Source: Octopus sinensis (lineage: Eukaryota). From it: a stretch of 64,000 nt of DNA. The notes beneath the pieces were generated by a model. The model saw only the letters and a list, made by a program, of their open reading frames with translations, had not been told where the DNA came from and did no database searches. The position numbers and the translations under genes are program-made. Where the stretch lies: assembly GCF_006345805.1 (NCBI RefSeq), contig NC_043026.1:2914001-2978000 (forward strand). The letters are read 5' to 3'. Below, one piece after another: positions 1 through 64,000 of the stretch (position 1 is the first letter of the stretch; each line of letters begins with the position of its first letter).

Positions 1-1005
1 AATTAAGCAGCGATGTAATCAACTGGCCCCCTCACCACAAAAATTCCAGGACTTGTTCCTATAGTAGAGAAGTATATTGCAACAGTTACAAAATATAGAA
101 AGAAGTGTAAAACTGATAACTAAATAATCCAGTCAAAATATCTCAGTTATGCAAACGTAAACGGAATTACTGTTTAACCTTAAAATACATTGTACATATT
201 CAGAGAACCTTCTTGGTTTAGTAGTGCGGAACGTTTTTCTGGTTTTCTTTTAGTCATTTGGCAGTGGCCATGCTGGAGCACTGCCTTTTAGTTGAAGAAA
301 CGAACCCATGGACTTATTCCCTATAAGCCTGGTGCTTATTCTATCATTCTCTTCCACTGAACAGCTAAATTACAAGGACGCAAACACACCAACATCAGTT
401 GTCAATTAATGGTGGTGGGGGCACAAACACAGACACATTCAATAATTAAAACAAATTCAAAATTTAAATTTCGGAACATAAGACTTAACCTGTTATCTGG
501 TGTATAACCGAATTCAAATGGGTAGAAGACCTAAAACAAATGTGTGTGTTGTTGGGGTTGGGCCCTTTAATAGCAAGGTATTTGTAAAGACACATGGCTT
601 AGTGGTTAGGAGTGTTCAGCTCTCAGTCAAAAGGTTGTGAGGTCAATTCCTAGTGATATATCACATCCTTGAGCAAGACACTTTATTCCACATTGCTCCT
701 GTCCACTCAGCTGGCAAAAGTGAGTTAGACCTATAAATCAAAGGGACCAGCCTTGTCACATTCTATGCCATGCAGAAATCTCCTTCAGAACAACGTTAAG
801 GGTACACATGTCTGTGGAGTACTCAGCCACTTGCAAAATAATTTCATGAGCAGGCTGTTCCATTGATCAGATCATCTGGAACACTCATTGTCGTAACCAA
901 CAGTGTGCCTCTGTGTGTGTGTGTGTGCGCGCGCCTGTGTGTGTGTGTGCCTGTGTGTGTGTGTGTGTATTATATTGAAGCTGTTTCTTTTTGTCTTCCC
1001 TGCAG

Positions 1006-1236
1006 AGCATCAGCCCTTTACTGCCAATTTTCCGTGAAGGTATTCTACACGGCAGCCCTGAACTGAAGGAAATGTCTGCCGAGGGTCTTGGTGAAATCAT
1101 TCAGCTGACCAGTGCTCCGGCCCTCTCACCATCGGTCATCAACATCACTGGACCACTCATTCGTATCCTGGGTGACCGCTACCCTTGCAATGTGAAAGTT
1201 GCAGTTCTGGAGACATTGAACCTTCTGTTGAATAAG
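1006..1236 (+). CDS. GCN1: GCN1 internal coding exon (HEAT-repeat region; upstream exons lie outside the window)
   Basis: tgcag acceptor and gtaagt donor. Translates SISPLLPIFREGILHGSPELKE...ITGPLIRILGDRY...LETLNLLLNK, matching the recalled GCN1 segment LPVLREGVLTGSPEQKE...SITGPLIRILGDRF. Confidence 0.95.
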
Positions 1237-1778
1237 GTAAGTCTATAAATGGAGGAGTTTGACCACTGGTCAAGATGCTTCCCATGGCGAGATAGGTTTC
1301 TTTCTCTCTCCTCCCTTCTCTAGCACTCCCTCTTCTCCCTTATCTTCTCTAGCTTTACCTCTCTCCCTGCTCTCTTCCTCTCCCCACCCTCTCTAGCTTT
1401 ACCCCATCCCCACCCCTCTCAATCTCCTCTAGCTCTCTGCCCTCTTTAGCTCTGCTCCATCCCCACTCCTCTCCTCACCCCCTCTAGCTCTCTTCCTGTC
1501 CCTACTCTCTTAGAAAAAGCTGCATCAATCCATTTCTATGGAAACAGAATGGTGAATTTTAAAATGATGATGACAGTGATTCACTTATTTCAATTTCCAT
1601 CAAGCAAATTTCTTAATAAGGTTTTGGTTTGCCTAGGGCTATAGTGAAAGACCCTTGCCCAAGGTGCCATGCCATGGGACTGAACCTGAAACCATTTGGT
1701 TGTAAAACAAACTCGTTAATCACAAGCGTCTATACCTGCATCTGTATGTATATATACACATCACAAACGCACACTCCC

Positions 1779-2838
1779 ATGAGGTGGGGTACCAAAAAGC
1801 TTCTCCAACTAGTTCCGTAGTGCACCAACAGAGTTCCACTGCAGCGTTTTGAAGCGTTTGAGGGAGGACATCCAACGAAAGTGACCAGATCTATACAGCA
1901 TGAAGAACTGAATTCTGGACAACAGTGCACCCTTTCACCAAGCTCCCCTCACCTTCTGAGTTTCTTCCCAAAAGCATGGTATCGCTTCTGTACTTGCCTT
2001 ATTCACCAGATTTAGTACCTGCAGACTTCCATCTGTAGTGGTTATATATAGACAGTTCCAGGTGTTGATGTGGCTGCATATATATTGTTACAAGAGTTCA
2101 TATAGAGATGAGGAATAAATTCAAGAACTGTATATTTACTACATAAAATTATTTTTTATTTCCTGGTCGATGACGATACATAATCAAACTGTAGAATCTA
2201 TGCAAGAAAGTTCAGAGGTAGAAGATATAGAAATAACAGCTAAGTGGTTGTTTTTCAGTCATGTGGCATAGAGAAATAGACGGACACAGCAATGACGTGA
2301 ATGGCTCTAAGTCTAATCAACTAAGAAGCAAAGATCAGGGTTAGCTAGCTGTTTTTTATTAATGCAATGCTAGACATTCTTGAAACTTCCAAGAGAAACG
2401 CTAAGCTTCTTAATTAAGAACCATGTCTCATGACACAGATGCTTCAAGAAACTTAGTAAAGGGAGGTTACTCTATAATCTTTCTTGCAAGGGAGATCATT
2501 CAATTATCCAGCTATCGCTACACATCCCTTCCCCAAGATGAATATGCAGCTCTAAAGTCTTGTTTTAACATCATTGTTGAGATCCAGAGCAAATCACAGA
2601 AGATTCTTGACTTGGATACGAGAAATAACTTCCAGGACAGATTCCCAAAGTGACAGGAATGCTGGGACAGGTGTATTGCTGTGCAAGGTGACTATTTTGA
2701 AGGAGATGTTAGAGCTTGGGTAAATAAGTCATTCTTTATTAAACATATCTAGTCCAACCCATGCCAGCATGGAAAACGGACGTTAAACGACGATGATAAA
2801 GAGGATGAGTGCAGGAGCTTTGTGATAGTACCTCATAT
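1779..2838 (+). mobile_element. Decayed Tc1/mariner element
   Basis: Imperfect terminal inverted repeats (atgaggt...aaagct and agcttt...acctcat). 2660-2708 reads as a mariner transposase C-terminus (WDRCIAVQGDYFEGD). Confidence 0.55.
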
Positions 2839-2942
2839 ACCTTCCACCCTTCTATATACTCAAAACGTCTCACACACACTCGTCTGATATACACCACACT
2901 TCCGTTACATGACCACCACCTCTCAATTTCTGCATTTTACAG

Positions 2943-3136
2943 GTCGGCGCAATCATGAAGCCATTCCTACCTCAGTTACAGACAACGTTCACGAAGGCCC
3001 TCAATGATGCCAACCGCACGGTGAGGTTAAGAGCAGCATCTGCCATGGGGGGCCTCATTGTGATACATACTCGGGTGGAACCTCTCATCACCGAGTTACA
3101 TACAAACATCAAAACCACAGACGATACCAGCATCAG
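2943..3136 (+). CDS. GCN1: GCN1 coding exon
   Basis: ttttacag acceptor, gtgagt donor. VGAIMKPFLPQLQTTFTKALNDANRTVRLRAA; KPFLPQLQTTFTKAL is a GCN1 signature. Phase 0 in, phase 2 out. Confidence 0.96.
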
Positions 3137-3435
3137 GTGAGTACCATCCTTCATCTGCCCTTCCTTGTTGCTTAGCCCCAGCTCACAGATCTAACCATCC
3201 CCTCTTTTATTCGGTCATAGTGTACCTAGGAAGACATCATTTAATGTGTCGTTCCTTGTTGTTTAGCCCAAAGTCAGTCCTGATCCAACTGACCTACGGT
3301 CAAAGACGTTCCAGCTGTGACCATCCTGTTTGTTTTTGTTCAGACATAGTGTATTTGGGACAACATTATCTAATTTATCCTTTGCTGTTCAGCAGCCCTT
3401 AATCTCTCTCTCACCAATCCTTGTTTATTTTCCAG

Positions 3436-3647
3436 GGACACAACATTGCAGGCTCTGCGGAACTGTGTGGGTGGATCAAAGGGAAAGATAAGCGACAATC
3501 TTCGAAAGACACTGAGCGGGACCCTGCTACGGTTGTTGAACAGCCCTGAGGACACGACACGCCTGATTGCAGCTGGCTGCCTTGGGGCCCTGACTGTTAC
3601 ATTGCCAGACAGTGATTTCACTGACATGATGAATAGCCATTTGATGG
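3436..3647 (+). CDS. GCN1: GCN1 coding exon
   Basis: ttttccag acceptor, gtaaga donor. (R)DTTLQALRNCVGGSKGKI...EDTTRLIAAGCLGAL; phase compatible with the previous exon. Confidence 0.93.
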
Positions 3648-3671
3648 GTAAGAAGTGGCAGCTGGTGTGAA

Positions 3672-4075
3672 GTGTACACACACACACACATGTATATGCA
3701 ACACACACACACATGTATACATATACACACACACGCATGTATACATACACACACACAGACATATATATGCAACACACACAAACAGACATATATATGCAAC
3801 ACACACACATGTATACATACACGTACACAGGCATATATATGCAACACACACACATGTATACATATACACACACACATGTATACATATACACACACACACA
3901 CATATATATATATATGCAACACACACATGTATACATACACACACACACAGACATATATGCAACACACACACATGTATACATATACACACACACATATATA
4001 TATGCAACACACAGATGTATACATACACACACAGACATATATGCATCACACACACACACATACATGTATACATAT

Positions 4076-4109
<34 letters not shown>

Positions 4110-4137
4110 GCAACACACACACACACACATATGCATG
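3672..4137. repeat. Compound CA/TA minisatellite
   Basis: Repeated atatatgcaacacacacacatgtatacata units. Confidence 0.9.
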
Positions 4138-4534
4138 TGTACAAGGTCTGATGAGAAAGTACTGAGACTGGTGTTATTAAAAAGAAAACTACAGCATTTA
4201 ATCCCCCTCAAAGTTGTCCCCTTAACCCATAACAGTTCAACATTCAAGGGCAATCTGTGCCAAGCAACTTCATTCTGCGTACTTTAGCTCTGTTACCGTA
4301 GCAACAATCCTACTACTTTACAATCAGATCTTATATATATGTATATATATATAAATATATATATATGTATATATATATGTATATATATATAAATATATAT
4401 ATGTATATATATATGTATATATATATGTATATATATATAAATATATATATGCATATATATGTATGTATATATATTTATGTATATATATATGTATATAAAT
4501 GGAGTTGAACGAAGATGTTATTGAAATTCTTTTA

Positions 4535-4615
4535 CTTTCAACATATGTTTCGAAGACAACATTGGATTTATTCCAAAGGAATAAACGGTGTAAAATGCAA
4601 TCTTCTCATCAGGAA
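4535..4615 (-). ncRNA. Type I hammerhead-ribozyme motif (inverted copy)
   Basis: Minus strand reads ttc-CTGATGA-gaaga...tcttc-GAA-ACATATGT-T-gaaag: intact core, GUU site. Confidence 0.65.
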
Positions 4616-5261
4616 TGAAAGAAAATGCTATATACCAGTGTAAAATTTCTTCCGGTACCGATGTCTACTTCTACATAGGCGCATCCTCTTCCCAGTTATC
4701 TAAGAGAATTTCAAATCATTATTCATCATTTAGGGATAGCAGAAAACGCCATAGCACAGGGCTAAGTAAATTGGTTTGGCATCTTAAAGACAACAATAAA
4801 GATTTTAAGTTAGATTGGTTCATCCTGTTCGTATCTTTTCCTTATGATAAGGGCAAGAGATTTTGTAACATTTGCAACTCTGAACTCTTCCATATTCTCT
4901 TCTCTAAGAATCACCTTGTTAACACACTCATAAAGCGATCTTACAAATGTAAACACTGGCAGAAACATACCTTTAACTCATATAAGTGATTTCGCCAGTC
5001 TTTATAGTTTGAACAGTTAGTTTAACTTGCACTTTACTTCTATAGAGAAATCTACTTCCAAGTCTTTGATCGTTTTTTCAACCAACATATCCCTCTTTAT
5101 TTGTTCTCTACTTATTATTTCTTTAACCCTTCTCTTTCTAGTATCTACCTTTGACGTCAAATCTACTAACGTTTTTTTTAAATACTTAATAACGTTCTGT
5201 TTATCATGTAGGCAGTCATCGTATTTGTTATAATGTCTTGTTGTTGAGATAGGCTCTCTTT

Positions 5262-5344
5262 CTTTCCTGATGGGAAGATTGTATTTTACACCGTTTATTC
5301 CTTTGGAATAAAACTAATGTTGTCTTCGAAACATATGTCGAAAG
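5262..5344 (+). ncRNA. Type I hammerhead-ribozyme motif (A9-to-G core variant)
   Basis: ctttc-CTGATGG-gaaga...tcttc-GAA-ACATATGT-C-gaaag: stem I, stem II, palindromic stem III and a GUC site. Confidence 0.65.
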
Positions 5345-5559
5345 TAAAAGGATTTCAATAACATCTTCATTCAACTCCATTTATTTACTTATACTACACA
5401 AATTACTGCACATTAACCTGGAGTTTCTACCTTTGAATAGGTCGCTTCATCCGTGTTACTTGCGTGAATTTTGCTACCCTGGTAACTCTTTATTGAATTT
5501 TCCATGTTAAGGGTAGACAAAGAATAATTCATTCATCAATTTATATATATGTATGTATG

Positions 5560-5591
<32 letters not shown>

Positions 5592-5626
5592 TATATATAT
5601 ATGTATTATATATATATATATGTATG

Positions 5627-5657
<31 letters not shown>

Positions 5658-6329
5658 ATGTATGTATATATATAATATATATATGTATGTTATATATATA
5701 TATGTATATATATGTATATATATATATGTATGTATATATGTAAGTATATATATAATATATATATGTATGTATATATATACTATATATATATGTATGTATG
5801 TATATATATACTATATATATGTATGTATATATATACTATGTATATATGTATGTATATATATAATATATATATGTAGTATTCCCTCATTACCCTGTCTAGC
5901 TCAAACATTTTTTTTTTTCGTTTAGACTTGTCTCCAGGTTCATAGCCACTCTGATTTTTCAATTTTTCAATTTTTCGTTTAGCATTGTCTCCCGATTCAT
6001 ACAAACCCATTTGCTAGCTCACGATTAACAGAACCTCTTTACTCAGCTACGGTGCACCCGCCCTCCCACCCCCACCACGCATGCCGGAAGTTCCTATTCT
6101 CTTCCATTCCGGGGTTGCTTCCCATGAAGACTGCAAATGCTCACCATCCCTACCCCTCCCTACCCCTAGTCTCGACCTATGTAAGGTAATGTTCATACAG
6201 TGCAAAATATGAAAGGCTAGCGTTATGCAGGTTGTACTGAAGGCTACTTTACTACTTCATTTCTTGCACATGAATTCTGCCAAATGCGAGCTTTCTTTTC
6301 AGGTACACGAAGCTACTGTCCACCGTCCC

Positions 6330-9300
6330 AGGGTTTCTAGAGCCATGCCTTCCACACCCTCAGGGTTGGCACCCTCAACGTTGGCACTCTGAAAGGTAGG
6401 CTGGTGAGATAGTCGAGATGCTTGAACGGAGATGTGTGGATATATGTTGCATGCAAGAAATAAGGTGGAGAGGAGGATCAGCTAGGTTCCTCACAGGCAA
6501 GGAACACAGGTACAAGATTTTCTGGGCAGGGAACACTGACGGGGTTGGTGGCGTGGGTATACTTATCGCTGAGAAATGGGTAGATAAAGTAATTGAGGTA
6601 ATCAGAGTAAGTGACAGAATACTTAAGATTAGATTAGTGCTTCATCATAGTTTAGCAACCATTATATCAGCCTATGCTCCTCAGTCGGGGCTACCGATGG
6701 ACAGAAAGACCAATTCTATGACACTCTACTGCAGACTACCTCATTGACGAACGACAGAGACCTTATCTTTGTGGCTGGTGACTTCAATGGTCACGTTGGA
6801 CGACATGCTGGGGGCTTCCATGGCGTACATGGAGGCTATGGCTATGGCTCCCGCAACGAGGAGGGAACCAGGCTGCTGGAGTTCTGCGATGCAAATAATC
6901 TTATGATTTGCAACACTAACTTCAGGAAACCTACCAGCCACCTAGTCACTTACCAATCGGGCCAACATACCAGCCAAATTGACTACATCCTTACAAGGCA
7001 AAGGGAGAGATGGCTGCTTATAAATGCCAAAACCTTCCCAGGTGAAGAATGTACCCCACAACATAGACTGGTAGTTAGTGACTTTAGGATCAGGACTAGG
7101 AGGACAACCAGAAGACGACAAATATGGAGAAGAAGGATCTGGAAGCTTAAAGATCCTGCAAATGGACAGAGATTTAGGGACATATTACTTGAAGCCTCTG
7201 ACGAAGTAGAAGGGGATAGAGCATCACAGGGGGTAGAAGACAGCTGGACGTTTCTAAGGGACAACCTGCTGAGAGCCACTGACCAGATCTGTGGCTGGTG
7301 CAAAGTCCCCTCTCGACCTAGAATAATGTGGTGGTGGAACAATATTGTAGACAGGGCTATTAGAGAAAAGAGACAGGCTTGGAAGGTCTGGAAAAATGGG
7401 GGTAGCAGGGAATTGTATCAGACTGCCAAAAGAGAAGCTAGGAGACAGGTTTATTTAGCCAGAGGGGAAGCAGATAAGAAAAAATTTGCCAATGTTCTGT
7501 GCCGTGAGGACCAAAGACTGGAGGTGTTTCGTGTTGCAAGACAGTGTGTGAGAGAGAATCGTGATGTGGTAGGAGAGAAGTGTGTTCGCATGGAAGATGG
7601 TTCACTTGCGCTAAATGAGGATGCAAAGAGAGAGGTTTGGAGATGCCACTATGAAAGCTTGCTGAATGAGAAAATGAATGGGATAAAGAGAGTCTGCCGA
7701 ATGTTGACCCAACAGAGGGACCAGCTATCCGAGTTGATAGTTCCGTGGTAGCTAAGGCAATAGAAGCATGAAGACAGGGAAAGCCCCAGGCCCATCAGGA
7801 ATCACTGCAGAGATGCTCAAAATGTCTGGTAGTGTCGGCTATAGCCTAGTCACCATATAGTTAATCAGGTGATACACAAAGGGGTCATACCAATGACTGG
7901 TGTAGCAGTATAATAGTCAACTGCTACAAAGGTAAAGGTGATGCCCTAGATACAAATAACTACAGAGGTATCAAGCTGTTGGACCAGGTGATGAAGGTTA
8001 CGGAGAGGGTCATAGCCCAACTAATTAGAGAGAGAGTTAGTTTAGATGAGATGCAGTTTGGGTTTGTGCCAGGGAAAAGTACTACTGATGCTATATTCCT
8101 GGTAAGGCAGCTGCAGGAGAAATACCTAGCCAAAGATAAGCCCCTGTACCTGGCTTTTGTTGACATGGAGAAAGCCTTCGACAGGGTCCCCCGATCCCTT
8201 ATCTGGTAGGCAATGAGAAAACTAGGGATAGATGAATGGTTAGTGAGAGCTGTGCGGGCCATGTATAGGGACGCCGCTAGTAGGGTGAGGGTTGGAAATG
8301 AGTACAGTGAAGAATTCCAGGTAGAGGTAGGGGTCCACCAAGGCTCAGTACTCAGCCCCCTCCTATTTATCATAGTCCTCCAGGCAATAACGGAGGAATT
8401 CAAGACAGGATGCCCTTGGGAGCTCCTCTATGCTGATGACCTTGCTCTAATTGCTGAGTCGCTATCAGAACTGGAGGAGAAGTTTCAGGTGTGGAAACAA
8501 GGATTAGAATCGAAGGGCCTCAGAGTCAATCTAGCTAAAACCAAAGTCGTAATCAGTAGGAAGGTAGACAAATCACAAACGCCTTAAGGTAGTTGGCCTG
8601 CTCGATCTGTAGAAAAGGTGTAGGTAGAAACTCTATAAGATGCACCAAGTGTAAGCTATGGACACATAAGAGGTGCAGCAATGTCAAAGGAAGGCTAACT
8701 AGGAAGATGGTTTTTGTATGTGGCAGATGCTCAGGAACAATAAACACTGAAAATGCTCTGAGACCAACTTCCGTCACTTTCCAGGGAGAAAAACTAGAAA
8801 TAGTTGATAGTTTCCGTTACCTAGGTGACCAAGTCAGCAGCGGGGGGCGGGTGTGCTGAAAGTGTAACTGCTAGAGTAAGAATAGCTTGGTCAAAGTTCA
8901 GAGAGCTCTTACCTCTGCTGGTGACAAAAGGCCTCTCGCACAGAGTGAAAGGCAGACTGTATGATGCGTGTGTACGAACAGCCATGCTACATGGCAGTGA
9001 AACATGGGCCGTGACTGCTGAGGATATGCGTAAGCTCGCTAGAAATGAAGCCAGTATGCTCCGATGGATGTGTAATGCCGGTACTCACACTCGGCAGAGT
9101 GTAAGTACCTTGAGAGAAAAGCTGGACCTAAGAAGCATCAGTTGTGGTGTGCAAGAGAGACGTTGCGCTGGTATGGTCATGTGGCGAGAATGGATGAAGA
9201 TAGTTGTGTGAAAAAGTGCCACACCCTAGCGGTTGAGGGAACCTGTGGAAGAGGCAGACCCAGGAAAACCTGGGACGAGGTGGTGAAGCACGACCTTCGA

Positions 9301-9982
9301 ACTTTAGGTCTCACTGAGGAAATGACTAGAGACCGAGACCTCTGGAAGTGTGCTGTGCGTGAGAAGACCCGGCAGGACAAGTGAGTCCACAACCCGTGGC
9401 CTTCTACATGGGATGGAGCCAGCCTACGTATGCATACCTTCCCTTCTTGGGACACAAAACTCTACTTGTGAAGACGTGTTGAGGCAAGTGAGGATCAGAA
9501 TCGAAATCGATCAATGGAAATTGCGGATGTGCTACCAGTGCCGGTGGCATGTCGAAACTCTGCTTGTGAAGACCCATTGAGGCAAGTGAGGATCAGAATC
9601 GAAATCGATCAATGGAAATTGCAGATGTGTTACCAGTGCCGGTGGCATGTAAGAGAACTTTCCGTTTCGCGACCGTTGCCAGCACCGCCCCGTTTTGTGT
9701 CCGTTGCCAGCCTCGCCTGGCCCTCGTGCCGGTGGCACATAAAAAGCACCATCCGTTCGTGGCCGTTTGCCAGCTCTGTCTGGCACCAGTGCGGGTGGCA
9801 CGTAAAATGCACCCACTACACTCACGGAGTGGTTGGCGTTAGGAAGGGCATCCAGCCGTAGAAACACTGCCAGATTTGACTGGGCCTGATGAAGCCTTCT
9901 GGCTTCACAGACCCCAGTAGAACCGTCCAACCCATGCTAGCATGGAAAACGGATGCTAAATGATGATGATGATGATGATGAT
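6330..9982 (+). mobile_element. Near full-length RTE-clade LINE (APE endonuclease, reverse transcriptase, PHD-like finger), disabled by frameshifts and stops
   Basis: APE motifs (MQEIRW, AGDFNGH, SQIDYIL), RT motifs (FVDMEKAFDRV, GVHQGSVLSPLLF, LLYADDL), GRGRPRKTW C-terminus, 3' UTR ending in (GAT)n. Confidence 0.93.
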
Positions 9983-10839
9983 ATATGTATGTATATTATA
10001 TACTATGTATATATGTATGTATATATATACTATATATATATGTATGTATATATATACTATATATATATGTATGTATATATATATACTATATATATATGTA
10101 TGTATATATATACTATATATATATGTATGTATATATATACTATATATATAGTATGTATATAATATACTATATATATATGTATGTATATATATATATATAT
10201 ATATATGTATATTATACTATATATATATGTATGTATATATATACTATATATATGTATGTATATATATATACTATATATATATATATGTATATATATATAC
10301 ATACATATATGTATGTATATATATATACTATATATATACTATATATATATATATATATAGGTATGTATATATATAATATATATATGTATGTATATACTAT
10401 ATATATATGTATGTATATATAATATATATATATATATGTATGTATATATATATATAATATATATATATGTATATATATATATGTAATATATGTGTGTGTA
10501 TAGTTTTCTATGTGGCTGGCTCCTGTCAAGTGTCCTATCCACCATACATACATGGAAGATGGACGTTAAACAATGATGATACACACTCATACATATATAT
10601 GAAAAGACGCACACATTTATAGATTATATTCACATCCCCATTGGTGAGGGTTAGTGACAGGAAGGGCATCTGGTTGTTAAGGATCTACCTCAACAAATCC
10701 CATCTGATCCATGGTGGTGGATGATGATGATGATGCTGTTGCTGGTGTGTGAAGCATGAGAGAACTGCATCATCATCCGTTTTTCATGCTGGCATGTGTT
10801 GGACGGTTTGACAGGAGCTGACTTGCCACACAACTGACC

Positions 10840-11540
10840 ATCATCATCATTGTTCGACCGTGGTCGAGACAATGGAATTTACCATGCTACGCTAGACTTC
10901 ACGGTCCATCATGGCATTACGGAGGTCCTGTTGCTGGATGCCTGTATCCCTGGAGATTACATCAGGGTAGGAGAGTGTGCGCCCTCTGGTATTGCGAGCA
11001 GATGGCTTCCAGAGGAGAAGAGTAGAAATTACCTTGTTTTCTGCTCTACAACAATGTCCAGCAAACTGAACTCTCCTACCTTTCACAAGAGATGGTATAT
11101 ATGTATGTATATATATATATATATATACCATCATCATCATTGTTCGACCATGGTCGAGACAATGGAATTTACCATGCTACACCAGACTTCATAGTCCATC
11201 ATGGCATTACGGAGGTCCTGTTGCTGGATGCCTGTATCCCTGGAGATTAGATCAGGGTAGGAGAGCGTGCGCCCTCTGGTATCGCGAGTAGATGGCTTCC
11301 AGAGGAGAAGAGTAGAGATTACTTCTTTTTCAGCTCTACAACAATGTCCAGCAAACTGGACTCTCCTACCTTTCACAAGAGATGACACAGGTGGTAGTTT
11401 CCCATATATTTGTACTTTGGTTGGATGACGCTTCCACGAGAGATTTTGAGCTCTCATAAGGAGGCGAGTGTAGGTTCTATCCAACTGCCTCTCAAGCTTC
11501 TTTGATAACGTCCAGGTTTCTGAGCCATATAGTAGAACCA
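10840..11540 (-). mobile_element. Two tandem 3' fragments of a second RTE-like LINE family
   Basis: LLYGSETWTLSKKLERQLD...VQFAGHCCRAEKE; 10840-11098 is duplicated at 11128-11385; (GAT)n tails. Confidence 0.8.
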
Positions 11541-12455
11541 AGCTCTGCTGTCTGATTCGACATGGTTGCCATGGTTGGAAGCCCTTCTTAACATCAACCA
11601 CTTTTACAGGGTGTGTTGGGTTTTTTTTTTTTGTGTATGTCCCCAGCAGCAGTGAGGTCACCAGGTAACTTTGCTGGGCAAGACCCCACCCAACTGGGGG
11701 AGCAGGGGTCCTACACCCTGGTTATGGGTGTATAATGAAGTGGGTGGGGGTGTAATGAATAGTCAGTGGTAGAAGGAGGAGGTAATTAGGAGGATTTTTT
11801 GTGGGGGAGGATTCAGTGGGGACATATTATGTGCAGGGTAAGGGGAGAAACAGCAGAGGTCAGCATGGGTGGGCATGGATTGTACATATAAATTTTTTTG
11901 GGTATTTAATCATTTTTTACTCGTTTCATTTGACTGTGGCCATGCTGGGGCACCTCCTTCAAGAACGTTTTCAAACAAATTGAGCACAAGATTTTTTGTT
12001 TTTAATGCCTATCAGTCTCTATTGCCAAACTGCTGCGTTATGGGGCCATAAGCACACCAAGGAGGCACGTGGCTTAGTGGTTTGGGTGTTGGACTCATCA
12101 TTGTAAGACTGTGGTTTCAATTCTTGGACCAGGCATTGCATTCAATGATTGATGCATTTAAACTGGAATGCTGTTGTAAACTTACACTATGAAGGAACTT
12201 GTTATTCTCCACAAAGGTTTGTGTGAAATTTACCCCAGTATGGCACTGGTACTTTATCAACCCTGATACACAAACACATACATGCAAACACGCACACACA
12301 GTGGGCTTCTGCCAGTTTCCGTCTACCAGATCCACTCACAAGGCTTTGGTCAGCCCAGAGTTTACAGTAGAAAAACACTTGCTTCGTGTGCGATTCGAAC
12401 CCTTGATCATATGGTTGAGAAGACGTGTGTTAACTTCTTTTCTGTTTCCCTACAG

Positions 12456-12604
12456 ATACGGACAATGGATCAGACTGGACCCTGCGACATGGACGCAGCG
12501 TTGCCCTTGCTGTAGCCATCAAAGAAGGGGCTGACCGTGTCCTGGTTCCCAGCCTCCAGCCTGCCGTCTTCCAAACTGTCACACACTTCACTGCTGCTGA
12601 CAGG
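12456..12604 (+). CDS. GCN1: GCN1 coding exon (this frame is not in the ORF track)
   Basis: ccctacag acceptor, gtaagt donor. (D)TDNGSDWTLRHGRSVALAVAIKEGADR...FTAADR, compared with recalled human DWMVRHGRSLALSVAV...ATADR. Phase 1 in, phase 0 out. Confidence 0.93.
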
Positions 12605-12664
12605 GTAAGTCATTCCAATGAAATTTCCCAGCCTTTCTCCATCTTCTTTTTTCTCTTTCTTTTC

Positions 12665-13040
12665 CTTCATCATCTTCGTTTAGCGTCCGCTTTCCATGTT
12701 GGCATGGGATGGACGGTTCGACCGGGGATCTGGGAAGCCAGAAGGCTGCACCAGGCTCCAGTCTTGATCTGGCAATGTTTCTACAGCTGGATGCCCTTCC
12801 TAACGCCAACCACTCCGTGAGTGTAGTGGGTGCTTTTTACGTGCCACCTGCACTGGTGCCAGGCGAGGCTGGCAACGGCCACGGTCAGATTGGTGCATTT
12901 TATGTGCCACTGGCACGGAAGCCAGTTGAGGCAATGCTGGCATCAGCCACGATTCGGATAGCGCTTTTTACGTACCACCAGTCCAGGGGTCCTGGCAACT
13001 GCCGGGTGCCAGTCATAGGATTGGTTCAATTTCGATTCCC
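12665..13040 (-). mobile_element. 5'-truncated RTE 3' end (other copies at about 13918-14100 -, 15290-15710 -, 18590-18740 +, 28580-28742 +, 41000-41150 -)
   Basis: Reverse complement of the 9690-9975 3' UTR (ggagtggttggcgttaggaagggcatccagc...catggaaa...gatgatg). Confidence 0.85.
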
Positions 13041-14432
13041 TCTCATTATTCCTCCATCTTCTTTATTTTTTCCCCCATATTTCCTCCCTTATAACTCCTT
13101 ATCTCTTTATGACTGATATCCAATCTACAGTGGAGAAGGCTAGCCACTGGATTGGGTTAAAAAGAGACGATGAGCGATGGCTAGAAGGATATTGAGCTTG
13201 ACTTCATAACAAGCTGATCTAGCAAGCGGGGCCTCATATCAGTGAGGGGGGCCGGTGCGCATTGATGCCATCGAGAGGTAGGCCCCGAAACGGCGCGCAT
13301 TCTCTCCTGATGACCCCATACACTTGCTAGCTTCCGGTATGCGGAGTTTTTGACTGGTAGCACTTGCATGTGCAAGTTGTTTGCAAGACACCCCTATTAT
13401 ATCCCCTTATCTCTCTGATTACTCTTCCTTATTATCTCCTTTATCCTTTCCTCCTTCTCCATGACCCTATTATCTCTCCCCTATTATTCCCCCTCATCTC
13501 CCTTATTGCTCCTCCTCTTTCTTGCTTTCTCCCTCATCACCACCACCATCCCCCATATCTCCTTTATCTTTCCCTCCTTATTGTGACAATAAATTACCCT
13601 TTTGGTACACCGTATCTTTTCTTTGAATCTTTAATACATCTATAATATAAAGAAAGCCAGGAGACATGAGATGAATATATATTTCACCAGGTGATATCCT
13701 TGGGGTTTCACCTGTTTCACAGCCAACATGATACTAAAATAATTTATTTTAGTGTATAATAAATCCTGCAGTAATGTTTGCACTAGTGTGTATGTTATAA
13801 ATTGCATAGTACTATTGTACATTTTACAAACCAATGCAAGTACTGAAGGCTATCTCTTCAAATCAACAAAATATGGTTCCTCTCAGATCTCTGAACCTAA
13901 GCAAGACTAATTGTTCTTTCATCATCATCATCGTTTAACGTCCGTTTTCCGCGCTGCACGGGTTGGACGGTTCAACCGGGTCTGGGGAGCCAGGGGCTGC
14001 CCCAGGCTCCAGTCTGATCTGGCAATGTTTCTACAGCTGAATGCCCTTCCTAACGCCAACCACTCCGCGAGTGTAGTGGGTGCTTTTTACGTGCCACCCG
14101 CACACTATTATAAAAATCACCCAATATTAACCCTTTAGTATTTAAACTGGCCATATCCGGCCAAAATGGCTAATCTGTTTTATGTTCAAACTGACCAGAT
14201 CCAGGCTCTCACACCTACCCTACAATGTTATTCTACATGAAGTAATTACACCATCAAGATCTTGAAGATATGAGATAATGCATGATTAATTCAAATCAAT
14301 GGGAATCAATAGGCATTATGTTTGATTGAATAATCTGAACACTAAAGGGTTAATGTAACATTGTCAGTAAATGCCACAGCAACCACCATTAATTATGATG
14401 TATATATAAATCTTGTTGTTTGTTTTCCCCAG

Positions 14433-14537
14433 ATACCAATCTGCCTAAGTGGGCTACGGGCTGCTACCTATGTGTTAAGTTACCAAATCACCAACAGTCT
14501 TGAACCCTCCACTGAAATTTTGGCTCTTTTAGCCAAG
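14433..14537 (+). CDS. GCN1: GCN1 coding exon
   Basis: ttttccccag acceptor, gtaggt donor. IPICLSGLRAATYVLSYQ...LLAK, compared with human IPIAVSGVRG. 105 nt, in frame. Confidence 0.9.
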
Positions 14538-15826
14538 GTAGGTACACCACTTTCCCTGCCTGAGAGAGAGAAAGAGAGTAATTCTGTACATACGGGTGTG
14601 TGTGTGTGTGTGTGTCTCTTTAAGTAATCCTTTCTACTAAAGGCACAAGGCCTGAAATTTGGGGGGAGGCAACTGGTCAGTTACATCAACCCCAGCATGC
14701 AACTGGTACTTAATTCATAGACCTGGCAAAGATGAAAGGCAAAGTCGACCTCAGTGGAATTTGAACTCAGAACGTGAAGACAAAGGAAACACCACTCAGC
14801 ATTTCGCCCAGCATGCTCAGTCTGTCTGTTCGACACCTTTATATATATAATAATGTATGTGTGTGTAAATATATATTTCACCAGGTGATATCTATAAGGT
14901 TTCACCTGTTTCACTGCCCTTATTCTCTCTCTCTCTCTCTCACACCTTGTACCTCCTCTACAGCATGACACCTGTTTCCCTCTCTCTCTCTGTCCCACTC
15001 TAACCTTTCATCATCTGACACAAAATCCCCTCCCCCCAATGGCACCCCCACCCCTCTCAAAAATTCCTTGTTTTACTTGGTGACCCTGCCCGTGTTGGTG
15101 CCATTTCAAAGACATCCAGTCCACTCTGTGAAGTAGTTGGCATCTGGAAGGGCATCCAGTTGTAAAAACCTTGTCAAAACTGACCTCACCTGTGCTGGTG
15201 CTGCATGGAAAGCACTCAGCCCACTCTGTGGAGCGGTTGGCGTTATGAAGGGCACTGGCCAGCCCCAGGTTCCTACTTGAACCCCCCTCCCCAAATGCCA
15301 ACCACTCCAAGAGTGTAGTGGGGTTTTTTTACATGCCACATGCATCTATTTGTATGTGGCAGTGGTGAATTTCATGTGGCACCTGCAAAGGACAAGCCTG
15401 TATGTATGGATGACTGCGATTTTACTTAGCTTGATGTTTCTTTTCAAGTACACCAAATATCGCCACAGCTCCCGGTCCCTTGTCATTTCCTTGGTGAGGC
15501 CCAGCATCGGAAGATACTTCCTCACCAATTTGTCCTATATCTTCCTGGGTCTACCCTTTCCACAGGTTCCCTCCACAATTAGAGATCAGCACTTCTTTAC
15601 ACAGCTGTCCTCATCCCTACGCATCGCATGACCAAACCAGTGCAGTTTTCGCTCTTGCACACCACATCTGATGCTTCTTAAATCATTTACACTCTGTCTT
15701 GCGTGCACACTGACCCACCCAGCAGTGCATGCTGCCTTCATTCCTTCCAAGCCTTCACAAAGAGCCCTATATAACCCCTCTTGACTTTTTTTATTCATTG
15801 GAATCTTCTCTCTCTCACTCTGCCAG

Positions 15827-16045
15827 GGTTTGAAGCACGATTCCAACGATGTGAAACAGTTGTGTGGCCAACTAGCCAGCCACCTCGCTCGACAAACGGA
15901 CCAACCCCTGCCGGCTGTCATGATGAAGTACCTAGTCCCTGCCCTGGTCATGGGCACCAAGGAAAAGAATTTTATTGTGAAAGGCAACAGTGAGTACGGC
16001 CTGCTGGCTGTGCTCCAGCTGGCCAAAGGGGACTCAGTCTACCAG
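15827..16045 (+). CDS. GCN1: GCN1 coding exon
   Basis: ctctgccag acceptor, gtaaga donor. GLKHDSNDVKQL...LVMGTKEKNFIVKGNSEYGLLAVLQL, compared with human NTKDKNTVVRAYSDQA. Confidence 0.92.
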
Positions 16046-16282
16046 GTAAGAAAACCCTGCTGCATGTTGTAGTAATGGGGGGGGAGGTGATTGTGGTAGT
16101 GGTGGTGGTGGTGGTGGTGGTGTTGAAGCAGTGGGGGTGGTGGTGGTTATGGCGATGGCTGCCATGGTAGTGGTTGTAGGGGTGGTGGTGGTGATGGTGG
16201 TGGTTGTTGGGATGTCATGAAAATGGGATTAGGGTGGATTTTTGTTTTAAAGCTTTTATTATTTTCAAATGAATTTCATTGT

Positions 16283-16730
16283 ATTTCTCTCTCTCTCTCT
16301 CTCTCTGTCTGTTTGTCTCTCTCTCTCTCTGTCTCTTTCTCTCACTGTCTGTCTGTTTGTCTCTCTCTCTGTTTCTCTCTCCCTCTCTCTGTCTCTGTCT
16401 CTCTCTCCTTCTCTCTCTGACTGTCTGTCTCTCTCTCACTCTCTATCTCTCTGTCTCTCTCTCCCTCTCTCTGTCTCTGTCTCTCTCTGACTGTCTGTCT
16501 CTCTCTCACTTTCTCTCTCTGTCTCTCTCTCACTCTCTATCTCTCTGTCTCTCTCTCTCTCTGTCTGTCTGTTTGTCTCTCTCTTTCTCTCTGTCTCTCT
16601 CTCTCTCACTCTCTCTCTCTCTCTCTGTCTTTGTTACTGTACCCTCTACTTACTCCCTCCTCTCTTCTGTCTCTCTCTCCCCCTCTCTCTCCTTCTCTCC
16701 CTCACTCACTGTGTCTCTCTCTTTCTCTGT
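16283..16730. repeat. (CT)n/(CTGT)n compound microsatellite ahead of the last GCN1 exon
   Basis: Direct inspection. Confidence 0.9.
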
Positions 16731-16736
16731 CCGCAG

Positions 16737-16868
16737 GCGACCCTGTCCCTCTTAGATGTCGGTATGCAGGAGGCCCTCCAGGATGTCCACACCAAGACAC
16801 TGCGAAAGCTGTTGGCCAAGACAACGACCCCGGTCAGGGAGGAGATCGACGATTCTGTCCTTGTCTAG
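16737..16868 (+). CDS. GCN1: GCN1 terminal coding exon
   Basis: ccgcag acceptor after a long CT tract. ATLSLLDVGMQEALQDVHTKTLRKLL...EEIDDSVLV-TAG, compared with the human end ILDVASLEVL...SLKKL...QVDDTILT. Confidence 0.9.
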   Translation, partial: ATLSLLDVGMQEALQDVHTKTLRKLLAKTTTPVREEIDDSVLV

Positions 16869-17400
16869 AGTGTCACCCGTGGCACATGTTCAACTCCCCC
16901 ACCCCTCCACCCCTCACAAGCTGCTGACCAACACAACCTTCCAACCAACCAACCAACCCTGCACCCTCGTCGTCCCAGCGTCCTCTGTCTCCACATGTTG
17001 GGTGAGGAGGGAGGGAGATTAGCAATGCTTGACCAGTCGGTCTCCCCACCACCACACAGGGACGGAGGGGGTGAGAGAGAGAGAGGGAGAGCAAAGGAGA
17101 TGGGGTTGGTGGTGGTGGTGGTGGTGGTGGCGGTGGCCAGCTGTGGAGCGGAGTGGGGTGGCAGGTGGATGACAGCAGAACAACTGGACTAAGAACCTAC
17201 CCTGTTCCTCACCCACCCACCTGCCCATCCATGACCCACCCCATATGGAAAATTGGCGTGGAAAGGGAATGGGTGAGGAGGGGCACTTGATAATTGGCAT
17301 AAAGTGGTTGTGGCCAAGCAGCAGCAATGAAAATGGAGCAAAATTTATGAGAGTTGAGTGGTGAGTGTTGAGGAAAGCAAGAAACTTGTTCAAGGGGAGA

Positions 17401-17448
17401 AATAAAGTTTTTTTTTTAATTATTTCAATAAATAAACAAATAAATAAA
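17401..17448 (+). promoter_or_regulatory. Probable GCN1 polyadenylation signal cluster
   Basis: Several AATAAA hexamers (first at 17401) about 530 nt after the stop codon, followed by T/GT-rich sequence. Confidence 0.6.
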
Positions 17449-17547
17449 TTTTGTGCAAAACTAAAAAAAATTTGGTGTTTTTTTTTTGTATTTTTGTTTT
17501 AAATTTGTTGGTGAGAGACATGCATTTAGAAAAAGAATGATGATGGT

Positions 17548-18020
17548 TGTCCAGTAGATCTATGATCAAAGACGTTCCAGCTGTGACCATCCTGTCTTTT
17601 ATTCAGACATAGTTTATCAAGGACTACGTTATTTAATGTGTGCTTCCTTGTTGTTGTTGTTTAGCCCCAGGTCAGTCCTGATCCAGTATATCTATGATCA
17701 AAGTTGTTCCAGCTGTGACCATCCTGTCTTTTATTCAGACAGTGTATCAAGGACTACATTATTTAATGTGTGCTTCCTTGTTGTTTAGCCCCAGGTCAGT
17801 TCTGATCCAGTAGATCTATGATCGAAGACGTTCCAGCTGTGACCATCCTGTCTATTATTCAGACATAGTGTATCAAGGACTACGTTATTTAATGTGTGCT
17901 TCCTTCTTGTTGTTTAGCCCCAGGTCAGTCCTGATCCAGTAGATCTATGATCGAAGACGTTCCAACTGTGACCATCCTGTCTTTTATTCAGCCATAGTGT
18001 CTCTTGGACTACATTATCTA
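17548..18020. repeat. Tandem array of about 4 copies of a ~120-130 bp unit
   Basis: Repeated gatctatgatc(a/g)aagacgttccagctgtgaccatcctgtc...ttagccccaggtcagtcctgatccagta; a related dispersed copy at 3215-3380. Confidence 0.85.
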
Positions 18021-19116
18021 ATGGATCCTCAGTTTCCATTATGTCTCGTCCATTCACCCATCCCCTTAGTCTCTTGTTTTCTGCATCATTTGCAATGAAA
18101 TGACATAACATAGAGAGAGGAAGGAAGAGACAGAAAGGTGGGGACAATTTTAAAATTGCATGACCTTTGAGCATTCTGGTGCCACATAAAAATCCCCCCA
18201 GATGCCACAATAAAAGCCACCCACACCCCAAGTTGGCAGAGTGGCTGTGTGATAAGTAGCTTGCTTCCTAACCACGTGGTTCCGGGTTCAGTCCCACAGC
18301 GTGGGCAAGTGTCTTCAACTATAGCCTCAGGTTGACCAAAGTCTTGTGAGATAGAAACTGAAAGCAGCCCGTCATGTGTATATGTTTGTGTGTCTGTGTG
18401 TCACACTAACATCACTTGACAACCAATGTTGGTGTGTTTACATTCCCATAACTTACTGGTTCGGTAAAAGAGACTGATAGAATAAACACTAGGCGTACAA
18501 AGAATAAGTCCTGGAGTCAGTTTGTTCGACTGAAGGCAGTGCTCCAGCATGGCCACAGTCAAATGACAAACAAATGAAGTATTCTCAGTGAATTGGTTGG
18601 AATTACTAAGGACATCCAGCCATAGAAACTATGCCAAAACAACTGGAGCCTGGGGTAGCCGTCCAGCTTGCCAATTCCTGTCACACCAACCAACCCACCC
18701 ATGCCAGCATGGAAAATGGATGTTAAATAATGATGATGACTTCAGGATGAGAAATGAGCTCAGAGAGGTTGTCTGTAACAAAAGGGATGCTCTATTCTTA
18801 TTGTGTCTGAAAGTCTTCCCCTGAGAAACTTTATTGCTCACAACAACCGTTTCAATGCATCTTCTATCAATCCCTCACGTGTAACATACTCTACAACTGG
18901 TGCACATGCATCTCCTCAGGTGATGTTATTAGGAATATTTCATTAAATAAACCCTGTTTTGCTTGGGTTCAATACAGTGAGTGACAGTATGTTTAACCCT
19001 TTTAATACCAACCCGGCTGAAACAGCCTCTGGCTCTAGTACAAATGCCTTGTTTTCATAAGATTTATGTTCGTAACACTCGCTTAATGACAACGAAGTTA
19101 TTTTACTAAATTCTTT

Positions 19117-20041
19117 GTTACCTCCACCTTAGTGAAGGTGGAGGTATTGTTTTTAGTTGCTTCTTTGTCTGTGGACAAGATATTTCAAGAACTGCCGGAT
19201 GGATTCAGATGAAACTTTCAGGAATGTTTGGCCTCGTGACTGGCACAAACTGGTTATATTTTGGGATCGATCCAATGCCAGACAAAGATTCTGGATTATT
19301 TGTTATATTTACTTTACATGATTACGATCTTACGTTATCAAGTCTTTCTCAATTATCTCCCTTTAGGCTGTTTCCAAAGTTTTGTTTTCATTTCTCTGTT
19401 ATTAATTTTACTCGAGTCTCTATCTCAGTAGAAACTGATGGATAAAGAAATCAAACTACATAAAGAACTGGCATCAAACCCCTTCAGAAATGAAATAATA
19501 TATTTCTATAATATACTAGCACTATGATCCGGCATGAGTACTGTACCAATCTCTGACCAATCACATACAGCTAGCTGGCATTCAATTGGCGCATCAAGTT
19601 TCGGTCATTTTGATTGGGTTTTGGAAAGAAAATTCACAAAAAAGTCACTTCTATTGATTTTTTAATGGTTTTGCGGGATGACTGGGGAAATGTAAAGATG
19701 TGCACGACCACCCTTGGACAGTTTTGACTGACCATAGAAAGTGCGAGCACTCTAACTGAAAGATTGTGGATTTGTATAAAGGACACACGCACAGACAGAC
19801 ATTTTGCCGTTTATATATAGAGAGATTTGCGGGGTGACTGCAGAAATGTAAAGATGTGCACGACCACCCTTGGACGGTTTTGACTGACCATAGAAAGTGC
19901 GAGCACTCTAACTGAAAAATTGTGGATTTGTATAAAGGACACACACGCAGACAGACATTTTGCCTTTGATATATATATAGAGAGATCTCTGACTTATCGT
20001 TGAGAGGATGTTGGTGTTCCGTTGGTGGTGGTTTGTGCTCT
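19117..20041. mobile_element. Helitron/Helentron-type non-autonomous elements (nested), including a ~160-bp tandem duplication
   Basis: ttacctccacc...ggtggaggta hairpin start and ggtggtggtttgtgctct end. The inner element begins tatactagc...tccggc; 19670-19822 is repeated at 19825-19985. Confidence 0.45.
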
Positions 20042-20829
20042 TGTTTTATTTAAAATTAATTGCAGGAAACACGGAGCATCTCAACAGAAATATGGTAACA
20101 AAAGGCTAAGAAGAAAAATAATCAGCAGAAGACATGAGGGAAGGAGACCCCACTGTGGTCCCTCTATATGCTAGAAATAATAGCTTAAATTGCTGTCAAT
20201 TCTCACCCTTCCAACTGCTTCTTATGTCCATCTGCCCAAATGTAGAGGTGTGTTTAACCCCTGCGATACCAGCCTCGCTGAAACCACCTCTGGCTCTCTA
20301 GTAAAAATGTCTCGTTTTTATAAGTTTTGAATTAAAATCTTCCACCAAACCTTAGTCACAATTTCTGTTCCTAACACTAGCTTAATGATAACTAAGTTAT
20401 TTTACTAAATTCTTTGTTATATTTAAAATTAATTGAAAGAAACACAGAATCTCAACAAAAAGGTGGTAACAAAAGAGTTATAATCAACAGAAGACATAAG
20501 AGGAGATCTCAATGTGGTCACTCTATATGCTAGAAATAATAGCCTAAATCTCCTTCAATCCACACAATTCCTACTGCTTCTTATGTCCATCGGCCCAAAT
20601 GTAGAGGTGTGTGCAGAGGAGGGGTGAGTCAGTTACAATAACCCCAGTGTTCAACGGGTAATTATTTTTACCCTGAAAAGATGAAAGGCAAAGTCAATTT
20701 CGACAGAATTTAGCAGCAGACAAAATATGACTAAGAATTTTGCTCAGCATGCAACCAATTCCGTCAGTTGGCCACCTTAATTAATAATGATAATAATAAT
20801 AATAATTATTATTACTGAAAAAGATTGTA

Positions 20830-21545
20830 CAAATGTAAAGATAGAACACCTACAAAAATCAGCATTGCTTGGAAAAGCCAGAGTTCTCTGCAGGGTTCTT
20901 GAAGCCTGACCAGTAAACAAGGGTCACCTTAGTCTGCTGTTGGTGGACAGCTGACACTTTCCATCATATCCAGCAAAATAAGCTGAGAGTTTTTGTCAAA
21001 TAATGATAATATCAAGAAAAAGATGCTTTCTAATCGATCTATCAATACCAACAGATGATAATGTATCTTTAAAAGAAATGGAGAAACTCTCAAAATACAA
21101 AGACCTGGAAATAGAGGTAACTCGAATGTGGAGCCTAAAAACAGAATTCTTATAATAGTAGGTGCATTAAGTATGATTAAAAACCATTCAGACAAATATA
21201 TAACCAAAACACCAGCACTTACAAATCTATATAACATACAGAAAAGGCAGCGAGCTGGCAGAAACGTTATCGTGTCGGGCAACACGTTTAGCAGTATTTC
21301 GTCTGTTGTTATGTTCTGAGTTCAAATTACGCCGAGGTCGACTTTGCCTTTCATCCTTTCGGGGTCGATGACTAAAATACCAGTTGCGTACTGGGGTCGA
21401 TATAATCAACTTAATCCCTTTGTCTGTCCTTGTTTGTCCCCTCTATGTTTAGCCCCTTGTGGGTAGTAAAGAAATCTATATAACATACAGAAAAGAGCAC
21501 TGCTAGGGACTGCACACATCACATCCTACATAAAACACTTTCAAT
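20830..21545 (+). mobile_element. Decayed non-LTR element C-terminus (restriction-like endonuclease class, R4/NeSL-like), interrupted by a SINE
   Basis: [20 protein letters not shown]...VGAL...NLYNIQK, resuming as ALLGTAHI after the SINE. Confidence 0.65.
21247..21471 (+). mobile_element. tRNA-derived SINE with a 24-bp target-site duplication
   Basis: aaatctatataacatacagaaaag at 21223-21246 and 21472-21495; B-box-like gagttcaaatt. An antisense copy of the same family lies at about 21803-22037. Confidence 0.85.
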
Positions 21546-22590
21546 ACAACAAAAATAAGAGCATCACAAAAACCCCTGCACCTACCCAAGGCCCACACAG
21601 CTGTGTTCAGGGGTGCAGTGAGAGCACATGATAAAAATATACGATTACAGGTACAAGGCTTCAAATTTGTGGGGAGGGGACTGGTTGATTACGTTGACCC
21701 CAGTGCGTAACGGGTACTTGAATTAGTGATCTCCAAAAGAATGAAAGGCAAAGTGGACCTTGGTGGAATTTGAACTCAGAATGTAGCAACAGGCGAAAAT
21801 GCATATTTCTTTACTACCCACAAGGGGCTAAACACAGAGAGGACAAACAAGGACAGACAAACGGATTAAGTCGATTACACCGACCCCAGTGCGTAACTGG
21901 TACTTATTTAATTGACCCCGAAAGGATGAAAGGCAAAGTGGACCTCGACAGAATTTGAACTCAGAATGTTGCGGCAGGTGAAAATACTGCTAAGCATTTC
22001 ATCTGGTGTTCTAACGATTCTAGCAGCTTTCTGCCTTAAGACTACTAAATAATAATAATAATAGCTCTCATGGCTTCTGATCTTAACTGATTGGAAGTGT
22101 TATCATGTACATTGTTTTATCTTGGTATAAAAGATGGCCTACAGCAAATATTCTGCTCAATACCACAGATTTGCTTGTCAGTTGTTTGACCTTAACCAGT
22201 TGGTCATGTCCCTTAGTGGCTGACGATAAGTGTATCTCTGATCACGAGCAGAAGTAGTGGGGAGCATCAAAGCCATGTGTTGAGAGGAACTCTTTGGGGT
22301 TCGAATAATTCACCTCTGGAAACATGGGTGGTTCTTTCAACATCCTTAAACAACCCTTATTCAGGGACCTTTTGAGTGGGACGGTTTGCTCGACCAGAAG
22401 AAAATTCTAAGTGGGCCCCACCTACAAGGTCATGTGCTGCTTATCTTGATATGAGATCACCATGTCGCGCACATATGATTGTGATGCATGTGCCTGGTGT
22501 ACCCTTATCAGACGGGTAGTCATGATGGGTATATTGGGCTTCGTATATTTTACCCAGTGTCACTTTGATGGCATGAACTGCTCTCTCACT

Positions 22591-22714
22591 CAATAATAAT
22601 AATAATAATAATGATGATAATAATAATAATAAATAATAATAACAATAATAATAATAACAATAATAATAATAATAAATAATAATAATAATAATAATAATAA
22701 CTATGATGATAATG

Positions 22715-22746
<32 letters not shown>

Positions 22747-22825
22747 TATGATGATGATGATGATGATGATGATAACAATAATAATAATAAAAAGGATGAT
22801 GATGATGATGATGATGATAATAATG
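22591..22825. repeat. (AAT)n/(GAT)n microsatellite
   Basis: Direct inspection; a similar tract lies at 26490-26742. Confidence 0.9.
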
Positions 22826-23159
22826 TGGCAATGGAACTGAGGCAAGAAGACCAGATTTGATCCTGGTTTCGAAAGAAGTCATTGCTAGATTATTGACCTC
22901 AGTGTCCCAGGGGATCAGGAGATGTTCATGTGGCAGAGAAAGAGGGTTGACAGTTTGACACGATTTGAAGCATGAGGGGGTTATACCTGTTGTGATGGGG
23001 GCCAGAAGTGCTGCAGAAAACAGATTGATGTCAATGTAGCTGGAATGAGAAAGTTGAGCGAACCCCCATGGTGGTCAGTTATGACCAACTCTTGTTCAAA
23101 AGATATCAGCATACAATCAGCCTGAGAAATAGGATAATAATAATAATAATAATAATAAT

Positions 23160-26100
23160 AATCATCATCATCATCGTTTAACGTCCGCTTTCCATGCTAG
23201 CATGGGTTGGACGGTTCAACTGGGGTCTGGGAGCCCGAAGGCTGCACCAGGCCAGTCAGATCTGGCAGTGTTTCTACAGCTGGATACCCTTCCTAATGGC
23301 AACCACTCCGTGAGTGTAGTGGGTGCTTTTTATGTGCCACCAACACAGGTGCCAGACGAGGCTGGCAGACGGTCACACTCGGATGGTGTTTTTTTATGTG
23401 CCACCGACACAGGTGCCAGACGAGGCTCGCAGACGGCCACGCTCGGATGGTGTTTTTTATGTGCCACCGACACAGGTGCCAGACGAGGCTGGCAGACGGC
23501 CACGCTCGGATGGTGTTTTCGGTGTTTTCTTATGTGCCACCGACACAGGTGCCAGACGAGGCTGGCGAACGGCTACGATCGGATGGTGTTTGTTACGTGC
23601 CCACAGCACAGAGGCCAGTCGATGCGGTACTGGCTACGGTCACGTTCGGATGGTTTTCTTACGTGCCACCGGTACTGGTACCACAAGGATGCAAATTCCA
23701 TTGATGTTCATCTATTTTGATTGATTTGATTTGATTCGATTTGACTTCATTTTGACTTTCACTTGCCTCAACAGGTCTTCACAAGTGTCACAAGCAGGAA
23801 GATATGCACAGGTGGACTGACTACGTCCCAGGTAGGGGCCATGGGTTATGGCTTCACTAGTCTTGCCAGGTCTTCTCACGCACAGCATACTTCCATAGGT
23901 CTCGGTCTCTAGTCATTTCCATGGTGAGACCTAACGTTTGAAGGTCGTGCTTCACCACCTCGTCCCAGGTTTTCCTGGGTCTACCTCTTCCACAGGTTCC
24001 CTCAACTGCTAGGGATTGGCACTTTCTCACACACCTATCTTCATCCATTCTCGCCACATGACCATACCAGCGCAATCGTCTCTCTTGCACACAACAACTG
24101 ATGCTTCTTAGGTACAACATTTCTCTCAAGGAACTAACGCTCTGTCGAGTAAGTACACTGACATTACACATCCATCAGAGCATACTGGCTTCATTCCTCA
24201 TGAGCTTACGCATGTCCTCAGCAGTCACGGCCCATGTTTCACTGCCATGTAGCATGGCAGTTCGTACACATGCATCATACAGTTTGCCCTTTACTCTGAG
24301 CGAGAGGCCTTTAGTCACCAGCAGAGGTAAGAGCTCCCTAAACTTTGCCCAGGCTATTCTTATTCTAGCAGTTACACTCTCAGCGCACCCACCCCCACTA
24401 CTGACTTGGCCACCTAGATAACGGAAGCTATCAACTACTTCTAGTTTTTCCCCTTGGAAAGTGACGGAAGTTGTTTTCTGCAGATCTTCGGAGGTCAATG
24501 CTCCCGAGCATCTGCCACATACAAAAACTATCTTCCCAGTTAGCCTACCTTTGACATTGCTGCACCTCTTATGTGTCCATAGCTTACACTGGGTACATCT
24601 TATAGAGTTTCTACCTACACCTTTTCTACAGATCGAGCAGGGCCATCTTCCTGAGGACATTTGTGGATTGTCTACCTTTCTACTTATTAGTACTTTGGTT
24701 TTAGCTAGGTTGACTCTAAGGCCCCTCGATTCTAAACCCTCCTTCCACACCTGGAACTTCTCCTCCAGTTCTGATAGTGACTCAGCAATTAGAGCGAGGT
24801 CGTCAGCATAGAGGAGCTCCCAGGGGCAACCTGTCTTGAATTCCTCCACAATTGCCTGGAGGACTATGATAAATAGGAGGGGGCTGAGTACTGAACCCTG
24901 GTGGACCCCAACCTCTACTTTGAATTTTTCTGTGTACATGTTGCCAACCCTAACCTTACTTACAGCATCTCTGTACATGGCTTGCACAGCCCTCACCAGC
25001 CATTCATCTATCCCTAGTTTCCTCATTGACCACCAGATAAGGGATCGGGGGACCCTATCAAAAGCTTTCTCCATGTCAACGAAAGCCAGGTACAGGGGCT
25101 TATCTTTGGCTAGGTACTTCTCCTGCAGCTGTCTTACCAGGAATATAGCATCAGTGGTGCTTTTCCCTGGCACGAACCCAAACTGCATCTCATCTAAACT
25201 AACTCTCTCTCTAATTAGTTGGGCTATGACCCTCTCCGTAACCTTCATTACCTGATCCAACAGCTTGATACCTCTGTAATTATTTGTATCTAGGGCATCA
25301 CCTTTACCTTTGTAGCAGTTGACTAGTATGCTGCTACACCAGTCATTGGGTATGACTCCTTCGTGTATCACCTGGTTGACTATACGGGTGACTAGGTTAT
25401 AGCCGACACTGCCAGATATTTTGAGCATCTCTGCAGTAATTCCTGATGGGCCTGGGGCTTTCCCTGTCTTCATGCTTCTAATTGCCTTAGCTACCACGGA
25501 ACTATCAACTCGGATAGCTGGTCCCTCTGTTGGGTCAACATTCGGCAGACTCTCTTAATCCCATTCATTTCCTTTATTCAGCAAGCTTTCATAGTGGCGT
25601 CTCCAAACCTCTCTCTTTGCATCCTCATTTAGCGCAAGTGAACCATCATCCATGCGAACACACTTCTCTCCTACCACATCACAATTCTCTCTCACACACT
25701 GTCTTGCAACACGAAATACCTCAAGTCTTTCATCCTCACGGCGCAGAACATTGGCAAATTTTTTCTTATCCGCTTCCCCTCTGGCTAAATAAACCTGTCT
25801 CCTAGCTTCCCTTCTGGCTGTCTGATACAATTCCCTGCTACCACCGTTCTTCCAGTCCTTCCAAGCCTGTCTCTTTTGTCTAATAGCCCTGTCAACCACA
25901 GTGTTCCACCACCATGTTACTCTGGGTCGAGATGGTACTTTGCTCCATCCACAGATCTGGTCAGTGGCTGTCAGCAGATTGTCCCGTAGAAATCTCCAGT
26001 TGTCTTCCACATTAAGTGAAGCTATATCCCCTTCTATTTCGTCAAAGGCTTCAAGTAGTATGTCTCTAAATCTCTGTCCATTTGCAGGATCTTTAAGCTT

Positions 26101-26489
26101 CCAGACCCTTCTCCTCCAAGCTGGTCTTCTTCTGGGCAACCATTTAGCTCTGATCCTGAAGTCGCTAACTACTAATCTATGTTGAGGAGTACATTCATCG
26201 CCTGGAAAGGTTTTGGCATTTATAATCAGCCCTCTTTCCCTTTTTCTGGCAAGGATGTAGTCAATCTGGCTGGTGTGTCTGCCAGAACAGTAGGTGACTA
26301 GGTGAGAGGTGGGTTTCCTGAAGTTGGTATTGCAGACCATAAGGTCATTTGCATCGCAGAACTCCAGCAGCCTGGTTCCCTCCTCATTACGAGAGCCAAA
26401 ACCGTAGCCTCCATGGACGCCATGGAAGCCCCCGACATGCCGTCCGACATGTCCATTGAAATCACCTGCCACGAAGAGAAGGTCCCACG
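23160..26489 (-). mobile_element. RTE-clade LINE, 5'-truncated within the endonuclease, same family as 6330-9982
   Basis: ORF pieces 25555-26489 and 24175-25497 are nearly identical in protein to the + copy; (GAT)n tail at about 23160. Confidence 0.93.
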
Positions 26490-26585
<96 letters not shown>

Positions 26586-27183
26586 CAATAACAATAATAA
26601 TAATAATGATGATAATAATAATAATGATAATAATAACAACAACAACAATAATAATAATAATAATAATGATAATAATAATTATAATAATAATAATAATAAT
26701 AATAATATAATAATAATGATAATAATAATAATGATAATAATAAGTAAAGTTAATCTCCACATCAAAGTGGCTGTTCTATGTTACTATTAGTTTAATCCTA
26801 GGCAAACCTTCTGCCAGCTGGTTATGCACCATGTACATCATCATCATCATCATCAACATCATCATTAAACATCTATTGTCCATGCTGGCATGGGTTGGAC
26901 AGTTTGACTGGTCTGACACACAGGAAGGCTATCTTCCCAGTTAATCTTCCTCTTATGCGTCCATAGCTTACACTGGGTACATCTTCTTGAGTTTCTACCT
27001 ACACCTTTTCTACAGATTGAGCAGAGACATCTACCTGAAGGGGTGTGTGATGTGTTTGCCTTCCTACTTACTAGGACTTTAGTTTTTTGCAACATTGACT
27101 TTAAGGCCCTAATTCTTCGGCTAGAGGTGGCACTGCCAAATTTCTGTTCAAAGTGACAACTAGTCACTGATTTATAAATTAGA

Positions 27184-27538
27184 AAATTACTATTTGTAAA
27201 TCTCACAACGAGAGATATTTAGTAACAGTACTTTGGGAGTAAAGATTATTTGCCAACATAACATGGCAGTTCTGGTGCTGATGAAGAGAAATAACCCAGA
27301 AATCGCGATACACAGATATTGTTTTGAGCTGAGTGGGGGTGCTAGATTCCTTTGTTTGAAAATATAAGGACACAGATCGTATTGTACAGCCAGCTGGAGA
27401 TGATGTCTCCAGGTGGGGCTAAATTACAGCAACATTCATCCTAAACCAGGACTGCCATGTTATGTTGGCAAATAATCTTTACTCTAGATCACTGTTGCTC
27501 AATATCTCTCATTGAGACATTTACAAACAGTAATTTCC
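27184..27538. mobile_element. MITE-like element with ~90-bp inverted arms
   Basis: gagtaaagattatttgccaacataacatggcagt versus actgccatgttatgttggcaaataatctttactc. Confidence 0.6.
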
Positions 27539-27971
27539 AATATATATATATACCTCTACTCTCTTTTACTCTTCTACATGTTTCAATCATTTGACTGTGG
27601 CCATGCTGGAGCACTGACTTTTGTCAAAGAAACTGACCCCAGGACTTATTCTTTGCAAGCCTAGTACTTATTCTATCAGTCACTTTTCCTGAACTGCTAA
27701 GTTTCAGGGACATAAACACACAAATATTGATTGTCAAGTGATGGTGGTGGTGGTGTGTGTGTGTGAGGGGGGGGGTGACAAACGCAGACACACTCACACA
27801 CATACACAAAACAGGGTTCTTTCAGATACTGTCTACCAAATCAACATACAGGACTTTGGATGGCCCAAGGCTACAATAGAAGACACTTACCCAAGGTTCC
27901 ACTCAACAGGACTGTACCTGGAACCATGTGGTTGGGAAGCAAACTTCTTAGCACTCAGCCACTTCTGTGCC

Positions 27972-28015
<44 letters not shown>

Positions 28016-28285
28016 TATATGTATATATATATATATATTATATTATATTATATTAAATTAGAGATAAAACCACTATTAGGCAAATCAAACAGTGAAATAG
28101 TGGTTTTATCTCTAATTTAATATAATATAATATATTTATACTATAAAATTGGATTTAATCCTAAATCTAATTCTTCCCTGTAAGTTTGGATTTATTCCCT
28201 AATATTTTTATATACATATGAAGTTACTGCCGTGTGTGTATGTGTGCGTATAGCTGCTCAGTGCCTCTCCGAAAGAGAGAGAGGG

Positions 28286-28349
<64 letters not shown>

Positions 28350-28424
28350 TACATGTAACTGTGTGTGTTGTTGGCGATTTTTTTTCCCTCCATCTTCCCT
28401 TCCTTGGATCTTTCTTTTTCCTAT

Positions 28425-28459
28425 GTTTCTGACGAAGAGCTCCGCTCGAAACGTTAAAT
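28425..28459 (+). ncRNA. Minimal type I hammerhead-ribozyme motif
   Basis: gttt-CTGACGA-a-gagc-tcc-gctc-GAA-ACGT-t-aaat, in a short element between (TA)n tracts. Confidence 0.5.
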
Positions 28460-28541
28460 CCTTCTTCTTTCTTTCCTTTCCTGAGCATCCAATAATACTA
28501 TATTTGTTCCACGTCCTCGTGTTGTGTTTTCATGTTTGGAT

Positions 28542-28572
<31 letters not shown>

Positions 28573-29127
28573 CATATATTGGAGTGGTTGGCGTTAGGAA
28601 GGGCATCCAGCTGTAGAAACTCTGCCAGATCAAGACTGGGGCCTGGTGCAGCCATCTGGATTGCCAGCCCTCAGTCAAACCGTCCAACCCATGCTAGCAT
28701 GGAAAGCGGACATTAAATGACGACAATGATGTTGATGATGATACAATGGGCTTCTTTCAGTTTCTGTCTACCAAATCCACTCACAGGGCTTTGGTTGACA
28801 CTTGCACACGGTGCCATACAGTGGGACTGAACCCTGGAACCTTGTGGTTGGGAAGCAAGCTTCTTACCACACTGCCATAATGAATATAATAGGGTAAGTG
28901 GCAACACAAAAACTTGGGTCACTTTATTGCTCCAGCTGTGTGGATAAAGGTGCAGGCTTGAGTGGGTCAGGGTTAGGGGTTTGCTTTTCAATGCCTTCCT
29001 ATGTATGATGTCTGTGCAGATGGATGGTCTAAAATAGGGTTCAAAAGGTCAAAGGGTCAACTGTCAGAAATTCTAAAAAGAATTCTTTTGAATTGAATAG
29101 CAAATTTCTATTCAGGATATGGTCAGT

Positions 29128-30663
29128 TGAGTGTGTGTGTGTATTGTGTGTGTGTGTGTGTGTGTATTGTGTGTGTGTGTGTGTGTGTGCGTATGGGTGT
29201 GTATTGGGAGGGTGTGTGTGTATTATGTGTGTGCGTGTGTTTATTGTGTGTGTATGTATTGTGTGTGAGAGTGTGTGTGTATGTGTGTGTGTGTGCATGT
29301 GTGTGTGCGTGTGTGTGTGTGTGTATTGTATGTGTATTGTGTGTGTGCATGTGTGTGTATGTGTGTGTGAGTGTGTGTGTGTGTGTGTGTGTGTTGTGTG
29401 TGTATGTGTATTGTGTGCCTTTATGTGTGTGTGTGTGTGTGTGTGTGTGTATTGTGTGAGTGTGTGTGTGTGTGTGTATGTGTGTGTTGTGTTGTGTGAA
29501 GTGAATAAAAGATGGTGTGAAAGAGTTTAGGAAGAAATTGTTTTTTCTTTTATTCCATGCTGTGTTTTGTTTGGGTTTCTTTTTTGGGGGTGGGGGCGAG
29601 GGGAGGGGGGAAGGAATTATTTTTGTGTCAAAACATTTTTTTACTTCCTTTTTATTCAGAATCTGCTCAGAAGTATGTCAATAAGTGTGTTAAATGGATT
29701 TTAGGTGAGGGCGGGGGTTGTGGTGGTGGTCCAGAATATTCCATTCAGTAAAATCCTCCAGATCCCTTAAATCCCATTTTAGCACAAGCAGCTGATCAAA
29801 AAAGGGCTTTAATACAAAAAGAGTTCCTTGCCCCCAAAAAACAAAACACACACACACAACACACACACATGCAAAATACACACACACACATAAAGGCACA
29901 CAATACACACACACACACAAACACACACTCACACACATAAAGGCACACAATACACATACACACACAACACACACACACACACACATAAAGGCACACAATA
30001 CACATACACACACCAACACACACACACACACATAAAGGCACACAATACACATACACACACAACACACACACACACACATAAAGGCACACAATACACATAC
30101 ACACACAAACACACACACACACACATAAAGGCACACAATACACACACACACACAACACAAACACACGCAAAATACACACACACACACATAAAGGCACACA
30201 ATACACATACACACACAACACACACACACACACATAAAGGCACACAATACAAATACACACACAACACACACACATGCAAAATACAACACACACACATAAA
30301 GGCACACAATACACACACACACACAAACAACACACACACACACATAAAGGCACACAATACACATACACACACAACACACACACACACACATAAAGGCACA
30401 CAATACACACACACACACAACACAAACACACATGCAAAATACACACACACACACATAAAGGCACACAATACACATACACACACAACACACACACACACAT
30501 AAAGGCACACATACCACACACACCAACACAAACCCAACACATGCAAAATACACACACACACATAAAGGCACACAATACACATACACACACAACACACACA
30601 CATGCAAAATACACACACACGCACACATAAAGGCACACAATACACATACACACATGCAAAATA
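29128..30663. repeat. GT and CA-rich minisatellites (unit containing cataaaggcacacaatacacata)
   Basis: About 20 units at 29845-30663; the same motif occurs in inverted orientation near 29400-29430. Confidence 0.9.
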
Positions 30664-30763
30664 NNNNNNNNNNNNNNNNNNNNNNNNNNNNNNNNNNNNN
30701 NNNNNNNNNNNNNNNNNNNNNNNNNNNNNNNNNNNNNNNNNNNNNNNNNNNNNNNNNNNNNNN
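30664..30763. other. Assembly gap (100 N)
   Basis: Run of N. Confidence 1.
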
Positions 30764-33480
30764 TCGCAAAATCTTTCATCTTACGCTGTTTACTTTGTCA
30801 TCTGTGGTCTTCTTGCTCCAATAGGATGGCATCCAGCAACAGGACCTCCGTAATGCTATGATGGACCTTGAAGTCTGGCGTAGCATGGTAAATTCCATTG
30901 TCTCGATCACGGTCGAACAATGATGATGAATGATTCTGCCAGCTTAGCACCAGCATTCCAATGTGATTATGCCAAGTCTTTCGAGGACTACATTGACCAA
31001 TGTGTCCTTCCCGACTCTCAGGCAGTCAGTGATGTGAGGGGGATTTGGCAGGTGTTTCTTACAATTGCAGGTGAGGTGAAGAGTTTCCATGATTTGACAA
31101 TAAAACCTGGCCACTGATATGGCTGTATGGTTAAGGAATTCACGACTAAGGCTGGTTTTAAGCCAATTGGAGAGGTTTGTTCAAACTGGGCTTTGAGCAG
31201 AAGATGCTTTGGTGAACTAAAACCCTTTGACAGCCAGAAATGTATGTTTATAGAAGGCCTCTTCACAAACACAGGGTGACTTGCCTGATGACCATAGAAA
31301 GAGAGAGAGAGATTGCTGTAAGGGGACAGAGAGCATGAGAATTCTCCTTAAGGAGGGAGAAATGTTTTAGGGTTTGTATCTTATCTCTTTCTTTGTGTGT
31401 GTGTGCTTTTTCTTTGTCTTGAGAGGTCTTTTTCCTATTAGGGAAAGAGTATAGGTTGTTTGGTGGAGGCACATGGCCTAGTGGTCAGAGCAGCAGAGTT
31501 GTGGTCAAGGGATCGTAGGTTCGAATCTCAAACCAGGCAATGTGTGTGTTTATGAGTGAAACACCTAAGCTCCATGTGGCTCCAGGAGAAGGTAATGGTG
31601 AACTTCTGTTGACTCTTTCGTCACAACTTTCTCTTACTTTTTCCTCCTGCATGTAGCAGCTCACCTGTGACGGACCAGTGTCCCATCCAATGAAACTGGG
31701 AAACTGGCCCTTATGAGCCAGGCATGGCTCAAGAAGGAACAAACAACAACAAATAGAGTGCTTCCATTTTCCCATAAAATCCCTTTATTAGACATTCCTG
31801 TAGTTGTAGATAGTGCTATTTCACCCTTATCCTAGACTCTTCAGTAAAACACGACTTGAGAACTTGAAATTGTATCTTTGAAACATTTACAAATTCAATA
31901 CAATTTTCTTATCTTGACTTGTAATAAAACATTAAAACTTTCATATGAGCTTTCAATTTTTAGTAAATCATTATGGCTAATGGTGGGGTCTTAAGCCCTT
32001 AACATTTTTTGGTTAGGTTTGGCATACTACACAAAGCATAAAACATTGATCTTTAGCTTTTGTAGAATAGAGGGGGTGCCCAATAACAATTTTCTAAATG
32101 GGTCCTGCACTTCCTAGCACCGGCCCAGTTCATTATTACATTGATTGGGTTTCAAGCCCAATGTGAGGTACTTTGGATGCTTCTATAAGAATCTTCTCTC
32201 TTGCAAGCATTTAAGTCAGATGCTGGGGTCAGACAATTATTTCCTCCCTTTAGGGTTGGAAGCCCTGAAAGAGGGTCATGGATGGATACTACATCTAAGT
32301 CAGTTGAAGTAAAACTGTTTATGTTGGTAGACTACATTGAAGTTGAATCATGTTTCAAAACCAATTTATTACTCCCAAACCTATTTTCGTTTAAAATATA
32401 AATATTCAATGAAAAGTAACAAATGTAAAAAAAATATCTTTGGATTTTTGTCTTAAATGCAATCATAATGGTAGCCCCCCCCCCACTTCCCTTGCCCCAG
32501 TTTGACCAAGTGGTGTTGGTTTGTTTATATCCCCATGACTTAGCGGTTTGGCTAAAAGAGACTGCTAAAATAAATACCAGGCTTAAAAATTAGCACTGGG
32601 ATCAATTTGTTTGACCAAACCCTTTAAGGTGGTGCCCCAGCATGGCCGCAGTCTAATGACTAAAAAATAAAAGAATATACATATATATTCTTTTATTTGT
32701 TTCAGTCATTAGAATGTGGCCATGCTGGGGCACCACCGTGAAGAATTTTTAGTCAAATGAATCAATCCCCCCCCCCAGGACTTATTTATTTTTCAACTTG
32801 GTACTTATTCTATCAGTCTCTTTTGCCGAACTGTTAGTGAGAGACAAACACAGACACAAAGACACACACACACACACACATATGATGAGCTTCTTTCTGT
32901 TTCTGTCTACCAAATCCACTCACAAGGCTTTGGTCGATTCAAGGCAATAGGAGAAGAGATATGTCCAAGGTGCCATGCAGTGGAATTGAAACCAGAACCA
33001 TTTGGTTGGAAAACAAGCTTCTTACCACAAAGACAGGCATACATATACCTTATATATTGCCCTGTGAGAAAGGCTGTGGGAGACCACTAATCGTATCCCT
33101 TTCTCCAGAAATATAGAATGATTGAATGAGTGGCCAGCAACCTTATCTCATAGAAAAAACCCCTGGTATGCCACTAAATGCCATCCAAGGATGGTATGCA
33201 GTGCAGTGGAGCAGTAATCCCCAACAATTTTTGCAGTATGAACTGGATTCATGCAAGAAAATTGTTTTCCTGTCTGGGAGACCATGCACATAAAACACAT
33301 ATAATACATAATTTAATAATGACATATTGGAGTGGATGTGTGGTAAGTAGCTTGCTTACCAACCACACGGTTCCGGGTTCAGTCCTACTGCATGGCACCT
33401 TGGACAAGTGTCTTCTACCATAGCCTCGGGCCGACCAAAGCCTAGTGGATTTGGTAGACGGAAACTGAAAGAAGCCATTC

Positions 33481-33546
<66 letters not shown>

Positions 33547-34964
33547 ATGTATATGTGTGTGTATGTTTGTGTGTCTGTGTTTGTCCGACCAACACCGCTT
33601 GACAACCGATGCTGGTGTGTTTACGTCCCCGTAACTTAGCGGTTCGGTAAAAGTGACCGATAGAATAAATATTAGGCTTACAAAGAATAAGTCCTGGGGT
33701 CGATTTGCTCGACTTAAGGTGGTGCTCCAGCATGGCCTCAGTCAAATGACTGAAACAAGTAAAAGAGTGAAGAGTAATATATTGGTTTTAAATTCTGGCA
33801 CTTGGCCAGAAACTTCAGGGAAGGAGATGAGTCAGTTACATCGAGCCCAGTCTAATGACTGGTATTGACTTTATTGACCTCATGACGATGAAAGTTAAAG
33901 TTGACCTTGGTGGAATTTGAACTCAGAATGTAAAGACAGACAAAACACTGCTAAGCATTTTGCTTGGCATTCTATCAATTCTACCAACTCACCACCTTAA
34001 TTACTACATATATTAATTGCCAACGTAATTATGACATTGTATATTATGCTCTTTGTCTCTACAATCATTACATTGTAATATATATAAAGAAATGTAGCAG
34101 TGTTGTTAGATTGTCACAGTTAACTTGTTGGCTCAATTTATCAGTTGAGGAAAAAACTGAGATTTAGACAAGTCACAGGCAATGGCAGAAGTGGGGACTT
34201 TCCAAAATGTAACACTCCACACACTGTGGTTGTTCGGTTCTTTTATTCTCTTACTTGTTTCAGTCATTTGACTGTGGCCATGCTGGAGTACTGCTTCAAA
34301 GGGTTTTAGCTGAAGAAATCGAACCCAAGACTTATTCTTTATAAGCCTAGTACTTATTCTATCAGTCTCTTTGGCTGAATGGCTAAGTTATAGGGATGTA
34401 AACACACCAGCATCGGTTGTCAAGTGATGGCAGGAGGACAAACATAGACACACACACAGATATATATACATATCTATCTATCTGTCTATCTATATACACT
34501 GGGCTTCTTTCAGTTTCTGTCTACCAAATCCACTGACAAGGCTTTGGTTGGCCAGAGGCTATAGTAGAAGACACTTGCCCAATGTGCCATGCAGTGGAAT
34601 GGAACTCAGAATCATGTGGTTGGGAAGCAAGCTTCTTATCACACAGCCATTCCTGTCAATAAAATAGAAATAATATTTTAAAATTTATTCTTTCTGTGCA
34701 GCCCAGTACCAAATGATCCATGGCCCATGGATGCAAGTGACCCATAGCCCATGGTTGGGGACCTCTGCAGTACAGTACAGCACAAAATGGTATTAGTAAT
34801 AATAAACACATTGACACATACTCTCTCTCTCTCTCTTTCTTGCTTTCTGAATATCTGAGAACCTCTACGTGGTTGATCAGTCCACTAGAAATAGCAGCTA
34901 AATTCCTCCCAAAATCACTCTTTGCTGTCTTAGAATAGATGAAACACATTTGATAATCTTTCCA

Positions 34965-35175
34965 ACAACCTTGGGCATCTTTTTGAATTCCATGTGTCTA
35001 TCTCTCATGGACATGCTACGAAATCAAAACAACAACACAGTTCCAATGACCTTTGGGGAACATTTATCACATTCATAATTGCCGAAGCATGGAATAAACT
35101 ACCCACATCAGTTGTTGGCTGCCGAGACACTACATCCTTCAAAATTTCCATGTTTCCTGAAATTCACTAACAGAA
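34965..35175 (+). mobile_element. CR1-like LINE 3' fragment (a similar relic at about 35700-35835)
   Basis: Translates HGHA...AEAWNKLPTSVV...SFK, typical of CR1 ORF2 ends. Confidence 0.5.
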
Positions 35176-35966
35176 TACCTAAGGCCATTGACTCCCCAGT
35201 TTTTTTTAAAGACCTATTCACTCTTCACTTCCTACTATTTTACTCTTTTACTTGTTTCAGTCATTTGACTGCGGCCATGCTGGAGCACCGCCTTTAGTCG
35301 AGCAAATCGACCCTGGAACTTATTCTTTGTAAGCCCAGTACTTATTCTATCGGTCTCTTTTGCCGAACTGCTAAGTGACGGGGATGCAAACACACCAGCA
35401 TCGGTTGTCAAGCAATGCTAGGGGGACAAACACAGACACACAAGCATACACACACACATACATATATATATATATATGTATATATATATACATATATACG
35501 ACAGGCTTCTTTCAGTTTCCGTCTACCAAATCCACTCACAAGGCATTGGTCGGCCCGGGGCTATAGCAGAAGACACTTGCCCAAGATGCCACGCAGTGGG
35601 ACTGAACCCAGAACCATGTGGTTGGTTAGCAAGCTACTTACCACACAGCCACTCCTGTGCATATACTATGCACTGTTCTTGCAGTTTTGTTTACTTTTAC
35701 TGATGAGTTGTAGTGCAGCACCTGAGCACTGTATACAACAAGTAAGCTGCCGGACGAGATGGTGAAGATGCCGACGACCGCTCGGTTCAAAGTCTCCCTT
35801 GACCACAAGTGGCCTGAACTCTTTACATGAACACCACCCTGTACATAACTTCATGTCCCCCTACATGGCCTTGCTCTTTGATTTTTGAGCCAAAAAATTA
35901 ACTAAGTTCATTATATATTAATGTTGTACTGGATTAATCAAATCTGAAAATAAACTGAAACAGTCA

Positions 35967-36382
35967 GGAGTGGCTGTGTGGTAAGTAGCTTGCTTACCAA
36001 CCTCATGGTTCTGGGTTCAGTCCCACTGCGTGGCACCTTGGGCAAGTGTCTTCTACTATAGCCTCGAGCTGACCAAAGCCTTGTGAGTGGATTTGGTAGA
36101 CGGAAACTGAAAGAAGCCCGTCGTATATATGTATATATCGTTATGTTTGTATGTGTGTGTGCGTGTATGTTTGTGTGTCTGTGTTTGTCCCCCTAGCATT
36201 GCTTGACAACCGATGCTGGTGTGTTTACGTCCCCGTCACTTAGCGGTTCGGCAAAAAAGACCGATAGAATAAGTACTGGGCTTACAAAGAATAAGTCCCG
36301 GGGTCGAGTTGCTCGACTAAAGGCGGTGCTCCAGCATGGCCGCAGTCATCTGACTGAAACAAGTAAAAGAGTAAGAGAGTAA
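35967..36382 (+). mobile_element. Full-length tRNA-derived SINE (family copies at about 18240-18570 +, 27560-27965 -, 32688-33035 -, 33329-33775 +, 34240-34655 -, 35240-35657 -, 42119-42478 +, 44168-44520 -)
   Basis: A box tggctgtgtgg, B box ggttcagtccc, internal TA/TG microsatellite, tail aagtaaaagagtaagagagt. Confidence 0.88.
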
Positions 36383-36683
36383 GGGAGAGTCATAAGTCGG
36401 AGGCCTTCATTAGAGTCCTCCCAGATCAGAGATGACCAACTGACTAAAGAACAACAACAACAACAATAATTATGACAACAGCTGAACAGTTGAAAGAGTT
36501 TTTATTATTCATATTGAACTTTGTTTTTATTTTCATTTTAATAACAGACAACAGCCAACAACAACAACAAGAATAAGAAAAAACGATTTTTTTTCTTTTT
36601 ATTTATATTAAAACTGAAATGAATAAAAAAATTTTTTTTTATAGGAAACAAAAAATATTGCCCTTTAATCTTTTGCTATTTTT

Positions 36684-36724
<41 letters not shown>

Positions 36725-39700
36725 TGTGTGTGTGTGTCTGTGTGTGTGTGTGTGTGTGTGAGTGTGTGTGTATGTGTGTGCATGTATGTATGTCTGTATG
36801 TAACCCTAACCCTTATCTATCATCAGTAGTTCATATATCCATAAAAGAAGCACTATAAAACATCAGAGCAGTAATACAGGTGCAACATCATGCCCCTGGC
36901 CAGCCACATATGGGGCTTAGAAGAGGGCACCCTACACATAATAAAATGGAAGTTCCTTGAACCGGGGACATATATAAATGGGAGCAAATGATGTCAGCTT
37001 TGCTTGGCAGAGAGAGAGCAAGAATCCTACAAAAAACTTACTCAACCTGGAGCCTTTTTAAACTCCAGGAAAGAGGTATTTAGTCAACGTTCTCATCTGA
37101 CACATTTTCTGTTACAAGCATGGAATTCCTCATTCACCAAATTGAGCCACAACAACAACTTTGAATATCACAACGATTGGAACTGATGTAACTGGTATAA
37201 CCCTGTCCTGTCTGAAAACACCTACTGCATGGCCTTTTTAGTTGTATGTTTTTTGTTTACAAACCTAACTGACCATGATGTCTTCCTTCCTCCGGTTCTA
37301 CAAAGACTATGTGCCTTCAGCCATTTGAGTGTGACGAGTCACCTATACAGCCAAGCACTTTATAGGTGTGAAACCAATGGTTACCCTCTGACCAGCCATA
37401 ACAATCAACTTCCTAAAAAAATCTATCTATCTATGTGTGTGTATATATATATCATCATCATCATTTAACATCTGTCTTCCATGCTGATATGGGTTGAATG
37501 GTTTGACAGGAACCAACCAGGCAGAAGACTACACCAGGCTACTGTGTCTGTTTTGGCAGGGTTTTTATGGCATAGAGTGAACTGAAAGTTCTTTACATGG
37601 CACCAGTACAGGTGAGGTATTTTTGACATGGATTTTCAGCTGGATGCCCTTCCAAATGCCAACCACTTCACAGTGAGGCCTGGATGTTTTTTATGTGGCA
37701 CAGAGAGAGGGGGGAGAAAGAGCGAGGGAGAGAAGAGAAAGATGGAGAGAGAGATAGGGAGGGAGATGGAGAAGGGAAGGAGGGCGAGGGTGAAATAGAG
37801 AGAGAGAGAGTGAGAGAGTATGTGTGTGTGGTTCAAATTTATAGAAAGCAAAAGACAAAGACAGGTGAAGGAACAGCAATCAGGTGTATTAGTTTGATGC
37901 CCAGGAAGACTGAAAATGTCTTTGATGTTTTGTGCCTCTGCTCTTCCACAAGAAGGATTGAGAGGGGAAAAAATGGGGAGAGAAAAAAATGTGTTGTGAT
38001 GAATTGATTGGAAGGAAGAGGGCTGGCTTAACTTCTCATCTCAGAACTCAACCTCTGTGTGTGTGTGTGTGTGCTTGTATATGTGTGTGTGTGTGTGTGT
38101 GTATGTGTGTGAGTGCATGTGTGTATGTGCATGTGTGTATGTGTATGTTATGTGTGCATGTGTGTGTGCCTATGTGTGTGTATGTGCATGCATAAGTGTA
38201 TGAGTGTGTATGTGTGTGTGTGTGTGTGTGTATGAATGTGTGTGTGTGTGTGTTATTGATATAACACAACCACAACACTACACCCTTAACACTTGTACAT
38301 GAAGTTTTATTTAATCACTCAGTCTGCTGAAAAAGAAACAACAGCCAAGCTTCCCTAAAATGGCATCTAACTGTTTAAGAAGAAAGGATAATGTAGTCTT
38401 CCATAAACGCTATGTCTGAATAAAGACAGGTTGGTCATGTATGGAACATCTATTTGATCATAGAATTGTTTTGTCAAAGTTGATGCCAACAAGGAATGAC
38501 ACATTGAATAATGGATCTTTAGATGCTTGCTTAAAGGGGCTGGGGTCATCCCAGGATGCTGGTCCCAGAGGCATCATCATGTGTACAGCTGACCAGTGCT
38601 CTCCATCGCTGGTAATTCTGTGCCAACCTCTCTGCATCTCCCTCCTGGCTCTGCTCTTGTCATAGTGACGGGGCTTTGCATGCTCCATAGATCCAAGAGA
38701 GCACTACCATCTGGAGTTTTGCTCCTGGCAAGGGCCACCCTGGGTGTTCTGGTATTCTTGGTGTTCTGACGAGGTCCCAGACAAATGGTGACCCACAGCA
38801 CATCATCAGGATAGCTGCCCTATCACCTGACTATTCTGTGGAGGACCAATGACCCACCCAGAAGAATCCTTAATGTGTTATGACACTGACCAGAAGAAAC
38901 CATTCTGACCAACTTTGGAATGAACCCCTAAATGTATTCAATGAGTATTCTTAGATACGCTGACTAAATAAAGATGGGATGTCTATGGCTGGAACCTCTA
39001 TTTGATTATAGGTCCGAATTGGAACTTAGGCAATATAGGCTTAGATGCACACTCTGGAGATAAGTAAACTTAGTTGAAGGTTACCTTCTTGAGTCAGGCC
39101 AACTCATAAGGGCCAGTCTCCTGGTTTCCAGGGTGTATAAATTCCTCACTTGGACCGGACACCAGTCCATCACAGGATAACTCATTTTTGCCAACTGAGT
39201 GGACTGGAGTAACATGAAATGAAGTGTTTTGCTCAAGTCCAGGAATTGAATCCACAATCTTATGGTTGTGAATGAGTCCAACACCCTAACCACTAAGCAA
39301 TGCACCTCCACTAGAGGTCATACACCTCCACTTGAATGGCAGCACCAGAAACTAACAAAGCAGCTTTATGTGGCCACTTGTAGGAAATAGTAACGATAAC
39401 TTAATCACATTGCTTTCTTGTGTAAAGATCCCCCTTCACTGATGAAGGCACAAGTCTGGGCAAGGTTGTTTTGTGGAAGGCCAGCAGTCACCCATGCATA
39501 CCGGCCTCCCCTCTACACATCACTGATGTTGTCCAAGGGAAAGGCAAAGGGGCTGATACAGCTGGAAACCAGTGATGTTGCAACTCATTTCTACAGCTGA
39601 GTGAACTGGAGCAAGGTGAAAATAAAGAGTCTTGCTCAAGAACATGACACACAGCTCTTATATCTTAAAAGAAGAAGAAATGACACATTAGATAATGTAG

Positions 39701-40056
39701 TCCTAGAGACTCGATGCCGGAATAAAAGACAGGATTAAACAATAACAACAACAACAACAAAATTTTAATTTAACATTAACAGATCTGGAGTATTTTGGTC
39801 TTTTTCCCCCACAACTTGCCATGTCATTTGAAGGGAACTTCTAAGTGGTGGCTTGACTTGCTACAATTGGCAGTGAAATCGCATCATCATGTCTCAAAAA
39901 AAAAATGGAGGGACGCCTTGAATAATGTAGTCTTGGCTACACAAAATGGCAAGGTGGTCATGGTAGGAATGTCTTTGATGGAATGTCTCATTCAGCAAGG
40001 CTAACTTTGGGTCAGGCAACCACCACCATAACAACAACAACAACAACAACAGCAAC

Positions 40057-40099
<43 letters not shown>

Positions 40100-40422
40100 G
40101 TTTAGTGCCCACTTTTCCAGGCTTGCATGGATTGGACAGAGTCTGAGGCAGATTTTCTATAACCAGCTGCCCTTCCAAGCAAGGTAGCATTTTCCTATGG
40201 TCAGCCATGTTCTCACAGAATACTGGAAATGAATGACACTGCTTGTACGACAGTGACACTCGTTTACGAGTCTCATGCAATATCAAGACAAAGAGACAGA
40301 AACGCATGCACACAGATACACACAGAGTCACACAGAGTCACACACTCATGTTCATACACACACTCACACTTTCACACGCACACATGCACACTTACACTCA
40401 TATACATACATACTCACACACA

Positions 40423-40469
<47 letters not shown>

Positions 40470-40835
40470 GCACACACATATTTATAAACTACAGGAGACT
40501 TTCAGTTTCTGTCTACCAAATCCACTAACAAATTATGGTCATCTTGGGGCTATAGAAAACTGAAAACCCTAAAATACTCCACAAATCCATCACCACCACC
40601 ATCACCACTACTCTTTCCTTAACCCTTTAGCATTCAGGTAACTCTGTCGAATGTATTTATATTACTTTAAATGAATCATGCAATTGCTTGAAGCTTCAAG
40701 ATTTTGATGATGTGATTGCTTACTTTTAGAATGACATGGTAGGATAAGTGTGAGAGATCAGATCTGGACACTTTGAACGTAAGTGCTAAAAGGTATAAAA
40801 AGTATAAAGTATAAACAACAGAACTCTTGTATACA

Positions 40836-40954
40836 TCACTCATCATCAATTCTTCTTCTCTTAATATATGGATGTAGTGCAGGTATTTTCTGTCGCTTTG
40901 AAAGCCCAATGCGTAAAATCTTTCTAATATTCATTGTTGGAGAATCAACAATTG
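40836..40954 (-). CDS. Terminal coding exon encoding a RAD51-interacting motif (RAD51AP1/RAD51AP2 type)
   Basis: Acceptor tttgtttcttgtcttcggcag, phase 1. (A)IVDSPTMNIRKILRIGLSKRQKIPALHPYIKRRRIDDE-TGA resembles the recalled RAD51AP1 LRLGLSRLARVKPLHP and RAD51AP2 IRIGLSRKARIKQLHPY. Confidence 0.82.
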
Positions 40955-41159
40955 CTGCCGAAGACAAGAAACAAATTTTATGGTTATTCATCGTCATTTA
41001 ATGCCCATTGTCCGTGCTAGCATGGGTTGGACGGTTTGACTAGACCTGGCAAACTGGGGAGCTGCACCAGACTCCAGTCTGATCTGGTTTCTATGGTTGG
41101 ATGAGGCCCTTCCTAATGCCAACCACTTTACAGGGTGTGCTGGGTTCTGTATGTAGTGC

Positions 41160-41758
41160 CACAAAGGCACTTTTACATGGCACCAAAACGGCTGTTTTCA
41201 CATGGTATAACAGGGGCACTTTTATGTGACACCACACAGACACTTTTTCATGACACTCTTTCATGACACTTTTATGTGACACTGTACAGGTACTTTTACA
41301 TGGCACCACATGGCTGCTTTCACATGGTATAACAGGGGCACTTTTATGTGACACCACATTGACACTTTTCATGGCACCACACGGCTGCTTTCACATGGTA
41401 TAACAGGGGCACTTTTATGTGACACCACATAGACACTTTTTCATGGCACTTTTATGTGACACTGTACATGTACTTTTACATGTCACCACATGGCTGCTTT
41501 CACATGGTATAACAGGGGCACTTTTATGTGACACCACATTGACACTTTTCATGGCATCACATGGCTGCTTTCACATGGTATAACAGGGGCACTTTTATGT
41601 GACACCACATTGACACTTTTCATGGCACCACATGGCTGCTTTCACATGGTATAACAGGGGCACTTTTATGTGACACCACATTGACACTTTTTCATGACAC
41701 TTTTTCATGGCACTTTTATGTGACACTGTATAGGTACTTTTACATGTCACCACACAGG
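41160..41758. repeat. Minisatellite of ~68-110 bp units attached to an RTE 3' end
   Basis: Repeated ggctgctttcacatggtataacaggggcacttttatgtgacaccaca. Confidence 0.85.
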
Positions 41759-42038
41759 CATTAAACTTGAACATTTTCAGGACTTGTCATAAACCTCAAC
41801 ATGGAGGATTTCTTAATACTTACATCTCTCTGTCGTTATAAGCACTTTATGTTTTATTCCTGGGTGTTTACAGGGTACCCAACTCTATTTGAACTACAAA
41901 CCTTTATTTCTCTGCTTATTTTTGTCTGTTTTTTTTTTTTACATCTGCACTATATTTGATTACTGTGTCAATGTGGTCACTCATCCTGCCAGAAATAGCT
42001 ACTGAATTTCCTTCAAATTACACCTTAGTGTCTTTGCT

Positions 42039-42120
<82 letters not shown>

Positions 42121-42785
42121 AGTGGCTGTGTGGTAAGTAGCTTGCTAACCAACCACATGGTTCTGGGTTCAGTCCCACTGCGTGGCACCTTGGTCAAGTG
42201 TCTCTACTATAGCCTCGGGCTGACCAAAGCCTTGTGAGTGGATTTGGTAGATGGAAACTGAAAGAAGCCCGTCGTATATATGTATATATATACATGCGTG
42301 TGTGTGCTTGTGTGTCTGTATTTGTCCCCCTAGCATTGCTTGACAACCGATGCTGGTGTGTTTATGACCCCGTTACTTAGCGGTTCGGCAAAAGAGACCG
42401 ATAGAATAAGTCCTGGGGTCGATTTGCTTGATTAAAGGCGGTGCTCCAATGACTAAAACAAGTAAAAGAGTAAAGAGTATATATATACAAACACAAACAC
42501 ATACATATATATAGAAACATGCATACACTCACATGCATACACACACATGTACTCACACACACATATATACATACATACATACATAAATTAGAAAAAAGTA
42601 ATATATATGTGTATGTATATATATATATATATATGTTAGAAGAAATAAGGAACTCAGAAATCTGGATGGTTTTATACACCACTAATCTATGATTTATGAA
42701 AACATGCGACATTAATAAAAATCTGTAAATATAAAACCATCCAGATTTCTTCTAATATATAATACCTGTACACCACCTCCAAACC

Positions 42786-42831
<46 letters not shown>

Positions 42832-44828
42832 GTGAAGGAAGAAATGGAGCTGAACGAAGATTTAACAAAATTCCTTTTTATTTCTTCCTTCACTAAATAT
42901 ATAAAACTTCAAATTTCCGCACTATGGCACGGTTTTTATGCCCCATGGTCGTAAGCACAACCGTGATTTTTCTGTTGTGATTTTTGCTACCCAGGTATCG
43001 GTTATCATTTGAATAATCCGTAACAAGATAATTCATTTATCCATTTCAATATATATATATATGTATATATACAAATTGAGATAGGGGTTGTAAATGCAAA
43101 CCTCCATGGAATAACATATATCCAATATACTGCTAGTGAAGTACCCAACAAAGTTAATACATAAATGTTAATAATTGCGATGCAATCAATTCATTTACTG
43201 CATTATATGGGCAAAGGTAAAATGATTTACCACAAATTACTAATACAAGATAAGAAAATGGAGAAATACATCTAAATCAAATATCAATTACCAGATAATA
43301 CTCAATCACATACTTTATTAAACCACCACATAAGAGACTGTAGGGTTAAATATAAAAAGCAGAACAAATCAGTGTACATAAAGGAATGTACATAAAAAAG
43401 TGTACATAAAAGAGTAATGTTGTATAATAATTAGAATATATATAAAAAAGAGAATATAAATGTAAGTAAATATAAATATATAATTTATACTTATATTTAT
43501 ATTCTTTTTTATATATATTCTACTTATTATACAACATTACTCTTTTATGTACACTTTTTTATGTAAATTCCTTTATGTACACTGATTTGTTCTGCTTTTT
43601 ATATTACATACATACATACATTCATACATACATACATACATACATACATACATTTATACATACATACATGTACACCTGACAGTAAATCAAAATTCCAAGA
43701 TTAAGACAAAAAATGATTTTATATGAGACTTCACTAATAAATAGACAAATGTGGAAAACAAAAAAGCAGTGATTTTATCTGACAGGATTCAAAATTATTA
43801 AACATTCATAATTGGAAGGAATAAATAAAAGTTGATTATTAAGTATTTATGGAATTTTGATTTACTGTCCAGTGACTTCCGGCCAACCCTGTGTGTGTGT
43901 GTGTGTGTGCTATCATACTCTATGTCTCTCTCTCTCTCTATACATGTATGTGTTTGTGTGTGTAAACCAACAAAGAAGAATTCAATTTTGTTGCGACATC
44001 AGAGGCCAAATCTCCATTTTGTGTTGGGCATTATCATCATTATCATCATTATCATCATTATCATCATTATCATCATTATCATCATTATCATTATTATCAT
44101 CATTATCATCATTATCATCATTATCATCATTATCATCATTATCATTATTATCATCATTATCATCATTATGGAGCACTGCCTTTAGTTGAGCAAATCGACC
44201 CCGGGACTTATTCTTTGTAAACCCAGTACTTATTCTATCGGTCTCTTTTGCCGAACCACTAAGTGACGGGGACGTAAACACAGCAGCATCGGTTGTCAAG
44301 CAATGCTAGGGGGACAAACACAAACACACATACATACATACATATATATATATGCATATATATGACAGGCTTCTTTCAGTTTCCGTCTACCAAATCCACT
44401 CACAAGGCATTGGTCGGCCCGGGGCTATAGCAGAAGACACTTGCCCAAGATGCCACGCAGTAGGACTGAACCCGGAACCATGTGGTTGGTTAGCAAGCTA
44501 CTTACCACACAGCCACTCCTGCGCCTATACACAGTATCAGAATGGACTTGAACTCACTGCCTTTATATTTAAACTTAAGTGTACCAGTTAAGTATGCACA
44601 GTTATAATATCTACATCCACCCTATATTCTGATTTCATCATTTTGTTCTAGAATCCATGCGTCTCACTCTTGGGTCTTTATATAGTACCAGACTGAAGTT
44701 CAAACTTTCTTTTAAAACATAGATTATTGTACATTTTACACTTTGACTGGCCAAATACCTGATTGTAATTGTTATCAAATGTTTTTTCTCACCTGTCTGT
44801 TAGGTGGTACAAGAACTTTCACACCACA

Positions 44829-45875
44829 GGATTTGGCAGTCACCATTCCCAAGAAGACAAAAAGTCATGATATTCAAAGCGATGGCTGAAAGTGTACTAT
44901 TTTAGGGATCTGAAACTCGGACCCTGGCAAAAAAGTTGCAGGAACTACAAGATGGATGCTACTCTGACATGCACTGAAATATTGAGTGGCAACAGAGGGT
45001 GACCAATAAAGACCTCTACAGGGACTCAGACAGGATCTTCTGCATACAAAATTCAATCATAAGGCCTGAGGCTATAGCAGAAAACACTTGACCAAGGTGC
45101 CATGCAGTGGGATTGAACCTGAAACCATGTGGTTGAGCAAGCTTCTTACCACACAGCCATACCTGCACCTTGTTTATAAATATGTATGTATATAAATACA
45201 TACATGATAGGCTTCTTTCAATTTCTGCATACCAAATTCAAAACAAGGCTTTGGTCAAGCTGCCATGCAGTGGGACTGAACCCCAAACCATGTGATTGGG
45301 AAGCAAGCTTCTTACCACACATCCATGCTGATTCCTATCTCTTAATAGGTACAGGGTACCAGACACAAATTGAACTAGGGATCTTTATTTCTAAAATGCT
45401 AGTCTACCTCTTAGATTGAGTTTCTTTCATCTGCACAGGCATTCTTGCAAGAGTCTCTGCCTTCCATTGCTGACTTGAACTTGGAAACCGATGAGCCAGT
45501 GTCGCCCCTTGGTCTGTTAACATATGTTGTGGCCAGTCAGTCTCTGCTTCTTTGGTCATGTGTTGGTAACCAGAGTAACACATCCCTGATGCATTCGCTT
45601 CTGGCCTGGTAGCAGTGCCCAGCAAAACACAGTCTTCCAGCTCTGACCACCTTTGCTATCAGGGGAAAGTCTCCTATAGAGGTCTTTACTGGTCACCCTC
45701 TGTTGCCACTCAATATTTTCGTACACGTCAGAGTTAGTGGGTGTAGCATCTGTCTAGAAGTTCCTGCAACATTTTTGTTAGGGTCCAACTTTCAGATCCC
45801 TAAAATAGCACACTTTCAGTTGTTGCTTTGAGGAAGATGACTTTTTGTCTTCTTGGGAGCAATAACTGCCAGATC
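44829..45875. mobile_element. Two inverted decayed copies of an RTE-like LINE segment (44829-45025 +, 45440-45875 -)
   Basis: tattttagggatctgaaa...gagtggcaacagagggtgacca and its reverse complement; the - copy translates YGDFPLIAKVVRAGRLCFAGHCYQA. Confidence 0.75.
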
Positions 45876-46322
45876 CTGTCTCTCAGTTTAGGGTCTTTCT
45901 TGTCATGAGTTCTCTCCCTGATAATGATAACCCTGCAGCAAGGTATTCTTATTCACTGGGCTACTGACAAGGTAATGACAATGCCAAGTCCCTAAACCCC
46001 TTGGCTGTCATTGGGGTGAGAAAGCCTGGCAGAGCCCATCCCTCTCCCCGGGCTAAACTCATATCTACAGTTGCGTGGCCTGGAGCAATGTGAAATGAAG
46101 TGTTTTGCTCAAGAGCACAATGGCTCACCCAGTCCAGGGATGGAAACCACAATCTTACGGTCGTGAATCCAACACCCTAACCACTAAGCCACTGAAGGAC
46201 ATTCTTATCTTCTTAACAATTCATCTCAAGGCTAAATCTAAATAAATGATGAGAAGGCCACAGCCAAGGCGAGCCTGATGAGGAGGTCAAACAACAATGG
46301 TAATCATACTGCTTTAGTTTAC

Positions 46323-46412
46323 CTGTTTCTGCTGAATTCGTCCTCACAGTCACAGAACAATCTTCTAAAGGTTTCTTCCATCTAAAGTTCCCTTTGTAGT
46401 TGAAATGCCTCT
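46323..46412 (-). CDS. 90-nt internal exon of the RAD51AP2-like gene
   Basis: Strong acceptor ttatttttactatcttcttactttttag and donor CAG|GTAAAC. Phase 1-1, open frame (K)RHFNYKGNFRWKKPLEDCSVTVRTNSAET. Confidence 0.65.
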
Positions 46413-46524
46413 CTAAAAAGTAAGAAGATAGTAAAAATAAGAAGGGGAAGGGTAAAATTTCAAATTTTAGCACAAGGCCTGCAATTTCGAGGAACACACA
46501 CACACAGAGATTCACTCACACCTA

Positions 46525-47418
46525 TACAAGTTCTGAACAATAAGTATCCAGACCGTTGCCATAGAAATTAATGCTACCTGGTACAGATTGACCTTGACCT
46601 CTGCTGTGCATGTGAACTAAGTTTTAAGGTTCTAGCTCACTTCTACCGTTTACAGCAGTGCTTGGAAGGAAGGTGTGTAGTGTGTGATCATTGCATTGAC
46701 CATGACAGAGAAAGTTGTCATGGTGATACCTGCTCAGAGGCCTTACACAAAGTTGCAGAAAGTGTATGGAGAGGAGTGTATGAAGGAAACACAGGTCTAC
46801 AAGTGGTTGAAACATTTCCAAGATGGCTGAAAAAATGTCCTTATTGACGAGCATTCTGGGAGACCCGCAACCAGTCGAACAGAGAAAAACATGACAGTGT
46901 ATGCAGCTGAGGAGGGAAGCCATCGAATCACCATCCAGAGTTATCAGAGGATGTGCGGATTAGTTCTGGTTCAGTTCAGTCCTTTATCACTGAAGATTTG
47001 GGTATGAGGTGCATGTCTACTAAAGTTCTGCCAAAACTGCTTTCAATTGACAAAAAAAAAAAAAACCACACAGGTTTCAGTTGCAGATCTTCTTCATTGT
47101 GTCGGAAACAATAAGACCTTTTTGAAAACTTTGTGCATGCCCCTGAGCAGGGATCGCTAAGCTTTTGGCAAAATTTGATGCAGATTCTCTGCCCAACTTT
47201 CTCTGTTGTGGTCGTTGCAACAATCACACGCTACACACCGTCCTTCCAAGCACTGCTATAAACAGCGGAAGTGAGCTAGAACGTTAAAACTTAGTGTGCA
47301 AGCACAGCAGAGTTCAAGGTCAATATGTACCAAGTGGCTTTAGCTTCGTGTGCTTCTGTGTGCTTTAGCTTCGTTACTATGACAACATGTTCGAATACTT
47401 ATTGATCAGACCAATGTA
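46525..47418. mobile_element. Mariner-derived fold-back element made of two inverted 5' ends
   Basis: TA-flanked TIRs tctga(a/t)caataagtat. N-terminal HTH remnants: KLQKVYGEECM...VYKWLKHFQDG...DEHSGRP (+) and QRICIKFCQKL (-). Confidence 0.8.
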
Positions 47419-47606
47419 TAAGGAGAGAAAAGAACATGGGCTTGAACTTGGTATTCCCTTAAAGGAACAGACACAGGAGTGGCTGGTAGGTAAGGTCTTG
47501 GCCGTGTGGTAAGGGCTTTGCTTCCCAACCACATAATTCCAGTTTCAAATCAGAGCTGAATGGATTTGGTAGACGGAAACTTAAAGAAGCCTGTCATGTG
47601 TGTGTG

Positions 47607-47648
<42 letters not shown>

Positions 47649-47689
47649 CAATTATATATATACATATATATATACATATATACATATAT

Positions 47690-47720
<31 letters not shown>

Positions 47721-47769
47721 TCTATATATATATATATATATATACATATATATACATATATATATATAC

Positions 47770-47836
<67 letters not shown>

Positions 47837-47837
47837 C

Positions 47838-47933
<96 letters not shown>

Positions 47934-48504
47934 TTTTATTTATTTTATTTTTATTTATCTAGTTTCAGCTCACAAGCTGTGGCCATGCTGGGGCACCGCC
48001 ATTTGGTGTTGCTACATGATTTTACTTCACGAATGCTTTTTAGCAATTGCCATTTGGTGCATGAGAGAGTTCGATGCAGCTGCCCTCATCTGCACCTCCT
48101 GCCGTGAAGTTGGTTCATCTGGGATATATATATATATAATAAAATATTAGGGAATAAATCCAAACTTACAGGGAAAAATCAGATTTAGGATTAAATCCAA
48201 TTTTATAGTAAAATATTATATTATATTAAATTAGAGATAAAAACATTATTAGGCAAATCAAACAATGAAAAACTTAAGCCAATACATAAAATTAATTAAT
48301 TTATATTATTTTAAATATATATCAAAAGTATTAAAATAAAAGATAATGATATATATTTAAAATAATATAAATTAATTAATTTTATGTATTGGCTTAAGTT
48401 TTTCATTGTTTGATTTACCTAATAGTGGATTTATCTCTAATTTAATATAATATATATATATATATATTATATATATATATATATAAATGTATATATATAT
48501 ATAC

Positions 48505-48539
<35 letters not shown>

Positions 48540-48547
<8 letters not shown>

Positions 48548-49617
48548 TGTGTGTGTGTGTGTGTTTTTGTGGTTGTCCTCCCAGCCTTATTACTTGACAA
48601 CCAGTTTGGTTGGTTTACATACTCGTAACTCAATGGTTCGACAAAAAATTTTTTTTAAAAAACTAACAGAATGAGTACCAGGCTTAGAAAAAGTAAGCCG
48701 TGCGGTCGATTTGTTGGACTCGAACCCATCAAGACAGTGGCCAGCATGACCCGCAGTCTAAAGACCGAAACAAGTAAGATATGTACAAGGGAGGTAACAA
48801 CATAAGCCCAATAATAATAATGTCGAGTATGACTTGGTTATTGAAGGGTCGCCTCCCTTGTTAGCTTCAGTAAAATATTTTATGTAAATATGTATATTTT
48901 TTTGTTTTACTCGTTTAATTAGCGATAGGAGGATAACACCGCCTCTTTTTTTTACTAATTAAAAATTTTTTTTGAGTCTGAGGGAGTGGCGAAAAGAATG
49001 GTGGCACAAAACGATTTCCACTAAAGTCAGCCAAGGGTAAAATAGTATTTGTTAAACCAGGTAAGGAATTTGAAAAACTCAGAAACCACAAAGTACCGAG
49101 TTTAATATGTGGCGCCACGTATTGAGTCCACCTTCCGGGACTGGTGGTTTCTCATCAGTTCTGAAAGATAAAGTTGACTTTAGCGAGATTTGAACTCAGT
49201 GCACAGAGATCCAGGCGATTTGTCCTAATGACTCCGCTAATTCGTTAGTTGCTTAGCAACAGAATTAATTTAAGATTGTTGATAAAAACGAAACAGTTTT
49301 CACGTGAAAAGTCGTCATAGCTATTAAAACACACACACACACACACACGCGCGTGCACATACATACACATACACAAACACACATACATACATACATACAT
49401 ACACATACATGCATGCATACATGCATGAATACATACATACATACATACAATACATACATACATATACATACATACATACACACACACATACACACACATA
49501 CATACATACAACATACATACATACATACATACATACACACAACATACATACATACATTACATACATACATACATACACATACATACATACAACATACATA
49601 CACAACACATACATACA

Positions 49618-49651
<34 letters not shown>

Positions 49652-49969
49652 CATACATACATACATATATACATACATACATACATACTACATACATACA
49701 TACATACACACACATACATACACATACATACATATAGACATACATACATACATACATACATACATACATACAACATACATACACAACACATACATACATA
49801 CATACATACATACATACATACATACATACATCCATACATACATACATACACACACATACACACACATACAACATACATACATACATGCATACATACACAC
49901 ACCACACACATACATACATACATAATACATACATACATACATACATACATAATACATACATACATACCT

Positions 49970-50000
<31 letters not shown>

Positions 50001-50371
50001 TACATACACCACATACATACATACATACATACATACATACATACATTCATACATACACACATACATACATACATACATACATGCATACATACATACAACA
50101 TACATACACACACACACATACATACATAATACATACATACATACATACATACATACATACGCGAAAGAGTACAGCAGGATTCGCCACCACCCCCTGCTGA
50201 AGCCACGTGGAACTTTAGATTTTTTGCTCTATAAACACTTGCCTGGTCTGGGAATCGATACCGCGATCCTACGACTGCGAGTCCGCTGCCCTAACCACTG
50301 CACCATTGCACCTCCCCCACACACACGCACTGACAGGGAAGTTAACCGCCCCATGACCGTCTTTGGAAAAT

Positions 50372-50441
<70 letters not shown>

Positions 50442-51507
50442 TGTGTGTGTGTGTGTGTTTTTGTGGTTGTCCTCCCAGCCTTATTACTTGACAACCAGTT
50501 TGGTTGGTTTACATACTCGTAACTCAATGGTTCGACAAAAAATTTTTTTTAAAAAACTAACAGAATGAGTACCAGGCTTAGAAAAAGTAAGCCTTGCGGT
50601 CGATTTGTTGGACTCGAACCATCAAGACAGTGGCCAGCATGACCCGCAGTCTAAAGACCGAAACAAGTAAGATATGTACAAGGGAGGTAACAACATAAGC
50701 CCAATAATAATAATGTCGAGTATGACTGGTTATTGAAGGGTTGCCTCCCTTGTTAGCTTCAGTAAAATATTTTATGTAAATATGTATATTTTTTTGTTTT
50801 ACTCGTTTAATTAGCGATAGGAGGATAACACCGCCTCTTTTTTTACTAATTAAAATTTTTTTTGAGTCTGAGAGAGTGGCGAAAAGAATGGTGGCACAAA
50901 ACGATTTCCACTAAAGTCAGCCAAGAGTAAAATAGTATTTGTTAAACCAGGTAAGGAATTTGAAAAACTCAGAAACCACAAAGTACCGAGTTTAATATGT
51001 GGCCCCACGTATTGAGTCCACCTTCCGGGACTGGTGGTTTCTCATCTGTTCTGAAAGATAAAGTTGACTTTAGCGAGATTTGAACTCAGTGCACAGAGAT
51101 CCAGGCGATTTGTCCTAATGACTCCGCTAATTCGTTAGTTGCTTAGCAACAGAATTAATTTAAGATTGTTGATAAAAACGAAACAGTTTTCACGTGGAAA
51201 AGTCGTCATAACTATTAAAACACACACACACACACACGCGCGTGCACATACATACACATACACAAACACACATACATACATACATACATACACACATACA
51301 TGCATGCATACATGCATGAATACATACATACATATACATACATACATACATATACATACATACATACACACACACATACATACACACTACATACATACAT
51401 ACATACATACATACATACATACATACACACACACATACATACACACATACATACATACATACATACATATATACAAACATACATACATACACACACACAT
51501 ACATACA

Positions 51508-51541
<34 letters not shown>

Positions 51542-51857
51542 CATACATACATACATATATACATACATACATACCTACCTACATACATACATACATACAC
51601 ACATACATACACACATACATACATATAGACATACATACATACATACATACATACATACATACATACATACATACACACACACATACATACATACATACAT
51701 ACATACATACACCACACATACATACATACATACATACATACACACACATACACACACATACATACATACATACATACATGCATACATACACACACACACA
51801 TACATACATACATACATACATACATACATACATACACACATACATACATACATACAT

Positions 51858-51888
<31 letters not shown>

Positions 51889-52260
51889 TACATACACACA
51901 TACATACATACATACATACATACATACATACATTCATACATACACACATACATACATACATACATACATGCATGCATGCATACATACATACATACACACA
52001 CACGCACACATACATACATACATACATACATACATACATACATACATACGCGAAAGAGTACAGCAGGATTCGCCACCACCCCCTGCTGAAGCCACGTGGA
52101 ACTTTAGATTTTTTGCTCTATAAACACTTGCCTGGTCTGGGAATCGATACCGCGATCCTACAACTGCGAGTCCGCTGCCCTAACCACTGCACCATTGCAC
52201 CTCCCCCACACACACGCACTGACAGGGAAGTTAACCGCCCCATGACCGTCTTTGGAAAAT

Positions 52261-52310
<50 letters not shown>
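48540..52310. repeat. Direct tandem duplication of a ~1.9-kb unit (SINE, unique sequence, (CATA)n, SINE head, (TA)n)
   Basis: 48541-50430 and 50433-52310 are near-identical outside the microsatellites. Confidence 0.92.
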
Positions 52311-52324
<14 letters not shown>

Positions 52325-52885
52325 AAAAAAGGAGATGTGGAACACGAGTTGTGATATATAAAAAAAGGAAATGAAGAAAATGCTGACAAAATAATTTAAG
52401 TAAGGGAGAGTGTATTTAATTAGGTGAAAGTTCTTTTTTTAAACAAAAAAAGAGAAAAATTGGGTTAGAATACAATGTACATTTTTACCGGTTGCGCATT
52501 TGTTATGCTTATCAAAAGATATTTTGAGTGAGATAGAGTTCCTTTCTGATTGATTTTTTTCTCTTATCTGACTTATCTTATCAAAAGTCAGATAAGAGAA
52601 AAAAATCAATCAGAAAGGAACTCTATCTCACTCAAAATATCTTTTGATAAGCATAACAAATGCGCAACCGGTAAAAATGTACATTGTATTCTAACCCAAT
52701 TTTTCTCTTTTTTTTGTTTAAAGAAAAGAACTTTCACCTAATTAAATACACTCTCCCTTACTTAAATTATTTTGTCAGCATTTTCTTCATTTCCTTTTTA
52801 TATATATATATATATATGTACATTCCAAAGACGGTCATGGGGCGGATAGCTTCCCTGTCAGTGCGTGTGTGTGGGGAGGTGCAAT
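52193..52885. repeat. Large interrupted palindrome
   Basis: Inner arms about 52355-52573 and 52585-52805; outer arms about 52193-52258 and 52823-52885. Confidence 0.9.
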
Positions 52886-53794
52886 ATACATATACATACT
52901 AGCTAACGTACCCGGGAATTCTCGGGAAAGCAGGGCTTATCTCTTAGTTCCGTTCTCATAACTGTTTCGCTAATCCAATAACAACAATACAAAGTATGTA
53001 GCCCTTAAAATGGCTTTTGTGCATTTACAGAGAATACCGAACTGTCTTACACAGGACCTTGCTTTTAGGAATTCCTAATAAGTTATGAATATGCAAATTG
53101 TGAAGTCAGTTATATAATAACATGAAATTAGTTACCTTATAATAAGAATTATAACATGAAATTAGTTACCTTATAGTAAGAATTCAAGTATTGTTGACCC
53201 AGAAAGGGCTATATACAAGAAAGGACTTTAACTTAGGGGGAAATACCAATAAGGTATGTATACTAAAATCTTGAGGCATGTTATGTAATAACAGGCTAAT
53301 CAGATATGAGATAATAACAATTCATAGTAAATAACTCTGAAAAGAGCTTTTGTGCATTCGCAGATAATATTACCCTCAGCAGCGCTAGTGTTGGTATATT
53401 CGTGAATAAGTCACTAACTGAAATGAGTGGATCTATTGTTAAGAAAACTACTATTTACTTGTTTAAGGGTTGTACTGGAGAAATTGTGAAAATAACTCTC
53501 ACATTTCAAATACTAAGAAATAAAGTATACACAATTTGATTTATATCAAATGATTTCGGAAAAATGAATGGGTTATTTCCCTTGGCTGTTAAAATGAAAT
53601 ACATTAGATATATATAAGGATACCTTCCAGGGGCCTTAGCAACGATTTATTTTCAACAATCTGAGTATGCCATGAGGTTTCCAGGCATGAGTTCTATTCA
53701 CGTGTCAAGTTTCATCAAAATTTCCCACATATGTAGTGTGTGTGTGTGGGGGGGTGTATAAAAGTTAGCTAGGCATCTAGCTAGCTAGGCATCT

Positions 53795-53891
53795 AGCTAG
53801 CTAGACAGACAGACAGACAGACAGATAGACTGACTGACAGACAGAAAGACAGACAGACTGACTGACAGACAGACAGACAGACAGACAGACT

Positions 53892-53926
<35 letters not shown>

Positions 53927-53946
53927 TGACTGACAGACAGACAGAC

Positions 53947-53980
<34 letters not shown>

Positions 53981-54041
53981 TAGATATATAGATAGATAGA
54001 TAGATAGATAGATCGATAGATAGATAGATAGATAGATAGAT

Positions 54042-54095
<54 letters not shown>

Positions 54096-54103
54096 AAGAT
54101 AGA
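53795..54103. repeat. (GACA)n-(GATA)n microsatellite
   Basis: Direct inspection. Confidence 0.92.
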
Positions 54104-54129
54104 TCTCGATTATACCTGAAGCATCCGGC

Positions 54130-54560
54130 AATCCACTGCAACACCTGTAACCAGGTCCAGCATGTCACCAATGCCAAGGGTGCCGCTGATGAAGGCGGAT
54201 GACCGAGTGCTTGGTTCTGATGATCGCAATACATGATCCACCCTAAACAATATCACCTGAAGGCCATTTGTGAATTCCGTTTTCGAGACGAGCTCAAGGC
54301 CACTCTCTTCCGTTGCTCCATTAGTCCAAATACCTGGGAGACACTCGCCAAGTGACCGCCAAAACAGCGGCATGACATCGTGAAGGGAACGGACAAGATG
54401 GAATATAACAGACGAGAGGAAGAAATAGGATGTCGAAGGCGCAAAGAGCGATTCGCACTTCCTCTCCCAACCAACCCTCCCCTGCAATATATGCCGCCCC
54501 CCGGCTCTTCTATACAACACTTGGCCTTAACAGCCTCCTCAGGCACCGGCACTCTTCGCA
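54130..54560 (+). mobile_element. Decayed RTE/BovB-like LINE 3' coding end
   Basis: FRDELKATLFRCSISPNTWETLA...RRRKER...CNIC...GLNSLLRH resembles the RTE C-terminus with its C2H2-like finger. Confidence 0.6.
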
Positions 54561-55263
54561 CCCTTCAGGATGAAGAGGTTTAATCACTCGCTACAGATTA
54601 GTTACTCGGACACGAGTTAATACTCCCGTCGTCGCTGCTATAAGCGTCATCGTTGACCACACACACACACACACACACACACACGAATTTCTCTTCTAAA
54701 ATCAATGAAGAAGAAACTATTTACAGACGTGGCTGTGTGGTTAGAAGTTTGCTTTTCAATCTTGTGGTCATTGGGTTCAGTGCTACTGCGCAGCGCCTTC
54801 GGCGAGTGTGTTCTAGTATAGCTCAGGGCCGACTGAAGCTTTGTGAGAAGATGTGCTAAGCGGAAACTGAAAGAAGCCCGTCGTCTGTCGGGCAGTGTTG
54901 GCGAAGAAAAGATAAAATTGGACGTTAATTATGACTATAGGGACGAGTATGTGACAGAAAAAGAAACATTGTCTAGCGTATGTGCAGCATCTGTTGTAGG
55001 ATACAAAGCTTTTAAAAATGAGTTCCAGATATAATGGATCGCAGGGAAACGTGGAGGGATTCAAATGCGCTTGACATGACAAGAACAACAACAACAATAT
55101 TTTGCTTTTCAAATTTTGGTGTCAGGCCAGCATTAGAGGAGAGGGGAGTAAATCGATTATATCGACTCCAGTGCTCAAATGGTACTTACATTATCGACCC
55201 CGAAAGGGTGAAAGGCGGAATTTGAACTCAGAACGTAAAGACAGCCAAAATAATAATACTTAC

Positions 55264-58200
55264 TTGGTGGGAGATCAGAATAGAAAGATTCTTGCTGATC
55301 GATTGAGAGGATGATCGGGAAGGAGGCTGTCTTGTCATTGGCCGCAGGTACACGCTGATCATCGGAGCAATTGGGATTTTCAATCCGGAATAGCGGTGTA
55401 TTCGCGTGATTCCTATTTAAGTCTGAGATTCCGTAACTTGCATTTGTCGACTTTCCACTTGAATCTTGAGCGAGGTTCTTTACATTCGTCCGATTTCCAT
55501 CCGCATCCATGGTTTTGCAATTTCTATTCGTTCTGTTCGATATCTCTCCTATTAAGCCACCGTCGTTAGCATCGTCGAGAACAGAGAGAGTATTACTGCG
55601 GCAACTACGAACGTCATTCGAACTCTTTTTCACAGCATCATTACTGCTCTGTGAGCAATTTATGGCATCACTGCATCCAGGTGGATTAGCCACGGGCTGG
55701 CAAACAGGACTTATTGTAGGTAAAGAGCTGTTTCTGCTCTTGTCGGATTTCACATACTCTCCTTCCTTTTGACCTCCTCGGGCCTCCTTGTTTGCCTGGG
55801 TTTTAGGAGAAAATCGATCATCTCTGGCCACATCTTCCTCAATGAGGTTATAATCTGAGACAACATCAGTGCAGCCATGAGAGTTGTGAATCAGTGAATT
55901 GCTTGTGTAAGGAAAGTCTGTCCTCTTGCTTGTTGCAGCATTGCACAGAAATGGGACCTTCGTGGGATTATGCTTAGGTTGCGCTTCACCTAAATAATTG
56001 TTGCTGTTGTCGATTTTCTTAGATATTTCTTGATCCTTATCTTCATATTCCGAATTTCCGTAATTTCTATTCGTTAAATTTCCATTTACGTCTGAGTTTC
56101 CGTAATTTGGGTTAGTTCCGTTTGAGAACTTTCTTGGTGAATTATCTTCCGCATTGTTAAGAAAAGGGATAGCCCTGCCAGAATTTCGACTGACATTCGA
56201 ACGTCCAACGACGATATCACTGCTGCTGTTGTTGCTTAAGCTAGCCTCCTGTGACTTATGTACTGTGGTATGCGAATCCAGAGTTGAATTATCAACGGGC
56301 TGACATCTTAACTCTAGTTTTGCTAAAGAACTGTTGCTATTGAACGTTTTCACGTATTCTACTTCCACTTCCTTTTCCCTTTCATCTTCATCGCCAGGCA
56401 TGGTTTTCAGATAAAATCGATCATCTCTAGTTGCATTTTTAATGACGAGGCCAGTATCTGAGACAACGTCTCTGCAACCGTTGAAGCTATTCACCTTTGA
56501 GCTGTTTACCTCAGACAAGTTTGCTTTCGCGTTTCCTGTAATATTGCATGGAAATGGAACCTCTCTTGGATGGCGCTCCGGTTCCGTTTCAACTAAATCA
56601 TTGTTGCTTTTGTGGATTTTCATTGACATTTCTTCTCCTTCCTTATCTCCGTTTTCTAATTTTCCGTGATATAAATTCACTCTATCCCCGCTTATATCTG
56701 AGTAAACGTAATTCGAATTTCTAGAATGTTCCCTTACGTCTGCGTTTCCCGGTTGATCTCCACTTACGTGCATATTTTCACAATATTCACTCGTTCTTTT
56801 TCCATTTACATTCCAGTTTCCACAACTGGCGTCCACCCGATTTTCTTCTGCCTCTAATTTCCCGCAGATGGAATTCGTCCGCTTCCCAATGTCGTTTGAC
56901 TTACCGCAATTGGATGTAATTCGATTTACATCCAAGTTTCCGTTAGTTGCATTCATCCTGTTTGAGCTTTGATTTGTTTCGTCATCTTGTGCCCTGATGA
57001 GAGCAGGGACATTATTGCAAAAAGAGTAAACGTTATTTGAACCCCCTTCGACACGGTCATTACTGATCTGATTTAAGACATTCGTCTGCAAGCTGCTTAT
57101 GGCATCACTGCAAATAAGTGGAATACCAACTGGTTGACATAGGGAACCAAGATTTGCTAAAGAGCTGCGGCAGTTATCAGTTTCCGTATGTCCTCCTTCT
57201 TTTCGGCTTATTCGGGCTTCCTTGTCTTCCTGGGTTTGGGGATAAAATCGATCATTGGTGACGTCACTATTGGTGTCACCATTAAATCTATCCATCTGTG
57301 AATTGCTTCTGTAAGAGATGTTGGCTCTGTCGCTGGCTGCATTATTTCCGTAATGACCTTCAATGGTGTGACGGTCTGTTTCTATTTCACCGTTGCCTTT
57401 GAGGATTTTCCTTACTAGTTTCCCTTCTCCTTCCTTATCTCCTTTTTCTGGGGTTTTGTCGTCTGCTTTTGTCTGACTCCCGTTCGCTTCTGATTTTTTG
57501 CATTTTGAATTTACCGAGTTTCCATCATTTGTGTTATTCCAATTTCCACATACGTCTGCGTTCGTCGGGTTTCGACAAACGCCTGAATCTCCATATTTTG
57601 AGTTTATCCTCGATGAACAATGCCCTGATTCGTTCTCCTTTTCTTCTACATTGCCGACTGCATGGACATTATTGCAGAAATTAAGGACATCATTCGCAAA
57701 CGTTTGGACAAAACCGTTTCTGCCACAGTTCATGATATTCGTCTGTAAGCCGTGTATGCTAACATCTCTGTCTCTGGATAGACTTACAACGGACTGACAC
57801 TTCCACTCTGCTTTTCTTCTCTTATTGTTTTTCTCGTGCTCTTCGACCTTCTGTCTTCTTTGCTTCTCCTCGTCGTTTCTGACAACATTTTTATTGGTGC
57901 AACTACAGCCATTAACAATCTTTGTCTGTGAACTGCTTGTGTGAGAAAAGTTTGCATTCCCGTTGCATTCATTGCACATTAACGAAACTTCAACCAGATG
58001 ACGCTTCCGTTCTGTTTCAACTAAATTTTTCGTACTTTTGTGAATTTTATTAGATTTTTCTTTTTCCTCATCGTTGCCGTCTTCCGTGATGCTGAGCTTT
58101 TCCTTCGTTAGTTTTCCACTTAATTCTGAGATTCTATAACTTGTGTTCATCTGATTTGTAGTTACGTTTAACTCATTGAAATTTGCGTCGACCAGTTTGC

Positions 58201-61200
58201 CACTTTCTTTCGATTTCCCACAATTTTCTTCTGTTGTTGGAATTTTAGTGATGTCTGACTTTCCACAGTTTTTGTTTGTCAAATTTCCATTTACACCTGA
58301 TGTTCCGTAATTAGCATTCATTCGATTTCCACATACATTTGGGTTGTTGGGATTTTCTTTCGTCGGATTTTGACTTGCGTGCGGATTTCCATAATCTGAG
58401 TTCGTACGCTTTAAGGATTGGACTTTTTCTTTGAACTCTTCTACATTTTTGAGGATAGGGACGTCATTGCAGAAATTGTGAACCTCACCTGAACACGCTT
58501 CGACAATATCATTTCTGTTCTGGTTAAGGATATTCGCCTGTGATCTACATGTGACACCTTTACACGAGTCTGCTGGTTCTAAACGTATGCTGCTGTTATC
58601 GACTTCCACACACTCCTCCCCTTCAGTTTTGCTTCTTCGATCCTCCTCGCCAGCCAGGATTGTAGGGTGAAATCGATCGTTTCTTGTCACATCTTCGTGG
58701 GTGGGACCATAATCTGAGACAGCGTTAGTGCCGTCGTTAAAGACGACCATCTGTGAACTGCTTGTGTGAGAAACGCTTGTTCTTTCAATGGTTGCATCAC
58801 TACACGTCAACAGAACGACATCACGATGACATTCCATTCCAACTAAACTTTTCTTTCTATCGTCGACTTCCAAAGATTCTTGTCCTTGTTGGTCGTCTTC
58901 TTCTTCTTCTTCTTCTTCTTCTTCTTCTTCTTCTTCTTCTTCTTCTTCTTCTTCTTCTTCTTCTTCTTTTCCTTCAGGTTTATTGTAGCTTGTTTTCATT
59001 CGAGTTCCGTTCAAGTTTGAGTCTCCGTTTTGTTGTTGGCCGCTTACATCCAAGTTTCCGTAATTGGTGATCGTTTGTTCTCCACTTACGTACAAATTTC
59101 CGTGATTGACTCTCATCGTTTGTTCTCCACTTACGTACAAATTTCCGTGATTGACTCTCATTGTTTGTTCTCCACTTACGTCAGAATTTCTGTTATTCAC
59201 GTTGGTGCTCATTAAGGATTCGGCTCTTTCATAATCCTCATCTGAATTGGTGAAGACAGCTCTATCATTGTAAAAACTGTTAGCGTTATTCGAGCATGTT
59301 TTACCAGCGTCACTTCTACTGTGTTCCAGGACATCTCTGCTTTTAAGTGAATCAACAACGGATTGACTAATAAACTGTGATTTTGCTAAATAGCAGTCAT
59401 TGCTTTCCACACTCCCTGCTTTCTTTTCATTCCTCCTCTTCTCATCTACTTGGATTTTAAGATAAAATTCATCATTTCTGAGTACATCTTTATTGGTGTG
59501 TTCATCGTCTAATTCAGCCTCACAACAACCCTTAAGATTATTCATCTTGGAACAGCTTCTGTGATAAACATTTTCTTTCTCGCTGGCTGCAGGATAGTAC
59601 AGAAATGGAACTTCAGTGGGTTGGCATCTAGGGTCCGTTTCAGCTAAACCACTCGTGCTGTTGTCGGGTTTCATAGATTCATCTTCTTCTTTTTCCCTCT
59701 CTTCCTCTGCCTTCTCCTTTTTGTGATTCGTGTTCGTCTGATTTCCGCAAACTTCTGAGTTCCTGCAATTTTCATTCAAACAATTATCACTTATATGCAA
59801 ATTTACATAATTCGAATTCATTAAGTTTCCACGAACATTCGTGTTTGTCCACTTTCCCTTTACGTCTGTCTTACTGCGATTGGCGTTCATTGGATCTTCA
59901 CTTTCATCTGAATTTCCCCTCCTGGAATTCGTCTGCATTCCATCAGGGTTACTGTAATCTTCGTCAGTTGCATTTCGTTTAACGCTTAAAGTCCTATAAT
60001 TTGTGTTCATGTTTGTAGAGTGGCTCGCTTCGTTATCCCCTTCTTCTGCATTGTCGTCAACAGGAACATTATTACGAACGTTTTTCGAACACACTTCAAC
60101 AATATCACTTCTGTTGTAGTTAAGGACATTTACCTGTGAATTATATATGACGGCATCTCTGTCATTAGGTGGAATAACAATGGGTTGACACCTCAACCCT
60201 AGTTTTGCTGAACAATTGTTATTGCTTTCCACGTACTTCTCTTTGTTTTCACTTTTTCGGTTTTCCTCGTCAACCTGGATTTGGGGATAAAATCGATCAG
60301 TTCTGATTACATCTTTATTGTTTTTACTATAGTCTGAGACGTCACTGCAGCCGTTGAAGATACTCGTCTGTGAACTACTTGTATAAGGAAGGCTTATCTT
60401 CTTGTTGGCTGCATCATCGCAATAAGATAGAACTTCAATGGGTTGGCATGTTGGTTCTGTTTCAGTTAAACTACTTTTACTTTTGTATGATACTTCTTGT
60501 TTGTTATCGCTTTTACCTGAGTTTCCGTAATTTGTGTTTGGCCGATTCTCACCTACATCTGAATTACTGTTACATGCGCCCATCAGATTTCGACTTACGT
60601 CCAAGTTTTTATAATCAGAGTTCATATTCTTTGAGGATTGACCTGTTATTTTAACCTCCTCTTCTTCATTGACGAGAACACACGCATTATTGCAGAAATT
60701 GCGAAAATCATTCGAGCACGTTTCGACAATATTTTTTTGGCTACGGTTTAGAGTATTCGTCTCTGAGCTACGTTTGATGGTATTTTCGCATTCGGGAAGA
60801 ATATTAATGGGCTGACAAATAGGTGTTGGTTTTGCTAAACAAATGTTATTGCTTTCTACTTGCTCTTCTATTGTTTCACTTATTTGGTTCTCCCCGACAT
60901 CCAGGATATTAGGATAAAATCGACCATTTCTTGCCTCACCTTTTTTCGTGGGGCTATAATCTGGCAAAAGGTCACTGCAGTCGTTAAATAAATCCATCTG
61001 TGAATTGCTTGCATGAAGGAAGTTTGCTGTTTCACTAGTAAGGCTATTGCAATAAGATGGCTCGCTGATGGGCTCATGCTTTGGTTCTGTTTCTGCTAAA
61101 ACATTGTTGCTTGTATGGGGTTTTGTAGATTCTCCTCCTCCCCCTCCTCTTCTTCCTTCTTCTTCTTCTTCTTCTTCTTCTTCTTCTTCTTCTTCAATTT

Positions 61201-64000
61201 GGTTTTCCTCTGTCTGAGTTTTAAAATGAAAGGTCTCGTTCTGCGAGGCTGAATTCATGCAATCAAAGTCATCGAAGATGTAGCTACTACTATTACTCTG
61301 GCTGTAGCTGTCCCCCTCCCTCTGTGAACCGTACATCTGACAATCGTCCCTTCCCACACTTACTACAGCCGCTGCAGTATAGTAAGACGGGACGATGGCA
61401 TCAGAATAATTCTTTTCTCCAACGGTCACAGCTAATAAATCATCGTCGCTGTTTCTGAAGTAGTTTCTCTTATCCAACTTCAGACTACAAACACCAGAAT
61501 GATTAACACTGTCTCTAGATTCTGCGTTGAGAGACAGAGTATCAACGAGGTCACACTTTTCTTCGGTTTCTTCTACATTATTACATTCATCAGCATCTTC
61601 ATTATTATTGTTGCTGTTGCTTTTAACCGATTCTTCTTCCTTTTCTTCGCTTCTGTCTTCTTTCTCGATTTCGCTTTTAGATTTATATCTATCTTTCGAG
61701 GGAATACTTTCATTATTCTTGCAGCCGAGGTTTGTACATCTTCCGTTTTCCATATCTTTATTATCCCATGTTTCATACAAGGGGTTGATAACTTTACATG
61801 CATCTCCCCATGTAAGCGTGTTATCGGTATATTGGTTATGACGAATAGTTTTATTTTTGATATCTTTACCATCCTGTGATCCATATAATGTAGTGGCATC
61901 ATTATATACATCATTATATACATCCTCTCTATGATACTTCTCATCGACATTTAGTAAGTTATTATCATTAATACATTTTTCACTTGCATCAGTTTCGTCA
62001 GTGTCTCGCTGAACAACCTTCACGATTCTGCCCTCGCTGTGAGGGGTTTTCTCTTCGGGGAGCTTCTTCATGCTACGATTGTCCCCTGTAATAACAGTAT
62101 TTCTTGTAACAGCAACAGGGTCCCAGTTGGGGATAGTTCGATAGTCCCTCGGGTTTGAGTTCAGGGAGGAGTTGTCGACTTGATTCGGAAATCTCTGCGT
62201 TTTTTCTGTAGTAGAAAATCTTGGCAGACTACATTGCGTTTCACTTTTGCCAGTCTTAACTGTGGACCGGTCAGTGTTTGTATTTATGATTGTATTTGTA
62301 TCTAGATCTGTGGTTGTGTGTGCATATGCTTTTGTGCATGCGGATGTAGATGTATCTTTGTTTGTGTTTGCTACGAGCTGAGGATTTTTTACTAATATAT
62401 TACCGATGTTTTCTGGTCTGCCTAAAGACTCTTCGGTTATTTTTTCTGAAGAGTCTGTTATTCCTGGATAGGTTGGTCGGTCATCCAAAATATTCAGGTT
62501 TTTAAATACTGGCTTGCTGTTTCCTTTCATGTCGTCTGTTGAACTGCAACCCGAGGCATTGTCCCAACGAACAATAGACTGAGGAAGCGAAGGCAGCGTA
62601 GCAACACAGTTAACGACACTGGCGCTCTGAGGAGGAGAGGTTCGAGGGCGAAATACAGATAAGTGGTTGAGACCCGGATGCTGTGAGGGTTTTACAATGT
62701 TGCACAATTGAGATTGGTGTTGTGTTTCTGGTGTAAAACTTCTGCATGTCTCATTACTAGTCCCGTGACTCAACACAAACGTCTCTTTGTAAGCTTCCAA
62801 TTTATTTACTACAATGAGGTCGTCGTGTTGGTGCTTGTGATCGCGTTCATTTTTCTGGTGGCCTTCATAAGAAACTTGCAGCACATTATCTGGAAGATCA
62901 GGGGTGGGAGTAGTGATATCGGTTTCACTTAAATGACACTTTCTCTGGAGCGTATCGACAGATGGTGAATATCTGTTGCTATAGTAATGGTGTGATTTGA
63001 GCGAACTGTCGTAAGTATTTTCATCATCACTACTCACAGTAATGCAAGATGAGTATGAATTTTGATAACCACACGCCTCGGCGTTACCTTCACTAAATGG
63101 CAGCTCACAAACTTCGTCCAAGTCGAGTTTAGAACCATCACAAGACTCGTGATCGAATCTGTTCTGGTTAGGTGTATTCTTCTTCGGTGAATCTTGCAAT
63201 TCCCTGTCTTTAGATCGATGAGTAACACTTGGCTGGTGTAGGAGCCTGTTACAATCTAAATCCTCGCAGGGTTTAACGTGACTTTGAAATATCTTAAACG
63301 GTGAGTTCAAAGTGGATGTAGGGGCATCGTCCCTATCATCCAAACTGCTTGTGACAAAACACGGAGCAAATTTTTGGAGCTGAGAATCTGGTGCCATTAT
63401 TTCGATTGAGTCCGGGCTTTTACCCTTGCACGTTTCAGAGTCATCCGATGAGTTCGGAATGTTAAAATCAACCCTGTTTGTCAGATTTGTAGAACCACAA
63501 GAAGAAAGGTCCCAAATATGTGGGATAGGTTCGTGAATAAAGTCAACGGCTGTCGGGGTATAATTAGGGTTCTGGCTTCTATTCTCCTCTTCTTCCTCCT
63601 CCCTATCAACAAGGTCCTCGTCACTATTCTGCCAAATGCTTTCTTGTGACTTGTAAAGACCCAAACAATCACGCAAGGCATTGTTGGTGTTAATTTTGTC
63701 ATCGATTTGACCCGATATCTGCCATTTGGCCCCGTCGGTCTGTGTCAGAAATTCCTTCGACATATACTGCTGGCTGCTGCAGTAAATTTCAGCGTCCCTC
63801 TGCGTTTCTGAGTATTTGCCTTTAGGAATAGTTTGCAGCATCCGACCGAGGTTGCTAGGATCCGCAAGTAAATCGTCATCGTTACCAAGTTCTGCAATCT
63901 CACCGTCGCTGTCGGCATCATTCACATTGTCCCAGTTGTCTTTTGTGTCTTGAAGACTTCTCTCAGTCGACGACGGCTTCATTATCTCAATTAGCAAATT
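55264..64000 (-). CDS. Giant coding exon (at least 8737 nt) of a RAD51AP2-like, repeat-rich, largely disordered protein; 5' end at or beyond the window edge
   Basis: Uninterrupted frame of more than 2900 codons, rich in N/S/E/D/K, with no TE domains. Canonical donor CCAA|GTAAGT at 55264/55263 (phase 1). The frame is still open at 64000; the first in-frame ATG is at 63982. Confidence 0.88.

Follow-up and report, generated by a model that had tools for sequence, protein, structure and literature searches.

A giant octopus gene with a RAD51-interaction-type C-terminal tail, a probable repeat-expanded orthologue of RAD51AP2

The minus strand of the window (the whole stretch of Octopus sinensis DNA that was analysed, 64 000 nucleotides) carries what is almost certainly a real spliced gene, composed of one giant and two small coding exons. 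It is probably a repeat-expanded orthologue of RAD51AP2, and its product is predicted with high confidence to bind RAD51. RAD51AP2 is a human azoospermia gene, and X–Y crossover in mice requires it. To our knowledge, it has been described so far from vertebrates only, and orthology of the octopus gene would thus probably place the origin of the lineage before the vertebrates. No report of an invertebrate RAD51AP2 was found in the literature, although orthology databases and supplements may hold such assignments.

Results

Exons 64000–55264, 46412–46323 and 40954–40836 were joined on the minus strand to give 8946 nt, that is, 2981 codons with a single terminal stop; the two alternative frames of the joined exons contain 143 and 313 stops. 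The preliminary description had proposed an 8.7-kb frame with a phase-1 GTAAGT donor at 55263, continued by these two small exons to a total of 2981 visible codons, and all of this is borne out by the sequence, which reads as one open frame to the C-terminal end quoted there. Introns 1 and 2 are both in phase 1, with the ends GTAAGT/AG and GTAAAC/AG. An in-frame TGA is located at 64012–64010, immediately beyond the window, and the earliest ATG is at 63982, so that the window holds essentially the whole gene, for a protein of 2975 aa. The giant first coding exon (55264–63982, minus strand) runs from this ATG to the donor (GTAAGT, 55258–55263) and contains 2906 codons + 1 nt. It is rich in Asn, Ser, Asp and Glu (11.5% Asn, 10.8% Ser and 16.7% Asp+Glu over the 2981-codon frame), and disorder of its product is predicted from this composition. 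Exon 2 (46323–46412, 90 nt, phase 1-1) encodes F-R-W-K-K-P (46369–46386), which is the single [FWY]xWK of the protein and lies 35 aa upstream of the RAD51-interaction-type motif. The terminal coding exon (40836–40954, 119 nt including the stop) contains the entire predicted motif, R2951-IG-L2954-SKRQKIPA-L2963-H2964-P-Y2966-IK (40860–40913). In residues, the exons measure 2906/30/39, compared with 1083/27/49 aa for human RAD51AP2 (PMC1636435, PMC10226490), and the layout of one giant exon followed by two small ones, noted previously, is thus confirmed.

The C-terminal 30–43% of the frame is already known in RefSeq, under no informative name. XP_036371267.1 (O. sinensis, 893 aa) corresponds to residues 2084–2975 at 99.8% identity and XP_014790363.1 (O. 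bimaculoides, 1278 aa) to residues 1716–2975 at 82% identity; both are named putative uncharacterized protein, and both are gene predictions, not reads. Exon 2 is present in each, and the junctions proposed previously (55264>46412 and 46323>40954) are identical in these predictions from two Octopus species. One additional Ala is found at junction 2 in both proteins, and the genomic acceptor does not account for it. Contig 11 of public run X17 (640 nt; a run not recorded as RNA) matches 55572–55264 over 309 nt and its alignment ends precisely at the donor, which provides independent support for splicing, since a genomic contig would have continued into the intron. The remaining 331 letters are absent from the 64-kb stretch; they would represent exons 2–3, as their length fits 90 + 119 nt plus approximately 120 nt of 3′ UTR. 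Long contigs of the same run span the giant exon, and one is aligned unbroken to 64000 and beyond, so that no splice is visible near the ATG. Runs X1–X3 cover the gene patchily, which has no bearing on expression, as none of the runs is recorded as RNA; the runs consist of contigs and have no label for tissue.

Between O. sinensis and O. bimaculoides, 936/1134 residues (82.5%) are identical in the part of the giant exon that is available from both species, 50/56 at its end, 28/31 in exon 2 and 37/38 in exon 3. When X17 was compared with the window, the 39 listed coding sites comprised 14 synonymous and 25 non-synonymous differences and no stops, giving a pN/pS of 0.48–0.64 among the sites listed, and both listed indels (3 and 12 nt) preserve the frame. 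Judged by these comparisons, the giant exon is coding and under weak constraint, the tail under strong constraint.

A segment of approximately 45 kb, represented by 30764–64000 of the window, is present again in inverted orientation (G000:C30:2441173-2487628, 99.0–99.4% identical), which places a second copy of the gene approximately 480 kb away on C30, with a frameshift within a Glu-codon repeat. A 100-N gap marks the start of both copies, and beyond the overlap the flanks have nothing but short repeats in common; the second copy is probably the overlap of two haplotype contigs. A true gene duplication was disfavoured on the basis of the assembly gaps, the unrelated flanks and a substitution level of approximately 0.2%.

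Within the giant exon, leave-one-out profiles supported eight degenerate repeats whose core spans approximately 190 aa (aa 945–2830; 55493–61150, minus strand). Each scored 97–179 bits against the profile of the other seven (best of 200 shuffles, 1.8–7.7), with pairwise identities of 24–40%, and O. bimaculoides has five of them in its protein. Internal duplication thus accounts for much of the extra length. No Pfam family matched any of the eight repeats (0/8), and no repeat exceeded 8 bits in the proteins of scallop, Ciona or Daphnia or in RAD51AP1. When 8000 candidates of 1598–5086 aa were scored in a search with the entire giant exon, no homologue reached E ≤ 0.001, which is weak evidence. 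A BRCA2-like reading of eight repeats in a giant exon was considered and rejected: there was no BRC or other convincing Pfam match, and the protein contains neither Fx[TS]A[SG] nor [FW]xPP.

The residues reported as critical for RAD51 binding are R316, L319, L328 and H329 in RAD51AP1 and L1134, L1143 and H1144 in RAD51AP2 (PMC1636435). All four have counterparts at the exact spacing in octopus R2951, L2954, L2963 and H2964, in agreement with the RAD51AP1/AP2-type motif recognized in the preliminary description. Octopus Y2966-I-K corresponds to the Tyr-Leu-Lys from Y1146 that is specific to RAD51AP2 (PMC1636435), and this Tyr occurs in 0/12 AP1-type rows; it is not diagnostic, because it is absent from the scallop and Ciona proteins and LHPYL occurs in a metagenome contig of fungal type. 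The Pfam check suggested at the outset did not reach its threshold: PF15696 (RAD51_interact) matched the octopus tail across profile positions 22–39 at 16.7 bits (E 0.0086), below the curated cut-off of 25 bits, and the tail is therefore not assigned to the family by threshold. The same profile gave 18.0 bits for the scallop tail and 28.6 bits for the Ciona tail, and no match on full-length proteins. A PDB search with the exon-3 peptide alone gave 0 matches, and searches of the ESM Atlas with the octopus and scallop tails as queries gave no usable match; profiles including the octopus tail matched the RAD51AP1 chains of PDB 9qn8 and 9qnc. In the RAD51AP1–RAD51 complex, LRLGLSR occupies a pocket formed at the interface of RAD51 protomers, and L-H lies in a groove (PMC12704761). 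Octopus RAD51, located on C1, retains E50, F92, I100 and D184 and has K for R95 (4/5 pocket residues identical); position 50 is written D50 in PMC12704761, and the PDB sequence has E. RAD51 is spread over eight or more exons in the octopus genome.

Binding of DMC1, which had been raised as an alternative partner, is unlikely, because RAD51AP2 of human and mouse binds RAD51 but does not bind DMC1 (PMC1636435, PMC8754306), and because the octopus protein lacks the WxPP site through which RAD51AP1 contacts DMC1 (PMC12704761).

Among 5173 candidates, a profile search with the tail retrieved 23 proteins at E ≤ 10, including 5 rows of the profile itself. The long non-octopus matches were a scallop protein of 1218 aa (E 0.92) and Ciona proteins of 631 and 821 aa (E 6.4 and 7.0); all three end in the motif, and none of these E values is significant alone. 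For the comparison of 19 rows, isoforms, near-duplicates, two fragments and two false matches were omitted (P0004 and P0008 were dropped as repeat-driven), and cluster members P0041 and P0043 were used for Ciona and Astyanax. The number of core residues in common with the octopus gene was 16/22 for scallop XP_069126231.1, 9/22 for Ciona and 5–11/22 for the 12 AP1-type rows, octopus RAD51AP1 having 11/22. P at −9 together with a basic residue at −3 was found in all four long proteins and in 0/12 AP1-type rows. Directly before the motif Arg, the octopus protein reads RKIL, the scallop protein RKPR and the Ciona protein NRPR, the basic residue being kept and Pro lost in octopus; mouse RAD51AP2 has SRPI at this place (PMC8754306). 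The scallop protein, like the octopus one, has one FxWK, 40 aa before the motif.

Trees were built on approximately 64 residues from long-type, AP1-type and yeast rows. The split between long and AP1-type tails received support of 95/96 with all 19 rows (bootstrap not settled) and of 99/95 when only the 15 animal rows were used; on the 22-column core, support was 87/85. The yeast rows fell on the long side of the tree, where long branches meet, and the long-tail subtype may accordingly be ancestral and not shared-derived. Over the 78-aa tail, two yeast proteins scored 85 and 84, compared with 81 for scallop. Similarity upstream of the motif was weak: the octopus–scallop value was matched by 135/2000 shuffles and the octopus–Ciona value by 54/2000, the third figure of this test being 19/2000.

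When the genome was searched with PF15696, an exon on C7 was retrieved at 40.8 bits and the window gene was not. The C7 exon is part of an annotated RAD51AP1 (404 aa; RefSeq name) with a WxPP site and a UIM-like stretch, and the motif thus has a second carrier in the window gene, as in vertebrates. The WxPP site-N was present in 9/12 AP1-type rows versus 0/4 long rows. The combination typical of RAD51AP1, a basic protein of 300–430 aa with a UIM-like stretch and WxPP approximately 25 aa upstream of the motif, is not found in the giant octopus protein.

Discussion

The preliminary description left a choice between a much enlarged RAD51AP2 orthologue and a convergent partner. The gene model, tail and layout of that description stand, and orthology is favoured over convergence because the genome has a separate RAD51AP1 and because AP2-type tails occur in scallop and Ciona. 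Orthology is not proven, as vertebrate RAD51AP2 was not among the matches in the sequence searches, and what the trees separate is long-type from AP1-type rows. The connection with the vertebrate protein is indirect. The sense strand of a human RAD51AP2 primer given in PMC1636435 encodes H-G-I-S-R-V-R-P. The Ciona tail, S-R-V-Q-P-L ... R-P-R-R, resembles both this stretch and the mouse SRPI, with S-R-V-Q-P-L and R-P following one another in the corresponding order. For the one neighbour looked at, the GEN1-type chromodomain, the octopus location is C16, not C30; we take GEN1 to be the neighbour of human RAD51AP2.

The main competing explanation is an independent mollusc or cephalopod gene, in which a RAD51-binding last exon, derived from RAD51AP1 or from an older stock, was gained behind an unrelated giant disordered exon, so that the layout would be convergent. 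We consider this unlikely, but several observations are in its favour: beyond octopus, no homology was detected outside the last ~40 aa (8000 scored candidates, E ≤ 0.001), the repeats were octopus-only among the 7 proteins tested, and the short motif occurs also in yeasts and a choanoflagellate and can therefore recur. The tail, however, is nearer to scallop than to octopus RAD51AP1 (16 versus 11 of 22), and the AU test rejected a grouping of the octopus gene with octopod RAD51AP1 (p-AU 0.028, for a hypothesis named after the first tree had been seen); a small middle exon of almost equal length would, moreover, have had to arise twice. It is very improbable that the giant exon is a separate, mostly unspliced or decaying gene and the motif exon vestigial. 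The giant frame does stay open for a further 86 nt beyond the donor, until a stop at 55178, the pN/pS of X17 is only 0.48–0.64 among the sites listed, and the second genomic copy is frameshifted. Against decay stand the two junctions common to the models of two species, the departure of the X17 contig at the donor, the preservation of frame by 2/2 listed indels, and exon 3 as the most conserved part of the gene.

If the octopus gene is an orthologue of RAD51AP2, a mechanism may be proposed from the human and mouse proteins. The prediction is that the basic tail at the C-terminus docks on RAD51 filaments; on the model of the human RAD51AP1–RAD51 structure, RIGLS would enter the site-M pocket between protomers, and L-H would enter the site-C groove. 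As for mouse and human RAD51AP2, recruitment would take place through RAD51, not DMC1, and expression would be germline-restricted; by this analogy, the octopus gene may well be restricted to meiosis. The giant exon would encode a fast-evolving, disordered arm, tripled in length via internal duplication, which would most probably act as a flexible scaffold helping to stabilize recombination intermediates in meiocytes, as mouse RAD51AP2 does (PMC8754306).

A different function would follow if the tail were a Hed1-like competitor that fills the RAD51 cleft in meiosis, stabilizes the filament, excludes RAD54 and favours DMC1, a reading compatible with RAD51AP2 orthology. Among the 19 rows, the end of the Hed1 peptide, taken as printed in PMC12452912, scored highest on the two octopus rows (34; 6/11 identical); the four long and both yeast rows scored 23–34 and the 12 AP1-type rows 13–21. 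The RAD51 cleft used by RAD51AP1 is also bound by Hed1 (PMC13748634), and the absence of WxPP from the octopus protein fits such a role. The comparison was, however, post hoc and limited to 15 residues; the printed Hed1 peptide stops before any LHP, and the upstream helix of Hed1 has no evident octopus match. Loss of mouse RAD51AP2 destabilizes recombination intermediates (PMC8754306), which points to promotion, not inhibition, and we regard the competitor function as distinctly unlikely. A broader synthesis, rather unlikely as a whole, would make RAD51AP2 an old meiotic RAD51 regulator that was separate from RAD51AP1 already in the bilaterian ancestor and has the tail subtype of yeast Hed1. 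The lineage would then be the missing animal counterpart of Hed1, for which no homologue is known in higher eukaryotes according to PMC12452912 and PMC3401455, and the octopus gene would be its giant form with eight copies of an undescribed ~190-aa repeat.

Should RAD51AP2 orthology hold, the lineage of octopus, scallop and tunicate would push the origin of RAD51AP2 back to the bilaterian ancestor. It would also hint at a general role in meiosis that predates the sex chromosomes of mammals. Such genes would have been missed because the tail falls short of the Pfam cut-off and because only 30–43% of the frame is represented in the RefSeq models, which bear uninformative names. A 2006 study reportedly called RAD51AP1 vertebrate-specific too; as RAD51AP1 is already annotated in molluscs, an invertebrate RAD51AP2 would be less of a surprise. 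The short conserved tail makes RAD51 binding, RAD51-versus-DMC1 specificity and competition with RAD54 directly testable.

Comparison with known systems

With RAD51AP1 (human, PDB 9qn8 and 9qnc; octopus, XP_029639088.1), the giant octopus protein has the residues of site-M (RIGLS) and site-C (LH) in common; it differs in lacking the WxPP site-N and the UIM-like stretch, in having an acidic and not a basic body, and in being seven times longer. Budding-yeast Hed1 and the octopus protein share a [KR]-[VI]-G-L-S-K-[KR]-Q-x-[LI]-P stretch near the C-terminus (PMC12452912), and no similarity was found beyond the last 15 residues compared; Hed1, in contrast, is a protein of 162 aa that uses an upstream helix, with a Rad51-binding region at 118–156 (PMC12452912). 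Argopecten irradians XP_069126231.1 and Ciona intestinalis LOC108950512 are, like the octopus protein, long and acidic, with P at −9, a basic residue at −3 and no WxPP, and the scallop protein has RIGLSKRQKI and the upstream FxWK in common with octopus. Unlike the octopus protein, these two measure 630–1220 aa, are without octopus-type repeats and have no Tyr after LH. Vertebrate RAD51AP2 (human 1159 aa, mouse 976 aa) is shorter, the octopus protein being approximately 2.6 times longer with eight internal repeats; octopus also has I, not P, at −2, and 14 residues separate the start of the last exon from the motif Arg, versus 20 in vertebrate RAD51AP2. In both, a very large first coding exon precedes two small ones, a motif of the form R-x-x-L-x8-L-H-x-Y-[LI]-K lies entirely within the last exon, a basic residue stands three positions before the motif Arg, and no other domain is recognized.

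Exon junctions and repeats of the octopus gene

At junction 2, between exon 2 and the terminal exon, both RefSeq octopus proteins (XP_036371267.1 of O. sinensis and XP_014790363.1 of O. bimaculoides) contain one more Ala than the protein obtained by genomic joining (window 40955-40960). An acceptor 3 nt upstream is required for this additional residue, and at that position GG was found instead of AG in both genomic copies, the window copy and the inverted second copy on contig C30. The extra Ala may stem from an allele, a non-canonical site or annotation carry-over.

Intron 1, between the giant exon and exon 2, contains a tandem duplication of approximately 1.95 kb (window 48479-52328; 96%) with long (ACAT)n arrays, and a near-perfect palindrome of approximately 450 bp (window 52354-52807), with 141-nt arms (97%) and 106-nt arms (93%). 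A minisatellite with periods of 24, 71 and 180 bp (window 41217-41742) is located immediately upstream of the terminal exon. Elsewhere in the window, broken reading frames were observed at 6400-9400 (plus strand) and 23860-26775 (minus strand), which resemble LINE fragments coding for endonuclease and reverse transcriptase.

Proteins with similar C-terminal tails in other organisms

The long, unnamed Argopecten and Ciona proteins (P0035 and P0039-P0041) are themselves candidate invertebrate RAD51AP2 orthologues; the Ciona tail alone scored 28.6 bits, above the Pfam cut-off of 25 bits (PF15696). Proteins of the yeast Hanseniaspora, of a fungal-type contig and of the choanoflagellate Choanoeca (loci L035 and L036, proteins P0006, P0023 and P0036) likewise end in the RAD51AP-type motif. 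The Hanseniaspora proteins could be relatives of Hed1, a RAD51-binding protein of budding yeast.

RAD51-type genes elsewhere in the octopus assembly

An intronless RAD51-paralogue frame of 359 codons (L018) was located at G000:C4:82961417-82962409. The RAD51 gene L017 on a small contig (G000:C7512:67459-68480) is divergent, has very short introns and is unlike the host RAD51 gene on C1; it possibly comes from a co-assembled parasite.
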